From: Naegleria gruberi
Taxonomy: Eukaryota
DNA: 64,000 bases
Reading direction: 5' to 3' (one strand)
Assembly (NCBI GenBank): GCA_000004985.1
Contig: GG738854.1
Part shown: piece after piece, positions 1 to 64,000 of the stretch
Layout of the letters: the number at the start of each line of letters is the position of its first letter
How positions within the stretch are numbered: position 1 is the first letter of the stretch
Translations under genes and position numbers: made by a program
Notes under the pieces: generated by a model
Told to the model about the DNA's origin: nothing
What the model saw: only the letters and a program-made list of their open reading frames with translations
The model's database searches: none

Positions 1-3000
1 NNNNNNNNNNNNNNNNNNNNNNNNNNNNNNNNNNNNNNNNNNNNNNNNNNNNNNNNNNNNNNNNNNNNNNNNNNNNNNNNNNNNNNNNNNNNNNNNNNNN
101 NNNNNNNNNNNNNNNNNNNNNNNNNNNNNNNNNNNNNNNNNNNNNNNNNNNNNNNNNNNNNNNNNNNNNNNNNNNNNNNNNNNNNNNNNNNNNNNNNNNN
201 NNNNNNNNNNNNNNNNNNNNNNNNNNNNNNNNNNNNNNNNNNNNNNNNNNNNNNNNNNNNNNNNNNNNNNNNNNNNNNNNNNNNNNNNNNNNNNNNNNNN
301 NNNNNNNNNNNNNNNNNNNNNNNNNNNNNNNNNNNNNNNNNNNNNNNNNNNNNNNNNNNNNNNNNNNNNNNNNNNNNNNNNNNNNNNNNNNNNNNNNNNN
401 NNNNNNNNNNNNNNNNNNNNNNNNNNNNNNNNNNNNNNNNNNNNNNNNNNNNNNNNNNNNNNNNNNNNNNNNNNNNNNNNNNNNNNNNNNNNNNNNNNNN
501 NNNNNNNNNNNNNNNNNNNNNNNNNNNNNNNNNNNNNNNNNNNNNNNNNNNNNNNNNNNNNNNNNNNNNNNNNNNNNNNNNNNNNNNNNNNNNNNNNNNN
601 NNNNNNNNNNNNNNNNNNNNNNNNNNNNNNNNNNNNNNNNNNNNNNNNNNNNNNNNNNNNNNNNNNNNNNNNNNNNNNNNNNNNNNNNNNNNNNNNNNNN
701 NNNNNNNNNNNNNNNNNNNNNNNNNNNNNNNNNNNNNNNNNNNNNNNNNNNNNNNNNNNNNNNNNNNNNNNNNNNNNNNNNNNNNNNNNNNNNNNNNNNN
801 NNNNNNNNNNNNNNNNNNNNNNNNNNNNNNNNNNNNNNNNNNNNNNNNNNNNNNNNNNNNNNNNNNNNNNNNNNNNNNNNNNNNNNNNNNNNNNNNNNNN
901 NNNNNNNNNNNNNNNNNNNNNNNNNNNNNNNNNNNNNNNNNNNNNNNNNNNNNNNNNNNNNNNNNNNNNNNNNNNNNNNNNNNNNNNNNNNNNNNNNNNN
1001 NNNNNNNNNNNNNNNNNNNNNNNNNNNNNNNNNNNNNNNNNNNNNNNNNNNNNNNNNNNNNNNNNNNNNNNNNNNNNNNNNNNNNNNNNNNNNNNNNNNN
1101 NNNNNNNNNNNNNNNNNNNNNNNNNNNNNNNNNNNNNNNNNNNNNNNNNNNNNNNNNNNNNNNNNNNNNNNNNNNNNNNNNNNNNNNNNNNNNNNNNNNN
1201 NNNNNNNNNNNNNNNNNNNNNNNNNNNNNNNNNNNNNNNNNNNNNNNNNNNNNNNNNNNNNNNNNNNNNNNNNNNNNNNNNNNNNNNNNNNNNNNNNNNN
1301 NNNNNNNNNNNNNNNNNNNNNNNNNNNNNNNNNNNNNNNNNNNNNNNNNNNNNNNNNNNNNNNNNNNNNNNNNNNNNNNNNNNNNNNNNNNNNNNNNNNN
1401 NNNNNNNNNNNNNNNNNNNNNNNNNNNNNNNNNNNNNNNNNNNNNNNNNNNNNNNNNNNNNNNNNNNNNNNNNNNNNNNNNNNNNNNNNNNNNNNNNNNN
1501 NNNNNNNNNNNNNNNNNNNNNNNNNNNNNNNNNNNNNNNNNNNNNNNNNNNNNNNNNNNNNNNNNNNNNNNNNNNNNNNNNNNNNNNNNNNNNNNNNNNN
1601 NNNNNNNNNNNNNNNNNNNNNNNNNNNNNNNNNNNNNNNNNNNNNNNNNNNNNNNNNNNNNNNNNNNNNNNNNNNNNNNNNNNNNNNNNNNNNNNNNNNN
1701 NNNNNNNNNNNNNNNNNNNNNNNNNNNNNNNNNNNNNNNNNNNNNNNNNNNNNNNNNNNNNNNNNNNNNNNNNNNNNNNNNNNNNNNNNNNNNNNNNNNN
1801 NNNNNNNNNNNNNNNNNNNNNNNNNNNNNNNNNNNNNNNNNNNNNNNNNNNNNNNNNNNNNNNNNNNNNNNNNNNNNNNNNNNNNNNNNNNNNNNNNNNN
1901 NNNNNNNNNNNNNNNNNNNNNNNNNNNNNNNNNNNNNNNNNNNNNNNNNNNNNNNNNNNNNNNNNNNNNNNNNNNNNNNNNNNNNNNNNNNNNNNNNNNN
2001 NNNNNNNNNNNNNNNNNNNNNNNNNNNNNNNNNNNNNNNNNNNNNNNNNNNNNNNNNNNNNNNNNNNNNNNNNNNNNNNNNNNNNNNNNNNNNNNNNNNN
2101 NNNNNNNNNNNNNNNNNNNNNNNNNNNNNNNNNNNNNNNNNNNNNNNNNNNNNNNNNNNNNNNNNNNNNNNNNNNNNNNNNNNNNNNNNNNNNNNNNNNN
2201 NNNNNNNNNNNNNNNNNNNNNNNNNNNNNNNNNNNNNNNNNNNNNNNNNNNNNNNNNNNNNNNNNNNNNNNNNNNNNNNNNNNNNNNNNNNNNNNNNNNN
2301 NNNNNNNNNNNNNNNNNNNNNNNNNNNNNNNNNNNNNNNNNNNNNNNNNNNNNNNNNNNNNNNNNNNNNNNNNNNNNNNNNNNNNNNNNNNNNNNNNNNN
2401 NNNNNNNNNNNNNNNNNNNNNNNNNNNNNNNNNNNNNNNNNNNNNNNNNNNNNNNNNNNNNNNNNNNNNNNNNNNNNNNNNNNNNNNNNNNNNNNNNNNN
2501 NNNNNNNNNNNNNNNNNNNNNNNNNNNNNNNNNNNNNNNNNNNNNNNNNNNNNNNNNNNNNNNNNNNNNNNNNNNNNNNNNNNNNNNNNNNNNNNNNNNN
2601 NNNNNNNNNNNNNNNNNNNNNNNNNNNNNNNNNNNNNNNNNNNNNNNNNNNNNNNNNNNNNNNNNNNNNNNNNNNNNNNNNNNNNNNNNNNNNNNNNNNN
2701 NNNNNNNNNNNNNNNNNNNNNNNNNNNNNNNNNNNNNNNNNNNNNNNNNNNNNNNNNNNNNNNNNNNNNNNNNNNNNNNNNNNNNNNNNNNNNNNNNNNN
2801 NNNNNNNNNNNNNNNNNNNNNNNNNNNNNNNNNNNNNNNNNNNNNNNNNNNNNNNNNNNNNNNNNNNNNNNNNNNNNNNNNNNNNNNNNNNNNNNNNNNN
2901 NNNNNNNNNNNNNNNNNNNNNNNNNNNNNNNNNNNNNNNNNNNNNNNNNNNNNNNNNNNNNNNNNNNNNNNNNNNNNNNNNNNNNNNNNNNNNNNNNNNN

Positions 3001-6000
3001 NNNNNNNNNNNNNNNNNNNNNNNNNNNNNNNNNNNNNNNNNNNNNNNNNNNNNNNNNNNNNNNNNNNNNNNNNNNNNNNNNNNNNNNNNNNNNNNNNNNN
3101 NNNNNNNNNNNNNNNNNNNNNNNNNNNNNNNNNNNNNNNNNNNNNNNNNNNNNNNNNNNNNNNNNNNNNNNNNNNNNNNNNNNNNNNNNNNNNNNNNNNN
3201 NNNNNNNNNNNNNNNNNNNNNNNNNNNNNNNNNNNNNNNNNNNNNNNNNNNNNNNNNNNNNNNNNNNNNNNNNNNNNNNNNNNNNNNNNNNNNNNNNNNN
3301 NNNNNNNNNNNNNNNNNNNNNNNNNNNNNNNNNNNNNNNNNNNNNNNNNNNNNNNNNNNNNNNNNNNNNNNNNNNNNNNNNNNNNNNNNNNNNNNNNNNN
3401 NNNNNNNNNNNNNNNNNNNNNNNNNNNNNNNNNNNNNNNNNNNNNNNNNNNNNNNNNNNNNNNNNNNNNNNNNNNNNNNNNNNNNNNNNNNNNNNNNNNN
3501 NNNNNNNNNNNNNNNNNNNNNNNNNNNNNNNNNNNNNNNNNNNNNNNNNNNNNNNNNNNNNNNNNNNNNNNNNNNNNNNNNNNNNNNNNNNNNNNNNNNN
3601 NNNNNNNNNNNNNNNNNNNNNNNNNNNNNNNNNNNNNNNNNNNNNNNNNNNNNNNNNNNNNNNNNNNNNNNNNNNNNNNNNNNNNNNNNNNNNNNNNNNN
3701 NNNNNNNNNNNNNNNNNNNNNNNNNNNNNNNNNNNNNNNNNNNNNNNNNNNNNNNNNNNNNNNNNNNNNNNNNNNNNNNNNNNNNNNNNNNNNNNNNNNN
3801 NNNNNNNNNNNNNNNNNNNNNNNNNNNNNNNNNNNNNNNNNNNNNNNNNNNNNNNNNNNNNNNNNNNNNNNNNNNNNNNNNNNNNNNNNNNNNNNNNNNN
3901 NNNNNNNNNNNNNNNNNNNNNNNNNNNNNNNNNNNNNNNNNNNNNNNNNNNNNNNNNNNNNNNNNNNNNNNNNNNNNNNNNNNNNNNNNNNNNNNNNNNN
4001 NNNNNNNNNNNNNNNNNNNNNNNNNNNNNNNNNNNNNNNNNNNNNNNNNNNNNNNNNNNNNNNNNNNNNNNNNNNNNNNNNNNNNNNNNNNNNNNNNNNN
4101 NNNNNNNNNNNNNNNNNNNNNNNNNNNNNNNNNNNNNNNNNNNNNNNNNNNNNNNNNNNNNNNNNNNNNNNNNNNNNNNNNNNNNNNNNNNNNNNNNNNN
4201 NNNNNNNNNNNNNNNNNNNNNNNNNNNNNNNNNNNNNNNNNNNNNNNNNNNNNNNNNNNNNNNNNNNNNNNNNNNNNNNNNNNNNNNNNNNNNNNNNNNN
4301 NNNNNNNNNNNNNNNNNNNNNNNNNNNNNNNNNNNNNNNNNNNNNNNNNNNNNNNNNNNNNNNNNNNNNNNNNNNNNNNNNNNNNNNNNNNNNNNNNNNN
4401 NNNNNNNNNNNNNNNNNNNNNNNNNNNNNNNNNNNNNNNNNNNNNNNNNNNNNNNNNNNNNNNNNNNNNNNNNNNNNNNNNNNNNNNNNNNNNNNNNNNN
4501 NNNNNNNNNNNNNNNNNNNNNNNNNNNNNNNNNNNNNNNNNNNNNNNNNNNNNNNNNNNNNNNNNNNNNNNNNNNNNNNNNNNNNNNNNNNNNNNNNNNN
4601 NNNNNNNNNNNNNNNNNNNNNNNNNNNNNNNNNNNNNNNNNNNNNNNNNNNNNNNNNNNNNNNNNNNNNNNNNNNNNNNNNNNNNNNNNNNNNNNNNNNN
4701 NNNNNNNNNNNNNNNNNNNNNNNNNNNNNNNNNNNNNNNNNNNNNNNNNNNNNNNNNNNNNNNNNNNNNNNNNNNNNNNNNNNNNNNNNNNNNNNNNNNN
4801 NNNNNNNNNNNNNNNNNNNNNNNNNNNNNNNNNNNNNNNNNNNNNNNNNNNNNNNNNNNNNNNNNNNNNNNNNNNNNNNNNNNNNNNNNNNNNNNNNNNN
4901 NNNNNNNNNNNNNNNNNNNNNNNNNNNNNNNNNNNNNNNNNNNNNNNNNNNNNNNNNNNNNNNNNNNNNNNNNNNNNNNNNNNNNNNNNNNNNNNNNNNN
5001 NNNNNNNNNNNNNNNNNNNNNNNNNNNNNNNNNNNNNNNNNNNNNNNNNNNNNNNNNNNNNNNNNNNNNNNNNNNNNNNNNNNNNNNNNNNNNNNNNNNN
5101 NNNNNNNNNNNNNNNNNNNNNNNNNNNNNNNNNNNNNNNNNNNNNNNNNNNNNNNNNNNNNNNNNNNNNNNNNNNNNNNNNNNNNNNNNNNNNNNNNNNN
5201 NNNNNNNNNNNNNNNNNNNNNNNNNNNNNNNNNNNNNNNNNNNNNNNNNNNNNNNNNNNNNNNNNNNNNNNNNNNNNNNNNNNNNNNNNNNNNNNNNNNN
5301 NNNNNNNNNNNNNNNNNNNNNNNNNNNNNNNNNNNNNNNNNNNNNNNNNNNNNNNNNNNNNNNNNNNNNNNNNNNNNNNNNNNNNNNNNNNNNNNNNNNN
5401 NNNNNNNNNNNNNNNNNNNNNNNNNNNNNNNNNNNNNNNNNNNNNNNNNNNNNNNNNNNNNNNNNNNNNNNNNNNNNNNNNNNNNNNNNNNNNNNNNNNN
5501 NNNNNNNNNNNNNNNNNNNNNNNNNNNNNNNNNNNNNNNNNNNNNNNNNNNNNNNNNNNNNNNNNNNNNNNNNNNNNNNNNNNNNNNNNNNNNNNNNNNN
5601 NNNNNNNNNNNNNNNNNNNNNNNNNNNNNNNNNNNNNNNNNNNNNNNNNNNNNNNNNNNNNNNNNNNNNNNNNNNNNNNNNNNNNNNNNNNNNNNNNNNN
5701 NNNNNNNNNNNNNNNNNNNNNNNNNNNNNNNNNNNNNNNNNNNNNNNNNNNNNNNNNNNNNNNNNNNNNNNNNNNNNNNNNNNNNNNNNNNNNNNNNNNN
5801 NNNNNNNNNNNNNNNNNNNNNNNNNNNNNNNNNNNNNNNNNNNNNNNNNNNNNNNNNNNNNNNNNNNNNNNNNNNNNNNNNNNNNNNNNNNNNNNNNNNN
5901 NNNNNNNNNNNNNNNNNNNNNNNNNNNNNNNNNNNNNNNNNNNNNNNNNNNNNNNNNNNNNNNNNNNNNNNNNNNNNNNNNNNNNNNNNNNNNNNNNNNN

Positions 6001-9000
6001 NNNNNNNNNNNNNNNNNNNNNNNNNNNNNNNNNNNNNNNNNNNNNNNNNNNNNNNNNNNNNNNNNNNNNNNNNNNNNNNNNNNNNNNNNNNNNNNNNNNN
6101 NNNNNNNNNNNNNNNNNNNNNNNNNNNNNNNNNNNNNNNNNNNNNNNNNNNNNNNNNNNNNNNNNNNNNNNNNNNNNNNNNNNNNNNNNNNNNNNNNNNN
6201 NNNNNNNNNNNNNNNNNNNNNNNNNNNNNNNNNNNNNNNNNNNNNNNNNNNNNNNNNNNNNNNNNNNNNNNNNNNNNNNNNNNNNNNNNNNNNNNNNNNN
6301 NNNNNNNNNNNNNNNNNNNNNNNNNNNNNNNNNNNNNNNNNNNNNNNNNNNNNNNNNNNNNNNNNNNNNNNNNNNNNNNNNNNNNNNNNNNNNNNNNNNN
6401 NNNNNNNNNNNNNNNNNNNNNNNNNNNNNNNNNNNNNNNNNNNNNNNNNNNNNNNNNNNNNNNNNNNNNNNNNNNNNNNNNNNNNNNNNNNNNNNNNNNN
6501 NNNNNNNNNNNNNNNNNNNNNNNNNNNNNNNNNNNNNNNNNNNNNNNNNNNNNNNNNNNNNNNNNNNNNNNNNNNNNNNNNNNNNNNNNNNNNNNNNNNN
6601 NNNNNNNNNNNNNNNNNNNNNNNNNNNNNNNNNNNNNNNNNNNNNNNNNNNNNNNNNNNNNNNNNNNNNNNNNNNNNNNNNNNNNNNNNNNNNNNNNNNN
6701 NNNNNNNNNNNNNNNNNNNNNNNNNNNNNNNNNNNNNNNNNNNNNNNNNNNNNNNNNNNNNNNNNNNNNNNNNNNNNNNNNNNNNNNNNNNNNNNNNNNN
6801 NNNNNNNNNNNNNNNNNNNNNNNNNNNNNNNNNNNNNNNNNNNNNNNNNNNNNNNNNNNNNNNNNNNNNNNNNNNNNNNNNNNNNNNNNNNNNNNNNNNN
6901 NNNNNNNNNNNNNNNNNNNNNNNNNNNNNNNNNNNNNNNNNNNNNNNNNNNNNNNNNNNNNNNNNNNNNNNNNNNNNNNNNNNNNNNNNNNNNNNNNNNN
7001 NNNNNNNNNNNNNNNNNNNNNNNNNNNNNNNNNNNNNNNNNNNNNNNNNNNNNNNNNNNNNNNNNNNNNNNNNNNNNNNNNNNNNNNNNNNNNNNNNNNN
7101 NNNNNNNNNNNNNNNNNNNNNNNNNNNNNNNNNNNNNNNNNNNNNNNNNNNNNNNNNNNNNNNNNNNNNNNNNNNNNNNNNNNNNNNNNNNNNNNNNNNN
7201 NNNNNNNNNNNNNNNNNNNNNNNNNNNNNNNNNNNNNNNNNNNNNNNNNNNNNNNNNNNNNNNNNNNNNNNNNNNNNNNNNNNNNNNNNNNNNNNNNNNN
7301 NNNNNNNNNNNNNNNNNNNNNNNNNNNNNNNNNNNNNNNNNNNNNNNNNNNNNNNNNNNNNNNNNNNNNNNNNNNNNNNNNNNNNNNNNNNNNNNNNNNN
7401 NNNNNNNNNNNNNNNNNNNNNNNNNNNNNNNNNNNNNNNNNNNNNNNNNNNNNNNNNNNNNNNNNNNNNNNNNNNNNNNNNNNNNNNNNNNNNNNNNNNN
7501 NNNNNNNNNNNNNNNNNNNNNNNNNNNNNNNNNNNNNNNNNNNNNNNNNNNNNNNNNNNNNNNNNNNNNNNNNNNNNNNNNNNNNNNNNNNNNNNNNNNN
7601 NNNNNNNNNNNNNNNNNNNNNNNNNNNNNNNNNNNNNNNNNNNNNNNNNNNNNNNNNNNNNNNNNNNNNNNNNNNNNNNNNNNNNNNNNNNNNNNNNNNN
7701 NNNNNNNNNNNNNNNNNNNNNNNNNNNNNNNNNNNNNNNNNNNNNNNNNNNNNNNNNNNNNNNNNNNNNNNNNNNNNNNNNNNNNNNNNNNNNNNNNNNN
7801 NNNNNNNNNNNNNNNNNNNNNNNNNNNNNNNNNNNNNNNNNNNNNNNNNNNNNNNNNNNNNNNNNNNNNNNNNNNNNNNNNNNNNNNNNNNNNNNNNNNN
7901 NNNNNNNNNNNNNNNNNNNNNNNNNNNNNNNNNNNNNNNNNNNNNNNNNNNNNNNNNNNNNNNNNNNNNNNNNNNNNNNNNNNNNNNNNNNNNNNNNNNN
8001 NNNNNNNNNNNNNNNNNNNNNNNNNNNNNNNNNNNNNNNNNNNNNNNNNNNNNNNNNNNNNNNNNNNNNNNNNNNNNNNNNNNNNNNNNNNNNNNNNNNN
8101 NNNNNNNNNNNNNNNNNNNNNNNNNNNNNNNNNNNNNNNNNNNNNNNNNNNNNNNNNNNNNNNNNNNNNNNNNNNNNNNNNNNNNNNNNNNNNNNNNNNN
8201 NNNNNNNNNNNNNNNNNNNNNNNNNNNNNNNNNNNNNNNNNNNNNNNNNNNNNNNNNNNNNNNNNNNNNNNNNNNNNNNNNNNNNNNNNNNNNNNNNNNN
8301 NNNNNNNNNNNNNNNNNNNNNNNNNNNNNNNNNNNNNNNNNNNNNNNNNNNNNNNNNNNNNNNNNNNNNNNNNNNNNNNNNNNNNNNNNNNNNNNNNNNN
8401 NNNNNNNNNNNNNNNNNNNNNNNNNNNNNNNNNNNNNNNNNNNNNNNNNNNNNNNNNNNNNNNNNNNNNNNNNNNNNNNNNNNNNNNNNNNNNNNNNNNN
8501 NNNNNNNNNNNNNNNNNNNNNNNNNNNNNNNNNNNNNNNNNNNNNNNNNNNNNNNNNNNNNNNNNNNNNNNNNNNNNNNNNNNNNNNNNNNNNNNNNNNN
8601 NNNNNNNNNNNNNNNNNNNNNNNNNNNNNNNNNNNNNNNNNNNNNNNNNNNNNNNNNNNNNNNNNNNNNNNNNNNNNNNNNNNNNNNNNNNNNNNNNNNN
8701 NNNNNNNNNNNNNNNNNNNNNNNNNNNNNNNNNNNNNNNNNNNNNNNNNNNNNNNNNNNNNNNNNNNNNNNNNNNNNNNNNNNNNNNNNNNNNNNNNNNN
8801 NNNNNNNNNNNNNNNNNNNNNNNNNNNNNNNNNNNNNNNNNNNNNNNNNNNNNNNNNNNNNNNNNNNNNNNNNNNNNNNNNNNNNNNNNNNNNNNNNNNN
8901 NNNNNNNNNNNNNNNNNNNNNNNNNNNNNNNNNNNNNNNNNNNNNNNNNNNNNNNNNNNNNNNNNNNNNNNNNNNNNNNNNNNNNNNNNNNNNNNNNNNN

Positions 9001-12000
9001 NNNNNNNNNNNNNNNNNNNNNNNNNNNNNNNNNNNNNNNNNNNNNNNNNNNNNNNNNNNNNNNNNNNNNNNNNNNNNNNNNNNNNNNNNNNNNNNNNNNN
9101 NNNNNNNNNNNNNNNNNNNNNNNNNNNNNNNNNNNNNNNNNNNNNNNNNNNNNNNNNNNNNNNNNNNNNNNNNNNNNNNNNNNNNNNNNNNNNNNNNNNN
9201 NNNNNNNNNNNNNNNNNNNNNNNNNNNNNNNNNNNNNNNNNNNNNNNNNNNNNNNNNNNNNNNNNNNNNNNNNNNNNNNNNNNNNNNNNNNNNNNNNNNN
9301 NNNNNNNNNNNNNNNNNNNNNNNNNNNNNNNNNNNNNNNNNNNNNNNNNNNNNNNNNNNNNNNNNNNNNNNNNNNNNNNNNNNNNNNNNNNNNNNNNNNN
9401 NNNNNNNNNNNNNNNNNNNNNNNNNNNNNNNNNNNNNNNNNNNNNNNNNNNNNNNNNNNNNNNNNNNNNNNNNNNNNNNNNNNNNNNNNNNNNNNNNNNN
9501 NNNNNNNNNNNNNNNNNNNNNNNNNNNNNNNNNNNNNNNNNNNNNNNNNNNNNNNNNNNNNNNNNNNNNNNNNNNNNNNNNNNNNNNNNNNNNNNNNNNN
9601 NNNNNNNNNNNNNNNNNNNNNNNNNNNNNNNNNNNNNNNNNNNNNNNNNNNNNNNNNNNNNNNNNNNNNNNNNNNNNNNNNNNNNNNNNNNNNNNNNNNN
9701 NNNNNNNNNNNNNNNNNNNNNNNNNNNNNNNNNNNNNNNNNNNNNNNNNNNNNNNNNNNNNNNNNNNNNNNNNNNNNNNNNNNNNNNNNNNNNNNNNNNN
9801 NNNNNNNNNNNNNNNNNNNNNNNNNNNNNNNNNNNNNNNNNNNNNNNNNNNNNNNNNNNNNNNNNNNNNNNNNNNNNNNNNNNNNNNNNNNNNNNNNNNN
9901 NNNNNNNNNNNNNNNNNNNNNNNNNNNNNNNNNNNNNNNNNNNNNNNNNNNNNNNNNNNNNNNNNNNNNNNNNNNNNNNNNNNNNNNNNNNNNNNNNNNN
10001 NNNNNNNNNNNNNNNNNNNNNNNNNNNNNNNNNNNNNNNNNNNNNNNNNNNNNNNNNNNNNNNNNNNNNNNNNNNNNNNNNNNNNNNNNNNNNNNNNNNN
10101 NNNNNNNNNNNNNNNNNNNNNNNNNNNNNNNNNNNNNNNNNNNNNNNNNNNNNNNNNNNNNNNNNNNNNNNNNNNNNNNNNNNNNNNNNNNNNNNNNNNN
10201 NNNNNNNNNNNNNNNNNNNNNNNNNNNNNNNNNNNNNNNNNNNNNNNNNNNNNNNNNNNNNNNNNNNNNNNNNNNNNNNNNNNNNNNNNNNNNNNNNNNN
10301 NNNNNNNNNNNNNNNNNNNNNNNNNNNNNNNNNNNNNNNNNNNNNNNNNNNNNNNNNNNNNNNNNNNNNNNNNNNNNNNNNNNNNNNNNNNNNNNNNNNN
10401 NNNNNNNNNNNNNNNNNNNNNNNNNNNNNNNNNNNNNNNNNNNNNNNNNNNNNNNNNNNNNNNNNNNNNNNNNNNNNNNNNNNNNNNNNNNNNNNNNNNN
10501 NNNNNNNNNNNNNNNNNNNNNNNNNNNNNNNNNNNNNNNNNNNNNNNNNNNNNNNNNNNNNNNNNNNNNNNNNNNNNNNNNNNNNNNNNNNNNNNNNNNN
10601 NNNNNNNNNNNNNNNNNNNNNNNNNNNNNNNNNNNNNNNNNNNNNNNNNNNNNNNNNNNNNNNNNNNNNNNNNNNNNNNNNNNNNNNNNNNNNNNNNNNN
10701 NNNNNNNNNNNNNNNNNNNNNNNNNNNNNNNNNNNNNNNNNNNNNNNNNNNNNNNNNNNNNNNNNNNNNNNNNNNNNNNNNNNNNNNNNNNNNNNNNNNN
10801 NNNNNNNNNNNNNNNNNNNNNNNNNNNNNNNNNNNNNNNNNNNNNNNNNNNNNNNNNNNNNNNNNNNNNNNNNNNNNNNNNNNNNNNNNNNNNNNNNNNN
10901 NNNNNNNNNNNNNNNNNNNNNNNNNNNNNNNNNNNNNNNNNNNNNNNNNNNNNNNNNNNNNNNNNNNNNNNNNNNNNNNNNNNNNNNNNNNNNNNNNNNN
11001 NNNNNNNNNNNNNNNNNNNNNNNNNNNNNNNNNNNNNNNNNNNNNNNNNNNNNNNNNNNNNNNNNNNNNNNNNNNNNNNNNNNNNNNNNNNNNNNNNNNN
11101 NNNNNNNNNNNNNNNNNNNNNNNNNNNNNNNNNNNNNNNNNNNNNNNNNNNNNNNNNNNNNNNNNNNNNNNNNNNNNNNNNNNNNNNNNNNNNNNNNNNN
11201 NNNNNNNNNNNNNNNNNNNNNNNNNNNNNNNNNNNNNNNNNNNNNNNNNNNNNNNNNNNNNNNNNNNNNNNNNNNNNNNNNNNNNNNNNNNNNNNNNNNN
11301 NNNNNNNNNNNNNNNNNNNNNNNNNNNNNNNNNNNNNNNNNNNNNNNNNNNNNNNNNNNNNNNNNNNNNNNNNNNNNNNNNNNNNNNNNNNNNNNNNNNN
11401 NNNNNNNNNNNNNNNNNNNNNNNNNNNNNNNNNNNNNNNNNNNNNNNNNNNNNNNNNNNNNNNNNNNNNNNNNNNNNNNNNNNNNNNNNNNNNNNNNNNN
11501 NNNNNNNNNNNNNNNNNNNNNNNNNNNNNNNNNNNNNNNNNNNNNNNNNNNNNNNNNNNNNNNNNNNNNNNNNNNNNNNNNNNNNNNNNNNNNNNNNNNN
11601 NNNNNNNNNNNNNNNNNNNNNNNNNNNNNNNNNNNNNNNNNNNNNNNNNNNNNNNNNNNNNNNNNNNNNNNNNNNNNNNNNNNNNNNNNNNNNNNNNNNN
11701 NNNNNNNNNNNNNNNNNNNNNNNNNNNNNNNNNNNNNNNNNNNNNNNNNNNNNNNNNNNNNNNNNNNNNNNNNNNNNNNNNNNNNNNNNNNNNNNNNNNN
11801 NNNNNNNNNNNNNNNNNNNNNNNNNNNNNNNNNNNNNNNNNNNNNNNNNNNNNNNNNNNNNNNNNNNNNNNNNNNNNNNNNNNNNNNNNNNNNNNNNNNN
11901 NNNNNNNNNNNNNNNNNNNNNNNNNNNNNNNNNNNNNNNNNNNNNNNNNNNNNNNNNNNNNNNNNNNNNNNNNNNNNNNNNNNNNNNNNNNNNNNNNNNN

Positions 12001-12464
12001 NNNNNNNNNNNNNNNNNNNNNNNNNNNNNNNNNNNNNNNNNNNNNNNNNNNNNNNNNNNNNNNNNNNNNNNNNNNNNNNNNNNNNNNNNNNNNNNNNNNN
12101 NNNNNNNNNNNNNNNNNNNNNNNNNNNNNNNNNNNNNNNNNNNNNNNNNNNNNNNNNNNNNNNNNNNNNNNNNNNNNNNNNNNNNNNNNNNNNNNNNNNN
12201 NNNNNNNNNNNNNNNNNNNNNNNNNNNNNNNNNNNNNNNNNNNNNNNNNNNNNNNNNNNNNNNNNNNNNNNNNNNNNNNNNNNNNNNNNNNNNNNNNNNN
12301 NNNNNNNNNNNNNNNNNNNNNNNNNNNNNNNNNNNNNNNNNNNNNNNNNNNNNNNNNNNNNNNNNNNNNNNNNNNNNNNNNNNNNNNNNNNNNNNNNNNN
12401 NNNNNNNNNNNNNNNNNNNNNNNNNNNNNNNNNNNNNNNNNNNNNNNNNNNNNNNNNNNNNNNN
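1..12464. other. Assembly gap (run of N)
   Basis: Uninterrupted n characters. No sequence is available, so nothing can be annotated here. Confidence 0.99.
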
Positions 12465-12581
12465 TCTTGATCGCAGATTGGAGAAAAATCATCTCCGATA
12501 GGAACATTGGAGATTTTATTTGTTGTCATTCATCACAATACAACATCACCAACTGTTGATCAATTTTAAAATCAAATAAAA

Positions 12582-14015
12582 ATGTCTGACTCATCAACTA
12601 GTAATGATAATAGTAATAATAATAAATTAGAAATTGAATTTAAACAAGCACAAGACTTTATTCAAAATGCACCAGCAGAAAAAGAACCATCCAATGAACA
12701 AAAATTACAATTTTATGCTTTTTATAAACAAGCAACACAAGGACAAGTTAGTGGTATGTTATTATTATATTGTATTCTTGTAGTATTAATATTAATAATA
12801 ATAATTAAAATTTTATTCATTGATCATGATTATCATCAACTGTCATCACACACATATTAAAATATATTATTTAAAATATATTATTAAAATGATGATAAAA
12901 AGGAAAGAGACCAGGTGCATTTGATATTATTAATAGAGCAAAATATGATGCTTGGAAAAAACTTGGTTCTCTAACTAAAGAACAAGCAATGAAATCATAT
13001 ATTACTACTCTTGAACAATCTTCACCTAATTGGAGAAGTTATTTTACTACAAATAATACAAATACAAATAATAACAATTCAATTACAATTAATCCCTACA
13101 GTGGACCGTGGTGGTAATGATAATAATAATAATTCTAATAATACAACATCAACAACAACAACAATTGGTATTATAAATAATGTAAATGATGAAATCTTTA
13201 AAAAAGATTTATTACGTGGTAAAGTAATAATTGTAACAGGAGGAGGTAGTGGTATATGTTATGGTATAACACAATATTTACAATTATATGGAGCACATAC
13301 AGCTATAATATCACGTACATTTGATAAATTAGAAAAGGCTTCAAAAGAAATTATGAAAATAGCCAATAATAATACAATATGTTTACCTGTTTCAGCTGAT
13401 GTTAGAGATTATAAAGCATTATCTAATGCATTTGATAAAGTATTGGAAAGATTTGGTAGAATTGATGTATTAATTAATGGAAGTGCTGGTAATTTTCTAT
13501 GTCCTGCTTCACATTTAACACCAGGTGGATTTAAAACTGTGATGGAAATTGATACATTTGGAACATTTAATGCCTCTAAATTAGCCTATGATAAATATAT
13601 GAAATTGAATGGTGGTGGTAATATTATAAATCTATCCATGACATTACATAATACTGCAACTATAATGCAAGTACATGCAGGATGTGCTAAATCTGCCATT
13701 GATACAATGACTAAACATTTAGCAGTTGAATGGGGATTAGATCAAGTACGTGTTAATTCAATTCAAATTGGTCCTATTGAAGGTACTGAAGGATTTTCAA
13801 GATTACTTCCACAAGATGAATTGAAAAGATATAAGGAAATGATACCACTTCAAAGATTTGGTCTACCAATTGATATTGCTAGAATGGTACTATTTTTAAT
13901 ATCAGATGCTGCCTCTTATGTTACTGGTGCTATTATACCTGTTGAAGGTGCTTCACAATTTACTACAAGTAATATTCATGGTTATCCAAATGCTTTGAAA
14001 ATGTCTAAATTGTAA
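12582..14015 (+). CDS. ACBP-domain protein fused to peroxisomal 2,4-dienoyl-CoA reductase (SDR family) with a C-terminal SKL PTS1. Proposed exons 12582..12753, 12903..13037, 13102..14015.
   Basis: Exon 1-2 carry the ACBP signature (FKQAQDFIQNAPAEKEPSNEQKLQFYAFYKQATQGQVSG|KRPGAFDIINRAKYDAWKKLG...AMKSYI) across a GTATGT...AG intron (12754..12902, phase 1). The downstream frame-0 ORF (…DEIFKKDLLRGKVIIVTGGGSGIC…GNFLCPA…VHAGCAKSAIDTMTKHLAVEWG…YVTGAIIPVEGA…SKL) aligns with DECR2-type reductases throughout. It has no in-frame ATG before the Rossmann motif, so it needs an upstream exon. A phase-1 splice (donor GTTATT at 13038, acceptor ccctacag at 13101) creates ...SPNWR-M-DRGGND... in frame. The second donor is non-consensus, so the fusion itself is less certain than the two domains. 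Confidence 0.6.
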
Positions 14016-14188
14016 ATTATTATTAAATAAATTATATAAATTATATGATTATCATTAAATATATAAATTATAATCATGATGTTTGGTAACATGAATAAAT
14101 TGAATTTTTGAAAAAAAAATAACAACACTTCATCACTACTTAAGATTTTCATCATCAAACATTTCATCAACATTATATTTCTATCGGA

Positions 14189-15078
14189 NNNNNNNNNNNN
14201 NNNNNNNNNNNNNNNNNNNNNNNNNNNNNNNNNNNNNNNNNNNNNNNNNNNNNNNNNNNNNNNNNNNNNNNNNNNNNNNNNNNNNNNNNNNNNNNNNNNN
14301 NNNNNNNNNNNNNNNNNNNNNNNNNNNNNNNNNNNNNNNNNNNNNNNNNNNNNNNNNNNNNNNNNNNNNNNNNNNNNNNNNNNNNNNNNNNNNNNNNNNN
14401 NNNNNNNNNNNNNNNNNNNNNNNNNNNNNNNNNNNNNNNNNNNNNNNNNNNNNNNNNNNNNNNNNNNNNNNNNNNNNNNNNNNNNNNNNNNNNNNNNNNN
14501 NNNNNNNNNNNNNNNNNNNNNNNNNNNNNNNNNNNNNNNNNNNNNNNNNNNNNNNNNNNNNNNNNNNNNNNNNNNNNNNNNNNNNNNNNNNNNNNNNNNN
14601 NNNNNNNNNNNNNNNNNNNNNNNNNNNNNNNNNNNNNNNNNNNNNNNNNNNNNNNNNNNNNNNNNNNNNNNNNNNNNNNNNNNNNNNNNNNNNNNNNNNN
14701 NNNNNNNNNNNNNNNNNNNNNNNNNNNNNNNNNNNNNNNNNNNNNNNNNNNNNNNNNNNNNNNNNNNNNNNNNNNNNNNNNNNNNNNNNNNNNNNNNNNN
14801 NNNNNNNNNNNNNNNNNNNNNNNNNNNNNNNNNNNNNNNNNNNNNNNNNNNNNNNNNNNNNNNNNNNNNNNNNNNNNNNNNNNNNNNNNNNNNNNNNNNN
14901 NNNNNNNNNNNNNNNNNNNNNNNNNNNNNNNNNNNNNNNNNNNNNNNNNNNNNNNNNNNNNNNNNNNNNNNNNNNNNNNNNNNNNNNNNNNNNNNNNNNN
15001 NNNNNNNNNNNNNNNNNNNNNNNNNNNNNNNNNNNNNNNNNNNNNNNNNNNNNNNNNNNNNNNNNNNNNNNNNNNNNN
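14189..15078. other. Assembly gap (run of N)
   Basis: Uninterrupted n characters. The 13982..15094 minus 'ORF' in the track is an artefact of this gap. Confidence 0.99.
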
Positions 15079-15240
15079 TGGAAATATGAAACACAGAAAA
15101 AACTTGCTAAAAAACCAGCTCTTCCACTTTTATCTTATCAAACTGGAAAGAAAATTGAATGTACAAGATATGGAAATAATTCAATTTTTATTTCTTATGA
15201 AAATGAAAATTATATTGAAAAGATTGATATGAAAATTTAA
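15079..15240 (+). CDS. 3' terminal fragment of a plus-strand gene whose upstream part lies in the gap (…WKYETQKKLAKKPALPLLSYQTGKKIECTRYGNNSIFISYENENYIEKIDMKI*)
   Basis: The frame is open from the gap edge to TAA at 15238..15240. The sequence looks protein-like, but a second frame is also open in this AT-rich stretch. No family assignment is possible. Confidence 0.25.
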   Translation, partial: WKYETQKKLAKKPALPLLSYQTGKKIECTRYGNNSIFISYENENYIEKIDMKI

Positions 15241-15265
15241 TACATTAATATTATTTATTATTTTT

Positions 15266-17479
15266 TTATACAATTTCATCATATTTCTTATTCATCCATG
15301 GATGTTTTAATGCTTGTCGTACATCCAATCTATCTAGAGGATCAATTTGTAAACATTGTCTTATAAAATCTACAAATTCTTCATCTTGACAATTATCTAA
15401 TTTTTCTCGAATATCTTGATTATAATCTGGTATCAATAATTCCTCATAGACATTATCATTTGGTCCAATTTGACCAACTCCTGATGGTGGAATTGTTTTA
15501 CCTGTATCTTTATCTACATATCTAAATAATACATATTCAGTTCTTCCATTAATTTTAACCTTTTTGAAAAAGTCTTTAACAAATCTTCCTCTTTGTAATT
15601 GATGTAATTTGAATGGTCCACATAAAGATAATATCTTGGCTAACATTGTCTGTATCGAATGATTGTAAAACAATACTTTGCCTGTAAACAATTCAGCTAA
15701 AATACAACCAATAGACCAAATATCAATCTTTTCATCATAATCACTTCCAATGACAACTTCAGGTGCTCTATATGTTCTTGATTGAGCATATAATGGTAAA
15801 TTATCCCATTTGAAACATGATGAACCAAAATCAATAATCTTAACTTGACATCTACTATAGGATTTGATTAATATATTTTCAGGTTTCAAATCACAATGAA
15901 TCAAATTAAGTGAATGAACAAATTGTAATGCAGTTAATACTATTTGATGATAATATCATGATTGAATTATTAGATGTTAGATGATGACCAATGAAAAACA
16001 ACTTACATTGTTGAGTAACTTTTTGAAGTCTTGGAAGATTAAAATACAATTCATCACCACTATCTCTATTGTAAACATAAAATTCATACAAGTTATCTCT
16101 TAACAATTCACAAACAATGAACAGATGTTCCTTATAATAGAAAAAGTCATGTAACTTGATAACATGGAAAGCATCTGGATCACCCATACTATTAATAAAT
16201 CTTAGTAATTTGATTTCATCTAAACTTTGATCAAAGAAATCCTTATCATTCTTAATAATCTTAATGCAAACGTTTTGATTGGTTCTTAAATCCAAACATT
16301 GAATTGCTCTGCTAAAAGTTGCACTTCCTAGATATTCAACAACTTGATATCTTTCAGCAATAATTGAATCAACTTCAATTTTGAATTCATTTGTTTCTTC
16401 GAATCCAGTTTTAAATGTTTCTCTTATAATTGGAAGATAAATAGTTTCATATTCAACTGGTGGTCTCCATTTTGTTCTTCTATCTACAACTTCTGGTGCT
16501 TCTTCTTCAATATAAGATGGAACACAATTTTGTAAAACATCTGTTTGAGAAAAATCAGTTAATCTTGAATATCCTTCATCATCACTATCACTTGCATAAT
16601 CATCATCCTTGGCATCTTTATCTGGTTTTTCCTTCTTTGTTTCTGCTGATTTTGGTTTTTCTTTAGATTCCTTAGGGTATTTATGAGCTTCAACTTGTTG
16701 TTCAAGTTCTCTCAAATCATTTTCAACATTCTTTTCAAATGTTTCATATAAATCCTCCGAAGTGAAAGGATTTGATAGTTCTACTGGTTCATCACCACTT
16801 TCATACATGTGAGCAAATTCTTGTAATTCTTTCATCAATGAGGCACTATCTGGTCTTTCATATTCATCTTCCTCAAAAGATTGTTTTGAAGTTCTAGACT
16901 GTCCTGTAAGAACTCTCTTTGCACTATTTGTTGGAGTAATTCTATGATTGTAGTGTTTTGTATCTGGTACATGATGTTGATGGTTGTAGAAATCGGAAAC
17001 TACACTTTGTACAATATCATTAACAATTTCGCATATATCATTGTATTCAGATTCAGAAACAATATTATTTACGAGGGAATATGATTTTAAAGAGTGTTGA
17101 GGAGAAGTTTGAATAACCTCTGTTGGTTCTGCTGATGTTTCCATTGTTTTAACTGTTCAATAAAATTCCGTTAATGTATTTTCAATAACTATTAGGATCA
17201 TCAACAACACTTACTACTTGATTTTAATTCTTCCATCAATTTTTCAGCTGTTTGATTTAATTTGTTCTCCCTAAGGAAGTTCAAAAAGATACCTAACATT
17301 TCTTGTTCATCATTCAACTTCTTTTCATCTAAATCATATTGTTTTAGGAATGAACTATTTGAATCTTGTGTTGTATTTAAAATATCGTCCTCTTCATAGT
17401 CTTCATATTCAGAGTCTGAATCATCTGCATTATAAGGCTCTAATTGTTGTACCTCATTAAGTGCGCTGTTGGAATACAT
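15266..17479 (-). CDS. DYRK-family (CMGC) protein kinase. The kinase exons are 16007..17152 and 15266..15939, with a proposed 5' exon 17215..17479 encoding a LisH-like motif.
   Basis: The kinase domain is split by a 67-bp GTAAGT..AG intron (15940..16006, phase 1): ...YQVVEYLGSATFSRAIQC...VCIKIIKNDKDFFDQSLDEIKLL...LPRLQKVTQQ|LLTALQFVHSLNLIHCDLKPENILIK...IIDFGSSCF...YAQSRTYRAPEV. An ATG at 17142..17144 opens the long ORF. The upstream small ORF (ATG 17477..17479, …NDEQEMLGIFLNFLRENKLNQTAEKLMEELKSS) ends exactly at a GTAAGT donor (17214). A ttgaacag acceptor (17153/17154) sits 9 nt before the kinase ATG. Splicing at phase 1 joins it in frame (…ELKSS-I-KTMETSAEPTEV…). Confidence 0.75.
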
Positions 17480-17523
17480 TTTTTTTGATAAAATTATTTA
17501 GCAATATTTTTGTAGACTGAGAA

Positions 17524-17551
17524 TGGCGCCAAATTATTTACATTGGCGCCA
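17524..17551. promoter_or_regulatory. Pair of identical palindromic octamers TGGCGCCA (17524..17531 and 17544..17551) in the divergent promoter region
   Basis: Two perfect self-complementary GC-rich 8-mers 20 bp apart sit in an otherwise AT-rich intergenic region. The region lies between the minus-strand kinase gene start (17479) and the tRNA-His / plus-strand RBR gene. Confidence 0.4.
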
Positions 17552-17867
17552 AAATGTTATCTTTTGTTTTATAGTCTTACTCAATAAAATAAATTGGACT
17601 CTAAAAATACAAATTATGAGCTAATTGAACAAATCAGTCTTTCTTTGTTAGCCTTACTCAAACTACATATTGCCTCGACCGTAGTAATATCTCTTGGAAT
17701 TTTATAAAAAGAAACGCATACAGTTTGTCGTTGAATTGAGTAAACAACATGGCAAAAACACCAGAATTTAAAATCCTTAGAGATCTACTATTATGTCTAA
17801 TATTTAAAGATAAAGGCCTTTTGCTTGGAGCGCGTTCTAATTTTTCGTGTAACATAACAAACAACAA

Positions 17868-17938
17868 AGGGAGATAGTTCAGTGGTAGAACATGGGATTG
17901 TGGTTCCTAAGATCAGGGTTCGATTCCCTGTCTTCCTA
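17868..17938 (+). tRNA. tRNA-His (anticodon GTG)
   Basis: The cloverleaf folds by eye. The acceptor stem is AGGGAGA/TCTTCCT (one G-T pair). The D arm is GTTC-AGTGGTA-GAAC. The anticodon stem is TGGGA/TCCTA with loop TTGTGGT. The T arm is CAGGG-TTCGATT-CCCTG, and the discriminator is A. It is followed by T-rich tracts (Pol III termination). G-1 is not encoded, as is usual for eukaryotic tRNA-His. Confidence 0.85.
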
Positions 17939-18022
17939 CTCATTTTTATTTTAGATTTTTCAACAATTTTATTTCAGAAATGCAACTTCAATATTTGTTG
18001 ATCTAATAATATTACAGAAAAA

Positions 18023-20106
18023 ATGTCACAACTATTAGAAAACCTCAAAGATTTATTTCCCTCCATTGACATTGAAGTAATAGAATCAGTTATTGATCAA
18101 GTTGATAATGATGAAGAGGCTGCCATTGAATTACTAGTACAAATTAATGAAGATGATGAAGATCTTGATGAAATTAACAATGTTCCGAACAATACTTTTA
18201 ATGACAAAACTAATGATGATATCAATAATGATGATGATTTATTAGAACAAGAAACTTTTGATGATCATGAATTTTCCAATCAAGTATCATCATCGTCTAC
18301 AAAAAACAAGCCTTCCTCCTCTACTACTACTACTACTTCCACTTCTAAAAGTAGTAGTAGTAAAAAATTATATCAAATACTTGATGAAGAAGGAATATTA
18401 AATGAAATTAATAATACAATGAATCAAGTTTTAAATATATTACAAATTAATAATAATAATAGTAATTTTAAATTAGAAATGATATTAAAAAACTATAAAT
18501 GGAATGTTGAAAATATTATTAGAGATTATGGTGATATTGGATTGGATGGTATTTTAAAAAAAATTGGTTTATTAAATAATTTAAATACTACTATAAATAG
18601 TAATAATAATAATAATAATAATATTACAACAACAACAATAACAACAATATGTGAATCATGTTATGAAGATAATATAGAATTAATTAAAAATATAAATTGT
18701 GAACATTCATTATGTGAATCATGTTGGAGAAATTATATAGAATCATCAATTTTACAAAATAATGGAACAAGTATTGAAAGTATTAAATGTCCATCCTATG
18801 AATGTAATTGTCTATTATTAGATGAATTTATTTTATCATTTATAACAAGTAAATATGAACATTTTCTATTAAAAAGTAAAATTAATTCATTCATGACAAA
18901 TTCACATCGAATGAAATGGTGTTCAAATAATTGTAAATTTGCAATTAAAAAGGAATGTGATGAAAATTTATATTATTGTAAATGTAAATGTGATAGAGAA
19001 TTTTGTTTTCATTGTGATCAAGATCCACATTATCCAGGTATGTTTATTTTTATTTTATTTTAATATATTTAAACTATTTAAACTATTTAAAATATTATTG
19101 TAAACTATTTAACATTACAATAACAACAATACAATAACATTACAATAACATTACAAAAATATAACAAAACATAATAATAGCAACATGTGAAATGATGAAA
19201 AGATTTATATCATTTACAAAAGAACATGAATCTAATTTAGAATATATTAAATCAACATGTCAACAATGTCCATCATGTAAAGTTTATGTTCATCGTATTA
19301 GTGGATGTGATAGTATGGTATGTGGATATTGTGGTACTAGATTTTGTTATATTTGTGGACAATCATCACATGGATATCAATCTATTTGTGTTGGACAATC
19401 TACTACTCTATTAGGAAGTAAAAAAGTTAGTGAATTTGATTTATATGTAGAAGAAGCACATGCTAGATTTAATTATAAATATAAATTATATACTAATTGG
19501 TTACAATCTCCAAATACACATTCTAATTTAATTTTTTATAATTTGGAAAATTCAGCACTTTTTGAATTTGGATATTTAAAAAATGATTTTAAAATATTTT
19601 ATTCTGCATTAAATTTAATAATTAGAACTAGAAGATTATTAAGATCATTATGTGTATTTGCATTTGTTTCATTTGGATTTGATAAATTATTAATGGAAAG
19701 TTTATTAAAAAATATTAAAAATACAAAAAAAAATAAGAAAAATAATAATACAAATATGGAACAAGATTTAACTTTATTAAAAACATTTGGATATTTATTT
19801 GATATGAATTATGAAAGATTGGAAAAATTTGTTGATCAATTACTTTCCATTTTAAGAAATTTTACACAAACACCTCAAGAAGAATTAGAAGAACAAGAAG
19901 AATTAGAAAAATTAAATTCTACTAATAATGGAAATATTAAAAATTATAGTAACATGTTTGAATTTGGAAATTCTTTATTTACACAAGAAAAACATTTAAA
20001 ATTTCATAATTTAAATTCACAAATTAAAAATCAAATGGAATTAATTGTAAAACAAACTGAAAATATTATTGATATGATTAAATCAATGGAAATGAAAACT
20101 ATTTAA
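18023..20106 (+). CDS. RBR (RING-between-RING, Ariadne-type) E3 ubiquitin ligase with an N-terminal CUE/UBA-like motif. Exons 18023..19037 and 19181..20106.
   Basis: The N-terminus is LKDLFPSIDIEVIESVIDQVDNDEEAAIELLV (CUE-like). RING1 is CESCYED..CEHSLCESCW and the IBR is KCPSYECN…CSNNCKFAIKKECDE…CKCKCDREFCFHCD. An intron (GTATGT at 19038 to aatag at 19180, 143 bp, phase 1) is followed by RING2/Rcat (CQQCPSCKVYVHRISGCDSMVCGYCGTRFCYICGQ). A helical Ariadne-like C-terminal domain follows. Confidence 0.8.
19064..19180 (+). repeat. Short tandem/simple repeats inside the RBR gene intron (aaactattta x3; acaataacattac x2)
   Basis: The repeats are visible directly in the intron sequence. They are low-complexity AT-rich intronic repeats. 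Confidence 0.6.
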
Positions 20107-20155
20107 ATAAAATTTATTTTTTATATTTAATATTTATTACCATTTTTGGAAATAT

Positions 20156-21361
20156 TTAAATATTCTTTTTATTTTCTAAAATATCATTATTAATATCAAT
20201 GGTATTATTATTATTTATATTTTGATTATTTTGATTAATATTTTGATTTGTTTGTCTAATATCATCAAAATCAAGTTTTTTAAATAATTTTCTAAAAATA
20301 ATTTTACAAATTAAATAAAACCAAAATAAATGTAAAATTAATAAAATAATTAATAAAATATTTAAAATCCAATATGGACTTATACATACTCCATTTATAC
20401 ATATACCATAATTAGATAAATCTATAAATGAATTAATATTTGAAACATTTCTAATTAAATAATATCTAGTTAAATGATCCCATCCATATTTATTAAAAAT
20501 AGATTTAAAAATTAAATATGGAAAATAAATTAATCTTTTAAATAAATAACTAATTGCAAATAAAATAAATAATAAATTTGTAATTTTTTCATTTAAATTT
20601 AATAATTTAAATACTTTTGCAGAATAAAAGAAAATATCAACTAAATCATGTAATAATAAAATTAAAGTTCCAATTCTATGATAAAATGTTAAAATACAAC
20701 CAATAATTAAAAATATTGTAACAATGTGATGAATTACAAATTGATGAAAATCTTTCATTTTCTCATCTATAAATAGTAATGTAAATAATGCTTGAATATA
20801 GAAACCACATCCTATTAATAGATATTCTCTCATATATGGATATTCAAATCCTGTATGTTCATTTGGATATCCAATATTACAATAATCAGAATTAAATAAC
20901 CATGGTGTTTCCTTTAATATTAAAATTCCAAATATAGATGATAATATATAAAAAATACAAAACCAAATATTTTCTAATATACTACTATATTTAGTACTTT
21001 TAGAATATTTTTTAATTAATTTTAAAAATATTGGTTCAATTACAAATCTTCTCATACAAAATAATAAAATTGCAATTATTAATACATTTATAGTATCTTG
21101 CATGAACCAATTATTTTTCCTATTTTCAATTGGTTCATCACTTCCAAATATCATTGGAAATAAATGTGGTGGACCCATTGTTGTTCTTGTTGAATTTGGA
21201 AATATTCTATATTGAGAATAAATATGTGTATTATTAGTACCCATTAATCCAAACCATTTATCTATAACATGATAAAATGTGTTTGAAGTAGTACATGTTG
21301 TAGTAGTTGAAGTAGTAGTAGAAATGTTATCATTGTTTTTGTTTTTTTTAAAGATGTTCAT
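20156..21361 (-). CDS. TLC-domain protein, LAG1/LASS ceramide-synthase-like multipass membrane protein
   Basis: It is a single 401-aa ORF with ATG at 21359..21361. The Lag1p motif is present (…FVIHHIVTIFLIIGCILTFYHRIGTLILLLHDLVDIFFYSAKVFK…). There are multiple hydrophobic helices and a low-complexity N-rich C-terminus. Confidence 0.65.
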   Translation of the reverse strand: MNIFKKNKNNDNISTTTSTTTTCTTSNTFYHVIDKWFGLMGTNNTHIYSQYRIFPNSTRTTMGPPHLFPMIFGSDEPIENRKNNWFMQDTINVLIIAILLFCMRRFVIEPIFLKLIKKYSKSTKYSSILENIWFCIFYILSSIFGILILKETPWLFNSDYCNIGYPNEHTGFEYPYMREYLLIGCGFYIQALFTLLFIDEKMKDFHQFVIHHIVTIFLIIGCILTFYHRIGTLILLLHDLVDIFFYSAKVFKLLNLNEKITNLLFILFAISYLFKRLIYFPYLIFKSIFNKYGWDHLTRYYLIRNVSNINSFIDLSNYGICINGVCISPYWILNILLIILLILHLFWFYLICKIIFRKLFKKLDFDDIRQTNQNINQNNQNINNNNTIDINNDILENKKNI

Positions 21362-21664
21362 TGTTGGTAGTTGAACTGTGTGCTAATGGTTGCGTGTGAA
21401 AATAATAGTGCAGCGTTGAAAAAGTTTACAATAAAATTGACCGTTGAAATTGGATTGGTGCATTGGATGTCCTGAGGACTTGAACCAAATCAACAGATTC
21501 CAAGTACTGAACATGTGTGTTTTAAATTGCAACATGCATGCAACAACATCATCCAACAACACAATCAATGTGGACCCAGTAAACAACTCCCTCTTGACAA
21601 AATGAGCGGGAACTTTTATTGTTTATTTCATGTAATATTTTAACAAACAATCAATCTTGATTTG

Positions 21665-22393
21665 TCATTGACTCATAATTGAGTCCTGTAATCCATCTAA
21701 TGTTAATTTCCATTCATTTCGTACACCTTCTGTTTCAGTGGGTCCCAACAAGTCAAGCATTGTCTGATAGCATTTGGCAAGGCAAGAGTTGTGGAAAATA
21801 CTAAGAGATTGGTCTCCACCTACTCTATATTTGGCATAGCTAAAAAGTGATATTGTAGTTTCCAAAGCTCCTTTTACCAATTCTAAATTCTTTTCGAAAG
21901 AAGACACAACAAATAGACAACATTCCACAAACTCTGACATTGGAAACTGAATTTGGGTTAGATTTGTTTCATCAAAACAAATTGTCAACTTGAAATTAGC
22001 GTTAAATTCCTTTACAAGTGTGAATGTCTTTTCAAACATATTAAATGCTTGAAACATTAGATTGTTAAAATGATCTTCGCTGCACAAGTCAGTTGGTGTT
22101 GGGTAAAGAGCATGAGTATCAGAAATTAAAGTGTAGAGAAGACATGCTGTATGAATGAGCTCTCGATAGTTGGTAGTGGTGGTTGGTGTGTTTTGTTCGA
22201 ATTGTTGTTGGAAATACAGATTGCAACGGAGTGAAGCTAAATGAAACAAGTGTATAATTTTTTCTTTGTGTTTATTCCTTTCTTGTATCAAGGACAATAC
22301 ACAATAAACATCAAGGCTTGGCGGTGAATTGGACAATAATTCTTCATCATCATCAGCTTCAAAGTAAAGCAGCTTAGTTCCATTGTGAGACAT
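21665..22393 (-). CDS. Hypothetical protein (242 aa), no family recognised
   Basis: It is a clean ATG-initiated ORF (MSHNGTKLLYFEADDDEELL…). Its composition is less AT-biased than its neighbours. Confidence 0.5.
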   Translation of the reverse strand: MSHNGTKLLYFEADDDEELLSNSPPSLDVYCVLSLIQERNKHKEKIIHLFHLASLRCNLYFQQQFEQNTPTTTTNYRELIHTACLLYTLISDTHALYPTPTDLCSEDHFNNLMFQAFNMFEKTFTLVKEFNANFKLTICFDETNLTQIQFPMSEFVECCLFVVSSFEKNLELVKGALETTISLFSYAKYRVGGDQSLSIFHNSCLAKCYQTMLDLLGPTETEGVRNEWKLTLDGLQDSIMSQ

Positions 22394-23528
22394 TTTTTTA
22401 AGAAAAGTTTTTTAACTTGCTCTAAATCGAATGGTTTGCAACCCCTTAAACTATTGAGGTTGAATTGTCCCTTATTGTTTTTTTAATAAGAAAACAATAG
22501 AGAGGAATCTGTATAATCCGAAATTGAACTATTCTCGAAAATTATCAGCAGTTGAGATTTAAAAAGCATCCATTAATCTTTCTTTTTGACATCAGATATA
22601 ATTAAACCCTTAATAGACGAACATTTCATAAAGATTAAAATCATAAAGTATATCACTCATAAATTGAAGTAAGTATTCGCTTTCTATTCCAATACTTTGA
22701 CAGTATTTCCCTCCAAATGTTGCTCATGAACACACTCAAATTTAACTGAAATTACTGAATAATTGGAAGAATCAATAAACAGTCTATATCTCTTACGTTG
22801 TTGATTCAGACCAGATAAGACGAGGATCCATTCTCAAATTAGGATGTTTATAATATTAGTTCCTTCCTTTCTTAGTGTCCAAGAACTCTATTTCAAATCA
22901 TAATGATTGAATTGGAAAAGTACTCTTTAAGAACTATCAGTTTTTAGTAGTGAACTTTTGAGTGTGATATATTTGGGCTACTGGAAAGTGATTCAACTGT
23001 GAAGTGCTTTTCAATTAATGGTATAAAAGAATGTGAAGAGTGATTTGTTACAATAAAAAGATCTTTGTAAAATAAAGAGATGATCATCAATAAAACTAGT
23101 GAGAGAACTTGAGCATTATTGACAAGGGTTGAAAGACATTCAATAAGAGCTACAGTTTACTTTAAGACTTTACTTACAAATTTAACAAATAAATAGGTTA
23201 CTATATTTGTACTTTAGGAATTCGCAATTTTCGATATCCATCTTATATACTTCCCATATTCATGTAATTTGAACTCAGGCAAGGACCCCGTATAAGAGCA
23301 CTAAATAGTATCCTTAAACGTTGAAATAATCCATCACTACTAGTCAACTTGACTTGTTTTTTAAATGCTTCGTACTTGGGCTTTTTAAAATCTCCTTAAA
23401 AAAAAGAAACAACATTTGGCTACTTACAAGCCTTTCAAAATTTCATTAGACATCAAACTACTTCTACGGAGGAGGAAAGAATTAATTGAAAATAGGATTC
23501 ATTGTAGTTTTAATTAAATTTAAATTGA

Positions 23529-24440
23529 ATGACTTTACCAAATCATCATCTTCAGCATCAGAAGGTTTATCCAATTGAAATTACAAATGAAACAACACCA
23601 TCAGCATCAGATTCTACTACTACTAGTAATGAAATATCATCAAAAGCAATTGATAAAGTCAATAGAAAGGCTTTCGTAATTGATGATTTTGATAAGAGTA
23701 TGGAATTGAAAAATGTAGATGAAAGTTTGGATGATTTTAGTTGGGTTCCAAAATCACCTTTAACCTCAAATTCTACTTATCGACCAAAATCAGCAAGGAA
23801 TAGATATGATCAGGCCTTTAGAATTGAGAATGATCTTCAAGTCTCTCCGAATAGTAATCAACAAGCCTCATACTACAAACAAGCTGCCTTCAATCATATT
23901 CTTAATAATTCAACCAATGTAAATAATAATAATGAAACAACTCAAAAGAATGATGAAAAGAGTGTTGCTAAAACTAAACCAAAATCTGCACCTCCTCATA
24001 TTAAGAGAAATACATCTGATAATAATTCTGAAAGGAAGAATCCATTTGCTATCATTAAGGGATTGTTGAATATGTGTAAAACCAAGAACCATGTCGTTGA
24101 ACATGATGAAACAAAAGAAAATATCAAACCATCATCAGCTAAAAGTAAACATTCAGAAACATGTCAGAATATTACAATTGAAAAAACTCAAGTGGTTGTC
24201 TTTGATAATAGAGCAAATAGAGAAGAACTTCCACCATCACCTCAAATGAATAGAAGAGCTAAATGTGGAGGATATGGAGATGATGATTCAAATAGAGATC
24301 AACCAATTATTGTTCCTCTATATTATCATGTAATGAATGCAGGTAATAATCCTCAAAGTAGTGAAGCTCCTAAATCCAATAATCCAAACACTAATGTTCT
24401 TGACTTGTCTGATTCTGTTTCAGATATTCAAGAATTTTAA
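23529..24440 (+). CDS. Hypothetical low-complexity, probably disordered protein (303 aa)
   Basis: It is an ATG-initiated ORF rich in S/T/N/K, with no recognisable domain. Confidence 0.45.
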   Translation: MTLPNHHLQHQKVYPIEITNETTPSASDSTTTSNEISSKAIDKVNRKAFVIDDFDKSMELKNVDESLDDFSWVPKSPLTSNSTYRPKSARNRYDQAFRIENDLQVSPNSNQQASYYKQAAFNHILNNSTNVNNNNETTQKNDEKSVAKTKPKSAPPHIKRNTSDNNSERKNPFAIIKGLLNMCKTKNHVVEHDETKENIKPSSAKSKHSETCQNITIEKTQVVVFDNRANREELPPSPQMNRRAKCGGYGDDDSNRDQPIIVPLYYHVMNAGNNPQSSEAPKSNNPNTNVLDLSDSVSDIQEF

Positions 24441-24518
24441 ATTGTAAAAACTCTAAGAAATAATTATCAAATATAATGTCCATATTAAATGTATGGTCAA
24501 TAAACCTAGGCATCCTTT

Positions 24519-25442
24519 TTATTGAGTATTAGAATCAGTTGGGATTGTTGCCTTTAAAATTCCACAATCAATCATTAATTTTATCAATTGAGTTGTATAA
24601 TGTGATAATGTATAAGTATTATGTGGAAGTGAATAATCAGCATAATCAATAGAAATATTATATAGATCACTAATTTTAATTTTAGCTGTATTTTGTTGAT
24701 AGGCAGATGATGGTGTTGGTGTATTTGAATCAAAATCCACAAATAAAGTCATAAAATCCTTCATTAACTCTTCAAATAAATAACAATAAGAACAAGGTGA
24801 ATATTCAACATCAATTAAAATTCCTCTCTTTTTAGTTCCATATGAATAAATTCCAACTCTAACAGTAAAATCTCCAAATTTTAAAATTTCACCTTCAATA
24901 GTTACTTTAACAAATTCTGTATAACGTTTTAACTTTTCACAAATCATATCTTTAAAATTTGTACTTGTCACTAATATTTGTTTATCCAATAAAAAGAAAA
25001 TCTTATCAATAGATTTAAGTTCTAATGAAGGAGGAACAAGATTAAAAACTTCTTTTGGTTGATTAAAATCAAAAGATTCTTGTAGTAAAGCTCCTCTAAA
25101 TTTTAAAGTATTCCAAGTTTGATTTAAATTTTGAATATGTTCCTTCTCCACTTCATCTTGTGTATATTGTACACTATGTAATTTTGTATGAGAAGTAAAA
25201 ATTGGAGGTTCTTGTGAATCTGCAGGTGCTGTATTATTAGGATTATATTCTTTAATTTCTATATAAAATTTAGGAGCATTAGGATCTAAAGTTGTTTGTG
25301 ATATTGTTGATAGTGAAGAAATTTTCTCAGCATTATAAAGCCTAATAAGAGAAAGTACTATTTTTCGGTATTCGTTCTGTACTAACTTTTCATCATTGCT
25401 ATATTCTTTAAGTTCCTTGATAAATAATTTATGATAACCCAT
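24519..25442 (-). CDS. med20: Mediator complex subunit 20 (Med20/TRFP family)
   Basis: It has ATG at 25440..25442. The C-terminal block ILKFGDFTVRVGIYSYGTKKRGILIDVEYSPCSYCYLFEELMKDFMTLF matches the conserved Med20 core (compare human [32 protein letters not shown]…LLLEFLQSF). Confidence 0.65.
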   Translation of the reverse strand: MGYHKLFIKELKEYSNDEKLVQNEYRKIVLSLIRLYNAEKISSLSTISQTTLDPNAPKFYIEIKEYNPNNTAPADSQEPPIFTSHTKLHSVQYTQDEVEKEHIQNLNQTWNTLKFRGALLQESFDFNQPKEVFNLVPPSLELKSIDKIFFLLDKQILVTSTNFKDMICEKLKRYTEFVKVTIEGEILKFGDFTVRVGIYSYGTKKRGILIDVEYSPCSYCYLFEELMKDFMTLFVDFDSNTPTPSSAYQQNTAKIKISDLYNISIDYADYSLPHNTYTLSHYTTQLIKLMIDCGILKATIPTDSNTQ

Positions 25443-25608
25443 TTATATTGTTTTTGATGATGATCGTTCTATTATGTACAAAAATTAATGTATGATGAAT
25501 ACGAAGGCTTTTTGATGATGACTTTGTGAAGCCTTGTTTGATACAAAGACGTGTATTCAAATTTTTTAAAAATAAATTAAATTGCATTGGAATTTTCACC
25601 AACAAAAA

Positions 25609-25951
25609 ATGTCTGCAACAACAACAAAGAATAATAATACCTACAAATGCCAATCGATGGATGAATTTATATCTAAAACCGAAGCACTTTTTAATCAATT
25701 TCCAAATGATACACGATATGTTATGAAATTTAGTAATAAGAAAGGAAAAATGAGCTTAAAAACCACTAATGACACCTATGTTGTAAAATATTGTACAGAT
25801 CAAGCTTCCGATTTGCAACATCTTGAGAAATTAAACAATTTTGTAATGACAGTGACGACATCAAAGAGTAAGTTATTGGAAAATTATTGATGGATTATTA
25901 ATATGAATTTTATTCTCATCATCAGACGAGGAATTAAAAGCAAAGAAATAA
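25609..25951 (+). CDS. srp9: Signal recognition particle 9 kDa subunit (SRP9). Exons 25609..25867 and 25926..25951.
   Basis: MSATTTKNNNTYKCQSMDEFISKTEALFNQFPNDTRYVMKFSNKKGKMSLKTTNDTYVVKYCTDQASDLQHLEKLNNFVMTVTTSK aligns with SRP9 (…[30 protein letters not shown]). A 58-bp GTAAGT…atcag intron (phase 1) adds the tail N-EELKAKK*. The promoter is divergent from Med20. Confidence 0.65.
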
Positions 25952-26175
25952 ATAAATTTACTAATTTAATCAGCATGAATAACACAACATCTATGCATAT
26001 TACAACAATAACATCATCAATAATATGAGTAAAGAAATGAATTTCATCATCACACAATTTTGTCTAGATAAGAAAAAGGCTTGATTTGGTGAAAAAAGGC
26101 TTTAAAAAAATTATCATCATTTAACAAGAGAATTTTCTTCATCATCAACAACAACATTATACTATTATTGATAAT

Positions 26176-27534
26176 ATGAATCGATTATTCTCTGGAGGAG
26201 GAAGACATTTTTCTCGTGCTGTTATTTACAGTGCAACATTATCATTTGTTGGAATTAACTTTTTCACCTTTTCTCATTATATTAAACATTCCTATTGGGA
26301 TAATTTACATACTTCTCCTGCACCATCAAGTGGACAATATATGCAACCACCTGAAGAAATTACAAATTCAAGCAAGGAAGAAAAATTATTCTATACATTA
26401 AAATCTAATCAATCATCATCATCTAATGGAACGAAAAAATTAATCATCTTCCTTCCTGATATTGTTGAAACAAGAGAAGTTTTCCAAGATTTGGAATATC
26501 AAATGTTACATAATCCACAAGTTAACGATCAACAAATTTATTCATTAAGATATGATAGATTTGGATATGGATATAGTAATGTTGTAAAAGGACCAAGACA
26601 TTTACATAATATGAGTATTGAATTACATACACTTATTGAACATGTTTTAAAGAATAATATTGAATTGAATGAAAATGAAAAACTTGAAATTTCACTTGTA
26701 GGTCATGGATTTGGAGCAATGTTAGCAAGAATGTATTTGTATAAATTTTCAAATACTTTTGAAAGTGAATTTAAAAATGTCAAAATTGCAAAGAATATAT
26801 TAATTTCACCACTTCATGAAAGATTTATTCAATTTTCACCATTCTATGTGGATTATCTTGTTGACTGGAAATCAAGAGGTTTTATTAATAGACTTTTATC
26901 ATTCCACGGTTTTATGGAATGGTTATTTAAATTTAATCCAAGATTTTCTTTAAAGGATGAAGTTATTTATCCATTTATGGAAACTATTGCAGATGATGTA
27001 CCAACAACAACTTGGAATGTTAAATATAATGGAACTGAAGGATCAACAGATTATGATGATGATCATTTAATTTCTAAAGATGAAGCTAAGAAGAGATTGG
27101 AATTTCATATGAGAAATGATAATTTATGGAAAACTGTTAGAAATGAAACAAATTTATTCAAGAGATCATGTGTACAATTGAATGATTGTCGTAAGAGTGC
27201 AGAGCCACACTATAAACAACAAGAACAATCAGCATCAGCAGCAACAGAACAACAACAACCAGAAGAAGCTAACACTACACAACCAATTAATACTTCCAAT
27301 ATTGATGTTCTAGTTGTTGATGTCGATCATTCAAGAGATGACGAACTTGGCAGAAAGGGAGTTAAAGTTTTCTTTGATAAGAATAGTGAATTTTCACAAG
27401 TTGATTATCTCAACGATCTTGTTGAAGGATATTCTAATAAGAGTAAGGTTATTTCACTCAATAATTATAATCACTACTCTGTATTGAATACACCTGCTCT
27501 TGCACAAACTGTAATTAACTTCCTCAAACAATAA
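26176..27534 (+). CDS. Alpha/beta-hydrolase-fold protein lacking the nucleophile serine (GHGFG instead of GHSxG); N-terminal membrane anchor
   Basis: It is a 452-aa ORF with an N-terminal hydrophobic segment. The abhydrolase core is present (KKLIIFLPDIVETREVF…YDRFGYGYSN…LEISLVGHGFGAMLARMYL), but the GxSxG serine is replaced by Gly. Confidence 0.65.
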   Translation: MNRLFSGGGRHFSRAVIYSATLSFVGINFFTFSHYIKHSYWDNLHTSPAPSSGQYMQPPEEITNSSKEEKLFYTLKSNQSSSSNGTKKLIIFLPDIVETREVFQDLEYQMLHNPQVNDQQIYSLRYDRFGYGYSNVVKGPRHLHNMSIELHTLIEHVLKNNIELNENEKLEISLVGHGFGAMLARMYLYKFSNTFESEFKNVKIAKNILISPLHERFIQFSPFYVDYLVDWKSRGFINRLLSFHGFMEWLFKFNPRFSLKDEVIYPFMETIADDVPTTTWNVKYNGTEGSTDYDDDHLISKDEAKKRLEFHMRNDNLWKTVRNETNLFKRSCVQLNDCRKSAEPHYKQQEQSASAATEQQQPEEANTTQPINTSNIDVLVVDVDHSRDDELGRKGVKVFFDKNSEFSQVDYLNDLVEGYSNKSKVISLNNYNHYSVLNTPALAQTVINFLKQ

Positions 27535-28060
27535 ATAATGGAATATTTTACAACAGTACAAAGTATTCATTGTACCTTCATCTTCACTTATTCAGATCCT
27601 ATAGTGAGATGGTGGATATCAAAGTATCTGTTTTCCCAGAATAATAATGTTAAGGATGATAATTTATCTATATTTATTATCCTTTCAATAAGTCAAAAAG
27701 TACAATTCCGTAAATCTTTGCATTGTCTTTTGTTAAACCTTAATGTTTTTTGGAAAAATGCAACTACTATGAAAGATATGAAATATTACTTCAAATCCAC
27801 AGATAATGGATGGATCTTGTGTAACCTACCAATCACAAGCCTGTCTCCCAAAAAAATTATCAATGAGTTGGGCCAATTAGACAATTAGCATAATAGCTCT
27901 TTCTTCTTCTGAACTCTCTTGTCTTATTATCAGTGAAACTCTAAAGGCAACTCTAATTTTCTATAGAAAAATAGTTTAAAAAAATGGATCCACATGGCTC
28001 TTTTGTTTCATCCGAAACTTCCTTAACATCCTTCATCATCACCATTTAAAGATAAATGGT

Positions 28061-28261
28061 TCATTTGTTAAGATTTATATTACTCAATTTGTTTGTAATA
28101 TGTTGTAAAACATAACTGTCATCCTTTTCAAGACGTTTCACACTTGTCTTCTTTCTTGTTTTGTGTTGCTTGTCAATTCCATTCTTTTTTCTCTCCTCCT
28201 TTTCTCTTTCCATCTTTGCCATTAATTCCCTATATGCTGGACAAGTATCATAATACTCCAT
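28061..28261 (-). CDS. Small basic protein (66 aa; MEYYDTCPAYRELMAKMEREKEERKKNGIDKQHKTRKK…)
   Basis: It is a short ATG-initiated ORF (ATG at 28259..28261), Lys/Arg-rich. It is possibly real, but no family is recognised. Confidence 0.3.
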   Translation of the reverse strand: MEYYDTCPAYRELMAKMEREKEERKKNGIDKQHKTRKKTSVKRLEKDDSYVLQHITNKLSNINLNK

Positions 28262-28317
28262 TTTCCTGCTCAATCATAGTGGGCAATATTACTTAGTAAG
28301 CATTCAAAAATTTTGGA

Positions 28318-28633
28318 ATGTCAAAGAGAGGTGAGAGGTTTAATTTTCAAACTCCTTCCAGAGGAACCAATTTTTCCTAACAAGTTAATTGTTGTGATTT
28401 GTAATGAGCTTGTTTATCATTTTCATATTGAAGTCAGTTTTAAAAGAGATGTTATTGTAAGAGTTTATAATGTACTCAATATCCATAACGTGACGGACTT
28501 ACAACGAATTATATCTAATTTTTACTTGGTTTCAAAACCATTCTGCCAAGATTTTGAAACATATATTGATGATTGTTTTTTCAAATTTCGGAACCATCTC
28601 AGAGAGTGTTTCACCATTATTCAAGTTGATTAG
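28318..28633 (+). CDS. Small hypothetical protein. It needs a 31-bp micro-intron (28331..28361) to obtain an ATG start. Exons 28318..28330 and 28362..28633.
   Basis: The long ORF (…EEPIFPNKLIVVICNELVYHFHIEVSFKRDVIVRVYNVLNIH…) has no in-frame ATG. An upstream ATG TCA AAG AGA G is followed by GTGAGA…actccttccag, a strong donor/polypyrimidine/CAG acceptor pair. A phase-1 splice is in frame. Confidence 0.35.
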
Positions 28634-29715
28634 TTAGCTTCCTATTATTAAGATAAATATTGAATTTTATAGATTATTCATAATAGAAATATTGAAGTAA
28701 TTGTCAAGTTCTATGAAATTACAGATTCGAATACACAATACATTTTAAAATCTCATTCTTTCCCACAACAATTGAATATCATATTTGTTGTATCAAAATA
28801 AATATTACCCACTTACCTACTCAACTACAGTTCACTACAACTATTTCTAATGAGGACACAGATCCGCAGTAAGCGCACTGTCACAACAATCATCGCCACA
28901 TGAAATTTCCTTTTGTTGCTTCTTTAAATTACAATGCAATACAAAAGAAACTTCATACAATGTATTCGAAACAATGTCTAGACAAGCTTTTTTTTACTCT
29001 GTTTCAGTTTTTAATTAATTAAATAGTCAATTCCTAAATGTGTTCACAAAAGCTAAACTTGTCGAAACAGTGCCGGTGAATTTCGCTAACGTGCATGACA
29101 AGTAACACATTCAGACAATTTAATGAAGTTGTTTCATTTTGTGATTTAATCCAATTGATTAAAGCTTGCAGTTTAATATGAACCATCCACAGACCAAAAA
29201 ACCGTATTACTGCCAATACGTCAAATTTCAAATGGTCTCTTCATTTGAAAATACTTAAAAGTAATGTTGCCGTGATATGAAATCTTGTTATGGCTTATTT
29301 TGCTTTCGTACAGCCAGGACTTTAAGGGAAGTTAAGAATACTAGTGATATGCAATTAAAAGCTGTTGGTCGGTTGTTGCTGTTGGAGCCTTGACACATTT
29401 CGCACCGGTTTCAAGTTGGTATTGATTCGTATAAAAAAAACTATTCGAAACAGTTCTGCACCGAATCACTCTCTCGGTAGAAACACTCAGTCACCACGTT
29501 GAAAAAGCGAAATCTTTGGTAACATTATTGTTCATCATTGAAATGCCAACTACATGTCCTTATCATTATCTTACTCATCTAAAAGTTTGTAATCTTTACT
29601 GTTTTTATTAAATAATTAACAATCAATTACACAAATACCAACTATCCATTCTCAAAAATAGTGCAATCAAGATGTTTGTGTTATTCGAAAGGCTTACCCA
29701 AATGACTCTGAAATT

Positions 29716-30875
29716 ATGGAACAACAATACTTTTTTCTCTTGAAAGAAATATATGAGAGAAATATTCCACAACGATCCCAAATGAATTCCATTCTGAGAG
29801 ATAAATTCCTTCAACATGCTCCAAATTCAATGTTGGCACTCGTTGAATCAGTGAAGGAAATGAATGAATGTGGTATTAATGTTAAAGATGTTCCAAAGAG
29901 ATCTGTATTGGCTTGTGAAATATTAGATATTACCAATGTTAATACCCTCATTTCTAATACCAAAGAAGTGGCTTCAAATCTTCATCATGTAATAACAATA
30001 CCAACAACAAATACAAATTGTTGTTGTAGTAATAGTGCAGATGAGAAATGTGCATGTAATGGTCATCATACAACAACAACAATATCAAATATGCCCAATA
30101 ATCATTGCACATCATCTAACTATCAAAATGGTAGTTGTAATCTATCGTCGCCTACTTCTCCTTTTGGAGCATGTTTTACATCAAAGTTTACTTTACAAAA
30201 GAAGAGAATTCCAAAAAGATCATCACCTCCAACCATACAATCCTCATCAACTGCTACATGTTCCTCAACTAACATGCCATTCACAAGCTACTATAACAGT
30301 GGGGCTGTGTATTTTGATCAACCAACAACTCAAATTTCAGAACAAAATCTGAAGAGAAAGCATTCGAATGTGAATGTCATGCAACATGAAACTTTGATTC
30401 CAAGAACATGCAAAGTAAGAACATTGAATCAACCAACACAACAAGTATCACCACCTCCACCTCCACAACCACAACAATATATATGTATCAGTTTCATGCA
30501 ATTGGTTCACCTCAATCACCTTCAACATGTTCCTCTTCTAATACTAACAACACATTTGAATATAATAATCAGCAGCAGCAACAACAGCACGATTCAAAGA
30601 AGAGAAAGATTGTTGATACATCATTCCACCTCTCCACCCAATATTCCACAACTGCACACAGTTCTTCCTATGTTTTAGTACCAAATTCGTCACCTCCTCC
30701 ACCTGTATATTATCCTTCTCCTCCAAATACTCCTAATACTCCACCTCCTCCTCCTACCAACTCATTCTCATCATTCAACACTTGTTTATCATTACCCTCA
30801 CCAACTCTATCACCATGTAAATTACCTCCAATAAGAGATTTACTCAACTCTCTGCAGTATCCTTCCTCAATATAA
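29716..30875 (+). CDS. Proline/threonine-rich probable nuclear protein with an internal frame discontinuity near 30475-30490 (ORF 29716..30678 continues in the +1 frame to 30875)
   Basis: The N-terminal part is ordered (MEQQYFFLLKEIYERNIPQRSQMNSILRDKFLQHAPNS…). The C-terminal part (SPQSPSTCSSS…KKRKIVDT…SSPPPPVYYPSPPNTPNTPPPPPTNS…) reads in another frame. The two halves overlap around an atatatat run with no canonical intron. Confidence 0.45.
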
Positions 30876-31016
30876 AGTCCCTCAAAATTTCTTTTTAAAA
30901 TAAATTTTAATTCTTCTTCTTATTAAATCGGAGTAATTTCCTATTAGGAATGAATGTTGTGATGATATTAGCAAAGGTCAAAACAAGGCTTTGAAATTTT
31001 AATTTTTATAAAAAAA

Positions 31017-34000
31017 ATGGGACAATCACAAGGTTCCCTCCCACCAGAGTTTGAACAATCACTCGGAAGAGTGTTACATTTTGATGATCAATTGTTGATG
31101 GAAACATGTCCTAATGTTGAACAACAATTTGATATTTTACATGATATTGTACTCTCGTTATATGATCATTCGCAATTTAAACATTTTATACAAACACGAA
31201 TAGATGCTCTAGTATTAAAACATTTAGGAAGAATTTTGTGTTTTCTTGTTAATATTCACAAAGAATTAATGGAACAAGAACAACAAATTTTATACAAGAA
31301 ACAAACAAGTTTAACTTTAGAAATTGAAAAAGTTATTATATGTATATATGAAATGGCAGTACATTTTCTATCAAATCCATTCTTGTATCAATCATTAGCA
31401 CTTAATTTATTACAAGGAGAAAAGAATTCTCAAGAAAAGGAACAAGTGTATAGTTATTATATCGATCCTGGATTTTATTTCCTTTCTAAAGCAAATATTA
31501 TAGAACAAGTTTTAAGATTTTTGAAGGAATTAACAATTGGAGGACCAAGTAGACACTTGTTTTTAGAACCACAAACACCAACAACTGATGTAAATGGACA
31601 ACAAGATCAAAAAATTACAGAACAACGAAAACAAGATTTTATTGGATCTATTATGGAAATTCAACAACAATTTGCTTTAAAATCTAGAGGGTGAGTATTT
31701 TACAATGTAATTGAATTCTCATCAAATATAGATTTGAATTAATGTACACAATTTTGGAATTTTATGTTCATGATAAGGCAAAGAAGCAAAAGAAACACAT
31801 AACAAAACAAGTACTTGCTAAAATTATATTAACTGTCTTGGATATTTCTAAAAATATACTTGATAATGAAAATTCTACTGTTGCAAAAGCCTTTATTTCT
31901 ATTTTTGGACTTGATGCGGATAGGGACATTGCTATACGGAAGAGATTTTGTCATAATTTATTATTCTTATGTCAAATTACCCAACCAAATATTCAAATAC
32001 AAGATTTGTCACAAGATTCAGAATTGGATTTGTATTTTTTAATTAGAATGGGTGCTATTCACCTTCTTTTTATAATATTTAATTATTCATCAGTGGAGGG
32101 AAGAAAGTTAATAATTGATTGTGTTATTATTTATGGATTACTTTTAAATCAGTTGAAAAATTTAATAATCCAACAACAAACATCATCCCTCATTAATAAT
32201 CAATCTAAACAACTAATGATCAATTTAGAATTTTTGAGAGTTTGCTCCAGTTTAAATACTGGTTCTCTTGAAAATATTTGTACATTTCTCTTGAGTAATT
32301 TATTACCCCAACAAATGGTCTTGTACATAACCAACTCACAAATTGTGCTTGAGAATGAAAATGTTGAAAATTTATTCTCTATGGATCATTATTCATACTC
32401 TCTGGTGTGGAATCAACAAATGAGAGATGAACTTGTTAAAGTCATTGATACAGAATTATCATTGGCAGAAGATAGATTGGATTTGATTTCCAATGAGCAC
32501 CAATGGGTCTCTGTACTTAGTATTTGTAAAGATTTAAAAATTAATTATAAGAATTTGCATAGTGAAATTGAAGTGAATGGAATTTACATTGAAAGAGCAC
32601 TTGAATATTTATCTCTTAATCCTGATGCAATTATTGAAAATCTACTCACCCACGAAACTTTTGATAGTTTGTATGAAAAGATGCAAATGCTCTCGAATAC
32701 AGACAAAGAAGACTTGGAGTTGAAAAATAAGATACTGATAACACTTTCACGATTGAATGAGTTGGTAAAATTATTACAAATTAACTCAATGAACTCCAAA
32801 CCAAATGAACAAAATGCTAATAATGAATCTGGTACATTATCAGTGCCTTCAGTGTCTGATTTAATTCCAAGAAAATCAGCAACTCCACCTCTTCACAAAA
32901 TGATCTACTTGTCTAAGTTACTTTCATTGAAACATTTTAAAGATGAATACTTTTACAATACAGCAGTGCTTATATCTTCAATCTTATCAAATAAGAAGAA
33001 GATAGCAAATTATGTGGAAGATTTAGACAGAGAAGATGCTCTAACTAATATAATGATTCATTTAGCAAGAGAACAGCTTATATCATTTTACTATTCTGAT
33101 CAAGGAAATACAGTCTATATGGAAACAGAAGGACTTAGAAGAATTTTATCATTGGTTTATATTTTGGGAGAATTATTGAACTTTAAACCTAGAAGAATGT
33201 TAGATATTGTAAATAATCCAAATTTCATTAATGTGATTGTAATGAATTTAAGTCTTTCATCAAATAAGACTGAGAAGTTGGAGTTAATATGGCAATCTGT
33301 ATTTTTATTGCATACCCTTTTAGATTCTCCTCTTTACAATTCTCTCAAGTTGAGACAAACTATTCAAAAAACAGGAGTGTTTGAATATTTGCTTGTTATT
33401 ATTTTAAATATGGAAGAACATAGCACCAAATGTTTAACTGCTATTGTTAACTTTTTAAAAGCTTTCCATGTAATCCCACTATCCACAACTGATCAAAGAC
33501 AGTCATTTGAGAGTTATTCTTTCTTGAGATACTTTTTACCAAGTCAACTACTGAAATTATTAGCAAGTGATAAGGAAAGAGATGTAGATTTATTCATTTC
33601 TGCTCTTACTAAACGTGAATATAGTTCACCATTCCTGATTTGGAATGGAACACATAGGAGTATTTTGAAAAATTCTCTCTCTAAACGTTTAAAGGTATTT
33701 GATGAAAAGAGAAAAACACTTTCTAAACAAGTTGCTGAATGGCAACAAACTGAGCCAACTAAAATTGCAAAGGTAATATTCTCTTCGTCAATAACTACCA
33801 ATTACTTGTACACTTTTGAGGAGCCAGAAATTATTTCTTATCAAGATCTAGATGAAAAACTTTCTATCAATGACATATTTGTAGAAGCTTTTGTTAATTT
33901 ACAACCAGGTGGAACAGAAACAGATGAGGATGCATCTATTAATGAACTTGAATATCCTGATGTTTTCTTACTCAAATTGGTCGAAGCATTACAAAAGGAG

Positions 34001-36958
34001 CAAAAATATAGAAACATAGAATTAATAATTGAGGCCCAAACTAAATTATATTTGAACTTTTCATTAGGAAAATATACAACACCAAGCCAAGGTCATTCAC
34101 CTCACTTTTTGAAATATCAAGGATATCCAATACTAATTAGAAAGTATCAAGGACTTCTTGAAGATTTGTCTGATGATTCACAAAGAATCAGGTTGTTAAA
34201 TTTATTTGTTAGATTGATTGCTAGCCAGTTAGAACCTGAACCAGAAATTTCTTATAGAAACAAACTTTTATTTTTGACTTCTGGTGGTTTAATTTTCATT
34301 TCCGAATACATTATCAAGAATTCTGTTTGTAGAAATGATGAACAACTCATGATTAATACTTTGAGAGTTTTAGATTCTATAGCAGATATTTTAATGCCAC
34401 TCATATCTGAAGATGAAGAGGAAAAGTTAATTCCTATTAACTTCTTTGATATATTTGTACCTCTCCTCGACACGAAGTACATTGAAAGTCGTACTGAAGT
34501 TTCACTAAGAACCATCCATTGCATAAGAAAATACGTAAGGCATTTACAAAATGATAATAATCCAATGGAAAAGGTAACACTAGATCCAAAGATTGAACAT
34601 TCTGTCAAACTCATACATAACAGATGGCCACTTATACTTCAATTAATTAATGTTGGTTTCATTTTCAAATATAACGGTAATAGTAATACAACAGAAAATG
34701 ATGACCATACCTTTATCAAAACAATATGTATTACAGCTTTAGAGATTATTCACAATTTGCTTTCTCTTAAGATAAGGTCATCATTTGAAACTTTATTGGA
34801 AAAGTTGTTATTGAAGAATATGATTGAAACTTTAATGCAAATTGGAAAGAGAGGAGAATTGCCAATATTTGACAAGATTAAAACATTTGATGATTTTTAT
34901 AACTTGACAAGATCAGAAACTAATCATATCCTATTGGTTTGGAATGAAAATTTACGCAGTGAATTGCTTGAATTTATTGATTTAAACATTCATAAGAACA
35001 ATAAGGAATTAACAGGTCATATTGAAAAATTCTCCTATACTTGTCTCAAATCTGAAGGCATGTTTAAATTGCTAGATACAAATTTAGATATTTATCCTAC
35101 TTGCTTGATTAGTACATGGAAGGAAAGTAACTTGTTGAGTCTTTCTGAATTCTTGCAGAGTATTGTTGATCCTGCAATTTTAAATTCCACCAATTTGATT
35201 CAAAGTTTAATTACAAGTTTGCACTCCTTACTTGTTGTTGAATACCAACAAAAGATGATTACCAAGGAAACTCTCAGACCACTCGCTCAACAAATTACAC
35301 TTCTCAAGTTGATTGTTTGTCAAGACAGTTCAAAAAATCTTTCCTCAGAAACATCTGAACAAACTTTGATTTTCCTTAACACATCCTATCAACAAGTTAT
35401 TCTTCATATTTATCATTTACTAATTGGATATTTAGCTAATTTGACAAAAGATGAGGAGTTTATGGTAGAATCTGTTAATGATATTCTTGAAATTATTATT
35501 CGTATTTCAAAATTCTTCTCAAAATATTCTAACAAGATTGGAGAGGACAAGACCAAAGAATTTTATCAATTTATGGTTGCAACTATGCACAAGTTTATAA
35601 TTTACTATTATAAGGGATGTAATAATGATAATTCCTTGAAGGAGGAAGCATTATTGTTAAATATTTTTGATCATTTAATTACCTTCTTTAAAACACTAAC
35701 TGTTGGTACTACTCCAAATATTCAAACATATTGTGTCGGAAATGGATTATTACTCTCAGTATTACATGCATCTATCAAGGGAGGTATCCATCAAGTTCAA
35801 GCAGTTAGATTGAAATCAAGTTTATTGTTATCCACTCTGGTTAAACTTTCCATTCCTTCAGTTAATGAAGTTTTGGATCAAATGCTCTTCCCTTCATTTG
35901 CTTCATTGCTTGGTCAAGGACAATTAGAAGAATTTATCAAGCAATTTGATGAAGATGTTGTTAATCCTGAAGTTTGGTGGGATGGAAGAGACAGAGATTT
36001 GGTCAGAGAATATCTATCCGAACATATTAATCTTGCATCTGATTATTTCTTTATGGGAACACATTTAGAAGATTTTGCTTCCAATACTCAAAGCAAATTC
36101 AACGCAAACACAGAAAAGGGTTACAAACTTGGTAGTATTTATTTAACCAAGTTGAATGAAATGCCAACTTATCAATTTACTTTAATAACCAATCATCAAT
36201 TTATTGAAATGGTTGTTGAAAAACTTTCATCCCTTTGTGCTAAATATGAGGAAAGTAATATTAATAATACTGAAGAAAGAAAAACAATTTGGAAAACTGC
36301 CTATGCATTCATTCAAAATCATTCACTTTACAAGGATGTTAATTCAACAGAATTATCTTTAGAAGTTGAACAATCACTTCTTCTCCTACTTGAATTATTC
36401 TGCAGAGAATTAGTATACATTACTCAATCAGAGGAAAAGCATGACATGTTCGTGATTAATTTACTTTGTTTCTTGACTACTTTTGTTAAAAAGTATCCAA
36501 GTTCTTTCATTCAATTTTTGAATAATTTCTCTGATTTTACAACAATACTACTTCGTGTTGCTAATAACTATAGAAGTATTTTGAGATCTGTTATTCAAGT
36601 TATTTTGGATACTGTTGGAATTTTAACAAAAGAAAAAACAGGAATGTCCCAAGCACTCTATGAAAGTATTTTGGAACAAGTTGGTTCAGAGTTGAATATT
36701 GCCTATTTATTCTTATTTATTATGAATAAGGTTCAAGCTTCTCAATGTGTGGAAGTACTTATTTCAATTTCAAAGATTGATGATAATTTAGTTCCATATT
36801 TGAAAGAGAGTTGGTTCATTCCTGAAACATTCTTCACCTCATCAGAACATCTTTTAGAAAGTTTGGCAAATGTAAATGATGAATTTTGGAATGATGAAAA
36901 ACGAACCACTCTAACACAGAAATCTGAAGAAATTATTAAAAAGTTTGAAGCAAATTAA
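31017..36958 (+). CDS. Very large (~1950 aa) RME-8/DNAJC13-like IWN-repeat protein. It has an N-terminal MGxxxS myristoylation motif and no detectable J domain. Exons 31017..31690 and 31732..36958.
   Basis: It begins MGQSQGSLPP…. A 41-bp GTGAGT…tatag intron (phase 2) joins a 1738-aa ORF. There are four IWN-type repeats: LVWNQQMRDELVKVI, FLIWNGTHRSILKNSL, LLVWNENLRSELLEFI, PEVWWDGRDRDLVREYL. No HPD tripeptide or J-domain helix pattern occurs anywhere in the protein. Confidence 0.7.
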
Positions 36959-36998
36959 ATAAATATTCAATTTTATTTCATCTACTCTTGTTATCAAC

Positions 36999-38309
36999 TT
37001 AGTTTCTTAATAAATATATAAGCTTTCCAATAAATATTAATGTAATTGGGGAAAGAGCTAAATAGGAGAAATGTCCACAACTTATCAATGCTAAACTCAT
37101 TCCAAATGCCAGTTGAATAAACAACTCAGTCCTGTCTTTTGATTTACTATTTGATATTAAATTTGAAATAGATAGAACTGATAAACTGATAGAAAGTGGA
37201 ATAAAAGAAAGTAAATGCCCACTAAGCTTGAAAAGAGAAAGACTAAGAAAGGCACCAAACATTGGATCCGAAACTTTCTCAGTAATCGTGTAGAGACCAA
37301 ATACTGTATTAGATCCAGAAATGCCCAAGAATGCTAAAAAAGGATAAAATGAATAATAAATTACTGAGCTAGCAATTGATTCCCACTTTGTAAGTTCCAG
37401 CCCAATTATTTCATAAACGAAACTCCTCACAAATAGTAGAATAATTCTCCAAATGAATGCATATATCAAATAAATACAACTACTAAAAATGGATATGTCA
37501 ATTCTTCTTTTAGGTTCAATAATTATAAATCTCATTATCTTGATAGATTTGAAAATCATTAACAATACCATAATTACAATAAATCCTATAATTAATCCTT
37601 CCACTGGCCAAAATCCATAAGGCAACCACCACAAACCCATATCTAATGACCTTTGATCTTGTGGTGTGGAAGAAACCTTTCCAACAATTAATTGAGCACT
37701 CAATGAAAAGATTATGGCAATTGCAAATACCAATTTTTCACGATGGTAAGTGTAGAATCTATATTCCCAACTATGTATTTTCAAAATACTGTCAATTGGA
37801 TCCCATTGGGAATATTCTAAACATTCGACAAGTTTCTGTTTGGAATTTACATTTTCTCTCACCTCTTCAAAACCATCTGAAGTTCCTTCGTTGTTGTCTG
37901 CTATTTTTCTCCTATTAAATAGTGTCAAAAATAGTAACTGGCTCAGTAATGACATACTATTCGAAAGTGGATTTTTCCAAAACTTTCCAATCAAGTATCC
38001 TTTCCTAATTAATTCATCATCTGAATTAAATTTAATGAGTGAAGAGAAGAAATTTGGTGGTGTGGAATTCAACACCATCTCCATTCTCTTATTAATGTGA
38101 GATAGTTTAATAATTGAAAGAGGTGAATTAGTAGTGTAGGATATGATATGGAGTAGTAATTCATCGGGAAGTTGATCAACAAATAATTGTTGTTGATCGC
38201 CATTACATGAATGGACTGCTGTTAATGGTTGTAACATTTTTTTAAAGTGAACTTTGAGGCAATCAATCTGATATAGATTTTGTAAATTGCATTTTGTAAC
38301 AATTAACAT
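36999..38309 (-). CDS. F-box-like N-terminus followed by a multipass membrane domain (436 aa)
   Basis: It has ATG at 38307..38309 and an F-box-like motif LPDELLLHIISYTTNSPLSIIKLSHINKRMEMVL. The C-terminal half has several predicted TM helices. It is a single exon. Confidence 0.55.
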   Translation of the reverse strand: MLIVTKCNLQNLYQIDCLKVHFKKMLQPLTAVHSCNGDQQQLFVDQLPDELLLHIISYTTNSPLSIIKLSHINKRMEMVLNSTPPNFFSSLIKFNSDDELIRKGYLIGKFWKNPLSNSMSLLSQLLFLTLFNRRKIADNNEGTSDGFEEVRENVNSKQKLVECLEYSQWDPIDSILKIHSWEYRFYTYHREKLVFAIAIIFSLSAQLIVGKVSSTPQDQRSLDMGLWWLPYGFWPVEGLIIGFIVIMVLLMIFKSIKIMRFIIIEPKRRIDISIFSSCIYLIYAFIWRIILLFVRSFVYEIIGLELTKWESIASSVIYYSFYPFLAFLGISGSNTVFGLYTITEKVSDPMFGAFLSLSLFKLSGHLLSFIPLSISLSVLSISNLISNSKSKDRTELFIQLAFGMSLALISCGHFSYLALSPITLIFIGKLIYLLRN

Positions 38310-38369
38310 TTTTGTTGTACGTGTTGATATTGTTTACAATAAAATCCAACATAAAAAAAAAGGAATTAA

Positions 38370-38721
38370 ATGGGCCTATTCCAACAGAAGGAAGTTAAAA
38401 TTCTCTTCCTTGGTTAGGACGGTGCTGGTAAAACAACTGCCCTTTACAAGCTTAAATTAGACGAATCAATGGAAACAATTCCAACAACCATCGGATTCAA
38501 TGCCGAACTGATTCAATATAATAGAGATAAATTCACAATATTTGATGTTGGTTATATGGGCTAACAAACAAGATTTACCAAATGCAGTTGTTGATGTGGA
38601 TGAATTGACCAAAATTCTACAATTAAATTCCATTAAACAAACTTCATATATTCAACCATGCAGTGCTGTGCGTGGAACTGGTTTATATGAAGGACTCGAA
38701 TGGATATCCAACAATTTGTAA
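38370..38721 (+). pseudogene. ARF-family small GTPase pseudogene (in-frame TAG at 38415..38417 plus an internal deletion and frameshift)
   Basis: The sequence is [60 protein letters not shown], then in another frame [54 protein letters not shown]. It matches ARF1 from the myristoyl-Gly through the C-terminus. It lacks about 75 codons (switch II through the NKxD region) and has a premature stop in the P-loop. Confidence 0.7.
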
Positions 38722-38769
38722 TAAACTTTTGTAATAAAAACAAGCAACTTTGTGGCATAAAATTACAAC

Positions 38770-38842
38770 CGCCCCACGTGGGGCTCGAACCCACGACCGT
38801 TGGATTAAAAGTCCAACGCTCTACCGACTGAGCTAGCAGGGC
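38770..38842 (-). tRNA. tRNA-Lys (anticodon TTT)
   Basis: The reverse complement folds as a cloverleaf. The acceptor stem is GCCCTGC/GTGGGGC (two G-T pairs). The D arm is GCTC-AGTCGGTA-GAGC. The anticodon stem-loop is TTGGA-CTTTTAA-TCCAA. The T arm is GTGGG-TTCGAGC-CCCAC. T-rich tracts lie downstream on the coding strand. Confidence 0.85.
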
Positions 38843-39272
38843 TGCTCATTAATTACCACAACAAGTCAAATTTCCCATGCCAGATACTGTCACCTGCACT
38901 ATAAGATAAACATGGCTAGAAACCACAACCACTCCAATCTTTGAGGTAGTAACAATACCAGATAATAAAACAATTCCTGTTCCTTACAAAAACTACTAAT
39001 CTTTAGAAAATGTAAAAACAAGTCATGTTACAATTTCAATATGAATTCTTCTATTAAAGAGTATTAACTTCTAATAAAGTGTTAACACTCTTCTTTGACT
39101 AATTTCCTCATACTCAAAATCACTTCTAAAATGTTCGAGTCAATGTCAACCTGTCAAATAATTAAAATGAGCAACAAAGAACCAATCGGAACAATCTCAA
39201 ACATCCAATTTTAAACCAAAATCAAAAAAACATCTCAACATTGACCTTCTTCTCCTTCATCTAAAATACAAA

Positions 39273-40199
39273 ATGTCAAGTGGAATTAAAAAACTAGCAA
39301 ATTTTAGTCGTGTCAATGACATTGCAACAGATGTCAATGAATTTTTAACATTTTCATCAGGAAAATCATCATCCGATTCACAAAATCATAATTCAGTTAA
39401 TAATGATTGTAGAATATTGTTAAGAATTACATCATTTCAATTTTTACCAATTGAATTGGCATCTGACAGCGCAACAATTTCAAATCCTTTTTGTGGAAAT
39501 TGGAGAGTTAGAATTGAGTTAATTCACAATGAAAATAATGATGTGTTTGATAGTTTTTATTTTGATTTAAATGGATCTCTAGTTCAATCTCATTCTTCTA
39601 TTGAAAATGTTTTTACAAATAATAATTCTGTCAAACCATGTAAAATTGCCCTGTCAAGTGTCAATGGATCAAATTATGAAGTTTGCTCTAATTTATTTGA
39701 TATGATTTTTGAAGAAAAAATTACTTTATCATCAACTACACAACTTTCTCCCAGAAAAGAATTATATTATGCACTTTCGTATACTTTCCCATTTCCACAC
39801 TTTCTAATAGATAATTTATTCTTTAAAATTTCAATTTACACCGTCGAAAAACCATCCACTAAAAAACAACAGCAACAGCAACAAGAATTAGGAAATTCAC
39901 TTAACAATGTTGAAAATCTAGTTGCCTATTGTAAAACTGATGTCATTTCAACAATGTATCAACCTTTAAATACTACTTTTTTAAATAAGAAAATTAGAGT
40001 GAGAGCTGTTAAAAAGAAGAATAATATAACCTCTACAAATGCTTTATCATCTTTTAATACTACTATAAATGGAAATAATAATACTACCCTATCAAGTATG
40101 AATGGAATATCAAATGTTGCAGTGAATGGAATTGTTGCTAATGAAAAGGAACAAAAACCCAGATGTAATATTCAAGTTAAAGTTGAAAAATTTGTTTAA
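39273..40199 (+). CDS. Hypothetical protein (308 aa), no family recognised
   Basis: It is an ATG-initiated single ORF (MSSGIKKLANFSRVNDIATDV…) with poly-Q/N tracts. Confidence 0.5.
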   Translation: MSSGIKKLANFSRVNDIATDVNEFLTFSSGKSSSDSQNHNSVNNDCRILLRITSFQFLPIELASDSATISNPFCGNWRVRIELIHNENNDVFDSFYFDLNGSLVQSHSSIENVFTNNNSVKPCKIALSSVNGSNYEVCSNLFDMIFEEKITLSSTTQLSPRKELYYALSYTFPFPHFLIDNLFFKISIYTVEKPSTKKQQQQQQELGNSLNNVENLVAYCKTDVISTMYQPLNTTFLNKKIRVRAVKKKNNITSTNALSSFNTTINGNNNTTLSSMNGISNVAVNGIVANEKEQKPRCNIQVKVEKFV

Positions 40200-40651
40200 T
40201 TTATATTGAGAAATATTTAAATGTACATATTGTAAAATAAAAAACTGTGATGTGATCCAGTTGTGGAGTATTAAGAGAGATTTTAAAATAGAAACAAAAT
40301 AATCTATACAATAAGTACTCTATTTCAAATCTGAATTTGAATATAAATACACTTAAGGATTAAATCTGCCTTTACAGCAAATAAAAATCTAATAAACCGT
40401 TTACAAAACCAATTAAGGGCGGATATTATCACCTTAGAACTTGAACATTACGCTCGCAATTGATTGGTTTTTATGATGTAAGTGTAAGCAATTTGGTTAA
40501 ATACATTGTTCATTTAACACAGTTTTCACAATATACCAGTCATGTATTAATATGCTAAATGTGTTGAATATTGTCTGGTCGTTTGAATGAATTAATTGAT
40601 GAGCGGTATTTTGCTCATTAAATTACTGCTCCAAATATTATTAAAAAAAAT

Positions 40652-41224
40652 ATGAACAAATTCATCGCTTGTATTTTATTGCTTATTGCTGCCTTAGTCA
40701 GCGTTGAGGCTATGACCTTGAAGACTCAAGCTTCTTGTTATCAAGAGTAGGTATCATTATGATCATCACAATAACAATAATATTTATAAACTAGTTATGA
40801 TTATCCATTGTACAAACAGTGCGGACAACCTTGGAGCAACCAACTTACTGGCACTGATACTATCTGCAAGTCTGGCTGTTTGATGACCTCCATGTGTATG
40901 GCTTTGAACGGTCGTGGAAGATCATACATGAACCCAGGTGAATTTGCTAACTGGTTGAAGTCAAACGGTGGTTTCAGTGGTAATCTCTTTGTTTGGGGAA
41001 GTGTTTCTAGATTAGGTCTTTCTTATGCTGGTAAGGTTTCTGGAACTGCTGCCATTGCTGAAAAGCTCTGTTCTGGAAGTATTGTCATCCTTAACGTTCG
41101 TTATGGTGGTCACTGGGTTTTGGCAACTGGTTTCGATGGATATTCATTCGCTGTCAATGATCCAGGTTATTCCAAGATTTCATACCTTGCTTCTGAAGTT
41201 ACTCAAGCTGCTATTTACAATTAA
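40652..41224 (+). CDS. Secreted peptidase-C39-like (papain-fold, Peptidase_C39_2-type) protein with a signal peptide. Exons 40652..40746 and 40795..41224.
   Basis: The signal peptide is MNKFIACILLLIAALVSVEA. The first exon ends at a GTAGGT donor. A 48-bp intron (40747..40794, aactag acceptor, phase 2) gives …SCYQ-D-YDYPLYKQCGQPW…. The domain shows PLYKQ…GCLMTSMCMALNGRG (compare Q…GCExTSLAMVLNY) and GGHWVLATGFDGYSFAVNDPG (compare GHyvVvtGyd…DP). Codon usage is strongly biased (GGT/GCT/TCT, ~43% GC), like the Rieske gene, which suggests high expression. Confidence 0.6.
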
Positions 41225-41242
41225 ATTCACTTGATTAATTAT

Positions 41243-43987
41243 TTATTCATAATCAATTGTGAGTTGTCCCTTTTCAACCAATTCAATTTCTTTTTCGGTC
41301 AGTTCAGAAATTCTTTCACCTCTATTTCTTTCGAATCGATAAGGAACAATTCCAAGAGTACCATCAAATCTATTCTTCTTAACTTGTAAATATTTGTAAT
41401 GCTTATTTCTTTGAATCATGATAATATTGTCGGCTTCTTGTGTTGCCTTTGCAGAACCAAACACACTGGAAATTTGTAATTGTTCCTTTTCGTCAATCTT
41501 CTTTGGATGGACAACAAGCGTCACGTGTACAGATCTTGTAGTTGCAAACTTTCTCAACTTTTCAATTGCCTTATCTTGTAATTCAAATCTATTAGTATAT
41601 GATGCATCAGAGGTTGACATCATAAATTGTAAATTATCAATCACAATATGAGCAACATCATATACATAGACTGCATAGTCCATAGCATCCAATAATTCGT
41701 CAATATCTGTTGAACCATAAAAGTTCAAAAAGTACATTGGTAATTCTGAGAATTGTTCACTAATAATTTCAAAATCCCTCTTCAATTCTTCTGGAGAATA
41801 TTGTCTAGCTGGTTGATAGGTTGATTTTGGCTTGGATTTAGATTCCTTAGCTGGCTTCTTTGGAGCTGGTGGAGCCTCTTCACCTGCATACGACATTAAA
41901 CTCATTGGATCAGCATCATAACTGTCAAACATGCTTGCATCTGATTCATCTTCTTCCTTTGTTTGCTCTTCTTGTTGCTCTTCAATTTCTTTGATTTGAA
42001 GACTTTCTTGTTTTCTTTGCTCCTTTTCAAATGAATGGTTGGTAGCTAAATCTTTACCAGCCAATTGACACATCATCTTTTTGATAAGTCTGTGATTTCT
42101 AATTTCAAATGAACCCCACAGTGTTGGTACATTACCATATTTACAATAGTCCAATGAAAGTTGTGAAAGAACTGTTGTCTTACCAATACCAGTGGCACCT
42201 GTAATGATTGTTAATTCTCCTCTTCTGTGCCCCTTTAAGATCTTGTTCAGACCTGGGAAAAAGTGAGATTGAACTCCATTCACAACTTCTGATTTGTCAA
42301 AAAGTTCTCTATATACTTGTTGTTTAAATGTGTTGAATGTTAAAATTCTTTCATGTTGAATTGGTGCAGCCTCTTCTATCAATCTGTGGAAGTCAAGACC
42401 TGCAAGCAATGCTTCATTTGCATCCTTAATTTTCTTTTCATTGGTTTGTTCTATTGGGTCACCATACTCATCAACTACTTCCTTATAATTCGAGTGGACA
42501 ATATAACATCTGCCAACACCAAGTTTTTTGGAGAAGAGTTCAGCTCCTTGTTGACCTGGAACATCGTCATCCATCCACAAGTAAATCTTATCAAAATCTT
42601 CTAGCCATTGGACGACATCAACTGGAAGTGATCGACATCCATTTGGTAATGAAACAGCTGGAATACCAGTCTTTTGATAGACAGCCATAGCATCAAACTC
42701 TCCTTCTGTAATGATAATTGTCTTCAAATCCTTTGGATTCTTCTTTCCCAAATCTCCATCATTTGCTAATGTCTTTCCTTTCACATTACTTTGTGGGTTA
42801 GTAGTAGTAGTGGTAGTAGATGGCTTTTCATTCTTAAATTTAGAAGCAATCAAGTGCCATCCAAATAAACCCCAATTATTTGTTTGAGGAGGATCCAATT
42901 TCATACATGTCTTATCTTGGATAGCTCTTATTTTATGTCTGGATAAAAGAATGCCACTTTCATGAGATTTGGTTGGTTTGAACATTGGGAATGTGAAACA
43001 AAGCTCATTAACTCTTACAAGGTTTTCTGTCTCTTGTTCTGGATTTTCGATTACCTTTGAAAATGGGAATACTCCACATCCAACACCATACATTGCTGCT
43101 ACATCCTTCTTGATTCCTCTTACCTTTTCAAGATATTGAACTGCTTCTGGGAAATCTACTCCATCAAAGTTGCTTCTGTATGTTTCAAACTCCTTCTTTG
43201 TTGGTTTATCCCTCTTCTTTGGTAAATTAGTTGCTGATGTTTCATTGTTTTGCCCTCCTGCTTTTGGTTGATTGTTGGATACTGAATCTGAGTGAAGTGT
43301 TGAAATTGGTGAATCCTTATGGAAATTCATTTTAAAATCAAACCAAGAACCCTTAGCTCCACATCTGTGACACATATAAGCTCCACTAGCTCTGTGAATA
43401 TATAATTTCCATAAATTAGTGACCTTTCCTTTAGTATCATGGCAGAAAGGACATTCTTTTACAATAATTTCATTCATTACATTTCTAAAGCCCAATCCTT
43501 TTCTTGTTAAAAACTCTTGAATATCACTTTCGTTGATCTTGTAAAAATTAGAAACAAATGTATTAAAAGCATTGGAGTGATTTTGAAGTGGGTTATTTCT
43601 ATCTTCTGGAGTTTCCTCAAGTGTGTCGTCATATTCCTCTTCAAACTCTTCCTCTTGTTGTTGTTTTATATTTCTATTCGGTGCTATTGTTGATGATGCA
43701 TTGGTCATTACTTGTTGAATTTTAGCATTAGAAGTTGTGGTAGGCTTTGATTGTGTTGATGTGCTTGTTGCTGTGGTATTATTATTGGTGGCTGCTGGGG
43801 TAATCTTTTTAATTACTTTTGTGTAACTAAATTGTTGGCAACAATTGCAATTATGATGATAACATCTGTGTTGTTGAGAGTTGTTGATATTGTGCAAGTG
43901 TTGATGATGGCCTTGTTCGGAAGGTAAATATTTGCTTCTCGATGAGACAATAGAGTTTTTGAAAGCCTTTGAAACCAACTTTCTCAT
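41243..43987 (-). CDS. Twinkle-type mitochondrial DNA primase-helicase (T7 gp4-like) with intact zinc-finger, TOPRIM and DnaB-like helicase motifs
   Basis: It is a 914-aa single ORF with ATG at 43985..43987. The Zn ribbon is CPFCHDTKG…CHRCGAKG. The TOPRIM motif is IIITEGEFDAMAV…WMDDDVPG. Walker A is TGATGIGKTT and Walker B is HIVIDNLQFM. The N-terminus is low-complexity and presequence-like. Confidence 0.85.
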   Translation of the reverse strand: MRKLVSKAFKNSIVSSRSKYLPSEQGHHQHLHNINNSQQHRCYHHNCNCCQQFSYTKVIKKITPAATNNNTTATSTSTQSKPTTTSNAKIQQVMTNASSTIAPNRNIKQQQEEEFEEEYDDTLEETPEDRNNPLQNHSNAFNTFVSNFYKINESDIQEFLTRKGLGFRNVMNEIIVKECPFCHDTKGKVTNLWKLYIHRASGAYMCHRCGAKGSWFDFKMNFHKDSPISTLHSDSVSNNQPKAGGQNNETSATNLPKKRDKPTKKEFETYRSNFDGVDFPEAVQYLEKVRGIKKDVAAMYGVGCGVFPFSKVIENPEQETENLVRVNELCFTFPMFKPTKSHESGILLSRHKIRAIQDKTCMKLDPPQTNNWGLFGWHLIASKFKNEKPSTTTTTTNPQSNVKGKTLANDGDLGKKNPKDLKTIIITEGEFDAMAVYQKTGIPAVSLPNGCRSLPVDVVQWLEDFDKIYLWMDDDVPGQQGAELFSKKLGVGRCYIVHSNYKEVVDEYGDPIEQTNEKKIKDANEALLAGLDFHRLIEEAAPIQHERILTFNTFKQQVYRELFDKSEVVNGVQSHFFPGLNKILKGHRRGELTIITGATGIGKTTVLSQLSLDYCKYGNVPTLWGSFEIRNHRLIKKMMCQLAGKDLATNHSFEKEQRKQESLQIKEIEEQQEEQTKEEDESDASMFDSYDADPMSLMSYAGEEAPPAPKKPAKESKSKPKSTYQPARQYSPEELKRDFEIISEQFSELPMYFLNFYGSTDIDELLDAMDYAVYVYDVAHIVIDNLQFMMSTSDASYTNRFELQDKAIEKLRKFATTRSVHVTLVVHPKKIDEKEQLQISSVFGSAKATQEADNIIMIQRNKHYKYLQVKKNRFDGTLGIVPYRFERNRGERISELTEKEIELVEKGQLTIDYE

Positions 43988-44163
43988 TTTTTTGATTTAT
44001 TTTGATATTAACAAAATCATTCTTCTAATAGAAATCATTATCTTTTTCAAAGATATGAATGATTGAAATTTTGATTGAGGAAATATTTATGAAATTTGAA
44101 TCAGTTTTATTATAAAGTTCTATGTGTACAAGCCTCGAAAAACCTCCCTGGCTTTCAAAAGAT

Positions 44164-45231
44164 TTAACCCAAAGTAAGAATACTACCATCGAGGGAGTGC
44201 TTTGGAACTTCCATGTTCAATGGAGCTGGTCCCTTAACAATTCTACCAGAAGCATCGTAGTGAGAACCGTGGCAAGGACAGAAGAAAGCATTCATAACAC
44301 CAGCATCAGTGACTGGAACACAACCCAGATGGGTACAAATGGCCAAAATAACAGTCCATTCATCATTCTTAGTTCTATCAGAGTCTGCTTGTGGATCCTT
44401 CAAAGTAGAAAGATCAGTTTCAGCAAGTGATTTGGTTTCATCTTCAGTTCTGTGCTTGATGAATACTGGTTTACCTCTCCATGTAACAGTGATGGTCTTA
44501 CCCTTTGGAACGTTGGAAATATCAACTTCAATCTTAGAGACGGCCAAAACATCAGCAGCAGCGGACCAAGAATAAAGGAATCTCAAAACAGCTAATCTGA
44601 GACCAGCAGCAACAACAAAACGACTGCTGTTGGCAACAAAGTAAGCAAATTGACGCTTATCATAATCACCTTCCTTAAGATATTCGTTAATGTTATCACC
44701 GTGATAACCAGTCTTTGGAGCGGTTTCAACGAGTCTTTGAACAGCTTCTGGGAGTTCGTTTCTCTTCAATGTTTTTTCACTTCCAATTTGAGTAGAGTAG
44801 AATCTAACTGGTTGGGCTATATATCATCAAATATATTAAATAATATCCACATAACAATAAATTATTTACAACAACAACAAAAATTGTTTTTTGATATTAA
44901 TTCCAAAATGTTCTATCATCCAAAAATTTCGCTATAAAAACTTACCAGTCAACAAAGTCTTATGACGGAATGACTTGTTTACTGAGAATGTATTAGTGAA
45001 GATTTGTTGTGGTTTGATCTCTGGAATAGCAGTAGTCTTTGATGATGATTGGAAAATGAAGGTTGGTTCTTGATGTTCAGCAGTAACACCTGGGAAAGCT
45101 TGAATATCAAAAGCGGAGAGAGTCTTGTTGATTAAAGAAGCGCTACAAGCTTTGTGTGCAGAGAAGGAAGAACCGAGGTTCTTGATTGGGAGAGTAAGAA
45201 CGGTCTTGAGTCTGTAGCTTTGGTTGAGCAT
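44164..45231 (-). CDS. Rieske iron-sulfur protein of ubiquinol-cytochrome c reductase (complex III). Exons 44944..45231 and 44164..44816.
   Basis: The presequence exon ([12 protein letters not shown]…) ends at a GTAAGT donor. A 127-bp intron (44817..44943, phase 1) leads to the mature exon carrying box I CTHLGCVP and box [11 protein letters not shown]. Codon usage is strongly biased. Confidence 0.9.
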
Positions 45232-45476
45232 TTTTTTTAAAGGTCTTCTTGTATTTTACAACACCAGCAAAAATTTGCTCGGGCAGCAAATCTCCTTTTG
45301 GATGTAGTGCGCAAATTGGTAATTTTCAAAGCAGAAGAAACAACAAAAGATTAACTCTGCTATCAATTCACCTTATCATCATTATCACCATCATGAATGG
45401 TTTTTAAAGTGTTGATCCTCCAATTTATTTTTCTTGCTTCACGGAGTTTTGTTAAACTTGGCGTTGTATTTTAAAA

Positions 45477-45631
45477 AATTAATTTTAATATTTCATCACA
45501 AAGCCTTCTTCTTGTTAGAATATAAAACTATTAGCAAATTAATTATTTACTTGACCATGTACTTAACATATTATCAATAATGCAAACTTGAAGTTAGAAC
45601 ATTAGAAAATTAATTTTAATTATTTCATCAT
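45477..45631. repeat. Approximately 24-bp direct repeat (aaattaattttaatatttcatca at 45477..45499 and aaattaattttaattatttcatca at 45608..45631) in the divergent Rieske / 45772-gene promoter
   Basis: The two near-identical copies are seen directly in the sequence, about 130 bp apart. Confidence 0.5.
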
Positions 45632-45771
45632 ATCTTCAATATCCAAACATCAATTTTGAATGGATATGGAAATGTACTCCATGCGATTGAATCCACAACA
45701 CAATTGAACATGTATTAACCATTTCTCCTAAATGGCAATTGTACAATTTAAAAAACACTTGAAAGCATAAT

Positions 45772-47697
45772 ATGGAAAACCTCCAACAACAACAAATTGA
45801 AAAGAAGTGTTCTTCTTGTTTACTTCTTCAACAGTTGTTTAGTGTTGGTTGTTTCTTGTTGCTGTTCTTGATTGGAGAAGTTGTTTGTTCTCTTGATGCT
45901 GGTTGTAAACATAATGTTGGATTTGAGTGGAAGAGATGTGAAATTTCAAATCATCATGCTTACTTGAATTCACACGAGATGGAGTGTTCATTTGTTAGAG
46001 TTCCAATTGATTGGAGAAGATTTGATGTAATGAATGAAACAAATCATGTGAAGAGTGAATCACCAACTACTCTGGATTGGATATGTGTTCATGTAAAGAG
46101 GTTGAAATCTCTCAGTTCAGAAAAGAAGGGCCAATTGTGGATTCATAATACTCCTCTATTTGAATTTCACAAAACTGTATCTGTGGAGGTTGAGGAATTA
46201 TTCTTGAAGGAATCAATTAGATATAAAGATTATGATATTTACTTTCCAGATATTAGAGGATTAGGTAAATCAACTCCAAAATTTGTTTGTGAATTTGAGG
46301 AACAATCAGGACATGTCTTCATTTCAGAGAAGGATATTGATGCATGTCTAGCCACAAATACTAAGAATGAAAAGATAATTAGTGAAAAATATGGAGAATA
46401 TTTTCACACATATCAAATTGTTAGAGACATTTTTCACATGATTGAAATGACTAGAGTAGAGAATGGTGGAGAAAGTTATCGAATAATTCATTATGGATAT
46501 GGTTTTAATACATTTCTCATTGGTAGAATGATACAGTTAGAGAAGGAATTGAAATTATCCTTCTTGAACAAGTCATCCAAGAGCTATTTGGATATGGTTA
46601 TAGTTGATTCAGTTTTTTCAATGAATGTTTCAACAATTGACATGTTCAATTTTGATAAGAGATTTAATGAAATTGCTCTTTCATTCCTAGAGGAATGTGA
46701 TAAGGATAAATATTGCACTGAAAAATTGGATTTACTACACAAAATTAAGGGAAAAGTATCATTGAGAACATTGTTGAATGGAATCTATTTGATTCATTTG
46801 AAAAGATGTTATATTGCGAATTCTTATTTTTTCAGGGATATTTTAACTTACTTTTACTATGAGGATGATTTGAGACATTTATTGATACCGCTAATATTCA
46901 GGATTTCAAGATGTAATGAATTGGATAAGAATGTTATTCAGGACTTTTTTTATCACATTAACCATACTATGATCACTACTGAGAATTCACATACGAAATT
47001 GCAGACCTATTCAGCTTTTGAGAGAGTAATTGGATCTTTCGAGTTAATGGATCATTCATTCAAATTTTATAAGGAAGAGGAAACCGGAGCTCTTGATTTG
47101 GCTGAATATCCGTTCTATTCTGGACTCTCACTTAATATGATGAAGACTTATAGTTTGTTTTTTCATTCACCCCATTCAACAAATCATACTAATAATACTC
47201 ATAGTCATTTCACAGATTTTTCAAAACCAATGTTAATGTTACATGGCTCATTGGATCCCATTAGTTCAATCAATAATCTTATCGATTGGAAGGATTTCTA
47301 CTTGAATGAATCAAAGGCTAATTTTGAAAACCATCACGCTGTTACTTTTCCATATGTTAATCATATTACTACTTTGAAATCTTATTGTAGCTTGGAGGTC
47401 ATGCATACATTTATTCAATCACTTGGAAGGGAGTATTTCAATGAATGTCTATTGGAATCTACTGCATCAGATCAAATTAGAAGTCAACTGTTCAACGAGT
47501 CAAACTGGAGTGAGCAATTGAAAAATACTACTCTCATATACTTTGGTACGAAGGATGCTCTCGATGGTGGACTTTCAATATCTGCTTCAAATTATTATTT
47601 CCTGGTGGTTGGTATGAGTGTTTCAGGAGTTTTGCTCATTGAATTATTTGTTCTACTCATCATTTTGTTAGTCATGTCTATCAAGGAACTCAAGTAG
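45772..47697 (+). CDS. TAP-like (S33 family) alpha/beta-hydrolase-fold membrane/secreted protein lacking the nucleophile serine
   Basis: It is a 641-aa ORF with an N-terminal hydrophobic segment and a C-terminal TM helix. Its S33/TAP-like features include VRVPIDWRRFD…GQLWIHNT and a C-terminal MLMLHGSLDPIS (compare vLhGtlDPvtP). At the GxSYGT position it reads YGYGFNT, so no serine is present. There are many N-glycosylation sequons. Confidence 0.65.
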   Translation: MENLQQQQIEKKCSSCLLLQQLFSVGCFLLLFLIGEVVCSLDAGCKHNVGFEWKRCEISNHHAYLNSHEMECSFVRVPIDWRRFDVMNETNHVKSESPTTLDWICVHVKRLKSLSSEKKGQLWIHNTPLFEFHKTVSVEVEELFLKESIRYKDYDIYFPDIRGLGKSTPKFVCEFEEQSGHVFISEKDIDACLATNTKNEKIISEKYGEYFHTYQIVRDIFHMIEMTRVENGGESYRIIHYGYGFNTFLIGRMIQLEKELKLSFLNKSSKSYLDMVIVDSVFSMNVSTIDMFNFDKRFNEIALSFLEECDKDKYCTEKLDLLHKIKGKVSLRTLLNGIYLIHLKRCYIANSYFFRDILTYFYYEDDLRHLLIPLIFRISRCNELDKNVIQDFFYHINHTMITTENSHTKLQTYSAFERVIGSFELMDHSFKFYKEEETGALDLAEYPFYSGLSLNMMKTYSLFFHSPHSTNHTNNTHSHFTDFSKPMLMLHGSLDPISSINNLIDWKDFYLNESKANFENHHAVTFPYVNHITTLKSYCSLEVMHTFIQSLGREYFNECLLESTASDQIRSQLFNESNWSEQLKNTTLIYFGTKDALDGGLSISASNYYFLVVGMSVSGVLLIELFVLLIILLVMSIKELK

Positions 47698-47701
47698 TTT
47701 T

Positions 47702-48900
47702 CTATTGGTCATGGGGAATGTTATTCCTTCCCTTCATTTCAAACAATCGAACTGTGGTTCTATCTTCAATCATGAATAATTGAGGCAGATCAGTGGTGGA
47801 AATTTCCTTACTCACAACCATATCACGTTTTTCCATTTCACTCACAAAATATTCAAATGTTTTCTCATTTCTCTTTGTGATGGCAAATAGAATTATCAAA
47901 TTTCTATTTCTATTAAATAATTGCTGCGTTACATCACACAATCCTGGAATAACACTACTGTCATAGGCAACGTCAGCAGCAATTAAAATATCAGTATCTT
48001 TTAAAAGCTCAATATCTTGCTCTGTGAAATTCATCCAATCCAATTTCATGACATGTAGATTGGAATTTTCATTCTTGCTTGACTTGTCTTCCTTCAAATA
48101 AATATATTCAGAGTTGTAAACTTTGTGTGGAATATTATTCAATTCACAACAGTAAGAACAATTTTCCAAAACACAATCCAAATAATCAGTCATGGTAATT
48201 CTTCCAGTTTCCTTCAAAATATTCATTAAGAACAATCCTACTAGTCCAATACCACTTCCCAACTCGACAATATTCTTTCTTTCAAATGATTCTAGATTAA
48301 AAATTAGCATTTCCAATTACGATTCATCAACATACCCAAATTAGCAATGATATATTCAATTTCAACGAGTCCATCAACCCACAATGCCAATCCAACATTT
48401 AAAAATTGAGGAAAAACTCTCACAACAATTGGGTTCTCACACAGAAAATCATAAATTCTAAAGGAGCTCTCTTTCATATCATATCCATAGAAATATCCAC
48501 CTTCAGAACAATCCATATTAACCATCTCCTTTCTATTACCACTTCCAATCAACATTTCGGAATAATCTTCAATTAAATCATCATAAACACCTTCTCCATT
48601 ATTTTCACAATTTTCAATCATTTCAATATAATTCCTCATCAAATTGATTTTAAAATTCAATGAGGGAATATTAAATTTCCTAGCCAATGAATTTTGCAAC
48701 ACATCACAATAACACAATTTCTGAATTTTCATACAAGTAACATCAAACATGTTCAATTCCTTATTTTCCGATAATTCTTTTTGAAAATAGGAGAGAAATT
48801 GTTTAGAATTCGGAAGACCATTAGAGAGAAGCATGGAAAGTGTTTTCGGAAAGGAACAAGATTGTTGATTATTAACAGTTGTAGATGATGGAGTGTTCAT
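47702..48900 (-). CDS. FAM86/EEF2KMT-like class I protein-lysine methyltransferase (Methyltransf_16). Exons 48336..48900 and 47702..48291.
   Basis: The two track ORFs are joined by a 44-bp GTATGT…aatctag intron (48292..48335, phase 1): …VGLALWVDGLVEIEYIIANL-E-SFERKNIVELGSGIGLVGLFL…. Motif I is ELGSGIGL, and the post-II motif is ILIAADVAYD. It aligns along its length with human EEF2KMT. The first ATG is at 48898..48900. Confidence 0.75.
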
Positions 48901-48960
48901 TTTTTTTGTTGAATTTGTTTTTTTCACACTTGTCAATTAGCTCATGTGAAATCTTTGAAT

Positions 48961-50139
48961 TTACATGAGTAGGCACTTTTTTTGACTCTTTAGAAAGTGT
49001 TTGTCCTGTCTGGATGTTTCAGTTTTAATTAAAAATTGTGGAAAATCAGCTAAACCTTCATTTTCCTTTGCACTAACTTCCAAATATGTATAACATCCAA
49101 GTTTCTTTGCTAATTTTTCACCCAATTCAAATGAAATTGGTTTTGTTTTGGTATTGAGAAGTGTTGATCTTCTTAGGGAGGGATTAGTTTCAGCATCGGA
49201 TTTAGTTTTCATCAAGACAATATTGGGATTCTTAATGTTCTTTCTATTTTAGGTAATTTAAAATAATTCATTAGAATAGAAAAACAAACCTCACTTCAGG
49301 AATCCACTGGGTTGCAATACTTTTAAAAGATTTCACAGAAATACAACTGAAAAACACAATAACCAAATCAGTTTCTGGATAAACCTTAATAAAAATTTAC
49401 CAAATTAAGAATTTCCAACTTTCCCAACTTACCAAATGTCTAATTTTTTCGTAATCACCAACATTTGACGTATCCCTTTAAAATTTCACAATATTTCCAT
49501 TTAATTTCCATTCAATTTCCAATTTAATTCAACAACTTACCAATATCCAATTGAGTACTGATTTCTAGGAATTGAATATGAATAATTATCAAATACTTGT
49601 GGAATATATTCACTCGGAAATATTCCACTTGAAATTGTAATGAAAAAACTTGTTTTACCCACTTGATCATCTCCAACTCCAATAATTTTGAATATTTTGG
49701 ATGGATTTGAGAGAATTGGTTGATATTTCTCAATTTCTCCCTTTTCAATGTAGAAATTCTCTTTCGAATGGTCTGATTTCAATTCATCCACATACGAAAT
49801 CAAGTCATTTTCTTCTTGTTGAGCTTGTTTCATAAAAGTTTCAAGAAATTTCAATAAATTTTCTCGATAATTTTCACAAACACTTTCCAAATATTCGAAT
49901 TTCTCTTCAAATACATCATACGAATCCGATTCTTTGCTCGAATCGATATAATTCTGTATAGTTTGATAATAAATTGGTTTCCAATAAAAATCTTCATGGC
50001 AGAGTTGACAAATTCTTGCTGATTTGGATACCAAATTTAGTCTAAGCAAATCATTACTTGTTAGAAATGACAGAATTATTCTCAACATGTCATCATTTAG
50101 AAAATTGTTAATATTTAATTGACGTTTTGATCTTGACAT
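48961..50139 (-). CDS. Chimeric F-box + atypical Rho-family GTPase with a CAAX box (CLLM). Exons 49541..50139, 49433..49475, 49290..49384, 48961..49243.
   Basis: Exon 1 is MSRSKRQLNINNFLNDDMLRIILSFLTSNDLLRLNLVSKSARICQLCHEDFYWK (F-box), continuing …KIIGVGDDQVGKTSFFITISSGIFPSEYIPQVFDNYSYSIPRNQYSIGY. Exon 2, after a 65-bp GTAAGT intron, is WDTSNVGDYEKIRHL. Exon 3, after a 48-bp GTAAGT intron, is VYPETDLVIVFFSCISVKSFKSIATQWIPEV. Exon 4, after a 46-bp intron, is RKNIKNPNIVLMKTKSDAE…ISFELGEKLAKKLGCYTYLEVSAKENEGL…KKCLLM. Colinear with Rac/Rho: P-loop, T35-region FDNYS, DTAGQ-box, TKxD and SAK. The exon 3 donor is GTTTGT (alternative GTGAGG with a different acceptor). Confidence 0.7.
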
Positions 50140-50216
50140 TTTTTTTTAATTATTTACACAGATTACAATGAACCAATTTTGAGAGAAATTTAGGTATTTA
50201 AACTAAATAAGCTTTC

Positions 50217-51458
50217 TTATAAAATTTGTTCCAAATTAAATTTCGTATATTTGTATCTCAAATAATATTCAACAAATTCTTCCTCATTAGAACACAATTT
50301 TTGAATTTTCGAAATGTATTTCTCACGAGATTTGGCATTCATTTTGTCATCCGTTCCACTTTCTCTAAGATTCGCAAAGAGTTTCGAATATTTTTGAATG
50401 GTCAACCCAAGATTAATCAAATCAAGTCTCTGATTATGACCTTTCTTTAGTAGTTTCAAATCTTTCTTCAAAATAAATGATGTAAAAACATCCCTTTCTT
50501 TTGTATCTTTGGGTGTGAAGCTTTTGAATTGATCTGAAAGTTCTTTTGAAATTTCCTTCACCTTCTCCAAGTAATGTTTCTTTAAAAAGTGATAAATTAA
50601 ATTGTTTCGAATAAAGTTTGGAAAATAATTTGCAAAAAATCTATGAGTGGCTGAATTGATGTAATGAAAAGAATTATTTAAACGAAACTTCAATATTCGA
50701 ATATTAATTAGTAAGCAAAAGTAGGGAATAAATTGTTTTGGAGATAGTTCATAACTTTTCACAGTTGGAATGAGATACGATAAAATATGCTTCTCCAAAT
50801 ATTCAACTCCAGATATTCTGCCACCAGAATTTCTATCAATGAATTTGTAAAGAAAACATTGATTAGTTTCTTCCAATCTATTCGAAAGCTCATTTCTCAA
50901 TCCACCAGCAGAACCATAAAAAAATTCTGCATTCTTCAAATCATCACTTTCCCTAGCAACATATAGAAAATAATCACTAGCAACAGATTTACCATATCCA
51001 CTTCTTATTTTAGGAATATTCTTTCCTCTTACTATAATTGGTTCTTCAATTCCATCAATTAAAAGTTTCATTTTGTAAAATGGTACATCATTAAATGATA
51101 ATATTATCTCTGTAAAGACAATTCTTGAGAGAATGATTTTCACTAGTTGAGAGGAAAATGCATTCGGAAAAGTTTGTTTAAATTCCAATTCTAATTCTTT
51201 CGATGGTTGAGAATTCTGGGAAAGGAACATGTTGTATTTTGAATAGTGATCACTAATTGTGTGTTTCCAATATAAAGTGTCATTGTGTAAATTACTCTTC
51301 TGGAGGGAGTTGTTTGTTAATTGGTGAAAGTAGGTTTCCCATAGTGGATTGGAATTGGCAATTCGATTCCACTCTTTGCAAACTAGAGATAGATAGGAAG
51401 TGTGCGAATAATCGAGAAATGAAAAGGTATAATACAGAATATCCTCATGAAGATGCAT
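50217..51458 (-). CDS. F-box protein (413 aa), second F-box gene in tandem
   Basis: It has ATG at 51456..51458. The F-box is EDILYYTFSFLDYSHTSYLSLVCKEWNRIANSNPLWETYF. The rest has no recognised domain. It is a single exon. Confidence 0.6.
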   Translation of the reverse strand: MHLHEDILYYTFSFLDYSHTSYLSLVCKEWNRIANSNPLWETYFHQLTNNSLQKSNLHNDTLYWKHTISDHYSKYNMFLSQNSQPSKELELEFKQTFPNAFSSQLVKIILSRIVFTEIILSFNDVPFYKMKLLIDGIEEPIIVRGKNIPKIRSGYGKSVASDYFLYVARESDDLKNAEFFYGSAGGLRNELSNRLEETNQCFLYKFIDRNSGGRISGVEYLEKHILSYLIPTVKSYELSPKQFIPYFCLLINIRILKFRLNNSFHYINSATHRFFANYFPNFIRNNLIYHFLKKHYLEKVKEISKELSDQFKSFTPKDTKERDVFTSFILKKDLKLLKKGHNQRLDLINLGLTIQKYSKLFANLRESGTDDKMNAKSREKYISKIQKLCSNEEEFVEYYLRYKYTKFNLEQIL

Positions 51459-51568
51459 TTTTTTTCAAGTTGATTGATATTTATTATTAGCTCAGTTTAT
51501 CTAGAGATTTACCTCAATTTCATGGCTCCTATTGAATATCAGGATATACTAAATTGTGTGAACATGAA

Positions 51569-51649
51569 GCGGTCTTGACCGAGTGGTTAAGGTGATTGAC
51601 TAGAAATCAATTGGGGCGACCCGCACAGGTTCGAATCCTGTAGACCGCG
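51569..51649 (+). tRNA. tRNA-Ser (anticodon AGA)
   Basis: The acceptor stem is GCGGTCT/AGACCGC. The D arm is ACC-GAGTGGTTAA-GGT. The anticodon stem-loop is ATTGA-CTAGAAA-TCAAT. There is a long variable arm TGGGGCGACCCGCA. The T arm is ACAGG-TTCGAAT-CCTGT, and the discriminator is G. Confidence 0.85.
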
Positions 51650-51650
51650 A

Positions 51651-51657
51651 TTTTTTT
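51651..51657 (+). terminator. Pol III terminator T7 run immediately after tRNA-Ser
   Basis: TTTTTTT lies directly 3' of the discriminator base. Confidence 0.7.
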
Positions 51658-51983
51658 GAGTTACTTTTGAGAACGTTTAATTTAGAATAAGCAAGAAAAA
51701 ACACCAAATTCTAAGTTGAGAGGAATCTGAGATATCAGGAGGGAAACGAATCTTGTTAAGGTTATATCTGCGAAATAGCCCAAGCCAAGTAGATTCAATT
51801 TTTCACTTACTACAGTAATCAAAGGGACCCCTATTGCTGCAAAATTGCAAATTGCACATCAAATTACTGTACGGTCGAATGATACATAGAAAAAAATTGT
51901 CTACATTAATAATTGCTGCGGAGCTGTAATAATTTATTTGCGCAATTTTAGCGGTGATATCATAGTTTAAAGGCTTTGAAAAA

Positions 51984-54407
51984 ATGTCATCACAAGTGAC
52001 TCTGATTTTAGATGTTGTTGACAAAAGGGATGCAACTTTTATAGCTGAATTTTATTCCAATAATTGTAGTTATCAACAATTTGTGAAAATTATTCGTGAA
52101 GAGAGTAAGAATCGTTTGAAATTAAACGAATCCTTTGTAGAATGTTACAAATCAGTCGAGTTGATCTTCCGAGGTCATTTTCTTCCTTTTGATAGTATCA
52201 AGCAAATTACACAAGTGTTTAAATATCCATTCTTGAAGAGTTATCAAAAGATGAATCAAAGAAAGGTCAAATCCTTTTTTAGTTGGAAAGACAAACCAGA
52301 ATCTATTTGGGATAGAATGGAGAAACTAGATGAAATTGTTCGAATTCTTATTAATAATGAAACTGATTACAAATCTATGTATTATATTAATAATTTATTT
52401 AGAGATTATGAAAATCAACCGAGCTTGTTGTTTGTTATTGGATCTCATCCGAAAATGGATTGGGGGCATTTGGTTTCTGCTCTTGCAAAATCTCCCGAGT
52501 TGACCAAACACTTGTTTAACTTTAAATATTATTCATTAAATGCACTACCAGAGAAATTATTCCAAATAAGACATGTAGTTTCAGAATTAGTCAAGAAGGA
52601 CATTTTAGCATTACAATTAGCTACTAATTTTAGAAATGATAGAGAGATTGTTCTTGATGCTTGTAAACACAATCCATTGGCTTTACAATTTGCTAGCTCA
52701 GACTTGAGAAATGATAAGGAATTTGTAATGAAAGTGTTGGGAAGAAGATTTAACACACTGCACTATGTGGGAGAGTCTTTATTATCCGATTCACAAGTAT
52801 TGAGAAGAGGAATGATGTCTGAAAAAGAGTGGAGACATGAAAGATTTGATTCTATGAATACTTTTGAATTGATGGAAGAGATTTTGAAGAATAGACCACT
52901 AATGGTTCTCAAATTTTATCATTTATTGGAGGAGAGGGGTCTTGAATTTAGAATTGACTCAATTTGCAACAATTTCAAAATAATTATTGAAAAGTCTCCG
53001 TTCCAAATTCAAGAAAGCATTCTTTTGAGGAATCAAGTCAATCTTTTTAATTCAATTGAAAATCCAAATGTAGCTCTGAAATTTATTTCCATTGGATATT
53101 GTGAAAGATATCGTGCTTGTAAAGATCATTTGCTCCAGTTAACAAAATCGAAATATCCTCATTTGGAAAATCTTTCAATGGAAACAGAGGAAGAAAAGTA
53201 CATTTTAAAAAACCATTCAAATGGTCTCATTACATGTAAAGAAGAATTGAGAAATGATAAGAACTTTGTACTGAGATATTTTCAATTACACACTAATAGA
53301 AAGAGGATGATTTCCATTATTGGTGTTGGGGAGGCTTTGTTAAATGACCAAGAAATATTGAAAGAATATCTTGTCACTAACGGTATTCCTGTAGATGATG
53401 AGAATAATCTATCATCAGAACTCTTGATGAAACAAATTATTTCAGTCTACCCATTGTCCATTGTAAGATTTTACAAATTTTTACAAAATGAAATAGAGTT
53501 CAATATCACCTCTTTTAATTTCCAAGAACTTTGCAGAACAGCACCACTTATTACCGATCTACAATTTGCTTCACTATTAATATGTAAGAATTATTCTTTT
53601 TATTATAAGCTATCAGATGAACTGAGGAAAGAGACATCTTTTGTTAAGATACTGCTTTTTAAAAATGGGGTGAATATTCATTTTAAAAAACTTCCTTCTA
53701 CTTGTTACTCAGATAGAGAAATAATGACCCATATATTGACAACACCTTCATATCACTATAAGAATGAAAGTGAGTCAATTTGTTGTGCAGTTTGTAAAGC
53801 ATTCCCATTTGATATTGACCTTATGAAACAAGCAGTCAAATGGCATGGACATACACCACTTCCTTACATGCATCACGACCTGTTACTAAATAATAGGGAT
53901 TTCTGTTATTGGTTAATGGACAGTTGTGGCCATCCACAATCATACTTTAAGTATCTTCCAGAAAAAATCAGAACAGATAGGGATTTTATATTTGAATTGC
54001 TTGATGATTTGTATTGGAAAATTGGATATGTGAAAAATATTACAATGGACTTTGTGATGAAATGCATAAGGAAAAACAAAATTTGCTACAAGTATTTTGG
54101 ACAGATATTTAGAGAAAATAGACAAGTAATTGATCTGGCAATGGAAATGGGTGTTCCAATCAAGGAAATTACAGTATGTCAAGCATTTAGTGAGCATTTG
54201 TGGGATAGTTCACCAGATAATTTTGTTGATAATTTGTGCCATCCAGGTTATCAAGTGTTTCTCAATAAGGATCTACTGAGGAGAGCTATTGAAAGAAATT
54301 CTAAAGGTTTTGACAATATTGAAAAATGGAAGAATTATCCTGGATGTGAGTGTTTATCCGAGCAAGATTGGACAGATTTGAAAAAGTTAGCAAGTGCCAT
54401 GGAATAG
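51984..54407 (+). CDS. DUF4116-repeat protein (807 aa)
   Basis: It is an ATG-initiated single ORF. It has repeated ~24-aa units of the DUF4116 type (LRNDREIVLDACKHNPLALQFASSDLRNDKEFVMKVL; ELRNDKNFVLRYF; LRKETSFVKILLF; RTDRDFIFELL). Confidence 0.65.
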   Translation: MSSQVTLILDVVDKRDATFIAEFYSNNCSYQQFVKIIREESKNRLKLNESFVECYKSVELIFRGHFLPFDSIKQITQVFKYPFLKSYQKMNQRKVKSFFSWKDKPESIWDRMEKLDEIVRILINNETDYKSMYYINNLFRDYENQPSLLFVIGSHPKMDWGHLVSALAKSPELTKHLFNFKYYSLNALPEKLFQIRHVVSELVKKDILALQLATNFRNDREIVLDACKHNPLALQFASSDLRNDKEFVMKVLGRRFNTLHYVGESLLSDSQVLRRGMMSEKEWRHERFDSMNTFELMEEILKNRPLMVLKFYHLLEERGLEFRIDSICNNFKIIIEKSPFQIQESILLRNQVNLFNSIENPNVALKFISIGYCERYRACKDHLLQLTKSKYPHLENLSMETEEEKYILKNHSNGLITCKEELRNDKNFVLRYFQLHTNRKRMISIIGVGEALLNDQEILKEYLVTNGIPVDDENNLSSELLMKQIISVYPLSIVRFYKFLQNEIEFNITSFNFQELCRTAPLITDLQFASLLICKNYSFYYKLSDELRKETSFVKILLFKNGVNIHFKKLPSTCYSDREIMTHILTTPSYHYKNESESICCAVCKAFPFDIDLMKQAVKWHGHTPLPYMHHDLLLNNRDFCYWLMDSCGHPQSYFKYLPEKIRTDRDFIFELLDDLYWKIGYVKNITMDFVMKCIRKNKICYKYFGQIFRENRQVIDLAMEMGVPIKEITVCQAFSEHLWDSSPDNFVDNLCHPGYQVFLNKDLLRRAIERNSKGFDNIEKWKNYPGCECLSEQDWTDLKKLASAME

Positions 54408-54463
54408 TAAAATTGGATGGCAAAATTGGTTTATTATACTTAGTTAAGCAATTTAGTTACTTA

Positions 54464-57400
54464 TTAGAGCTCAATACTGTTGTATCCTTTCATCTCCTCA
54501 AAGTTGAAAATCTTTTCTTTTGGAAGTGATTGTTTCTTTCTAATTAACAAGACAATAACCACGATAATGAGAACTATTACACATAATGTTAAAAAGGCAA
54601 CACATAATCCAAGACCGATTACAGTGGTTTGTTCAGAATGTGATGGTTGGGGTTTGATTGGATCTGAAGATTTTGCAACAATTACCAGATTGTACTCTTC
54701 GTGCAAAATAGTTTCAGCACAATGCAATGTGTAGAGTGAATCAGTATTGGTTATTGCACTACTTCCATAAAATATTCTTTCAGATGTGACATAAACGCAC
54801 TGAAGAGAATTTAAATCAGATATTTTGTTTCCGTATTCGTCACGTAATTTGTTTACGTCGAAAGTGAACATTCTGTCTGTGGAAATATCTGATTTAACAA
54901 TTTGCATAATTGAGAAACTCTTCACCTTAACAAAACCATCCAACCACTTGTCATCATCATCTTGGTATTTCAACATGAACCTAACACCATTATTCAATTG
55001 AGGGAATGATTTGGAGGAGAAGGAGAATTCAAAATAGGTTGATGGAGACAGTTCATACTTTAAGGATCTTTCATAATGTATAGAATAGACTTTACCAATT
55101 TCTCCAATTGGGTTGTTGTAAGCAAATACGGCGAATTTGAGTTTTTGATTGATGGATATATTGATGGATAGTTTCCACGGATCTTTTGACTGTGTGTCAT
55201 CACATTCTAACCAATTGAATTCTTGTTTCTCGTCATCAACAGAAAAAAATCGGTATGAAAATGGATCCAAGTTTCTGTTGATAGAGTTCTTTTCATAGAC
55301 TAAATCTAGCTCAGTATCAATGCTTATACTACTGTATACATTGACTTTACTGGTATCCAAGACGTAAACACCAACCAAAGATAGTGGTTGAAGCTTAGTG
55401 TTTGGAAGTGAATAATCGGAATATTTCCTATTATCAACCATTAGCATATAATTTCCTGTTGATCTGCAGTTTGGATTGAAAGAAATAGTCAATGCATCCA
55501 TAGGTAATACTTGGCTATAGAATGTATCAATATCAGTTGGTATAACAGCATTAATAGAGTTGAGATCCTTAATGTATACATTGCCAACAAATGGCTTGCC
55601 CAATAGAATGAAAGCAAATGTCTCATCTCTGATATCCTCCTGAAGGTCGATCAGTACAAGTTTTTCCTGTGCATCTGAGATTATAATTGGTTGAGATCCA
55701 CTCTCTTCAAACTTTTCAAAGTTTGATTCTTTGAATAAATACCCTCCTTTAATATCTGTAAACCTTATCTTCATAAATTTAAATATGGAAGTTTCAAAAT
55801 CAATGAGGAATTTTCTTCCCTCATCGAATCCATACGTCTCCAATCCATTTCCGTTTTGTTGTAAAAAGCTGTACAATACTGTATAATCATCCGTTCCCTT
55901 CATGTTTGTTGGATTAAAGTTGTTAATTGTAAAGTAAGGTCTGGATTCATAAAGAATTGGCGTGTAATATCTTTGTTTAAAGTAAACTGTAAGATTAATA
56001 TGGCTTCCCAAAGCATAAGAAACTTCTCTCGGATAATTAGCAAAAACAACTTCCCCAATCTCTGCCTTTGATTGTGCATAACTGAACAATCCAAAAGTTC
56101 TCTTTTTATAAACTTTTGAATTGAGTATTGGATCCAAATTGAGGCTGAAACTTGTTTGGGAGAGTCTTGGAATATCATCAGAAATCATTTCAAATAAATT
56201 TCCTTCTGAATTTAGTATGAACAATCTCAGTGAGTATGGATCGACTCCCATCTGTTGGGATGATTCAATATGTACAATGATAGCATTTTGTGAATCATAA
56301 GTTTTCTTCACATTAGTATTGATTTGAACTTGTGTAAAGTCTATATCAAAAACATTTGTGAGTGTGAGACCTGATTGTGAACTTGGGCTATGATTAACGT
56401 CTTTAAATTCCCCAATACTATTATCTATAAATGTATAACTTCCAGTTAGTTGACTATCTGGTTTAAATGAAACTTGAATTTTAGGATTGGATGAAAATTC
56501 CCTGAGTGTTTGAGGGTCAATAGAGCAAGCTGATCTAAAAGAACAAACTTGAATGGAAGGGATTTTTCCAATAACAGCCATGACATATTTTGAATCCTTC
56601 ATTATCTGGTTGCAAGTCAGTATGTATGTGGAAATTGTTCCTAGTGAATTTGAAGACGTAGGATCAATTGTTAGTTGTTTAAAATCAGAATCAGCAGTTG
56701 CGTAAGCGCATTTCAACGAGAAATGATCTACTTTCTTATTACCATATATTATTTCCAATCTGTGATGAATAGATCTAATTTCATCCAACTGGAAAATTCC
56801 CTTATTATCTTCTTCAATTGTGTATGCACCAAGAAGAACATACGAATCTGGAACAGTAACATTACTATCATAACTCGAAACAGTAACTGTAGGTGTTATG
56901 GTTTGGGATGGATCTTGTACGGATGCATTTGGATACAAGATGTGCATTTCAAATTGTTGGAGGTTGTAGAATAAATCTCTTGGGTATTTGAGAGAGACAC
57001 TCTTTGAAAGTTTCTCCTCTGTTGAGGAATAGGCAAAGAATAGCATGAGCTTGGAAATGGAAGTAGCTCCCTTAAACTCATTCAAAGAAACATTAAATTC
57101 CCATGGTCCTTGTGTTGAATTAATGCTATCTGAAGTTGGAAACATTGGAGTAAAATCGAACAGAACTGGAGTCTTGCCAGGTTCAATGGTATATGCTCTT
57201 ACTGAATAAGGGTCAATGTTAATCTTGAATGTTGGAAAAAACTTGATCGTCAGTGTTTGTTTCTTATCAGATAGTGCTGCACTTTCATTCCTTTTCAACT
57301 CCCAAAATAAGGAATATTGACAAGTCAATTGATTTTGAGTAACAATAGCAGGGACATTAATCATCTTGGGATTGGTAAGGAAAGAAAACTTTTGATTTCC

Positions 57401-57637
57401 ACTCCAGTCAAAGTCATCATGATAATGAACCTCAAAATAACCTCTAAAATGTCCCAATTCAAAGAAGTACGTCGGAATTACCTGTGTATCTACATCATGA
57501 ATACTATCCAAGTTATAAAACATGACTTGTTTTTCAAAGCTTTCCCTCACCATCACCAACACCATTATCAATACCAACACTAAACACCACCTACGGCTAT
57601 CAAACAAGTGTGCATGCGTGCGTTCAATCTTTTGCAT
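54464..57637 (-). CDS. Large type I membrane glycoprotein (about 1058 aa): signal peptide, extensive N-glycosylated ectodomain, single C-terminal TM helix, short cytoplasmic tail
   Basis: It has ATG at 57635..57637 (MQKIERTHAHLFDSRRWCLVLVLIMVLVMV). The ectodomain is long with many NxS/T sequons. The TM helix is VIGLGLCVAFLTLCVIVLIIVVIVLLI, followed by RKKQSLPKEKIFNFEEMKGYNSIEL*. No specific family is recognised. Confidence 0.6.
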   Translation of the reverse strand: MQKIERTHAHLFDSRRWCLVLVLIMVLVMVRESFEKQVMFYNLDSIHDVDTQVIPTYFFELGHFRGYFEVHYHDDFDWSGNQKFSFLTNPKMINVPAIVTQNQLTCQYSLFWELKRNESAALSDKKQTLTIKFFPTFKINIDPYSVRAYTIEPGKTPVLFDFTPMFPTSDSINSTQGPWEFNVSLNEFKGATSISKLMLFFAYSSTEEKLSKSVSLKYPRDLFYNLQQFEMHILYPNASVQDPSQTITPTVTVSSYDSNVTVPDSYVLLGAYTIEEDNKGIFQLDEIRSIHHRLEIIYGNKKVDHFSLKCAYATADSDFKQLTIDPTSSNSLGTISTYILTCNQIMKDSKYVMAVIGKIPSIQVCSFRSACSIDPQTLREFSSNPKIQVSFKPDSQLTGSYTFIDNSIGEFKDVNHSPSSQSGLTLTNVFDIDFTQVQINTNVKKTYDSQNAIIVHIESSQQMGVDPYSLRLFILNSEGNLFEMISDDIPRLSQTSFSLNLDPILNSKVYKKRTFGLFSYAQSKAEIGEVVFANYPREVSYALGSHINLTVYFKQRYYTPILYESRPYFTINNFNPTNMKGTDDYTVLYSFLQQNGNGLETYGFDEGRKFLIDFETSIFKFMKIRFTDIKGGYLFKESNFEKFEESGSQPIIISDAQEKLVLIDLQEDIRDETFAFILLGKPFVGNVYIKDLNSINAVIPTDIDTFYSQVLPMDALTISFNPNCRSTGNYMLMVDNRKYSDYSLPNTKLQPLSLVGVYVLDTSKVNVYSSISIDTELDLVYEKNSINRNLDPFSYRFFSVDDEKQEFNWLECDDTQSKDPWKLSINISINQKLKFAVFAYNNPIGEIGKVYSIHYERSLKYELSPSTYFEFSFSSKSFPQLNNGVRFMLKYQDDDDKWLDGFVKVKSFSIMQIVKSDISTDRMFTFDVNKLRDEYGNKISDLNSLQCVYVTSERIFYGSSAITNTDSLYTLHCAETILHEEYNLVIVAKSSDPIKPQPSHSEQTTVIGLGLCVAFLTLCVIVLIIVVIVLLIRKKQSLPKEKIFNFEEMKGYNSIEL

Positions 57638-58094
57638 CTTTATCAAAACGAGAGAGAGGGAATGAAACAATGACGAGTCGTTGTATTTTTTTTAAGGCTA
57701 GAAAATTTTTATAATGTGGAGATTTTAGCGCGCTGTAAAAAAGATTTAAGGGTTCATTTTGAACCAGTAAATGGTTTACAATGAGTAGTTGATACCAAGT
57801 AGGGATGACTAGAAAGTATTTGTTAAAATATTCTCTCAATGGAAGTTTGCAGAGCTATTAATCTAAAATACTTCTTGTTTCTAATAACTGTTCAGCAAGT
57901 TTTGAAAAGGAAGGCCTTTGATAGAAATCTTCACACCACGAACATTGTACCATGGAAAACAATGAATCAAGAATTGTTAAATACTTTTCAAAAGGATCTT
58001 CCTGACTAATTCCTCAAGGAATGTAAAGCTCTCTGTTGTAAAAAAGGTAGTTTTGATTGTTAATGTAGAACTAGGCTGGTTGAGTAATTCTTTT

Positions 58095-59929
58095 TCAATA
58101 AGTAATACCATTCAATTCTGTTGCAGACTTTCTTTGGAACTGAAATATTTGATTTGTATCTGACAATTCAACATGTACATCAAATTCAGTCAACGATACT
58201 ATTTTCTTAACTGGCTCTTTTGCATTTTCAAATAAACCAATAATAACATTAAATGGCTTTCCAAATTCAGTTTCAAACAGTCGTGAACCAGATAATGCTA
58301 CAGAAACAAGCTCTGGAAATGTGTCATGATCTGATAAAACATCATTACCACAAAAGTTGTTCGAAAAAGATAGTTGATTATTGATTTTTGTTCCTATTGA
58401 AAACACCACCACCAAGAAATGAAGCATAACTATCTTCTATTTGTGTTTTTGATTCAATGCTAAGCTCTGTCTTGAATGTGAAAACTGCGCCACCATATTT
58501 AAGAGCCTTATTAAAAAAGAAATAGGAGCTGGAAAAATAGACCTTCGATGAATACCAGGAATCTACTGCAGCGTAAGCACCTCCATAGACAGCCGTATTG
58601 TTTTCAAAAAACTTGGAAGTTATTAGAAGGATAAAAATTTTTTTCAATACTCACGCTGTTTTGTGATAAAAATCTATGGGCATATCGAGACAGAATTGCT
58701 CCACCTATTAAGGCCGAATTTTTCAGAAATAAACAGTCATTAATTTCAAGTAAGGATTCACGTTGTAAAATTGAGCCACCACCTTCCTCATCTACTTTTT
58801 CAGCAATTGTTGTGAATATTTGCTGATTGTTTATAAACGATGTCTTAAAAATAACTAAATTGTAAATGTTTCGAATAGTGATAGCTGATCCTCCCTTAGT
58901 GTTTGAGTTTCCTTCAAAATTTGAATAGGTAATAACTGCATTTATACCAACGCCTTCCATAAAAAGAGATCCAACAGAGTTACAATCAAGAAACTTTGAT
59001 TCAACAATAATTACAGTAAGAACTGAAAGAGATGATAAATATAGGGAGTGAAATTCATCTTTGGGGACTTTGTTGGAATATCGATAAACATACGCTTTTG
59101 GAATTAAGTGTTGGAATATTTCCAATAAACAGACTGTTCAAAACTATAACTCTCTTTGCTTCTTCAATGTGTATTGTTGAGTTCATAAAACTTGAACCAG
59201 CTATTTCAAACGAAGGAACTGTCCGATCGGTCACTGTTAAATAGGCAATGGCATACTCATATAACCTGCCTTAAATCTCGAATTTCTTATTACAATATAA
59301 AACTGTTTCACAAGATTAAAATGTATCTTTGAACCAAGGTTTAGAATTGTGTTTTCACTAGTTGAAGAGTCAATTGTTTTAAGAAGGTCTAATTTTGATT
59401 GAGTTCCCACAGTTACATTGTCAAGCGTAAGTTTACCACTTATTTCATTAACAAATAATTCTTCAATAACACAATTCTGAATTTCAATTTGACCATCAAA
59501 ATACAGGTTCAACCGTAAATTCAAATTTGAAAATTTAAGAGGAACAAGATCATAATATTTAACAAAGCCTACACAAGATTTTCTTGTTGTCAAGGAAGTA
59601 ATGTGCAGGCTCATAATATTCCAATTATTATTAATAAAACCAACACACATCACATCGTCATCCATAATATTAAATTGTACTGCCAGATTAGATGTATTAG
59701 TACTATTCATCTTCATTAATAAATCAAGTGCATATTTAATTGTATTGCATGGTTTTTTAGCTGATGAACATTTTTCATTATCCAAGCCCTTTCCACTTAA
59801 ATATATTTCCCTTATTTCTTCCTGTAATGCTAAGGAGGAGGAAATTAATAGAATTATAGAAAGGATCATCACCACAATCATCCTTACCATCGAATGGTGA
59901 TGTATTGTGCTGTAGCATGAATTCCTCAT
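58095..59929 (-). CDS. Secreted PMP-like (GGA[IV]/FxxN repeat, right-handed beta-helix) protein. It is a multi-exon gene or a decaying pseudogene split over four reading frames.
   Basis: It has ATG at 59927..59929 and a signal peptide MVRMIVVMILSIILLISSSLA. Downstream segments in other frames carry PMP-type motifs: NSALIGGAILS, KGGSAITIRN, FINN, YGGAVFTF, GGGVF, FSNN. Two canonical introns are evident (GTATGT…caaag about 100 bp, and GTGAGT…ccaag 42 bp). Two further -1 frame changes (near 59250 and 58390) have no canonical intron of 30 bp or more. Confidence 0.5.
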
Positions 59930-60273
59930 CTCACAATTTTTTAAGTAAGTTTGAGGAGCAATAAGTGAAGATCAACAATTCTCCGATTATAAAGCTCCCC
60001 TTTATGTTCTCTCCCTTTTCAACTCTGAGTTATGTTTTGCAAGATATTACAAATAAATTGCAGAATATCAAGCTTAACAAATGGAACATAGCAAAGGGAT
60101 TCTTCCTTAGTATATCAGATGTACTTCTCTTAATATGGGAGTGCAGATTTAGGTTTAGTTTTAGCTAAACTCTTTTCATCATTCTTTTGAGTTTCATTAT
60201 TATTTACATTGGTTGAATTATTTAGTATATGAAGCCAGCTTGCTGTTGATTAATAGAATTCGGAGAGTAAAAA

Positions 60274-62583
60274 ATGTTTTCACGAGATTGCCCACAAAAT
60301 AAGCAACATAATTCCTCCGAAGAAATTCTTCTTCAACAAGCACAAGATGATGATGAAGATTTAATGATTAACTTTTGTGATTTTGAATTCAATTTAAATT
60401 TACAAAGTCAAATTCAAGACTTGGCACAGATTCGTGAATTTGCAAAAACAATTTCATATTATAAACATCATGATAATAATCGGAATAGTTATGATTTATG
60501 TAATGACGACTGGTTTATGATATTGGATTTTATTCCATTCTTTGAATTTAGCAAATTTGCATTAGTTTGTTCATCATTTGCAGAATTATTGACTTTTAAT
60601 AGAAGATATTTGGTAATGAGAAGAATTTTGAAGGGTTTTCCAATATTGCTGAAGGATCATCACTATTTACCTGTTGAATCATTGGAAATATTGGCAAATA
60701 ATGAAGCACCATCTGATGATCCATCATTTGCCAAGTCAATTTACTCGGACATGATTAATTTTCTATTCGAAAAGAGGAGATACAAAAAGAATATGTGGAA
60801 AAACATTCCTAGTACAAAGATTTTGGAAATGGATCAACAAGTATTCATTTTACCATTTAGAGATTCAATGATTAGAAAAGTATTTAGTGATTTTATTGAT
60901 ATTCCACAAGTTTTGTTGGATGATAGGGATTTTATTTTGAAGTTTTTCAAATCTTTTCCCAAAGCTCCAAGATATTTCACATTCCTCAATTCAAAATTGA
61001 TGCAAGATGAAGAGATTGCCAAGATGGCAGTGCAATCCAATGGATGGTTTATTAGATTTGTTCAAGATCCAACAAGTGAAATTCTTAATACTGCATTCTG
61101 TTCCAGAAAAAGATATATCATTTCATCAACTTCTCACCATACTTTTGAAAGATACAAAGAAAGCTTGATTGAATTTGTGAGAGAGCCATTTTATCATTTG
61201 TTGGAACAGAAATCAATTGTTAATGATTATAGAATGTCTAGAAAGGAATTATTCTTTAAAAGAAATATGATTTTCGATTCCAAATGTGGAAGTAAGAATG
61301 CAGAGTTCTTGTTGCTCTTTTCATTCTTTGAAAAATCACCTGAATTCAAGGGAGTTCTATTATATTTCTACAATGCTAAAACTTCCACTGAAAAATATGA
61401 TCACATTGATGATTTGATTACTGACCTGTTATGTGTTCCAGAGAAATTTCAACCAATTCTATCAAAACCTATGTTAGTTCCTGAAGAATTGAAATGCAAG
61501 ACAAGAGAAATTACCATGTCAACAATGTTGAAAAATATATTGGATGACAATTTCACTTTTGACAATGTAATGACTCATGACAAAAAGAAGCTTACTACAT
61601 CAAGTATTGAATATCTAAGGGAAAGATTGATCCAAAAAATGAAACCGACACCACTCTTTACAGGAATGTATTTCGGTAAGAAAGTTGAAAATATTGATTG
61701 TGAAAACGAAAGTGAAAAAATCAAATTATTGAATGAAATATCAAAATGTAGGGGATTGAATATGAAAATGTTGAAATATTACCCAAAACATTACGTACTT
61801 TTAGATGAGGAAATCAAACAGGACGAAGAGTTTAAAAGAATTGCAATGAGATGTTTAAAATTCAATGCTCAATACTTTGACTTTTCCAAAGATGATATGC
61901 TTGTATTATTACTCTCAGCTAATGTGAAGGTATCTGTTGAATATTTGAAAAAACAGTCAAACTGGAGCTCAACTTTGGAAAGAATCAATAATATTTTCAC
62001 AACAAATGGAAGAATTCGCTCAAATTGGTTAACTTGGCCACAAGTTTATTGCTTGTACAGGTTTTTACTCTGCTACTCATTCAACAGAGATAAATTATTC
62101 ACATTAGAAGATCAAGTGAAAATGATTGATTACATCCCACCTAAACACAAGAAACTCCTTTTGGAATATAGTTATGAGGAGTGCTTGATGGAAAAAATCA
62201 GATTGAAAAACCTAGTCCAGTTTGATTTCTATGATTCAAGAGTATTTCTCTTTGGATTCAGATATATGATTAGTTATAAATCAATTAATGCCATATGTAG
62301 AGTAGTTGATGGTTCATTGATAAAATTCCAACAATCAGATAGACTCCTCTCAGAAATTTTGAAAGTGACACCCAAATTTATTAAGGTATTCATGGAAAAA
62401 AGACCTAAAATTTATAGGAAAGTAATTCTCCCTCCCTATCCAGTTGAATTGGTGATAAAGCTTGCATTGGAAAATCCAAGAATTATTCACTATCTTCCAA
62501 GAAATATTCAAAGTCACCCCTTACTACTTTGTGGGTTGATGGGGATTTATAGAGGTCAACATAATTCGACCACTGGAATGTGA
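60274..62583 (+). CDS. DUF4116-repeat protein (769 aa), paralogue of the 51984 gene
   Basis: It is an ATG-initiated single ORF. DUF4116-type units include LLDDRDFILKFF…LMQDEEIAKMAVQSNGWFIRFVQD and DEEIKQDEEFKRIAMRCLKFNAQYFDFSKDD. Its architecture is similar to the 51984..54407 protein. Confidence 0.65.
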   Translation: MFSRDCPQNKQHNSSEEILLQQAQDDDEDLMINFCDFEFNLNLQSQIQDLAQIREFAKTISYYKHHDNNRNSYDLCNDDWFMILDFIPFFEFSKFALVCSSFAELLTFNRRYLVMRRILKGFPILLKDHHYLPVESLEILANNEAPSDDPSFAKSIYSDMINFLFEKRRYKKNMWKNIPSTKILEMDQQVFILPFRDSMIRKVFSDFIDIPQVLLDDRDFILKFFKSFPKAPRYFTFLNSKLMQDEEIAKMAVQSNGWFIRFVQDPTSEILNTAFCSRKRYIISSTSHHTFERYKESLIEFVREPFYHLLEQKSIVNDYRMSRKELFFKRNMIFDSKCGSKNAEFLLLFSFFEKSPEFKGVLLYFYNAKTSTEKYDHIDDLITDLLCVPEKFQPILSKPMLVPEELKCKTREITMSTMLKNILDDNFTFDNVMTHDKKKLTTSSIEYLRERLIQKMKPTPLFTGMYFGKKVENIDCENESEKIKLLNEISKCRGLNMKMLKYYPKHYVLLDEEIKQDEEFKRIAMRCLKFNAQYFDFSKDDMLVLLLSANVKVSVEYLKKQSNWSSTLERINNIFTTNGRIRSNWLTWPQVYCLYRFLLCYSFNRDKLFTLEDQVKMIDYIPPKHKKLLLEYSYEECLMEKIRLKNLVQFDFYDSRVFLFGFRYMISYKSINAICRVVDGSLIKFQQSDRLLSEILKVTPKFIKVFMEKRPKIYRKVILPPYPVELVIKLALENPRIIHYLPRNIQSHPLLLCGLMGIYRGQHNSTTGM

Positions 62584-62788
62584 AAAAGACAGTAGTTACT
62601 AATACTGATGTTTCAACATTAATGCGCACAAATTTCAGCACATCTCCGGACCTGCTTTCTCCAAGCAATACTACGCATAGGATGTCCTAAATTGTCCTCA
62701 TCTACTATTGTTCAAATGAAAACACTATTTAAACAATGATGAGCAACAGCAGTCTTTTCCACAAACAAACAATAACAAATATCAAAAA

Positions 62789-63784
62789 ATGTCTCAACAA
62801 CAAACATTGCTTTTAACTGGATCAACTGGTACTATTGGTAAATTGCTCATTCAACAATTGCATTCCACCAAGCAAGAAGCACACTTGAAACTCAAACTTC
62901 TTGTCAGAAATGTTGAAAAAGCTAAGGAATTATTCGATGCATTGCAATCTGATTCGTTCCAATTAGAATATATTCAAGGTGATTTGCCAATCAATGACAA
63001 ATCAGTTAATACTGAGTTGTTATTTGATAAGGTTGAAAAGATTTTCATTTTGGCACCTGATGTTCCTCAAAAGGTAAACCTTGAAAAGTCAATTGTCGAG
63101 AAGGCATTACAATACACCAAAGCATCAAATGGTCAATTGAAACAAGTTGTTAAATTGAGTGCATTAGGTGTTAGTAGAGATAGAGAAACCAACAATTTGC
63201 TTCGTTGGCATGCAGATTCCGAATACGAAATTTTCCAAGCATTGAATCATTACAATGAGGTCAATTCTGACAATACTGTTTCGCATGTATTTATTAGACC
63301 TGGAATGTTTATGCAAAATATCTTGGGTGGTTACGAGCACTATTATTTGATGAATCATAATATGATTGTAAGACCTGATTTGAATACTAGACACTCTTAT
63401 ACTACCTCCTTTGTTGATGTTAGAGATTTAGTTAAGATTATTTCATTAGTTTTATTGGAAACTGATGTCACTAAATATGGTGATAAAACATTTACTATCA
63501 CTGGACCATCAACAACCACCAATCAAGAATTTGTTGAAATTGTCAGTAAGGTATTGAAAAGAGATATCCATTATGAGAAAGTTTCTGAATTTACTTTTAT
63601 GAATATGTTGAAAGAAATGCAAATTCCAAATGACTATATTTGGATGTTGATAAAATTATATCAAACTGGTAAAGAGAATGGAGCCGCAAGTATTATTTAT
63701 GAAGATTTTGAAAATATTACTGGAACTTCGCCAACAACTTTTGAACAATTTTTATTGGATCATTTGAGCTATTTTAATCAATAA
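62789..63784 (+). CDS. NmrA-like / atypical SDR NAD(P)-binding protein (331 aa)
   Basis: It begins MSQQQTLLLTGSTGTIGKLLIQQL (GxxGxxG Rossmann motif at the N-terminus). Its length and layout resemble the NmrA/isoflavone-reductase-like family. Confidence 0.7.
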   Translation: MSQQQTLLLTGSTGTIGKLLIQQLHSTKQEAHLKLKLLVRNVEKAKELFDALQSDSFQLEYIQGDLPINDKSVNTELLFDKVEKIFILAPDVPQKVNLEKSIVEKALQYTKASNGQLKQVVKLSALGVSRDRETNNLLRWHADSEYEIFQALNHYNEVNSDNTVSHVFIRPGMFMQNILGGYEHYYLMNHNMIVRPDLNTRHSYTTSFVDVRDLVKIISLVLLETDVTKYGDKTFTITGPSTTTNQEFVEIVSKVLKRDIHYEKVSEFTFMNMLKEMQIPNDYIWMLIKLYQTGKENGAASIIYEDFENITGTSPTTFEQFLLDHLSYFNQ

Positions 63785-64000
63785 TTACAAATTTGGAGCA
63801 TGGTTTTTATAAATTGTAATAAATATTATTATTTTATATGAAATATCAACTGATAAAGTGTTATTTCTTAAAAACTATTAAAACTATAAAAATGGAAATC
63901 TACGATAATAGTCAATTTCCATAAATAGAAATGGAGTTTCTTAATTTTGTGGTTCCACCATAATTATTCACCTACATAGCAGAATAAACACCTCATGTGT

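What the first reader, a model, noticed from the sequence alone, without database searches (positions are those of the whole stretch)
12582..14015. ACBP domain spliced onto a peroxisomal 2,4-dienoyl-CoA reductase (PTS1 SKL)
The DECR2-like SDR ORF has no ATG of its own before the GGGSGIC Rossmann motif. It sits 100 bp downstream of a two-exon ACBP domain on the same strand. An in-frame phase-1 splice (donor at 13038, acceptor ccctacag ending 13101) joins them through a poly-N/T linker. The result would be an acyl-CoA-binding module fused to a peroxisomal beta-oxidation auxiliary enzyme. This is analogous to ECI2/PECI (ACBP + enoyl-CoA isomerase + SKL) but with a different catalytic partner.
Basis: partly seen in the sequence, partly recalled or inferred. 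Interest (0 to 1): 0.6.

Follow-up and report, generated by a model that had tools for sequence, protein, structure and literature searches.

The report
ACBP–dienoyl-CoA reductase fusion gene, Naegleria
This Naegleria gruberi gene really does encode an acyl-CoA-binding domain fused to a peroxisomal 2,4-dienoyl-CoA reductase, as in related amoebae, but the two halves are most likely joined by continuous coding sequence broken by a one-base draft-assembly error, not by the proposed intron.

Summary
The window is a gapped Naegleria gruberi scaffold. The gene lies in an isolated 1,724-bp contig (12465-14188).

- a two-exon ACBP domain;
- a DECR2-like SDR ORF with no ATG of its own;
- a C-terminal SKL;
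- a 64-nt GT..AG interval (13038-13101) that would join the two frames.

The fusion is real. Willaertia magna, a Naegleria-like metagenome contig and several other eukaryotic contigs encode ACBP–linker–DECR2–PTS1. In each case the junction is one uninterrupted ORF.

The proposed intron is probably wrong, for four reasons:
- Read in the ACBP frame, it gives WR-SYF…NPYSG, which matches the homologues' linkers.
- It has the same codon periodicity as the downstream linker. The true intron 1 has none.
- Its donor is GTTATT. All nine verified Naegleria/Willaertia donors have a purine at +3.
- 96% of shuffled sequences also offer a bridging GT..AG pair.

The frame break is confined to 13103-13115. 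It is best explained by a one-base insertion in a low-coverage contig.

The public N. gruberi model is a 5'-partial, reductase-only protein. The N. lovaniensis model hides a similar frame break behind a forced intron.

The architecture parallels metazoan ECI2 (ACBD2). I found no paper that describes it. Interest is moderate.

The parts
12582..12753 (+). Exon 1. Start codon, N/S-rich N-terminus and the first half of the ACBP domain (…KLQFYAFYKQATQGQVSG). It ends in phase 1.
   Evidence: Pfam ACBP. The N-terminus aligns with N. lovaniensis and W. magna. There is an in-frame stop at 12567-12569 upstream.
12754..12902 (+). Intron 1, 149 nt, GTATGT…AAAAAG, phase 1. The position is conserved in N. 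lovaniensis, the Naegleria-like contig L003 and W. magna.
   Evidence: It has no codon periodicity.
12903..13036 (+). Exon 2, first part (pos%3=2 frame). Second half of the ACBP domain (KRPGAFDIINRAKYDAWKKLG…YITTLEQSSPNWR).
13037..13105 (+). Continuation of the ACBP frame: SYFTTNNTNTNNNNSITINPYSG. It contains the conserved post-ACBP helix (WR-S-Y-F) and the first half of the N/T-rich linker.
   Evidence: Homologues read WRDYM, WRDFF, WKEFF and WRDWI, and NPTSG or FPTSG. Alignment score p = 0.0005-0.014 against shuffles. Codon-position bias A 17/22 at position 1 and T 14/22 at position 3. The AF2 model of the W. magna orthologue puts WRDYMNKKQ in a helix, residues 90-100.
13103..13115 (+). Interval that must contain the +1 frame break (GGACCGTGGTGGT). 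The ACBP frame hits TAA at 13115-13117. The SDR frame continues …DRGGNDNN. This is most likely one spurious extra base in the draft assembly.
   Evidence: The bounds are set by the last homologous residues in frame 2 (NPYSG) and by the first stop in frame 2.
13116..13187 (+). Second half of the linker, in the SDR frame (NDNNNNSNNTTSTTTTIGIINNVN). Low complexity and presumably disordered.
   Evidence: N/T/S 18 of 24 residues, with the same codon bias as 13037-13102. The W. magna linker has pLDDT below 50.
13188..14015 (+). DECR2-type short-chain dehydrogenase/reductase domain. It contains the Rossmann motif TGGGSGIC (13236-13259), the atypical VHAGCAK active-site stretch, the PTS1 SKL (14004-14012) and the TAA stop (14013-14015). 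It is identical to the public 'predicted protein, partial [Naegleria gruberi]'.
   Evidence: P0001, 100% identity. (human DECR2 4FC6, E 1.7e-72, residues 19-274). (adh_short_C2, 148 bits).

Best explanation
The 1.4-kb locus is one Naegleria gruberi gene for a peroxisomal matrix protein of about 427 residues. It has an N-terminal four-helix acyl-CoA-binding (ACBP) domain with a short extra helix, a disordered N/T/S-rich linker of about 45 residues, a DECR2-type NADPH-dependent 2,4-dienoyl-CoA reductase domain, and a C-terminal PTS1 (SKL).

The gene has one real intron, intron 1 (12754-12902). Exon 2 should run uninterrupted from 12903 to the stop at 14015, as it does in the orthologues. The +1 frame break at 13103-13115 is most likely a one-base insertion error in a short, low-coverage contig of the draft assembly. 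A lesion in the sequenced strain is less likely.

Inferred mechanism: the protein is imported folded through the PTS1 receptor. The tethered ACBP domain captures long-chain (poly)unsaturated acyl-CoA esters and raises their local concentration at the reductase active site. It may alternatively serve as an intraperoxisomal acyl-CoA buffer. The reductase then converts 2,4-dienoyl-CoA intermediates to 3-enoyl-CoA, so that beta-oxidation of fatty acids with double bonds at even positions can proceed.

Shown here: the domain identities, the conservation of the fusion, the conserved PTS1, and the coding character of the putative intron. Inferred: the sequencing-error origin of the break, and the channelling role of the ACBP domain.
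For: Organism and public model: P0001 'predicted protein, partial [Naegleria gruberi]' is 100% identical to 13188-14012 and starts at DEIFKKD.

The fusion is conserved:
- N. lovaniensis P0002, W. magna P0003 and the uncultured P0004-P0008, P0010 and P0044 all carry PF00887 plus SDR families.
- In W. magna, the second half of ACBP, the linker and the SDR are one 360-codon exon.
- In the Naegleria-like contig L003 the junction is one ORF. L003 has a PseudoU_synth_2 gene downstream, as N. lovaniensis does.
- P0007 and P0044 are complete intronless ORFs on eukaryote-like contigs.
- C-termini are SKL, SKM or SRL in 8 of 10 fusions.

Domain identity:
- ACBP 95.5 bits, adh_short_C2 148 bits.
- Best solved relative is human peroxisomal DECR2 (4FC6), E 1.7e-72, against 5e-41 for PECR and 6.5e-40 for DECR1. 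The VHAGxAK stretch is conserved.

The putative intron is coding:
- Frame-2 reading SYF…ITINPYSG matches WRDFF…EANPTSG (L003), WKEFF…AFPTSG (N. lovaniensis), TTNPTS (P0005) and WRDYM (W. magna).
- Shuffle p = 0.0005-0.014.
- N/T/S content is 14/20 in that frame, against 2/21 and 3/21 in the other two frames.
- Codon-position bias is identical to the downstream linker and absent from intron 1.

Context for an assembly error:
- The gene sits in a 1,724-bp island between runs of N.
- The N. lovaniensis assembly has an independent frame break nearby: CCAAATGG, where L003 has CCAAAATGG.
Against: - No independent N. gruberi read, EST or transcript could be examined, so the one-base error is inferred and not observed.
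- Nothing in the databases searched contains a full-length N. gruberi product.
- The interval 13038-13101 does have canonical GT and AG ends, a good-looking acceptor (TCCCTACAG) and a length (64 nt) close to a verified 67-nt N. gruberi intron. Splicing is therefore not excluded.
- The linker similarity is short and lies in low-complexity sequence. Against residue shuffles it reaches only p about 0.01-0.03, and only for two homologues.
- The channelling role of the ACBP domain rests on analogy with ECI2 (PMC7057175). No experiment on this protein supports it.
Confidence: 0.7

Rival explanations
1. Same fusion protein, but the two frames are joined by splicing a 64-nt phase-1 intron (13038-13101). 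This gives a 406-residue product with the junction …SSPNWR-M-DRGGND….
For: - Canonical GT and AG at the stated coordinates.
- It is the only GT..AG pair that restores the frame without deleting the conserved EIFKKD or ACBP core.
- The 64-nt length is close to the verified 67-nt kinase intron.
- The acceptor is pyrimidine-rich: TCCCTACAG.
Against: - The donor is GTTATT. All 9 verified donors in N. gruberi, N. lovaniensis, L003 and W. magna have A or G at +3, and 8 of 9 have G at +5.
- Orthologues have no intron at this site.
- Splicing would remove S-Y-F, which aligns with a conserved [DEQS]-[YFW]-[MFIA] that is helical in the AF2 model. It would also remove NPYSG, which aligns with NPTSG.
- The interval has coding-type periodicity in phase with the upstream exon.
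- A bridging GT..AG is expected by chance in 96% of shuffles.
Confidence: 0.12
2. The frame break is genuine in the genome and is not spliced out. One possibility is that the gene is a recently disabled pseudogene. The other is that ribosomes make free ACBP (127 aa, stopping at the TAA at 13115) and occasionally shift +1 at UGG-UAA-U to make the ACBP–DECR2 fusion. One gene would then supply both a soluble ACBP and the tethered enzyme.
For: - The sequence as assembled has TGG TAA T. A +1 slip at the stop codon enters the SDR frame exactly, at AAT GAT AAT.
- The SDR ORF is intact for 300 codons downstream in a 27% G+C sequence. If the break is real, it is therefore either recent or tolerated.
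Against: - No orthologue has a stop or a frame change at this site.
- The N. lovaniensis break is elsewhere and shifts in the opposite direction, so nothing is conserved.
- To my knowledge, programmed +1 frameshifting has not been described in Naegleria.
- The low-coverage contig context favours an error.
Confidence: 0.08
3. There are two independent genes: a small ACBP gene that ends at 13117, and a separate reductase gene whose true first exon or start lies elsewhere, for example in the flanking assembly gaps.
For: - The public N. gruberi annotation treats the reductase as a 5'-partial stand-alone model.
- Acrasis kona P0011 and many other organisms have stand-alone DECR2.
Against: - The two ORFs overlap by about 100 nt, which leaves no room for a terminator and promoter.
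- The SDR frame stays open and linker-like for 177 nt upstream of the domain.
- The closest relatives all have the fusion.
Confidence: 0.03

Closest known systems
Predicted ACBP–DECR2 proteins of Naegleria lovaniensis (C9374_002044, P0002) and Willaertia magna (ABK040_001804, P0003)
   Same: These are orthologues, 70% and 64% identical over 96-98% of the conceptual product. They have the same order (ACBP, linker, DECR2, PTS1 as SKM or SKL) and the same phase-1 intron inside the ACBP domain.
   Different: - Their linkers differ in length and sequence.
- W. magna has a continuous exon 2.
- The N. lovaniensis model carries extra predicted introns. One of them (56 nt, L001 3522-3577) appears forced by an assembly frame break.
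- N. gruberi's public model lacks the ACBP half altogether.
- They are automatic annotations. I found no paper that describes them.
Metazoan ECI2 / ACBD2 / PECI (ACBP + Δ3,Δ2-enoyl-CoA isomerase + PTS1)
   Same: An N-terminal ACBP domain is fused to a peroxisomal auxiliary enzyme of unsaturated fatty-acid beta-oxidation, with a C-terminal PTS1. In ECI2 the ACB domain is dispensable for catalysis, but it raises activity and is thought to channel acyl-CoA (review PMC7057175).
   Different: - The catalytic partner is an SDR-fold reductase and not a crotonase-fold isomerase.
- The review states that ECI2 is found only in metazoans.
- This is an independent (convergent) fusion in Heterolobosea.
- There is no N-terminal mitochondrial presequence here.
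Human peroxisomal 2,4-dienoyl-CoA reductase DECR2 (PDB 4FC6/4FC7)
   Same: It is the best solved relative of the SDR half (E 1.7e-72, aligned over 258 residues). It shares the TGGGSGI, AGNFLCPA and QVHAGxAKxAxDxMTxHLAVEWG motifs, and it carries a PTS1.
   Different: Human DECR2 is a single-domain protein of 292 aa, with no ACBP domain or linker.
Small cytosolic ACBP / ACBD1 (PF00887)
   Same: The full-length four-helix ACBP domain matches at 95.5 bits. The Y-x-x-x-K-Q-A, K-Y-D-A-W and Y residues are conserved across the fusions.
   Different: Here the domain is the N-terminal module of a peroxisomal enzyme. It carries a conserved extra helix (SP-x-W-R-x-[YFW]) after helix 4.

Membership tests
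Peroxisomal 2,4-dienoyl-CoA reductase (DECR2 / Sps19 type SDR) | The sequence is closer to DECR2 than to any other SDR subfamily. | tested here: met
   4FC6 scores E 1.7e-72 (247 bits). The next best are 3IMF 1e-46, PECR 5e-41 and DECR1 6.5e-40. In one search the sources name the top stand-alone hits peroxisomal 2,4-dienoyl-CoA reductase.
Peroxisomal 2,4-dienoyl-CoA reductase (DECR2 / Sps19 type SDR) | Rossmann NADPH-binding motif TGGxSGIG, and the DECR2-type active-site stretch that lacks the classical YxxxK tyrosine (QVHAGxAK). | tested here: met
   TGGGSGIC lies at 13236-13259. MQVHAGCAKSAIDTMTKHLAVEWG aligns with the human [24 protein letters not shown]. These columns are invariant across the 10 fusions. 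The catalytic roles of individual residues are from my own knowledge of the 4FC6 study and were not tested.
Peroxisomal 2,4-dienoyl-CoA reductase (DECR2 / Sps19 type SDR) | C-terminal PTS1 tripeptide. | tested here: met
   SKL-stop at 14004-14015. Homologues end in SKL, SKM or SRL.
Peroxisomal 2,4-dienoyl-CoA reductase (DECR2 / Sps19 type SDR) | NADPH-dependent reduction of 2,4-dienoyl-CoA to 3-enoyl-CoA, and peroxisomal location. | not testable with these tools
   This needs an enzyme assay and localisation.
ACBP / ACBD (PF00887) | Full-length match to the ACBP profile above the curated cut-off. | tested here: met
   95.5 bits against a cut-off of 28.3, covering profile positions 3-75 of 76, after removal of intron 1.
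ACBP / ACBD (PF00887) | Conserved acyl-CoA-contacting residues: Y and K of YKQA, K of the K-x-D-A-W helix, and Y of helix 4. | tested here: met
   Y45, K49, Q50, A51, K71, D73, A74, W75 and Y90 are invariant or nearly invariant across the fusions. The assignment of these residues as ligand contacts is from my own knowledge of bovine ACBP.
ACBP / ACBD (PF00887) | High-affinity binding of long-chain acyl-CoA. | not testable with these tools
   This needs ITC or a Lipidex assay.
ECI2 / ACBD2 | ACBP domain fused to a crotonase-fold Δ3,Δ2-enoyl-CoA isomerase. | tested here: not met
   the C-terminal domain is adh_short/adh_short_C2, with no ECH family hit. The gene is therefore analogous in design but is not a member.
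   GTTATT, against 9 of 9 donors with a purine at +3 and 8 of 9 with G at +5. The reference set is small.
   The frame-2 translation aligns with orthologue linkers. A17/22 at codon position 1 and T14/22 at position 3 match the downstream coding linker. Intron 1 shows no such bias.
   No N. gruberi transcript data were reachable. No full-length N. gruberi product is present in the protein collection.

The most novel reading that the evidence does not exclude
The frame break at 13103-13115 is genuine, and the gene makes two products from one transcript. One is a free 127-residue ACBP that ends at the TAA at 13115. The other is the ACBP–DECR2–SKL fusion, made either by regulated removal of the weak 64-nt intron or by a +1 ribosomal shift at UGG-UAA-U. 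The ratio of soluble acyl-CoA carrier to tethered peroxisomal enzyme would then be set post-transcriptionally.
Probability: 0.08. Interest if true: 0.6.

Novelty: new variant of a known kind. Interest (0 to 1): 0.35.

Why it matters
The only ACBD–enzyme fusion discussed in the ACBD review I read (PMC7057175) is metazoan ECI2. [quoted passage not shown]

A second, independent fusion of ACBP to a different auxiliary enzyme of the same pathway, in heterolobosean amoebae, argues for a recurrent selective advantage. The advantage would be tethering an acyl-CoA binder to the enzymes that handle unsaturated acyl-CoA inside peroxisomes. It also gives a simple system for testing the channelling-versus-reservoir question left open for ECI2.

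There are practical consequences too. The public N. gruberi model is truncated to the reductase half. The N. lovaniensis model contains a forced intron. Comparative inventories of peroxisomal proteins in Naegleria therefore miss or misdescribe this protein. One example is the PMC9512073 supplement: its acyl-CoA-binding-protein row shows a single SKM entry next to '-' entries, and I take those columns to be the Naegleria species.

Tried and rejected
- I searched with the ACBP half alone, hoping to find N. fowleri or a separate N. gruberi ACBP model. It returned only 26 small, mostly bacterial-type ACBPs and none of the known fusions, so it was uninformative.
- A metagenome scan with the corrected protein returned 80 loci at or below 63% identity. 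None was a close Naegleria relative, so it gave no help in locating the break.
- The exhaustive profile search showed that only a handful of 50%-identity clusters hold full fusions (P0006, P0008, P0004). Other top hits were multi-ACBP repeat proteins without an SDR.
- The AlphaFold2 model of the W. magna orthologue, from a 7-sequence alignment, reached mean pLDDT 66. I used it only for the ACBP-extension helix and the disordered linker. It was too weak for a fold search, so I ran none.
- I considered an exact-sequence look-up of candidate corrected products and did not run it. Any full-length N. gruberi protein would already have appeared at about 100% identity.
- Other GT..AG pairs (13101-13206 and similar) were rejected. 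They delete the conserved [EV]-[IV]-F-x-x-D motif or the ACBP core.
- Three literature searches found no description of an ACBP–dienoyl-CoA reductase fusion.
Full report
**What the window is.** Only 12465-14188 (1,724 bp, 26.7% G+C) and 15079-64000 are real sequence. The rest is N. The reductase part is 100% identical to 'predicted protein, partial [Naegleria gruberi]' (P0001, 275 aa, starting DEIFKKD). The window is therefore a gapped N. gruberi scaffold, and the gene sits in a small isolated contig.

**Checking the observation.**
- An ATG at 12582 follows an in-frame stop at 12567. It opens an ORF that is interrupted by a 149-nt GTATGT…AAAAAG intron (12754-12902, phase 1).
- After this intron is removed, the product matches Pfam ACBP over 73 of 76 profile positions at 95.5 bits.
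- The SDR frame is open from 13011 to 14015. It has no ATG before TGGGSGIC (13236-13259) and ends MSKL-TAA.
- GT at 13038 and AG at 13101 bound 64 nt. Removing them gives a 406-codon ORF.
The two ORFs overlap (13011-13117) and are not 100 bp apart. A frame-restoring GT..AG pair is not remarkable: 96% of shuffles of 12990-13190 contain at least one.

**Is the fusion real?** Yes.
- A search with the conceptual product found proteins carrying both PF00887 and SDR families in N. lovaniensis (P0002, 70% identity, 98% coverage) and Willaertia magna (P0003, 64%, 96%). It also found them in seven uncultured sequences: P0004-P0008, P0010 and P0044.
- In the W. magna genome the only intron is the one inside ACBP, at the same codon as N. 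gruberi intron 1. The second half of ACBP, the linker and the reductase are a single 360-codon exon.
- A JGI metagenome contig (L003) carries a pseudouridine-synthase gene immediately downstream, as N. lovaniensis does. It also has the conserved intron 1, followed by one ORF across the junction.
- P0007 and P0044 are complete intronless fusion ORFs on contigs with eukaryote-type neighbours.
- The C-terminus is SKL, SKM or SRL in eight of ten fusions.
- An exhaustive profile search of 1.84 billion representatives placed only three fusion clusters (P0006, P0008, P0004) at the top. The other very high scorers were multi-ACBP repeat proteins without an SDR. The architecture is therefore real but phylogenetically narrow.
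- Acrasis kona has a stand-alone enzyme (P0011).

**What the halves are.** The SDR half is closest to human peroxisomal 2,4-dienoyl-CoA reductase DECR2 (4FC6, E 1.7e-72), well ahead of PECR and mitochondrial DECR1. It keeps the DECR2-type QVHAGxAK stretch. The ACBP half keeps the YKQA, KYDAW and helix-4 Y positions across all fusions.

**Is the proposed intron real?** Probably not. Four lines of evidence point the same way.
1. *Conservation.* After the conserved SP-x-W-[RK], every homologue continues [DEQ]-[YFW]-[MFIA]: WRDYM, WRDFF, WKEFF, WRDWI, WRQWI, WRQWM. N. gruberi reads WR-S-Y-F only if translation continues through the proposed donor. The spliced product would read WR-M-D-R. In the AF2 model of the W. 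magna orthologue this segment is a helix (residues 90-100, pLDDT about 76), followed by a disordered linker (101-133, pLDDT below 50). Further on, the frame-2 reading S-I-T-I-N-P-Y-S-G aligns with S-T-V-E-A-N-P-T-S-G (L003), A-F-P-T-S-G (N. lovaniensis) and V-T-T-N-P-T-S (P0005). For L003 the alignment score is reached by 0.05% of nucleotide shuffles and 1.4% of residue shuffles. For P0005 the figures are 0.15% and 3%.
2. *Codon structure.* In the ACBP frame, 13037-13102 has A at codon position 1 in 17 of 22 codons and T at position 3 in 14 of 22. N/T/S make up 14 of 20 residues. This is the same pattern as the downstream linker in the SDR frame (A 19/24, T 15/24, N/T/S 18/24). The genuine intron 1 has no positional bias. 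The other two frames of the interval give I/L/Q-rich sequence or stop-ridden sequence. This looks like one low-complexity coding linker whose phase slips by +1 in the middle.
3. *Splice signal.* Nine donors verified by homology all have a purine at +3, and eight have G at +5. The nine are N. gruberi ACBP intron 1, a kinase intron at 15939-16005(-), an RBR-ligase intron at 19039-19181, W. magna intron 1, four N. lovaniensis introns and L003 intron 1. The candidate is GTTATT. The sample is small but unanimous.
4. *Orthologues.* None has an intron here.

**Where the break is, and what it is.** Frame 2 is homologous to the orthologues through NPYSG (ending at 13105) and stops at the TAA at 13115-13117. 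Frame 0 is linker-like from 13116. The +1 shift therefore lies within GGACCGTGGTGGT (13103-13115). Deleting one C, for example, gives …NPYSG-R-GGNDNNNN…, to be compared with …NPTSG-K-KK… in L003. Three things make a one-base insertion error the most economical explanation:
- The contig is a 1.7-kb island between gaps.
- The break lies in a G/C-rich patch inside very A/T-rich sequence.
- The SDR ORF is otherwise intact.

I could not check this against reads, because no independent N. gruberi sequence is in the collections searched.

The N. lovaniensis assembly has its own break a little upstream, in the opposite direction: CCAAATGG where L003 has CCAAAATGG. Its published model hides the break behind a 56-nt 'intron' that deletes the conserved EVFRPD. 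This shows how easily a gene predictor, or a human reader, repairs a frame error with a fortuitous GT..AG.

**How it most likely works (inference).** The protein is imported folded through its PTS1. The reductase converts 2,4-dienoyl-CoA to 3-enoyl-CoA during peroxisomal beta-oxidation of unsaturated fatty acids. The ACBP module sits on a flexible tether of about 45 residues. It binds long-chain acyl-CoA and either feeds the active site or buffers acyl-CoA in the matrix. The only experimental guide is ECI2. There, deleting the ACB domain lowers but does not abolish activity, and both channelling and reservoir roles have been proposed (PMC7057175).

**Comparison with what is known.** The design matches ECI2/ACBD2, but the catalytic fold differs (SDR, not crotonase). 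The lineage also differs: the review says ECI2 is metazoan-only. This is therefore a convergent fusion and not a family member. The ACBD review does not mention any reductase fusion, and three literature searches found none. A supplementary table of PMC9512073 has an acyl-CoA-binding-protein row with a single SKM entry next to '-' entries. I take those columns to be the Naegleria species and the SKM entry to be the N. lovaniensis fusion, listed without comment. The architecture already exists as automatic database models for two relatives. What is new here is the complete N. gruberi gene and the recognition of the architecture.

**Verdict.**
- Novelty: a new variant of a known kind, namely ACBP fused to a peroxisomal auxiliary beta-oxidation enzyme.
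- Interest is moderate (0.35).
- Estimated probabilities: about 0.95 that the fusion is real, about 0.75 that the break is an assembly or strain indel, and about 0.12 that the 64-nt intron is real.

Noticed in passing
L001 3480-3580 (N. lovaniensis PYSW02000014.1): The published N. lovaniensis model (P0002) has a frame break at TCTCCAAATGG, where the Naegleria-like contig L003 reads TCTCCAAAATGG. The model bridges the break with a 56-nt 'intron' (3522-3577) that deletes the conserved …STVEAFPTSGKSNPFGNEVFR. This is probably a homopolymer error in the assembly plus a forced gene model.
   Followed up: partly
L003 3975-4000 (JGI metagenome 3300002220, MLSBCLC_10256576): The Naegleria-like contig lacks about 20 codons of the SDR C-terminal part (PIDIARMVLFLVSDAASYV) and changes frame at LQRFGQ|TGAIIPVEG. 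The cause may be a metagenome assembly artefact, a deletion or a decaying copy.
   Followed up: no
window 1-12464 and 14189-15078: There are long runs of N on both sides of the 1,724-bp contig that holds the gene. In N. lovaniensis and L003 a PseudoU_synth_2 gene follows the fusion gene directly. In N. gruberi the next readable sequence is a kinase on the opposite strand. The syntenic neighbour is either in the gap or has been rearranged.
   Followed up: no
window 15266-17144 (-): A protein kinase gene is split by a 67-nt intron (GTAAGT…CTAAC…AAATAG, about 15939-16005). The Pkinase profile is divided between the two ORFs. I used it as a reference intron.
   Followed up: partly
window 18023-20106 (+): A CUE-domain plus IBR (RBR-type E3 ligase-like) gene is split by a 143-nt intron (GTATGT…AATAG, about 19039-19181). 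I used it as a reference intron.
   Followed up: partly
P0147, P0148, P0150, P0153 (hits; not in the window): These proteins are made of 5-9 tandem ACBP domains. P0147 has 9 repeats in 1,045 aa. P0153 has five ACBP domains fused to an FAD-linked oxidase (FAD_binding_4 + FAD-oxidase_C). That is another ACBP–enzyme fusion, of unknown organism.
   Followed up: no
P0010, P0044 (L005): The two most divergent ACBP–DECR2 fusions end in SYL, not a canonical PTS1, and have TGGATGIC in place of TGGGSGIC. They may come from a different lineage, or the protein may be targeted differently.
   Followed up: no

What the first reader, a model, noticed from the sequence alone, without database searches (positions are those of the whole stretch)
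15266..17479. LisH-like 5' exon spliced in frame to a DYRK kinase
An 87-codon ORF ending …NDEQEMLGIFLNFLRENKLNQTAEKLMEELKSS stops precisely at a GTAAGT donor. Sixty-two bp further on, a ttgaacag acceptor lies 9 nt upstream of the kinase ATG. Splicing is in frame. The exon carries a LisH-like dimerisation motif (L..LI..YL...G...TA..L..E pattern) plus an acidic Tyr-rich stretch (DSDSEYEDYEEDD). I am not aware of a LisH motif being a described DYRK accessory domain. It would imply dimerisation or tethering control of this kinase.
Basis: partly seen in the sequence, partly recalled or inferred. Interest (0 to 1): 0.5.

Follow-up and report, generated by a model that had tools for sequence, protein, structure and literature searches.

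The report
LisH-tagged DYRK kinase gene in Naegleria
This is an ordinary three-exon Naegleria gene for a plant-type (DYRKP-class) DYRK protein kinase; its first exon carries a short LisH dimerisation-type motif that turns out to be standard, though apparently overlooked, N-terminal equipment of this whole kinase class.

Summary
On the minus strand, exon 1 (17479-17215, 88 codons plus 1 nt) ends at a GTAAGT donor. A 62-nt intron ends in AACAG, and exon 2 continues in frame. A second intron (16006-15940) splits the kinase domain. The product is a 694-aa DYRK kinase.

The N. fowleri and N. lovaniensis orthologues (74% and 73% identity) are annotated with the same N-terminal exon and both introns. 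A Naegleria-like metagenome contig encodes the LisH segment and the kinase in one uninterrupted ORF.

The LisH call scores below Pfam's threshold on the single sequence (16-17 bits against 21.6). It is supported at family level:
- hhalign against bona fide LisH motifs gives 95% probability, against at most 0.7% for shuffled controls.
- The best PDB hits are TAF5, WDR47, SMU1 and TOPLESS, each aligned at its LisH.
- AlphaFold predicts a confident helix-turn-helix.

The motif is not peculiar to this gene. At least 73 of 120 closest homologues carry it at their N-terminus, including plant DYRKPs, ciliates, dinoflagellates and Euglena. No paper in the searchable library mentions both LisH and DYRKP.

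No RNA evidence was available, and dimerisation is inferred, not shown. Verdict: a real, correctly read gene and a new member of a known kinase class, with a modest annotation insight.

The parts
17524..17553 (.). Possible promoter element. Two copies of TTTGGCGCC(A), an E2F-consensus-like and partly palindromic motif, lie 74 and 54 nt upstream of the start codon.
   Evidence: These are the only GGCGCC sites in the 64-kb window. TTGGCGCCA gives 3 strand-matches against 0.02 expected. The same core lies at -67 in N. fowleri and N. lovaniensis and at -15 in L001. Function was not tested.
17215..17479 (-). Exon 1: start codon, acidic disordered leader and LisH motif (88 codons plus the first base of codon 89).
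   Evidence: It is included in the orthologue gene models P0001 and P0002 and in the continuous ORF of P0003.
17384..17428 (-). Acidic Tyr/Ser-rich stretch ADDSDSEYEDYEEDD (aa 18-32), followed by the Naegleria-conserved LNTTQDS.
   Evidence: The corresponding region of the orthologue is predicted disordered, with pLDDT below 40.
17216..17305 (-). LisH-like motif QEMLGIFLNFLRENKLNQTAEKLMEELKSS (aa 59-88). The Pfam match core is aa 66-84 (17284-17228).
   Evidence: Pfam LisH scores 16.1-17.4 bits (cut-off 21.6) and LisH_TPL 20.4-22.1 bits (cut-off 30.7). The family profile against bona fide LisH motifs gives hhalign probability 95.1% and E 3.4e-8, with controls at most 0.7%. PDB hits are TAF5, WDR47, SMU1 and TPL at their LisH. 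AF2 predicts a helix-turn-helix with pLDDT 79-90 in the orthologue.
17153..17214 (-). Intron 1: 62 nt, GTAAGT...TTAAC...AACAG, phase 1.
   Evidence: Phase-1 GTAAGT introns lie at nearly the same site in N. fowleri (63 nt) and N. lovaniensis (about 79 nt), with unrelated intron sequences.
16007..17152 (-). Exon 2: low-complexity linker, DH-box-like motif, pre-kinase region and the N-lobe of the kinase.
16560..16607 (-). DH-box-like acidic motif DDDYASDSDDEGYSRL (aa 271-286).
   Evidence: It matches the family consensus DEYxDDDDxGY. A pattern of this type is present in 69 of 120 homologues. The corresponding orthologue segment has pLDDT of about 88.
15940..16006 (-). Intron 2: 67 nt, GTAAGT...CTAAC...AATAG, phase 1, inside the kinase domain.
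   Evidence: It lies at the same position in N. fowleri and N. lovaniensis and is absent in L001.
15266..15939 (-). Exon 3: catalytic loop HCDLKPEN, DFGSSC, activation loop, CMGC insert, C-lobe and stop codon.
15293..16349 (-). Protein kinase domain (aa 357-686), interrupted by intron 2.
   Evidence: Pfam Pkinase scores 2.3e-51. The closest solved structures are DYRK2 and DYRK3. The closest sequences are DYRKP-type kinases.
15758..15796 (-). Activation loop PLYAQSRTYRAPE. The tyrosine equivalent to the second Tyr of the DYRK YxY is kept. The first is Pro.
   Evidence: Alignment to DYRK2. Across the family the first position is SxY 87, TxY 8, CxY 3, PxY 3 (Naegleria only) and never YxY.

Best explanation
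The interval is one three-exon, minus-strand gene of a Naegleria genome. The organism is most likely N. gruberi or a very close relative; this is inferred. The gene encodes a 694-aa CMGC kinase of the DYRK family, of the 'plant-type' DYRKP-like class.

Layout of the protein:
- an acidic, disordered leader (aa 1-55);
- a LisH helix-turn-helix motif (aa about 59-90), encoded at the very end of exon 1;
- a long, mostly disordered linker;
- a DH-box-like acidic motif (aa 271-286) and a conserved pre-kinase segment;
- the kinase domain (aa 357-686).

Shown here: the exon structure is compatible with the sequence and conserved in orthologues. The LisH segment and the kinase belong to one polypeptide in relatives. 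The motif is homologous to LisH at the profile level and is a family-wide N-terminal feature.

Inferred: transcription starts upstream of 17479, possibly driven by the conserved TTTGGCGCC element. Both introns are spliced.

Inferred from what LisH does in LIS1, TBL1, TOPLESS, SMU1 and Katnal2: the motif forms a four-helix-bundle homodimer, or pairs with another LisH protein. The kinase would then act as a dimer or as a tethered enzyme. This could affect its stability, its localisation, or trans-interactions between the two catalytic domains. I put this functional step at roughly 50-60%.

The catalytic domain itself would mature like other DYRKs, by one-off autophosphorylation of the conserved activation-loop tyrosine (Y521). 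This is established knowledge for the family and was not tested here.
For: Gene structure:
- Searches give exact donor and acceptor sites, in-frame phase-1 joins, and a stop codon in the intron.
- N. fowleri FDP41_007097 (P0001, 700 aa) and N. lovaniensis C9374_008130 (P0002, 702 aa) cover 98-99% of the spliced protein at 73-74% identity, including the exon-1 part. Their loci have introns at the equivalent sites.
- Contig L001 (P0003) carries the LisH segment and the kinase in a single 2094-nt ORF.
- Codon-position pattern shows purifying selection on the LisH segment.
- Met92, the 'kinase ATG', is not conserved.
- A conserved GC-rich motif lies upstream of exon 1 only.

LisH:
- On exon 1 the only significant non-kinase Pfam hits are LisH-clan families.
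- Among 60 family N-termini the families matched are LisH (9), LisH_PAC1 (7, best E 1.1e-5), LisH_TPL (5) and LisH_WDR26 (1).
- The family profile's best PDB hits are TAF5, WDR47, SMU1, TPR1/TOPLESS and SPAG16, aligned at the N-terminal motif region.
- hhalign against 8 validated LisH motifs gives 95.1% probability over 30 columns in register. The reversed alignment gives 0.3% and 30 column shuffles give at most 0.7%.
- AF2 predicts helix 70-96, a turn, and helix 100-118 at pLDDT 79-90 in the orthologue.

Family-wide presence:
- 40 of 120 homologues match a crude regex, and 73 of 120 match a small HMM. The motif is almost always within the first 60 residues.
- These include the Marchantia MpDYRKP gene product, Chlorokybus, Stentor, Blepharisma, Euglena and dinoflagellate transcript-derived proteins. 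The Tetrahymena homologue (P0087) was not picked up by the regex or the HMM and had no LisH-clan Pfam hit; its N-terminus only looks similar by eye.

Kinase class:
- DYRKP-type hits score 410-487 bits at 50-58% identity. Human DYRK2 scores 214 bits.
- The fold matches DYRK2 and PRP4.
Against: - No RNA evidence for this organism. The exon-junction 28-mer was not found in the metagenome and metatranscriptome collection, and no 100%-identical full-length protein is on record.
- The single-sequence LisH scores are below Pfam's gathering thresholds. So are those of every representative tested, including Marchantia MpDYRKP.
- The PDB profile hits are individually marginal (E 0.025-4).
- Intron composition (73-75% A+T) is no richer than the exons, so composition gives no independent support for the introns.
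- Dimerisation was not modelled or measured.
- The activation loop is PxY, not the C/SxY described for DYRKPs.
Confidence: 0.82

Rival explanations
1. Two separate expression units. Exon 1 would be an independent small ORF of 92 aa (a LisH micro-protein or an upstream ORF). The kinase would be translated from ATG 17144 as a roughly 600-aa protein without LisH. The in-frame splice would be coincidental or used only in a minor isoform.
For: Unspliced, exon 1 is a closed 92-codon ORF, and the exon-2 ORF begins with its own ATG 8 nt after the acceptor. A prokaryote-style gene caller produced exactly that kinase-only product on a 99%-identical contig (P0004). No transcript evidence was available. 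The Marchantia paper reports MpDYRKP splice variants that all differ in the N-terminal region, so N-terminal isoforms exist in this class.
Against: Met92 is not conserved in any orthologue. Both annotated Naegleria orthologues join the exons. L001 has the two parts in one ORF with no possibility of separation. A 62-nt interval is too short to hold a terminator plus a promoter. The conserved upstream motif lies before exon 1. The LisH motif sits on the same polypeptide as the kinase in dozens of distant, transcript-derived homologues.
Confidence: 0.07
2. The gene structure is right, but the N-terminal motif is not a true LisH. It would be a generic amphipathic helical hairpin or short coiled coil that resembles LisH by composition, with some other role such as a docking helix or a degron.
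For: Every Pfam LisH-clan score in this family is sub-threshold. Only about a third or fewer of the 60 N-termini reach E<=0.01 for any LisH model. PDB profile E-values are marginal. A profile search of the 5.8-billion-protein database returned nothing at E<=1e-3. The motif is only about 30 residues long.
Against: The sub-threshold hits go almost exclusively to LisH-clan models. 15 of the 20 best PDB hits are known LisH proteins, aligned in register at their LisH. hhalign gives 95% probability against at most 0.7% for reversed or shuffled controls of identical composition. The predicted secondary structure has the LisH helix-turn-helix spacing.
Confidence: 0.1

Closest known systems
DYRKP ('plant-type') DYRK kinases: Marchantia MpDYRKP (Mp3g19940), Chlamydomonas DYRKP/STD1, Arabidopsis DYRKP-1 to -3. 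NCBI automatic names for relatives include 'ppk5-like' and 'DYRK-family kinase pom1'.
   Same: - The kinase domain is 50-58% identical, at 410-487 bits.
- The pre-kinase RTGFEE segment and the acidic DH-like motif are shared.
- The first activation-loop Tyr is lost.
- The conserved N-terminal motif is shared: VNAILEYLRKHNFSEAENALRSEL in MpDYRKP against MLGIFLNFLRENKLNQTAEKLMEEL here.
   Different: - The organism is a heterolobosean amoeboflagellate, not a plant or alga.
- The activation loop is PxY rather than C/SxY.
- The LisH is preceded by a 55-85-aa acidic leader found only in Naegleria.
- The protein is much shorter than land-plant DYRKPs (694 aa against about 1040-1160 aa).
- No rooted phylogeny was made here.
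Human DYRK2 / DYRK3 (closest solved structures)
   Same: CMGC kinase fold, HCDLKPEN, DFGSSC, the conserved autophosphorylated Tyr, and a CMGC insert (214 bits; Foldseek E 8e-30).
   Different: Only about 31-35% identity in the structural alignment. DYRK2 has YTY in the activation loop. To my knowledge DYRK2 has NAPA regions rather than a LisH at the N-terminus (recalled, not tested).
LisH motif proteins: LIS1/PAC1, TBL1, SMU1, TOPLESS/TPR1, TAF5, WDR47, GID8/TWA1, RanBP9, OFD1, FOP
   Same: A motif of about 30 residues with the pattern hydrophobic-x2-hydrophobic-hydrophobic-x2-[YFW]-L-x3-G/N-hydrophobic-x2-[ST]-A-x2-L-x2-E, at the N-terminus, predicted as helix-turn-helix.
   Different: - In those proteins the motif usually precedes CTLH and/or WD40 modules; here it precedes a protein kinase.
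- No CTLH was detected.
- Scores are below the curated Pfam cut-offs.
- Dimerisation is untested.
Katnal2 (LisH + AAA ATPase)
   Same: The design is analogous: an N-terminal LisH, a poorly conserved linker and a C-terminal enzymatic domain. In Tetrahymena the LisH-containing fragment is reported to matter for localisation, dimerisation and stability (title and abstract of PMC7072489, listed).
   Different: The catalytic domain is unrelated. This is an analogy for mechanism only, not homology of the whole protein.

Membership tests
DYRK family (CMGC kinases) | Protein kinase domain with CMGC/DYRK signatures (HCDLKPEN catalytic loop, DFGSSC) | tested here: met
   Pfam Pkinase scores 2.3e-51 over aa 357-686. 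HCDLKPEN is at aa 485-492 and DFGSSCF at aa 507-513. The best solved matches are DYRK2 and DYRK3, then PRP4 and DYRK1A/B.
DYRK family (CMGC kinases) | Activation-loop tyrosine that is autophosphorylated (second Tyr of YxY) | tested here: met
   PLY-AQSRTYRAPE aligns with DYRK2 YTY-IQSRFYRAPE, so the second Tyr is conserved and the first is Pro. Phosphorylation itself is not testable here.
DYRK family (CMGC kinases) | DH (DYRK-homology) box, an acidic motif N-terminal to the kinase domain | tested here: inconclusive
   DDDYASDSDDEGYSRL (aa 271-286) matches the subfamily consensus DEYxDDDDxGY and is confidently modelled in the orthologue. It was not aligned directly to the DH boxes of DYRK1A or DYRK2.
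DYRKP subgroup | Kinase domain closer to DYRKPs than to the DYRK1, DYRK2, YAK, PRP4 or HIPK groups | tested here: met
   MpDYRKP (P0081) scores E 2.6e-118 at 51% identity, and other plant DYRKP-type proteins score up to 487 bits. DYRK2 scores 214 bits, PRP4 182 and DYRK1A 175. The comparison is by scores only; no phylogeny was made.
DYRKP subgroup | Activation loop C/SxY instead of YxY (as stated in PMC8514375) | tested here: not met
   The window protein and its three Naegleria-type orthologues have PxY. The other homologues have SxY (87), TxY (8), CxY (3) and GxY (1), and none has YxY. The loss of the first Tyr is shared but the residue differs. I therefore call the protein DYRKP-like rather than a strict member.
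DYRKP subgroup | Conserved N-terminal sequence motifs shared among DYRKPs (MEME motifs in PMC8514375) | tested here: met
   The N-terminal LisH-like motif aligns between the window protein, MpDYRKP and other plant sequences. I could not see the paper's figure to confirm that this is the same motif.
LisH motif (Pfam clan: LisH, LisH_TPL, LisH_PAC1, LisH_2) | Score at or above the curated Pfam gathering threshold | tested here: not met
   LisH scores 12.6 to 17.4 bits against a cut-off of 21.6. LisH_TPL scores 17.7 to 22.1 bits against 30.7. None of 10 representatives reaches threshold.
LisH motif (Pfam clan: LisH, LisH_TPL, LisH_PAC1, LisH_2) | Profile-level homology to bona fide LisH motifs, in register | tested here: met
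   hhalign of the family profile A3 against A4 gives probability 95.1% and E 3.4e-8 over 30 columns. A4 holds 8 LisH motifs, each validated above Pfam threshold. Reversed and shuffled controls give at most 0.7%. PDB hits TAF5, WDR47, SMU1 and TPR1/TPL align at their LisH.
LisH motif (Pfam clan: LisH, LisH_TPL, LisH_PAC1, LisH_2) | Two short alpha-helices joined by a tight turn | tested here: met
   The AF2 model of the N. fowleri orthologue has helix 70-96, a turn at 97-99 and helix 100-118, with pLDDT 79-90. The flanks are disordered.
LisH motif (Pfam clan: LisH, LisH_TPL, LisH_PAC1, LisH_2) | Homodimerisation through an antiparallel four-helix bundle | not testable with these tools
   Only single-chain prediction is offered. 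The test needs a multimer model or SEC-MALS, AUC or two-hybrid assays.

The most novel reading that the evidence does not exclude
The short conserved N-terminal motif of all DYRKP-type kinases may be a cryptic LisH dimerisation motif that standard Pfam annotation misses. [quoted passage not shown] LisH-kinase would then be an ancient architecture found in Heterolobosea, Euglenozoa, ciliates, dinoflagellates and green plants, and 'plant-specific' would be a misnomer for this class. LisH-mediated dimerisation, or tethering to other LisH/CTLH-type complexes, would be its ancestral mode of regulation.
Probability: 0.45. Interest if true: 0.45.

Novelty: new member of a known kind. Interest (0 to 1): 0.3.

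Why it matters
For this locus, the result gives the correct gene model: three exons and 694 aa, rather than the kinase-only ORF that naive gene calling yields.

More broadly, DYRKP kinases control biomass, starch and oil accumulation and cell-wall remodelling in Chlamydomonas, and cell morphology in Marchantia (titles and abstracts seen). Their long N-terminal regions are described as lacking known domains. Recognising the conserved N-terminal motif as LisH gives a concrete, cheap hypothesis to test: dimerisation- or partner-dependent control of stability, localisation or activity. It also shows that this kinase class extends well beyond plants. It does not reveal a new kind of system.

Tried and rejected
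- **Dictyostelid origin.** My first guess, from the A+T-rich, Asn-rich neighbours, was rejected. The best hits are Naegleria.
- **Pfam scan of 75 full-length homologues.** I replaced it with 60 N-terminal segments.
- **Motif profile against the 5.8-billion-protein database.** Nothing at E<=1e-3; the motif is too short for that database size.
- **Exon1-exon2 junction 28-mer in metagenome and metatranscriptome contigs.** No match.
- **Related loci in metagenome contigs.** 80 loci were returned, but none is a further full-length Naegleria orthologue. L080 is a C-terminal fragment only.
- **Literature searches.** I searched LisH+DYRK, DYRKP+LisH, LisH+ppk5, 'LisH domain'+'kinase domain'+DYRK, LisH+kinome and LisH+DYRK+Arabidopsis. 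All co-mentions concern RanBPM or DCAF1 as DYRK partners, not a LisH inside a DYRK.
- **Naegleria+E2F search.** Gave nothing on promoter motifs.
- **Separate-gene and generic-helix readings.** Considered and given low weight (see rivals).
- **Foldseek of the full model.** It only recovers the kinase fold. It says nothing about LisH.
Full report
**1. What is in the sequence**

Reading the minus strand of 14800-17900 and listing ORFs shows three collinear coding pieces. A script fixed the boundaries.
- Exon 1 is 17479..17215, 265 nt, which is 88 codons plus one base.
- Intron 1 is 17214..17153, 62 nt, GTAAGT...AACAG.
- Exon 2 is 17152..16007, 1146 nt.
- Intron 2 is 16006..15940, 67 nt, GTAAGT...AATAG.
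- Exon 3 is 15939..15266, including the stop codon.

Both introns are phase 1. Splicing both gives a 2085-nt CDS and a 694-aa protein.

Left unspliced, exon 1 runs into a stop four codons after the donor. The exon-2 frame is closed by a TGA inside the intron.

Intron 2 must be removed to reconstitute the kinase catalytic core (...LQKVTQQ|LLTALQFVHSLNLIHCDLKPEN...). It has the same donor hexamer, phase and size as intron 1, so it is a useful internal standard. Composition does not distinguish introns from exons here: 73-75% A+T against 69-72%.

**2. Whose gene it is**

The spliced protein finds Naegleria fowleri FDP41_007097 (P0001, 700 aa, 74% identity, 99% coverage) and N. lovaniensis C9374_008130 (P0002, 702 aa, 73% identity, 98% coverage). 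It also finds a 697-aa protein from a JGI metagenome contig (P0003, 72% identity) and a 414-aa ENA product at 99% identity (P0004).

P0004 is simply the unspliced exon-2 ORF, read into intron 2 by a prokaryote-style gene caller. It sits on a genomic metagenome contig that is 99% identical to window 17374..15305. The window is therefore from a Naegleria, most likely N. gruberi or a very close relative. This is an inference; no record names it.

**3. Is exon 1 part of the kinase gene?**

Five lines of evidence say yes.
1. The two annotated orthologues include the N-terminal part. The segment EMLG(I/L/M)FLNFLR(E/D)N(K/E)L(N/S)(Q/E)TA(E/D)KL(M/I)(E/Q)EL(K/R) is nearly invariant among the four Naegleria-type sequences.
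2. Mapping the orthologue proteins back onto their loci shows a phase-1 GTAAGT intron just after the LisH segment: 63 nt in N. fowleri and about 79 nt in N. lovaniensis. Its sequence is unrelated to the window's intron. A second phase-1 intron lies at exactly the window's intron-2 site.
3. In contig L001 the whole protein, LisH segment included, is one uninterrupted 2094-nt ORF. At the intron-1 site it has a 42-nt GTAAGT...TTCAG stretch that is in frame and stop-free. The two parts are therefore joined whether or not that stretch is spliced.
4. Across the 30 codons of the LisH segment, window against N. fowleri differs at 19 third, 7 first and 1 second codon positions, with 5 mostly conservative amino-acid changes. 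That is the signature of a translated, constrained sequence.
5. The 'kinase ATG' (Met92) is not conserved in the orthologues.

In addition, the only two GGCGCC sites in the 64-kb window form a pair of TTTGGCGCC(A) motifs 54 and 74 nt upstream of ATG 17479. The same core sits upstream of the start codon in all three related loci. This is consistent with a promoter in front of exon 1.

Direct RNA evidence is missing.

**4. Is the motif a LisH?**

On the single sequence the answer is 'suggestive'. LisH_TPL scores E 4e-4 at 20.4 bits, and LisH scores E 0.011 at 16.1 bits. These are the top non-kinase hits, but both are below the curated cut-offs of 30.7 and 21.6 bits.

The motif is not a Naegleria oddity, however. 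A crude pattern finds it at the N-terminus of 40 of the 120 best homologues. A small HMM finds it in 73 of 120. Visual inspection of the N-termini shows it in the following:
- land plants, including the Marchantia MpDYRKP gene product P0081 (VNAILEYLRKHNFSEAENALRSEL);
- Chlorokybus and a pedinophyte;
- Stentor, Blepharisma and, by eye only, Tetrahymena (its N-terminus was not picked up by the regex or HMM and gave no LisH-clan Pfam hit);
- Euglena;
- many dinoflagellate and other protist transcript-derived proteins.

Most homologues without it are visibly N-terminally truncated fragments.

I aligned 60 non-redundant N-termini (A3) and ran four tests.
- **Pfam, member by member.** The hits go essentially only to LisH-clan models: LisH 9 members, LisH_PAC1 7 (best E 1.1e-5), LisH_TPL 5 and LisH_WDR26 1.
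- **Family profile against all PDB sequences.** The top hits are TAF5, WDR47, SMU1, TPR1/TOPLESS and SPAG16, aligned at the N-terminal motif region. Individual E-values are marginal, from 0.025 to 4.
- **Profile against profile.** Each scores above Pfam threshold for a LisH-clan model. After aligning them (A4), hhalign of A3 against A4 gives 95.1% probability and E 3.4e-8 over 30 columns in register. The reversed A4 gives 0.3%, and 30 column-shuffled versions give at most 0.7%.
- **Structure prediction.** An AlphaFold2 model of the N. fowleri orthologue, built with 75 homologues, has a disordered leader (1-71, pLDDT below 40). It then has helix 70-96, a three-residue turn and helix 100-118 at pLDDT 79-90, exactly over the motif. 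A mostly low-confidence linker and a high-confidence kinase domain follow.

I conclude that the motif is a genuine but divergent LisH. None of ten representatives, MpDYRKP included, reaches Pfam's threshold. [quoted passage not shown]

**5. Which kinase?**

Pfam Pkinase covers aa 357-686. The closest sequences are DYRKP-type proteins at 410-487 bits and 50-58% identity over the kinase half. They include MpDYRKP (Mp3g19940, named; P0081).

Among solved structures, DYRK2 and DYRK3 come first at 214 bits, then PRP4 and DYRK1A/B. Foldseek with the model agrees.

DYRK hallmarks are present: HCDLKPEN, DFGSSC, the conserved activation-loop Tyr, and an acidic DH-like motif DDDYASDSDDEGY that matches the subfamily consensus. 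The first Tyr of YxY is absent in the whole subfamily: SxY 87, TxY 8, CxY 3, GxY 1. The Naegleria clade alone has PxY. Because the published DYRKP description is C/SxY, and because I made no rooted tree, I call the protein DYRKP-like rather than a strict member.

**6. How it most likely works**

Shown: there is one polypeptide with an N-terminal LisH and a C-terminal DYRK domain. The LisH is under purifying selection and is conserved across very distant eukaryotes.

Inferred from established LisH biology (LIS1, TBL1, TOPLESS and SMU1 dimers) and from the Katnal2 abstract listed: the motif dimerises the kinase or docks it to another LisH protein. This would influence stability, localisation or trans-acting contacts between catalytic domains. 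The kinase domain would mature by the usual DYRK tyrosine autophosphorylation. I rate the gene model at about 0.9, the LisH homology at about 0.85 and the dimerisation function at about 0.5-0.6.

**7. Rivals**

- Exon 1 as a separate micro-ORF, with a LisH-less kinase starting at Met92. This is disfavoured by points 1-5 of section 3.
- The motif as a generic amphipathic hairpin. This is disfavoured by the register-specific, control-validated profile match.

**8. Novelty**

The gene is an orthologue of already annotated, though 'hypothetical', Naegleria proteins that have the same exon structure. It belongs to a known kinase class, so it is a new member of a known kind.

The modest surplus is the domain assignment. 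In 7.7 million PMC papers and 0.34 million preprints, no paper mentions both DYRKP and LisH, or ppk5 and LisH. All LisH+DYRK co-mentions concern RanBPM or DCAF1 as partners of animal DYRKs. I could not query SMART, PROSITE or InterPro, which may already flag the motif.

The breadth of taxa carrying the LisH-kinase layout also sits awkwardly with the label 'plant-specific' used for DYRKP.

Noticed in passing
window 17524-17553 (also L002 about 3934, L003 about 3934, L001 about 368): Two copies of TTTGGCGCC(A), which resembles the E2F consensus and is partly palindromic (TTGGCGCCAA), lie 74 and 54 nt upstream of the start codon. They are the only GGCGCC sites in the 64-kb window. The same core is conserved upstream of the orthologous start codons, with an adjacent TTTGGGCGGGAAAA in N. 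fowleri and TTTGGCGGTAAAA in N. lovaniensis. This may be a conserved promoter element that is cell-cycle or differentiation regulated.
   Followed up: partly
window 17868-17939 (+): A tRNA-His (GTG) gene lies about 390 nt upstream of the kinase gene on the opposite strand. The intergenic stretch 17480-17950 has unusually high G+C (0.30-0.34) for non-coding DNA in this window.
   Followed up: no
L001 706-747 (contig Ga/3300002220 MLSBCLC_10158276): At the position of intron 1, the Naegleria-like relative has a 42-nt GTAAGT...TTCAG stretch that is in frame and free of stops. It is either an unusually short intron or an intron being exonised. The same gene has lost intron 2 altogether.
   Followed up: partly
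window ~12000-12400 and ~14200-15078: Runs of N mark assembly gaps. The second begins about 190 nt beyond the kinase stop codon and truncates whatever convergent gene lies downstream. In N. fowleri and N. lovaniensis that neighbour is a WD40/THOC3-like gene.
   Followed up: no
window 13011-14015 (+): A short-chain dehydrogenase/enoyl-reductase ORF (adh_short_C2, E 2.6e-43) ends in -SKL, a peroxisomal PTS1-type tripeptide. It has an Asn/Thr-rich low-complexity N-terminal extension.
   Followed up: partly
window 18023-20106 (+): This divergent neighbour encodes a CUE domain plus two IBR half-RING domains (an RBR-type E3 ubiquitin ligase). It is split into two ORFs, probably by one intron at about 19064-19191. 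Upstream synteny with N. fowleri and N. lovaniensis is not conserved: they have an LRR protein there.
   Followed up: partly
P0001-P0003 and window protein, activation loop (window 15758-15796): Only the Naegleria clade has Pro at the position of the first activation-loop tyrosine (PxY). 99 other homologues have S/T/C/GxY and none has YxY.
   Followed up: yes

What the first reader, a model, noticed from the sequence alone, without database searches (positions are those of the whole stretch)
31017..36958. RME-8-like giant protein with four IWN repeats but no J domain, and an N-myristoylation motif
The 1950-aa product shows four copies of the IWN repeat that defines RME-8/DNAJC13 (LVWNQQMRDEL, LIWNGTHRSIL, LVWNENLRSEL, VWWDGRDRDL). 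RME-8 function depends on a central J domain that recruits Hsc70. Here no HPD motif or J-domain-like segment is present anywhere, including between repeats 2 and 3 where it normally sits. The protein starts MGQSQGS…, a consensus N-myristoylation site. A J-less, lipid-anchored RME-8 paralogue would be a scaffold version of an endosomal chaperone cofactor.
Basis: partly seen in the sequence, partly recalled or inferred. Interest (0 to 1): 0.55.

Follow-up and report, generated by a model that had tools for sequence, protein, structure and literature searches.

The report
J-less, myristoyl-tagged RME-8 relative
This Naegleria gruberi gene encodes a 1966-residue relative of the endosomal co-chaperone RME-8/DNAJC13 that keeps the scaffold but lacks the Hsp70-recruiting J domain and the lipid-binding head, starts with a myristoylation signal instead, and belongs to a small undescribed protist family built the same way.

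Summary
The gene (window 31017-36958, + strand, one 41-nt intron) encodes 1966 aa. It has four IWN motifs at aa 449, 860, 1293 and 1639, no HPD, and an MGQSQGS start.

It is a true RME-8 homologue, not a motif coincidence. Profile-profile alignment to canonical RME-8 is collinear over aa 276-1760 (1205 columns, E 9e-43). Each of the four Trp residues falls on IWN1-4.

- The canonical J domain (73 aa) maps to one clean gap between aa 980 and 981, in the middle of an uninterrupted ORF.
- An AlphaFold model of aa 826-1340 (pLDDT 81) shows the IWN hairpin-helix fold and a continuous helical solenoid across the gap.

Relatives with the same architecture occur in N. fowleri, N. lovaniensis, Willaertia magna and several unidentified protists. 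All seven complete N-termini begin MG and fit the myristoylation consensus. These proteins separate from J-containing RME-8 in trees (100% bootstrap).

I could not determine whether Naegleria also has a canonical RME-8, so paralogue versus modified orthologue is open. Lipidation and function are inferred. Verdict: a new variant of a known kind, of moderate interest.

The parts
31017..31690 (+). Exon 1, aa 1-224 plus two bases of codon 225
   Evidence: ATG at 31017 with in-frame stops upstream. The translation aligns with the N-termini of the N. lovaniensis and N. fowleri orthologues.
31017..31037 (+). N-terminal MGQSQGS, an N-myristoylation consensus (Gly2, small residue at position 6, no Pro at 7)
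   Evidence: The PROSITE-type pattern anchored at Gly2 is true for N. gruberi and for 6 of 6 other complete N-termini of the family. In two full-length transcripts (L001, L002) and in the P0004 genomic locus (L005) the MG start is preceded by in-frame stops.
31691..31731 (+). 41-nt GT..AG intron
   Evidence: Sequence GTGAGT...ATAG. Removing it restores the frame and gives KSRGFELMYTILEF, matching KSRGFELFYTILEF in the orthologues.
31732..36958 (+). Exon 2, aa 225-1966 plus the stop codon. It is uninterrupted.
   Evidence: ORF list. The spliced CDS is 5901 nt with a single terminal stop.
31883..36337 (+). ARM-solenoid/IWN core (aa 276-1760), collinear with RME-8 ARM1 through IWN4 and into ARM5
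   Evidence: hhalign of the J-less family against canonical RME-8: 1205 columns, E 9e-43, against Rhodnius RME-8 aa 522-2027. The tool run gave E 6.7e-42.
32384..32602 (+). IWN1 module (aa 443-515, W451)
   Evidence: W451 maps to position 784 of Rhodnius RME-8, which is IWN1. The orthologue P0002 hits Pfam RME-8_N positions 746-811 here, at E 1.5e-8 for the whole protein. IWN HMM 25 bits.
33131..33136 (+). Site where the GYF-like insert of canonical ARM2 is missing (between aa 692 and 693)
   Evidence: There is a 47-aa gap opposite Rhodnius RME-8 1005-1051. No GYF_2 Pfam hit, whereas the canonical protein has one.
33617..33898 (+). IWN2 module (aa 854-947, W862)
   Evidence: W862 maps to W1214 of Rhodnius RME-8. 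The AF2 model shows two short strands leading into a long helix at the motif.
33995..34000 (+). Site where the J domain of canonical RME-8 is missing (between aa 980 and 981), inside a continuous ORF
   Evidence: Rhodnius RME-8 aa 1300-1372 (HPD at 1342) forms one 73-aa gap with both flanks aligned. In the multiple alignment the same gap is seen in all 9 J-less sequences. The model has adjacent helices at pLDDT about 90 here.
34919..35107 (+). IWN3 module (aa 1288-1350, W1295)
   Evidence: W1295 maps to W1653 of Rhodnius RME-8. The AF2 model shows strands leading into a helix at residue 470.
35954..36172 (+). IWN4 module (aa 1633-1705, W1641). The motif is WWD here and IWN in the orthologues.
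   Evidence: W1641 maps to W1920 of Rhodnius RME-8. BLASTP to canonical P0011 gives 29% identity at E 5e-8. VIWNAKSRELL in N. fowleri and N. lovaniensis.
36884..36919 (+). C-terminal FWNDEKRTTL motif (aa 1943-1954). It is conserved in the J-less family and is only weakly IWN-like.
   Evidence: A WNxExR-type motif near the C-terminus occurs in P0004, P0006, P0008, P0009, P0010 and P0017. It scores only -0.2 to 14 bits against an IWN1-4 HMM. The C-terminal 227 aa do not align with the canonical C-terminus, E 0.47.

Best explanation
The gene encodes a divergent member of the RME-8/DNAJC13 superfamily. The protein keeps the scaffold: ARM-type helical solenoids punctuated by four IWN modules, in the same order as in RME-8.

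Three modules that define canonical RME-8 function are absent:
- the GYF-like insert in ARM2;
- the J domain in ARM3, which recruits and activates Hsp70.

In place of the PH-like head it has a short N-terminus beginning Met-Gly that fits the N-myristoylation consensus.

It is one of a small family with this same architecture, found in Naegleria, Willaertia and a few unidentified protists.

Shown here: homology, collinearity, absence of the J, GYF and PH-like modules, conservation of the MG start, and the IWN fold in the model.

Inferred:
- The protein is co-translationally myristoylated and so attaches to membranes independently of phosphoinositides.
- There it acts as an Hsp70-independent platform using the retained IWN/ARM surfaces. 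In canonical RME-8 these surfaces bind SNX-1 and mediate dimerisation, which in turn supports WASH recruitment.
- It may work on its own or by pairing with or competing against a canonical RME-8.
For: Homology and collinearity
- hhalign E 6.7e-42 and E 9e-43 over aa 276-1760.
- The four Trp residues map onto IWN1-4.
- The J-less HMM scores independent canonical transcripts at 330-390 bits.
- BLASTP chains link N. gruberi to P0010 and P0009, and those to canonical RME-8, including IWN3-ARM4-IWN4 at E 2e-16.

No J domain
- No Pfam hit.
- A clean 73-aa gap.
- The site lies in an uninterrupted ORF.
- The same gap is present in transcript-derived relatives.
- The model is pLDDT 81 with a continuous solenoid. 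The PDB fold search finds only ARM proteins.

No PH-like head
- Nothing aligns to RME-8 aa 1-428. P0010 has only 134 aa before the aligned ARM1 region.
- Its Pfam RME-8_N match covers only profile positions 395-817.

MG start
- 7 of 7 complete N-termini fit the pattern, with upstream in-frame stops.

Distinct clade
- Canonical sequences group at 100% bootstrap, and all 7 canonical sequences in the tree carry HPD.

Functional roles of the modules
- Taken from PMC9642905 and PMC13618431.
Against: - The N. gruberi protein itself gives no Pfam RME-8_N hit at E<=1. Only its N. lovaniensis orthologue does. Recognition therefore depends on profiles built from relatives.
- Position 6 of the N. gruberi N-terminus is Gly rather than the preferred Ser. 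There is no nearby Cys or basic cluster to act as a second membrane signal, so stable membrane anchoring by myristate alone is doubtful.
- There are no expression, localisation or interaction data.
- The last ~200 aa do not align with canonical RME-8.
- The AF2 model of aa 767-1966 from three sequences was unusable, pLDDT 41.
- Whether partners such as SNX-BAR, retromer or WASH bind this protein is untested.
Confidence: 0.75

Rival explanations
1. It is not an extra paralogue but the only RME-8 gene of Naegleria and Heterolobosea. On this reading it is the orthologue of canonical RME-8 that lost its J, GYF and PH-like modules and diverged fast, so these organisms lack RME-8-directed Hsp70 recruitment altogether.
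For: - No canonical Naegleria RME-8 appeared in any search.
- All identified members of the J-less group are heteroloboseans: Naegleria x3 and Willaertia. The unidentified ones could be heteroloboseans too.
- Three literature searches pairing RME-8, DNAJC13 or RME8 with Naegleria found no paper.
Against: - The searches were not able to exclude a canonical copy. Word-indexed searches returned almost nothing, and the exhaustive search used a J-less C-terminal profile that picked up only 2 canonical clusters at borderline E-values.
- Trypanosomes, also Discoba, have an essential RME-8 orthologue (PMC4007029). That it carries a J domain is my own recollection.
- Divergence from canonical RME-8 (17-20% identity) together with three module losses and one gain is more typical of a duplicated copy.
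- The J-less group splits into deep sub-clades.
Confidence: 0.4
2. Gene-model or assembly artefact: the J domain exists but is hidden in an unrecognised exon, an assembly gap or a mis-spliced region.
For: - The public model NAEGRDRAFT_78816 is wrong at its 5' end, 1547 aa against 1966 aa.
- The window contains N runs.
Against: - The site where the J domain would sit (aa 980/981, nt 33997/33998) lies in the middle of a 5.2-kb uninterrupted ORF. It is far from the N runs at 1-12464 and 14189-15078.
- Three other heterolobosean genomes and two full-length transcripts from other organisms show the same gap.
Confidence: 0.02
3. An unrelated ARM/HEAT-repeat protein whose IWN-like motifs arose by chance or convergence.
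For: - No Pfam hit for the N. gruberi sequence itself.
- The PDB fold search returns only generic ARM proteins.
Against: - Collinear profile-profile alignment over 1205 columns at E 9e-43, with all four motifs in register.
- Shuffling test.
- Bridging relatives with strong Pfam RME-8_N hits: P0010 at 131 bits over profile positions 395-817.
- IWN hairpin-helix fold in the model, as described for DNAJC13 (PMC13618431).
Confidence: 0.01
4. A decaying relic (pseudogene or functionless remnant) of RME-8.
For: Loss of several functional modules. The Willaertia copy is very low in complexity, with degenerate IWN2 and IWN3.
Against: - Intact ORFs of 1689-2007 aa in four heterolobosean species (1966-2007 aa in the three Naegleria).
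- 51-54% identity among the three Naegleria proteins, with long invariant blocks.
- Relatives are expressed as full-length transcripts.
- The N-terminal motif is conserved.
Confidence: 0.03

Closest known systems
RME-8 / DNAJC13 (GRV2 in Arabidopsis), the endosomal J-domain co-chaperone
   Same: - Same order of ARM solenoids and four IWN modules (ARM1-IWN1-ARM2-IWN2-ARM3-IWN3-ARM4-IWN4-ARM5).
- Significant collinear profile-profile homology.
- Same IWN fold, a short beta-hairpin leading into a long helix with the Trp at the transition (PMC13618431).
   Different: - No J domain, so no HPD and no predicted Hsp70 recruitment.
- No PHL1-3 head that binds PI(3)P and InsP6.
- No GYF-like insert.
- An MG myristoylation consensus instead.
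- A family-specific C-terminus with a WNxExR motif.
- Only 17-20% identity to canonical RME-8. The group falls outside the 100%-supported canonical clade.
RME-8 homologues with mutated key J-domain residues, noted by Norris et al. 2022 (PMC9642905, Fig 1C legend)
   Same: Members of the RME-8 lineage in which the Hsp70-activating function is presumably compromised.
   Different: Those proteins still contain a J domain with altered key residues. Here the whole 73-aa domain is absent, together with two other modules. The same paper states that IWN repeats are found in RME-8 homologues but not in other proteins.
N-myristoylated peripheral membrane proteins (my own knowledge: Arf GTPases, Src-family kinases, and other proteins starting MGxxxS/T)
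   Same: N-terminal Met-Gly with a small residue at position 6. The textbook MGxxxSK form occurs in relatives P0009 and P0010.
   Different: There is no evident second signal (palmitoylatable Cys or polybasic stretch) in the N. gruberi N-terminus. The modification has not been demonstrated.

Membership tests
RME-8/DNAJC13 | Four IWN repeats dispersed along the protein, two on each side of the centre | tested here: met
   Motifs at aa 449, 860, 1293 and 1639. Each Trp aligns with IWN1-4 of Rhodnius RME-8. IWN HMM scores 18-25 bits each.
RME-8/DNAJC13 | Homology of the inter-repeat ARM solenoids, not only of the repeats | tested here: met
   hhalign: 1205 columns, aa 276-1760 against 522-2027, E 9e-43. 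J-less HMM against canonical transcripts: 330-390 bits.
RME-8/DNAJC13 | Central J domain with the HPD motif, between IWN2 and IWN3 | tested here: not met
   No HPD. No DnaJ Pfam hit. The canonical J domain falls in a 73-aa gap at aa 980/981. The model shows no extra helical bundle there.
RME-8/DNAJC13 | N-terminal PH-like lipid-binding domains (PHL1-3, about the first 400 aa) | tested here: not met
   Nothing aligns to RME-8 aa 1-428. IWN1 lies at aa 451 against 784 in Rhodnius RME-8. In relative P0010 the aligned ARM1 region starts at aa 135. Structure of aa 1-275 was not modelled.
RME-8/DNAJC13 | GYF-like domain within ARM2 | tested here: not met
   47-aa gap opposite Rhodnius RME-8 1005-1051. 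No GYF_2 hit, whereas Rhodnius RME-8 has one.
RME-8/DNAJC13 | Match to Pfam RME-8_N (PF19432) above the gathering score | tested here: inconclusive
   N. gruberi protein: no hit at E<=1. N. lovaniensis orthologue: 33.8 bits against a cut-off of 25.4, but only over IWN1. N. fowleri: none. Relatives P0009, P0010 and P0012: 72-132 bits.
RME-8/DNAJC13 | Binding to Hsc70, SNX-1, or the WASH subunit FAM21 (named from my own knowledge); endosomal localisation | not testable with these tools
   Needs experiments.
N-myristoylated proteins | Met-Gly start fitting G-{EDRKHPFYW}-x(2)-[STAGCN]-{P} | tested here: met
   MGQSQGS fits, and so do 7 of 7 complete N-termini in the family.
N-myristoylated proteins | The Met-Gly is the true N-terminus | tested here: met
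   In-frame stops upstream in the window, in the two transcript relatives and in the P0004 genomic locus. Orthologue N-termini align from residue 1.
N-myristoylated proteins | Actual attachment of myristate by N-myristoyltransferase | not testable with these tools
   No dedicated predictor or experiment was available. Gly rather than Ser at position 6 in N. gruberi is permitted but less favourable (my own knowledge).

The most novel reading that the evidence does not exclude
The J-less, PH-less, MG-initiated proteins form an old, separate branch of the RME-8 family. On this reading the branch coexists with canonical RME-8 in some protists. It works as a myristoyl-anchored, Hsp70-independent membrane scaffold. 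It could, for example, organise sorting-nexin, retromer or WASH machinery on a compartment not marked by PI(3)P. Or it could regulate canonical RME-8 through the IWN1/ARM2 dimer interface. That would show that the IWN/ARM scaffold has a function of its own, separable from chaperone recruitment.
Probability: 0.35. Interest if true: 0.7.

Novelty: new variant of a known kind. Interest (0 to 1): 0.55.

Why it matters
RME-8/DNAJC13 is usually explained through its J domain. It brings Hsc70 to endosomes to remodel sorting-nexin, clathrin and ESCRT-0 assemblies, and its PH-like head reads PI(3)P.

The published view is that IWN repeats occur only in these J-proteins (PMC9642905). Here the scaffold has been kept for a long evolutionary time without the J domain or the lipid-reading head, and with a different predicted membrane anchor. 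That is a natural separation-of-function experiment. It suggests that the IWN/ARM platform does something useful by itself.

It also gives a tractable handle for asking what that is, because Naegleria can be cultured and relatives exist for comparison. It also corrects the public gene model, which is 419 residues short at the N-terminus and is annotated only as hypothetical.

The organisms are not model systems and the function is inferred, so the impact is moderate.

Tried and rejected
- Single-sequence searches gave nothing beyond Naegleria orthologues: Pfam, PDB phmmer and profile, and the word-indexed protein database with the sequence, a 3-sequence profile and an 11-sequence profile. The last of these yielded only one extra protein, a canonical Rhodnius RME-8 that proved useful as a reference.
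- The first exhaustive profile job failed because the profile exceeded 1200 positions.
- AF2 of aa 767-1966 with three sequences was unusable, pLDDT 41.
- An N-terminal model could not be run.
- Foldseek against the AlphaFold database was not available. The PDB holds no RME-8 structure in this copy.
- I tried to learn whether Naegleria has a canonical RME-8 from the literature and found nothing. The trypanosome RME-8 paper is not held.
- I tried to find canonical and J-less genes in the same sample by metagenome scans. The J-less query found none. The canonical query found 80 loci, all canonical and none from the relevant samples.
- The organisms behind P0004, P0005, P0006, P0009, P0010 and P0017 could not be identified from sample accessions.
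- The idea of a fifth bona fide IWN repeat at the C-terminus was rejected as unsupported: weak HMM scores and no alignment to the canonical C-terminus.
- An HPD in relative P0006 (aa 301) was considered. It lies in the conserved ARM3 motif equivalent to N. gruberi LEPEPEIS, not in a J domain.

Full report
**Source and gene model**

The window comes from Naegleria gruberi. The product of the large ORF is 100% identical to NAEGRDRAFT_78816, annotated as a hypothetical protein. GC content is about 30%, and two N runs lie far from the gene.

The interval 31017-36958 holds two ORFs in different frames, 31017-31694 and 31742-36958. They are joined by a 41-nt GT..AG intron at 31691-31731. Splicing gives a 5901-nt CDS of 1966 aa.

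This model aligns from residue 1 to the end with the N. lovaniensis (1991 aa) and N. fowleri (2007 aa) orthologues at 53-54% identity, including the exon junction. The public N. gruberi model (1547 aa) starts at my Met420 and is therefore truncated.

**Checking the observation**

All four quoted motifs are present at aa 449, 860, 1293 and 1639. There is no HPD, and the protein starts MGQSQGS.

The pattern [LIVW]W[ND]xxxR occurs four times. Among 20,000 shuffles of the protein, it occurred at most twice, and that only once.

In the orthologues the fourth motif is a regular VIWNAKSRELL.

**Is it related to RME-8?**

The N. gruberi sequence alone gives no Pfam hit at E<=1 and no PDB hit. Its N. 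lovaniensis orthologue passes the RME-8_N gathering score (E 1.5e-8 for the whole protein). The best matched stretch covers only profile positions 746-811, which is IWN1.

An exhaustive profile search with aa 836-1964 found 12 proteins:
- The Naegleria set.
- A Willaertia magna protein.
- Several unnamed proteins from transcriptomes and metagenomes (P0004-P0010, P0012).
- Two canonical RME-8 sequences at weak E-values (P0011, which has a DnaJ domain, and a nematode fragment, P0013).

The unnamed proteins have no DnaJ hit. Several of them hit RME-8_N strongly. P0010 scores 131 bits over profile positions 395-817, which is ARM1 plus IWN1.

BLASTP shows long collinear matches between the N. gruberi protein and P0006, P0009 and P0010. 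It also shows matches between those and canonical RME-8, including IWN3 through ARM4 to IWN4 at E 2e-16.

The last word-indexed search returned a full-length canonical RME-8 from Rhodnius prolixus (P0020) with RME-8_N, GYF_2 and DnaJ domains.

**Profile-profile alignment**

I compared the 11-sequence J-less alignment with the 3-sequence canonical alignment. The tool run gave probability 100% and E 6.7e-42 over 924 columns. A local run in N. gruberi coordinates gave aa 276-1760 against Rhodnius RME-8 aa 522-2027, 1205 columns, E 9e-43.

In that alignment:
- W451, W862, W1295 and W1641 fall on IWN1-4 of Rhodnius RME-8 (positions 784, 1214, 1653 and 1920).
- The canonical J domain (aa 1300-1372, HPD at 1342) is a single 73-aa gap between N. 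gruberi aa 980 and 981.
- The GYF-like region is a 47-aa gap after aa 692.

A multiple alignment of aa 826-1340 with ten homologues shows the same thing by eye. The two canonical rows carry the J domain as an insertion between conserved flanks (DPExFL...E and N..LI..AQ..L...KY.GY). All nine J-less rows lack it.

As an independent control, a canonical query retrieved 80 metagenome loci. The J-less HMM scores the full-length canonical transcripts among them at 330-390 bits.

**Is a J domain hidden?**

The gap site is at nt 33997/33998, in the middle of the 5.2-kb uninterrupted exon 2. The same gap is present in three further heterolobosean genomes and in two full-length transcripts from other organisms.

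An AlphaFold2 model of aa 826-1340 built on the 11-sequence alignment reached pLDDT 80.8 and pTM 0.77. It shows:
- At both IWN2 and IWN3, two short strands run into a long helix with the Trp at the transition. This is the arrangement described for DNAJC13 IWN repeats (PMC13618431).
- Across the gap site, consecutive solenoid helices at pLDDT about 90.
- No extra helical bundle.

Foldseek against the PDB returned only generic ARM proteins such as Ric-8A and beta-catenin, none at E<=1e-3. This fits the ARM designation of these segments in DNAJC13. The AlphaFold database library was unavailable.

**N-terminus**

Canonical RME-8 begins with three PH-like domains in roughly the first 400 residues (PMC9642905, PMC13618431). 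Nothing in the J-less N-terminal alignment matches Rhodnius RME-8 aa 1-428. With P0010 as master, aa 135-534 align to 429-925 at E 4.8e-12. With N. gruberi as master, aa 275-626 align to 521-912 at E 8.5e-8. So the PH-like head is absent.

Every complete N-terminus in the family starts with Met-Gly:

| Source | N-terminus |
|---|---|
| N. gruberi | MGQSQGS |
| N. lovaniensis and N. fowleri | MGQAYSN |
| Willaertia magna | MGQDLST |
| P0009 | MGSSESK |
| P0010 | MGQGDSK |
| True first exon of the P0004 gene | MGNASAS |

All seven fit the PROSITE-type myristoylation pattern. In-frame stops lie upstream of the ATG in the window, in both transcripts and in the P0004 genomic locus. The start of P0017 could not be resolved.

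**The family**

NJ trees separate all canonical RME-8 sequences at 100% bootstrap (724 and 916 columns). All seven canonical sequences in the larger tree carry HPD.

The J-less proteins fall into these groups:
- Naegleria plus Willaertia: 100%.
- P0004 plus P0005: 100%.
- P0009, P0010 and P0006: 92%.
- P0017, which sits next to the canonical clade: 98% for the split that groups it with them.

The trees are unrooted, distance-based and lack named taxa. They show a distinct group but not its age.

The J-less proteins share a WNxExR motif near the C-terminus. It scores weakly against an IWN HMM. The last 227 aa do not align with the canonical C-terminus. I treat this motif as a family-specific feature, not a fifth repeat.

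**Mechanism**

Shown: the scaffold is retained, and the J, GYF-like and PH-like modules are missing.

From the literature:
- The J domain recruits Hsp70.
- The PH-like head binds PI(3)P and InsP6.
- IWN1 and ARM2 form the dimer interface, and dimerisation supports WASH recruitment.
- The C-terminal IWN3/IWN4 region binds SNX-1 and controls microdomain localisation (PMC9642905, PMC13618431).

Inferred: this protein cannot activate Hsp70 and cannot read phosphoinositides the way RME-8 does. It probably reaches membranes through an N-terminal myristate, perhaps helped by protein partners, since no second lipid or basic signal is evident. It would then serve as an Hsp70-independent platform or as a modulator of a canonical RME-8.

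**What remains open**

I could not determine whether Naegleria has a canonical, J-containing RME-8. The database searches available were not suited to excluding one, and the literature searches found nothing. The choice between an extra paralogue and the only, remodelled orthologue is open. I put the sole-orthologue reading at about 0.4.

The organisms behind the non-heterolobosean-labelled relatives are unknown.

**Comparison and novelty**

The closest known family is RME-8/DNAJC13. The protein meets the scaffold criteria (IWN repeats and ARM homology). It fails three defining features: the J domain, the PH-like head and the GYF-like insert.

It should therefore not be filed as an RME-8 co-chaperone, but as a J-less RME-8-like protein.

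I found no description of such a family. Norris et al. state that IWN repeats occur in RME-8 homologues but not in other proteins, and they mention only homologues with mutated J-domain residues (PMC9642905).

I rate it a new variant of a known kind, interest 0.55.

Noticed in passing
window 31017-32274 (aa 1-419): The public gene model NAEGRDRAFT_78816 (1547 aa) starts at an internal Met (my aa 420). It misses exon 1, the 41-nt intron and the first 419 residues, including the MG start and most of ARM1.
   Followed up: yes
window 41243-43987 (-): A 914-aa ORF with Toprim (aa 423-497) and DnaB_C/AAA_25 (aa 568-685) domains. This looks like a Twinkle-like primase-helicase.
   Followed up: partly
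window 51984-54407 (+) and 60274-62583 (+): Two large ORFs (807 and 769 aa), each carrying DUF4116 repeats (E 2.5e-34 and 5e-12). They look like paralogues about 6 kb apart.
   Followed up: no
window 1-12464 and 14189-15078: Runs of N (13,354 bases in all). The first fifth of the window is unsequenced, and the apparent GC dip at 14-16 kb is partly due to this.
   Followed up: partly
window 36884-36919 (aa 1943-1954); also P0004, P0006, P0008, P0009, P0010, P0017 C-termini: A WNxExR-type motif near the C-terminus is conserved in the J-less family. It is only weakly IWN-like and has no alignable counterpart in canonical RME-8, which ends with a W..(F/Y).DQ.HDLF-type motif.
   Followed up: partly
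window 34220-34267 (aa 1055-1070, ASQLEPEPEISYRNKL): A strongly conserved ARM3 motif just downstream of the missing J domain. S1065 and N1068 are invariant across the J-less plus P0011 alignment (A4) and also across the J-less and canonical sequences of A8. It may mark a functional surface that normally neighbours the J domain.
   Followed up: no
L003/L007 (P0017/P0018 loci), gene at 5188-11817 / 5001-11510: A GC- and Ala-rich J-less relative (about 2200 aa) from several metagenomes groups next to canonical RME-8 in trees (98%). It still lacks DnaJ and has a short N-terminus. Its real start codon is unresolved, since the caller used TTG. It could be an intermediate form or an independent J loss.
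   Followed up: partly
L005 5198-11165: The P0004 'protein' is only the 3' part of a gene of about 1900 aa that a prokaryotic gene caller split into five ORFs. Short introns of roughly 50 nt interrupt it. The true first exon starts MGNASAS.
   Followed up: partly
P0007 (Willaertia magna, 1689 aa): The Willaertia orthologue is extremely low in complexity (rich in N, L, I and K), with degenerate IWN2 and IWN3 motifs. It keeps the MGQ start, IWN1, IWN4 and the C-terminal block.
   Followed up: no

What the first reader, a model, noticed from the sequence alone, without database searches (positions are those of the whole stretch)
48961..50139. F-box fused to an atypical Rho GTPase with a crippled switch II
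A four-exon gene joins a canonical F-box (LNDDMLRIILSFLTSNDLLRLNLVSKSARICQLCHEDFYWK) to a complete Rho/Rac-like G domain ending in a CAAX box (CLLM). The G domain is atypical. The DTAGQ motif reads DTSNV (the catalytic Gln61 equivalent and the G3 glycine are lost). The P-loop is GVGDDQVGKT (Asp at the Gly12 position). These are the kinds of changes seen in GTPase-deficient, constitutively GTP-bound Rnd/RhoH/RhoBTB proteins. An SCF-adaptor motif fused to a prenylated, probably non-hydrolysing Rho is not a textbook architecture. It would suggest membrane-targeted recruitment of an SCF ligase, or SCF-controlled turnover of the GTPase itself.
Basis: partly seen in the sequence, partly recalled or inferred. 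Interest (0 to 1): 0.7.

Follow-up and report, generated by a model that had tools for sequence, protein, structure and literature searches.

The report
Naegleria F-box–Rac fusion protein, already catalogued
This is a real Naegleria gruberi gene that joins an F-box (a ubiquitin-ligase docking motif) to a lipid-anchored Rac-type GTPase whose switch residues are all mutated, but a 2021 comparative-genomics paper already lists this exact protein and its gene family, so it is a confirmed but known curiosity.

Summary
The four-exon model on the minus strand (48961..50139) translates to a 339-aa protein identical to N. gruberi XP_002680373.1 / D2V6S9, annotated "rho family small GTPase". Residues 150-339 are a Rac/Cdc42-like G domain with a Rho insert, a polybasic tail and CAAX (CLLM). 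The N-terminus scores just below Pfam's F-box cut-offs on its own. A profile of 16 family N-termini, however, hits only F-box proteins in the PDB (FBXO3, E 1e-9).

The fusion does not depend on splicing, because the F-box and the P-loop/switch I lie in one uninterrupted 200-codon ORF. dN/dS of 0.14 against a 96%-identical metagenomic allele argues against a pseudogene.

The architecture is not new. Herman et al. 2021 (BMC Biol 19:142, Table S8) list this accession as "Rac + F-box". They describe F-box fusions to Rab, Rho, Ran and Gα domains in Naegleria. I also found full-length Kelch–F-box–Rac homologues in Amoebozoa.

The protein is most likely a membrane-anchored SCF adaptor with a non-switching pseudoGTPase domain. 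That function is inferred, not tested.

The parts
48961..50139 (-). Complete CDS of the F-box–Rac gene (N. gruberi XP_002680373.1, 339 aa), from the ATG at 50139 to the TAA stop at 48961-48963
   Evidence: Spliced translation is an exact match to the NCBI/UniProt entry.
49541..50139 (-). Exon 1 (599 nt). Encodes aa 1-199 plus 2 nt of W200, and holds the F-box, the helical linker, the P-loop and switch I in one open frame.
   Evidence: ORF 49537..50139 of 200 aa.
49476..49540 (-). Intron 1 (65 nt, GTAAGT...AG)
   Evidence: The only indel relative to the metagenomic allele L001, 4 nt long, lies here.
49433..49475 (-). Exon 2 (43 nt), encoding switch II, WDTSNVGDYEKIRHL
49385..49432 (-). Intron 2 (48 nt, GTAAGT...AG)
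49290..49384 (-). Exon 3 (95 nt)
   Evidence: Colinear with Rac1.
49244..49289 (-). Intron 3 (46 nt, GTTTGT...AG)
48961..49243 (-). Exon 4 (283 nt including the stop). Encodes TKSD, the Rho insert, SAK, the polybasic tail and CAAX.
49969..50100 (-). Divergent F-box, aa 14-57 (LNDDMLRIILSFLTSNDLLRLNLVSKSARICQLCHEDFYWKPIY)
   Evidence: Pfam scores are below threshold for this protein alone. 11 of 14 family members hit F-box-like. The family profile hits only F-box-containing proteins in the PDB, with FBXO3 at E 1e-9.
49696..49968 (-). Helical linker conserved within the family, aa 58-148, with no Pfam match
   Evidence: Family alignment. The AF2 model predicts long helices with pLDDT of about 85-95.
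49045..49692 (-). Rac/Cdc42-like G domain, aa 150-312 (this span includes the three introns)
   Evidence: PF00071 at 89.3 bits; Rac1 at E 2.5e-35; Foldseek TM of about 0.8 to Rac1, Cdc42 and RhoA.
49651..49680 (-). P-loop GVGDDQVGKT. D158 (49666-49668) replaces Gly12 and Q159 replaces Ala13. Lys16 and Thr17 are kept.
49594..49608 (-). Switch I YIPQV. Q181 (49597-49599) replaces the invariant Thr35.
49460..49474 (-). Switch II DTSNV. S203, N204 and V205 replace Ala59, Gly60 and Gln61. Asp57 and Thr58 are kept.
49195..49206 (-). G4 motif TKSD (Rho-type TKxD), intact
49132..49197 (-). Rho insert region, aa 262-283
   Evidence: Aligned to the Rac1 insert with a single 1-residue gap. Predicted helices at 262-265 and 267-277.
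49066..49074 (-). G5 motif SAK, intact
48964..48990 (-). Polybasic stretch plus CAAX box, KSQKKCLLM. With Met as the last residue, farnesylation is predicted.
   Evidence: Sequence. 17 of the 28 profile-matched sequences (13 of them complete F-box–Rac proteins) end in C-a-a-Q, and the others end in variants such as CLLM, CCLI, CVIC or CQMM. The choice of prenyl group follows general CAAX rules and was not tested.

Best explanation
This is a functional, lineage-specific member of the F-box–Rac family of Naegleria and related Heterolobosea. It has a divergent N-terminal F-box, a family-specific helical linker of about 90 residues, and a C-terminal Rac-like domain with a polybasic tail and a farnesylation signal.

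Most likely mechanism:
1. The F-box docks on Skp1–Cul1 (SCF).
2. The lipid anchor places the complex on a membrane.
3. The Rac-like domain sits where WD40, LRR or Kelch domains sit in classical F-box proteins. There it acts as the partner- or substrate-binding module, in analogy to RhoBTB in Cul3 ligases.

In this paralogue all four residues that sense or attack the gamma-phosphate are replaced (Gly12, Thr35, Gly60, Gln61). The guanine and phosphate binding residues are kept (Lys16/Thr17, Phe28, Asp57, TKxD, SAK). I therefore expect it to bind nucleotide but neither hydrolyse it nor undergo the normal GDP/GTP conformational switch. That would make it a pseudoGTPase adaptor locked in one state.

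Shown: the gene structure, both domain homologies, the motif substitutions, family membership and purifying selection.
Inferred: Skp1 binding, prenylation and membrane location, nucleotide state, and any substrates.
For: - Exact identity to the annotated N. gruberi protein.
- Ras/Rho domain at 89 bits, and Rac1 at E 2.5e-35 with the Rho insert present.
- Foldseek TM of about 0.8 to Rac, Cdc42 and RhoA.
- Family N-terminal profile matches only F-box proteins, with FBXO3 at E 1e-9, FBXL5 at 2.8e-6, then FBXO4, FBXL2, FBXW7, beta-TrCP and Skp2. 11 of 14 members hit Pfam F-box-like.
- The F-box and P-loop lie in one uninterrupted ORF.
- 28 sequences in the fetched set match the family F-box profile; about 22 are distinct complete F-box–Rac proteins, the rest being this protein itself, fragments and near-identical cluster mates. 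Most end in CAAX. They come from N. fowleri, N. lovaniensis and Willaertia.
- Longer relatives carry a Kelch propeller upstream of the F-box. This is the classical substrate-receptor layout of F-box proteins.
- The AF2 model built with the family alignment has pLDDT 76 and pTM 0.72. The helical linker and G-domain core are confident, and only the two switch regions are disordered.
- Motif table.
- dN/dS of 0.14 against allele L001, with 13 synonymous and 8 non-synonymous changes, binomial p 2.6e-5. The only indel is in an intron.
- Herman et al. 2021 list the gene as Rac + F-box and do not flag it as a pseudogene. They propose 'GTPase-dependent ubiquitination'.
Against: - No experimental or transcript data were available here.
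- The F-box is below Pfam's gathering thresholds for this protein.
- Across the Naegleria family the Pro of the LP motif is replaced (LNDD). The Trp usually found after V-S/C-K-x is absent. Skp1 binding is therefore not assured.
- Loss of Thr35 and Gly60 could also weaken Mg2+/GTP binding, so the nucleotide state is uncertain.
- The presence of Skp1 and Cul1 in N. gruberi was assumed from general knowledge and not checked.
- No clear one-to-one orthologue was found. The best cross-species match, N. lovaniensis P0012 at 35% identity, is not a reciprocal best hit.
Confidence: 0.6

Rival explanations
1. Self-turnover device. The F-box does not recruit other substrates. Instead it couples the GTPase itself to SCF, so the protein is auto-ubiquitinated and short-lived, giving a rapidly turned-over Rac-like signal.
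For: The same idea was proposed for the trypanosome FYVE–F-box–GTPase TbFRP, which is rapidly proteolysed (PMC3593210). Auto-ubiquitination of F-box proteins is well documented generally (general knowledge). This short form has no separate substrate-binding domain such as Kelch.
Against: A GTPase that cannot switch gains little from rapid turnover. Longer relatives carry a Kelch propeller, which points to substrate recruitment. Nothing was tested directly.
Confidence: 0.2
2. Degenerate F-box. The N-terminal domain descends from an F-box but no longer binds Skp1. The protein is then simply an atypical, prenylated Rac-like pseudoGTPase whose helical N-terminal extension is used for other protein contacts or for autoinhibition.
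For: Pfam scores are below threshold. The LP proline and the conserved Trp are missing in this protein and in most Naegleria paralogues. The pTM of 0.72 suggests the N-terminal helices may pack against the G domain.
Against: The F-box signature is kept under selection in dozens of paralogues and across supergroups. Its hydrophobic core positions are retained. Many genuine F-boxes lack the Pro (general knowledge).
Confidence: 0.14
3. Decaying paralogue. The gene is a recently inactivated copy in a birth-and-death family, and the mutated switch motifs reflect relaxed constraint.
For: Herman et al. note pseudogenes and birth-and-death dynamics in the related expanded Naegleria GTPase families. 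Four catalytic or sensor residues are lost at once. No clear orthologue was found in other species.
Against: The reading frame and all GT..AG splice sites are intact in two diverged alleles. dN/dS is 0.14 with p 2.6e-5. The nucleotide-binding motifs and CAAX are preserved. The curated table does not flag the gene as a pseudogene.
Confidence: 0.05
4. Gene-model artefact. Two neighbouring genes, an F-box gene and a Rho gene, were merged by the predicted splicing.
For: An independent F-box gene does lie immediately upstream, at 50217..51458 on the minus strand. No cDNA was available here.
Against: The F-box, linker, P-loop and switch I are all in the single 200-codon ORF of exon 1. The architecture recurs in many species. 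The neighbour's F-box is only weakly similar, E 0.084.
Confidence: 0.01

Closest known systems
Naegleria F-box–Rac (and Kelch–F-box–Rac) genes catalogued by Herman et al. 2021, BMC Biol 19:142, Additional files 4 and 10
   Same: This very accession, XP_002680373.1, is listed there as 'Rac' with additional domain 'F-box'. It has the same layout as its paralogues: F-box, conserved helical linker, Rac domain, CAAX.
   Different: This copy is among the most degenerate in the switch residues. Among the 20 complete F-box–Rac sequences of the closer group in the table (profile E < 1e-18), the DxxG glycine is lost in only 3 (this protein, P0034, P0149). The Thr35 equivalent is lost in only 3 (this protein, P0012, P0041). 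The weakly matching P0018 has lost both. This copy also lacks the Kelch propeller of the long forms. The paper does not discuss its motifs and gives no experiments.
RhoBTB proteins (metazoa, Dictyostelium RacA, and Naegleria according to Herman et al.)
   Same: An atypical Rho domain is fused to a cullin-RING ligase adaptor module. The Rho domain is thought to be GTPase-deficient and to act as a regulatory or binding module rather than a switch (general knowledge; cited).
   Different: The adaptor is BTB (Cul3) rather than F-box (Skp1–Cul1). In RhoBTB the Rho domain is N-terminal and there is no CAAX. Here the Rho domain is C-terminal and carries a prenylation signal. The fusion event is independent.
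TbFRP, the FYVE–F-box–Ras-like GTPase of Euglenozoa (PMC3593210)
   Same: An F-box lies upstream of a small GTPase domain in a discobid protist. Membrane targeting combined with ubiquitin-linked turnover has been proposed.
   Different: Its GTPase is Rab-like, not Rho. Membrane targeting is through a FYVE/PI3P domain, not a CAAX. The authors found no orthologue in N. gruberi.
Kelch–F-box–Rac proteins of Amoebozoa (Stenamoeba stenopodia, Pelomyxa schiedti, Balamuthia mandrillaris)
   Same: These proteins are homologous to the Naegleria long forms along their whole length. N. fowleri P0011 against Stenamoeba P0029 gives 31% identity and E 2e-86 across Kelch, F-box and Rac. The F-box is above Pfam thresholds. 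Annotated genomes carry the same Pfam combination.
   Different: They have an N-terminal Kelch propeller, a shorter linker and largely canonical switch motifs. The window gene is a Kelch-less, motif-degenerate derivative.
Rnd1-3 / RhoH, the GTPase-deficient atypical Rho proteins
   Same: Substitutions at the Gly12 and Gln61 equivalents are predicted to abolish hydrolysis. The proteins are prenylated (general knowledge).
   Different: Rnd and RhoH keep the Thr35 and Gly60 equivalents and still adopt a GTP-bound 'on' conformation. This protein has lost both, so a constitutively 'on' state cannot be assumed. They also carry no F-box.

Membership tests
Rho family of small GTPases (Rac/Cdc42-like) | Ras-superfamily G-domain fold and sequence | tested here: met
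   PF00071 at 89.3 bits against a cut-off of 21.6. Foldseek TM normalised to target of about 0.8 to Rac1, Cdc42 and RhoA.
Rho family of small GTPases (Rac/Cdc42-like) | Rho-specific insert helix between beta5 and alpha4 | tested here: met
   Residues 262-283 align to the Rac1 insert with one 1-residue gap. Helices are predicted there.
Rho family of small GTPases (Rac/Cdc42-like) | Closest solved relatives are Rho-family members | tested here: met
   All of the top 60 PDB sequence hits are Rac1, Cdc42 or TC10, at E 2.5e-35 to about 7e-33. No formal phylogeny was run.
Rho family of small GTPases (Rac/Cdc42-like) | Canonical G1-G3 catalytic and switch residues (Gly12, Thr35, DxxG Gly60, Gln61) | tested here: not met
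   D158, Q181, N204 and V205 occupy these four positions. The protein is therefore an atypical or pseudo-GTPase member, not a canonical switch.
Rho family of small GTPases (Rac/Cdc42-like) | Guanine-nucleotide binding motifs (GKT, TKxD, SAx) and a C-terminal CAAX | tested here: met
   GKT at 161-163, TKSD at 259-262, SAK at 303-305 and CLLM at 336-339.
Rho family of small GTPases (Rac/Cdc42-like) | GTP binding and hydrolysis activity | not testable with these tools
   This needs a biochemical assay.
F-box proteins (SCF substrate receptors) | Sequence match to F-box profiles above curated thresholds | tested here: inconclusive
   This protein alone scores 17.7 against 20.5 (PF00646) and 17.1 against 24.3 (PF12937), so it is below threshold. 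At family level, 11 of 14 members match F-box-like with a best E of 1.1e-9. The family profile hits only F-box-containing proteins in the PDB, with FBXO3 at E 1e-9.
F-box proteins (SCF substrate receptors) | Three-helix F-box fold | tested here: inconclusive
   The AF2 model shows short helices at 16-23, 28-33 and 43-46, but pLDDT there is only about 60-74. No domain-only fold search was possible.
F-box proteins (SCF substrate receptors) | Conserved Skp1-contact residues (the LP motif and hydrophobic positions) | tested here: inconclusive
   The hydrophobic positions are conserved, but Pro is replaced by Asn (LNDD) and the usual Trp is absent.
F-box proteins (SCF substrate receptors) | Physical binding to Skp1 and assembly into SCF | not testable with these tools
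   This needs a pull-down or co-purification. The presence of Skp1 and Cul1 in N. gruberi was not checked here.
Naegleria/Heterolobosea F-box–Rac family (Herman et al. 2021) | Colinear F-box, conserved linker, Rac domain and CAAX, homologous over the full length to other members | tested here: met
   There are full-length matches to P0011, P0012, P0013, P0016, P0019, P0022, P0024, P0026, P0027, P0034, P0041 and P0149. This accession is listed in Table S8.
RhoBTB | Tandem BTB domains C-terminal to the Rho domain | tested here: not met
   No BTB hit was found in Pfam. The protein may work like RhoBTB but is not a member.

The most novel reading that the evidence does not exclude
F-box–Rac and Kelch–F-box–Rac proteins could form an old class of membrane-anchored SCF substrate receptors. 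The class would be shared by two eukaryotic supergroups, Heterolobosea and Amoebozoa, either by ancient descent or by lateral transfer. In it, the nucleotide state of a built-in Rho domain would gate ubiquitination. The window gene would be a naturally 'locked' variant, having lost all four gamma-phosphate-sensing residues, that ubiquitinates or sequesters Rac partners constitutively. The published table leaves the column 'orthologs outside Heterolobosea' empty for these genes. The amoebozoan full-length homologues seen here may therefore not have been reported.
Probability: 0.2. Interest if true: 0.55.

Novelty: already known. Interest (0 to 1): 0.27.

Why it matters
If the inferred function is right, these proteins link Rho-type membrane signalling directly to SCF ubiquitin ligases. 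That would be a Cul1 counterpart of the RhoBTB–Cul3 system, and it is expanded in amoeboid protists including relatives of the pathogen N. fowleri. This copy would be a natural switch-dead variant, useful for asking what the GTPase domain does when it cannot cycle.

The architecture and this gene are already catalogued. Nothing here changes current understanding. What remains open is experimental: Skp1 binding, nucleotide state and substrates.

Tried and rejected
- **Single-sequence AlphaFold2 model.** Unusable, with pLDDT 38.6. It was replaced by a model built on the family alignment.
- **First word-seeded homologue search.** It returned only two hits. One was the prokaryote-style ORF call of exon 1 from a metagenome. 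The exhaustive representative search was needed to find the family.
- **Exact look-up of the exon-1 ORF.** Nothing was found in the contig index.
- **Paper search for the metagenome project PRJEB11402.** Nothing was found, so the source of allele L001 is unknown.
- **Origin by duplication of the adjacent F-box gene (50217..51458).** Rejected. The two F-boxes are barely similar, E 0.084.
- **N. lovaniensis P0012 as a one-to-one orthologue.** Not supported. Its best matches are the N. fowleri Kelch–F-box–Rac proteins, not this protein.
- **afdb50 fold library.** Not available. The whole-model Foldseek search against the PDB was dominated by Rho GTPases and says nothing about the F-box fold.
- **Literature search for Naegleria Skp1.** Nothing usable.
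- **Rfam and tRNA scans.** Only three tRNA genes were found elsewhere in the window, and none bear on the gene.
Full report
**What is there.** On the minus strand the region has an ATG at 50139 and a 200-codon open frame that runs into a GTAAGT donor. This removes three GT..AG introns of 65, 48 and 46 nt and gives a 1020-nt CDS encoding 339 aa. An exact-sequence look-up shows the protein is XP_002680373.1 / EFC47629.1 / UniProt D2V6S9, "rho family small GTPase [Naegleria gruberi strain NEG-M]". Three other ORFs in the window are exact N. gruberi proteins on the same 665-kb scaffold. So the window is N. gruberi nuclear DNA, with 24% GC in this stretch.

**G domain.**
- Pfam Ras (PF00071) scores 89.3 bits over residues 151-312.
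- The best solved relatives are Rac1 (E 2.5e-35), Cdc42 and TC10.
- The Rac1 alignment has no gaps at any of the three exon junctions. It has one 2-residue gap in the beta2-beta3 loop and one 1-residue gap in the Rho insert. This is independent support for the splice sites.
- The alignment includes the Rho insert and ends in a polybasic stretch plus CAAX (KSQKKCLLM).
- An AlphaFold2 model built on a 14-sequence family alignment has mean pLDDT 76 and pTM 0.72. Only switch I (182-193) and switch II (202-213) fall below 50 inside the G domain.
- Foldseek places the model on Rac1, Cdc42 and RhoA with a TM of about 0.8.

**Switch and catalytic residues.** In the P-loop GVGDDQVGKT, D158 sits at Gly12 and Q159 at Ala13. 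In switch II DTSNV, S203, N204 and V205 sit at Ala59, Gly60 and Gln61.

The residues that hold the nucleotide are intact: Lys16/Thr17 (GKT), Phe28, Asp57/Thr58, TKSD and SAK. By textbook GTPase mechanism, Thr35 and Gly60 are the two gamma-phosphate sensors of the 'loaded spring'. Gly12 and Gln61 are needed for intrinsic and GAP-stimulated hydrolysis. Losing all four while keeping the binding motifs predicts a protein that binds nucleotide but neither hydrolyses it nor switches. This defect is stronger than in Rnd or RhoH, which keep the Thr35 and Gly60 equivalents. 'Constitutively GTP-bound' is therefore possible but not established.

**F-box.** On its own the N-terminus is just below Pfam's cut-offs: PF00646 scores 17.7 against 20.5 and PF12937 scores 17.1 against 24.3. 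It has LNDD where F-boxes usually have LPxE, and it lacks the usual Trp.

The exhaustive search of 1.84 billion representatives found many proteins matching the query over nearly its full length, covering the F-box, linker and Rac domain. Eleven of 14 aligned members hit Pfam F-box-like, with a best E of 1.1e-9. A profile of 16 N-termini (A3) searched against PDB sequences listed 23 hits at E <= 1, and every one carries an F-box. They include FBXO3 at 1e-9, FBXL5 at 2.8e-6, FBXO4, FBXL2, FBXW7, beta-TrCP, KDM2B, Skp2 and ECT2L. So the domain is a genuine but divergent F-box. Whether it still binds Skp1 cannot be decided here.

**Is the fusion real and functional?** The F-box (aa 14-57), the linker, the P-loop and switch I are all in exon 1, a single uninterrupted ORF. 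Splicing errors therefore cannot have created the fusion.

A 1211-bp metagenomic contig (L001, ENA ERZ929261) carries a 96%-identical allele with the same exon structure, and its only indel (4 nt) is in intron 1. Over 335 codons there are 13 synonymous and 8 non-synonymous differences. This gives dN/dS of 0.14, and a binomial test against neutrality gives p = 2.6e-5. The unusual P-loop and switch motifs are unchanged in that allele. This argues against a pseudogene.

**Family and distribution.** Twenty-eight of the 161 sequences fetched by then match the family F-box profile. They include this protein itself, three fragments and three near-identical cluster mates, which leaves about 22 distinct complete F-box–Rac proteins, nearly all ending in CAAX. 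The named ones come from N. fowleri, N. lovaniensis and Willaertia magna.

Gln61 is often replaced in the family (by P, G, H or S). Loss of Gly60 or Thr35 is rare, so the window gene is one of the most degenerate copies. No clean one-to-one orthologue emerged.

Longer relatives have a Kelch propeller upstream of the F-box. The N. fowleri Kelch–F-box–Rac protein P0011 aligns end to end with a Stenamoeba stenopodia protein, with 31% identity and E 2e-86. That Stenamoeba protein's F-box is above Pfam thresholds. Annotated genomes of Pelomyxa schiedti and Balamuthia mandrillaris hold proteins with the same Kelch + F-box + Ras combination. Other amoebozoans fuse Rac to BTB/U-box or to ubiquitin domains. 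Rho domains fused to ubiquitin-system modules are thus a recurring theme in amoeboid protists.

**Prior knowledge.** Herman et al. 2021 (BMC Biol 19:142, PMC8296547) describe novel GTPase architectures in Naegleria in Additional file 4. [quoted passage not shown] They take this as pointing to 'GTPase-dependent ubiquitination'. Their Table S8 lists XP_002680373.1 as 'Rac' with additional domain 'F-box'. The gene model is uncorrected, it is not flagged as a pseudogene, and no orthologue outside Heterolobosea is noted. A further precedent for an F-box plus a small GTPase is TbFRP of Euglenozoa (PMC3593210). RhoBTB is the well-known Cul3 analogue. The architecture and this specific gene are therefore already known at the bioinformatic level. 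I found no experimental work on it.

**Mechanism.** My best reading (confidence about 0.6) is a farnesylated, membrane-anchored SCF adaptor. The Rac-like domain is held by a rigid helical linker in the position normally taken by a substrate-binding domain, and it acts as a non-cycling binding module. The rivals are:
- the F-box serves the protein's own turnover (0.2);
- the F-box has lost Skp1 binding and the N-terminus has another role (0.14);
- the gene is a decaying paralogue (0.05);
- the gene model is an artefact (0.01).

Gene structure, domain homologies, motif changes and selection are shown. Skp1 binding, prenylation, nucleotide state and substrates are inferred.

**Verdict.** The novelty claim fails because the gene and its family are published. 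Interest is low to moderate. The amoebozoan full-length homologues and the complete loss of gamma-phosphate sensors in this copy are small additions that would need phylogeny and biochemistry to matter.

Noticed in passing
window 50217..51458 (-): The gene immediately upstream encodes a 413-aa protein with an N-terminal F-box above Pfam thresholds (PF12937 at 28.9 bits, PF00646 at 26.6) and no other recognised domain. Its stop codon lies 78 nt before the Rac gene's ATG. Its F-box is only weakly similar to that of the Rac gene (E 0.084), so the two are not a recent tandem duplicate.
   Followed up: partly
P0029 (Stenamoeba stenopodia), P0185/P0191/P0251 (Pelomyxa schiedti), P0203 (Balamuthia mandrillaris); Full-length Kelch–F-box–Rac proteins exist in Amoebozoa and align end to end with the N. 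fowleri ones (31% identity, E 2e-86). The 2021 Naegleria table notes no orthologues outside Heterolobosea for these genes. The architecture is either older than thought or was transferred between amoeboid lineages. Contamination of transcriptomes was not excluded, but Pelomyxa and Balamuthia are genome annotations.
   Followed up: partly
one search hits P0176, P0212, P0224 (BTB + U-box + Ras), P0174/P0175 (Kelch + BTB + Ras), P0218/P0221 (ubiquitin + Ras): Several other fusions of a Rac-like domain to ubiquitin-system modules appear in amoebozoan data sets such as Arcella and Physarum. They suggest a broader, largely unstudied link between Rho domains and ubiquitination in amoebae.
   Followed up: no
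window 41246..43987 (-): A 914-aa ORF carries Toprim and DnaB-like helicase C-terminal/AAA domains, the layout of a Twinkle-type primase-helicase.
   Followed up: no
window 51984..54404 (+) and 60274..62580 (+): Two large proteins carry DUF4116 repeats. They are exact matches to N. gruberi XP_002680240.1 and XP_002680241.1.
   Followed up: no
window 31742..36955 (+), 54467..57670 (-), 45772..47694 (+): Three long ORFs of 1738, 1068 and 641 aa have no Pfam match at E <= 0.001.
   Followed up: no
window 17868..17939 (+), 38770..38842 (-), 51569..51649 (+): Three tRNA genes, His-GTG, Lys-TTT and Ser-AGA, are interspersed among the protein-coding genes. The Ser gene lies about 110 nt upstream of the neighbouring F-box gene.
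   Followed up: no
L001 (ENA ERZ929261, run ERR1078381, project PRJEB11402): An environmental metagenome contig carries a 96%-identical allele of this gene. A close relative or strain of N. gruberi was therefore present in that sample. The sample's origin could not be traced in the literature library.
   Followed up: partly
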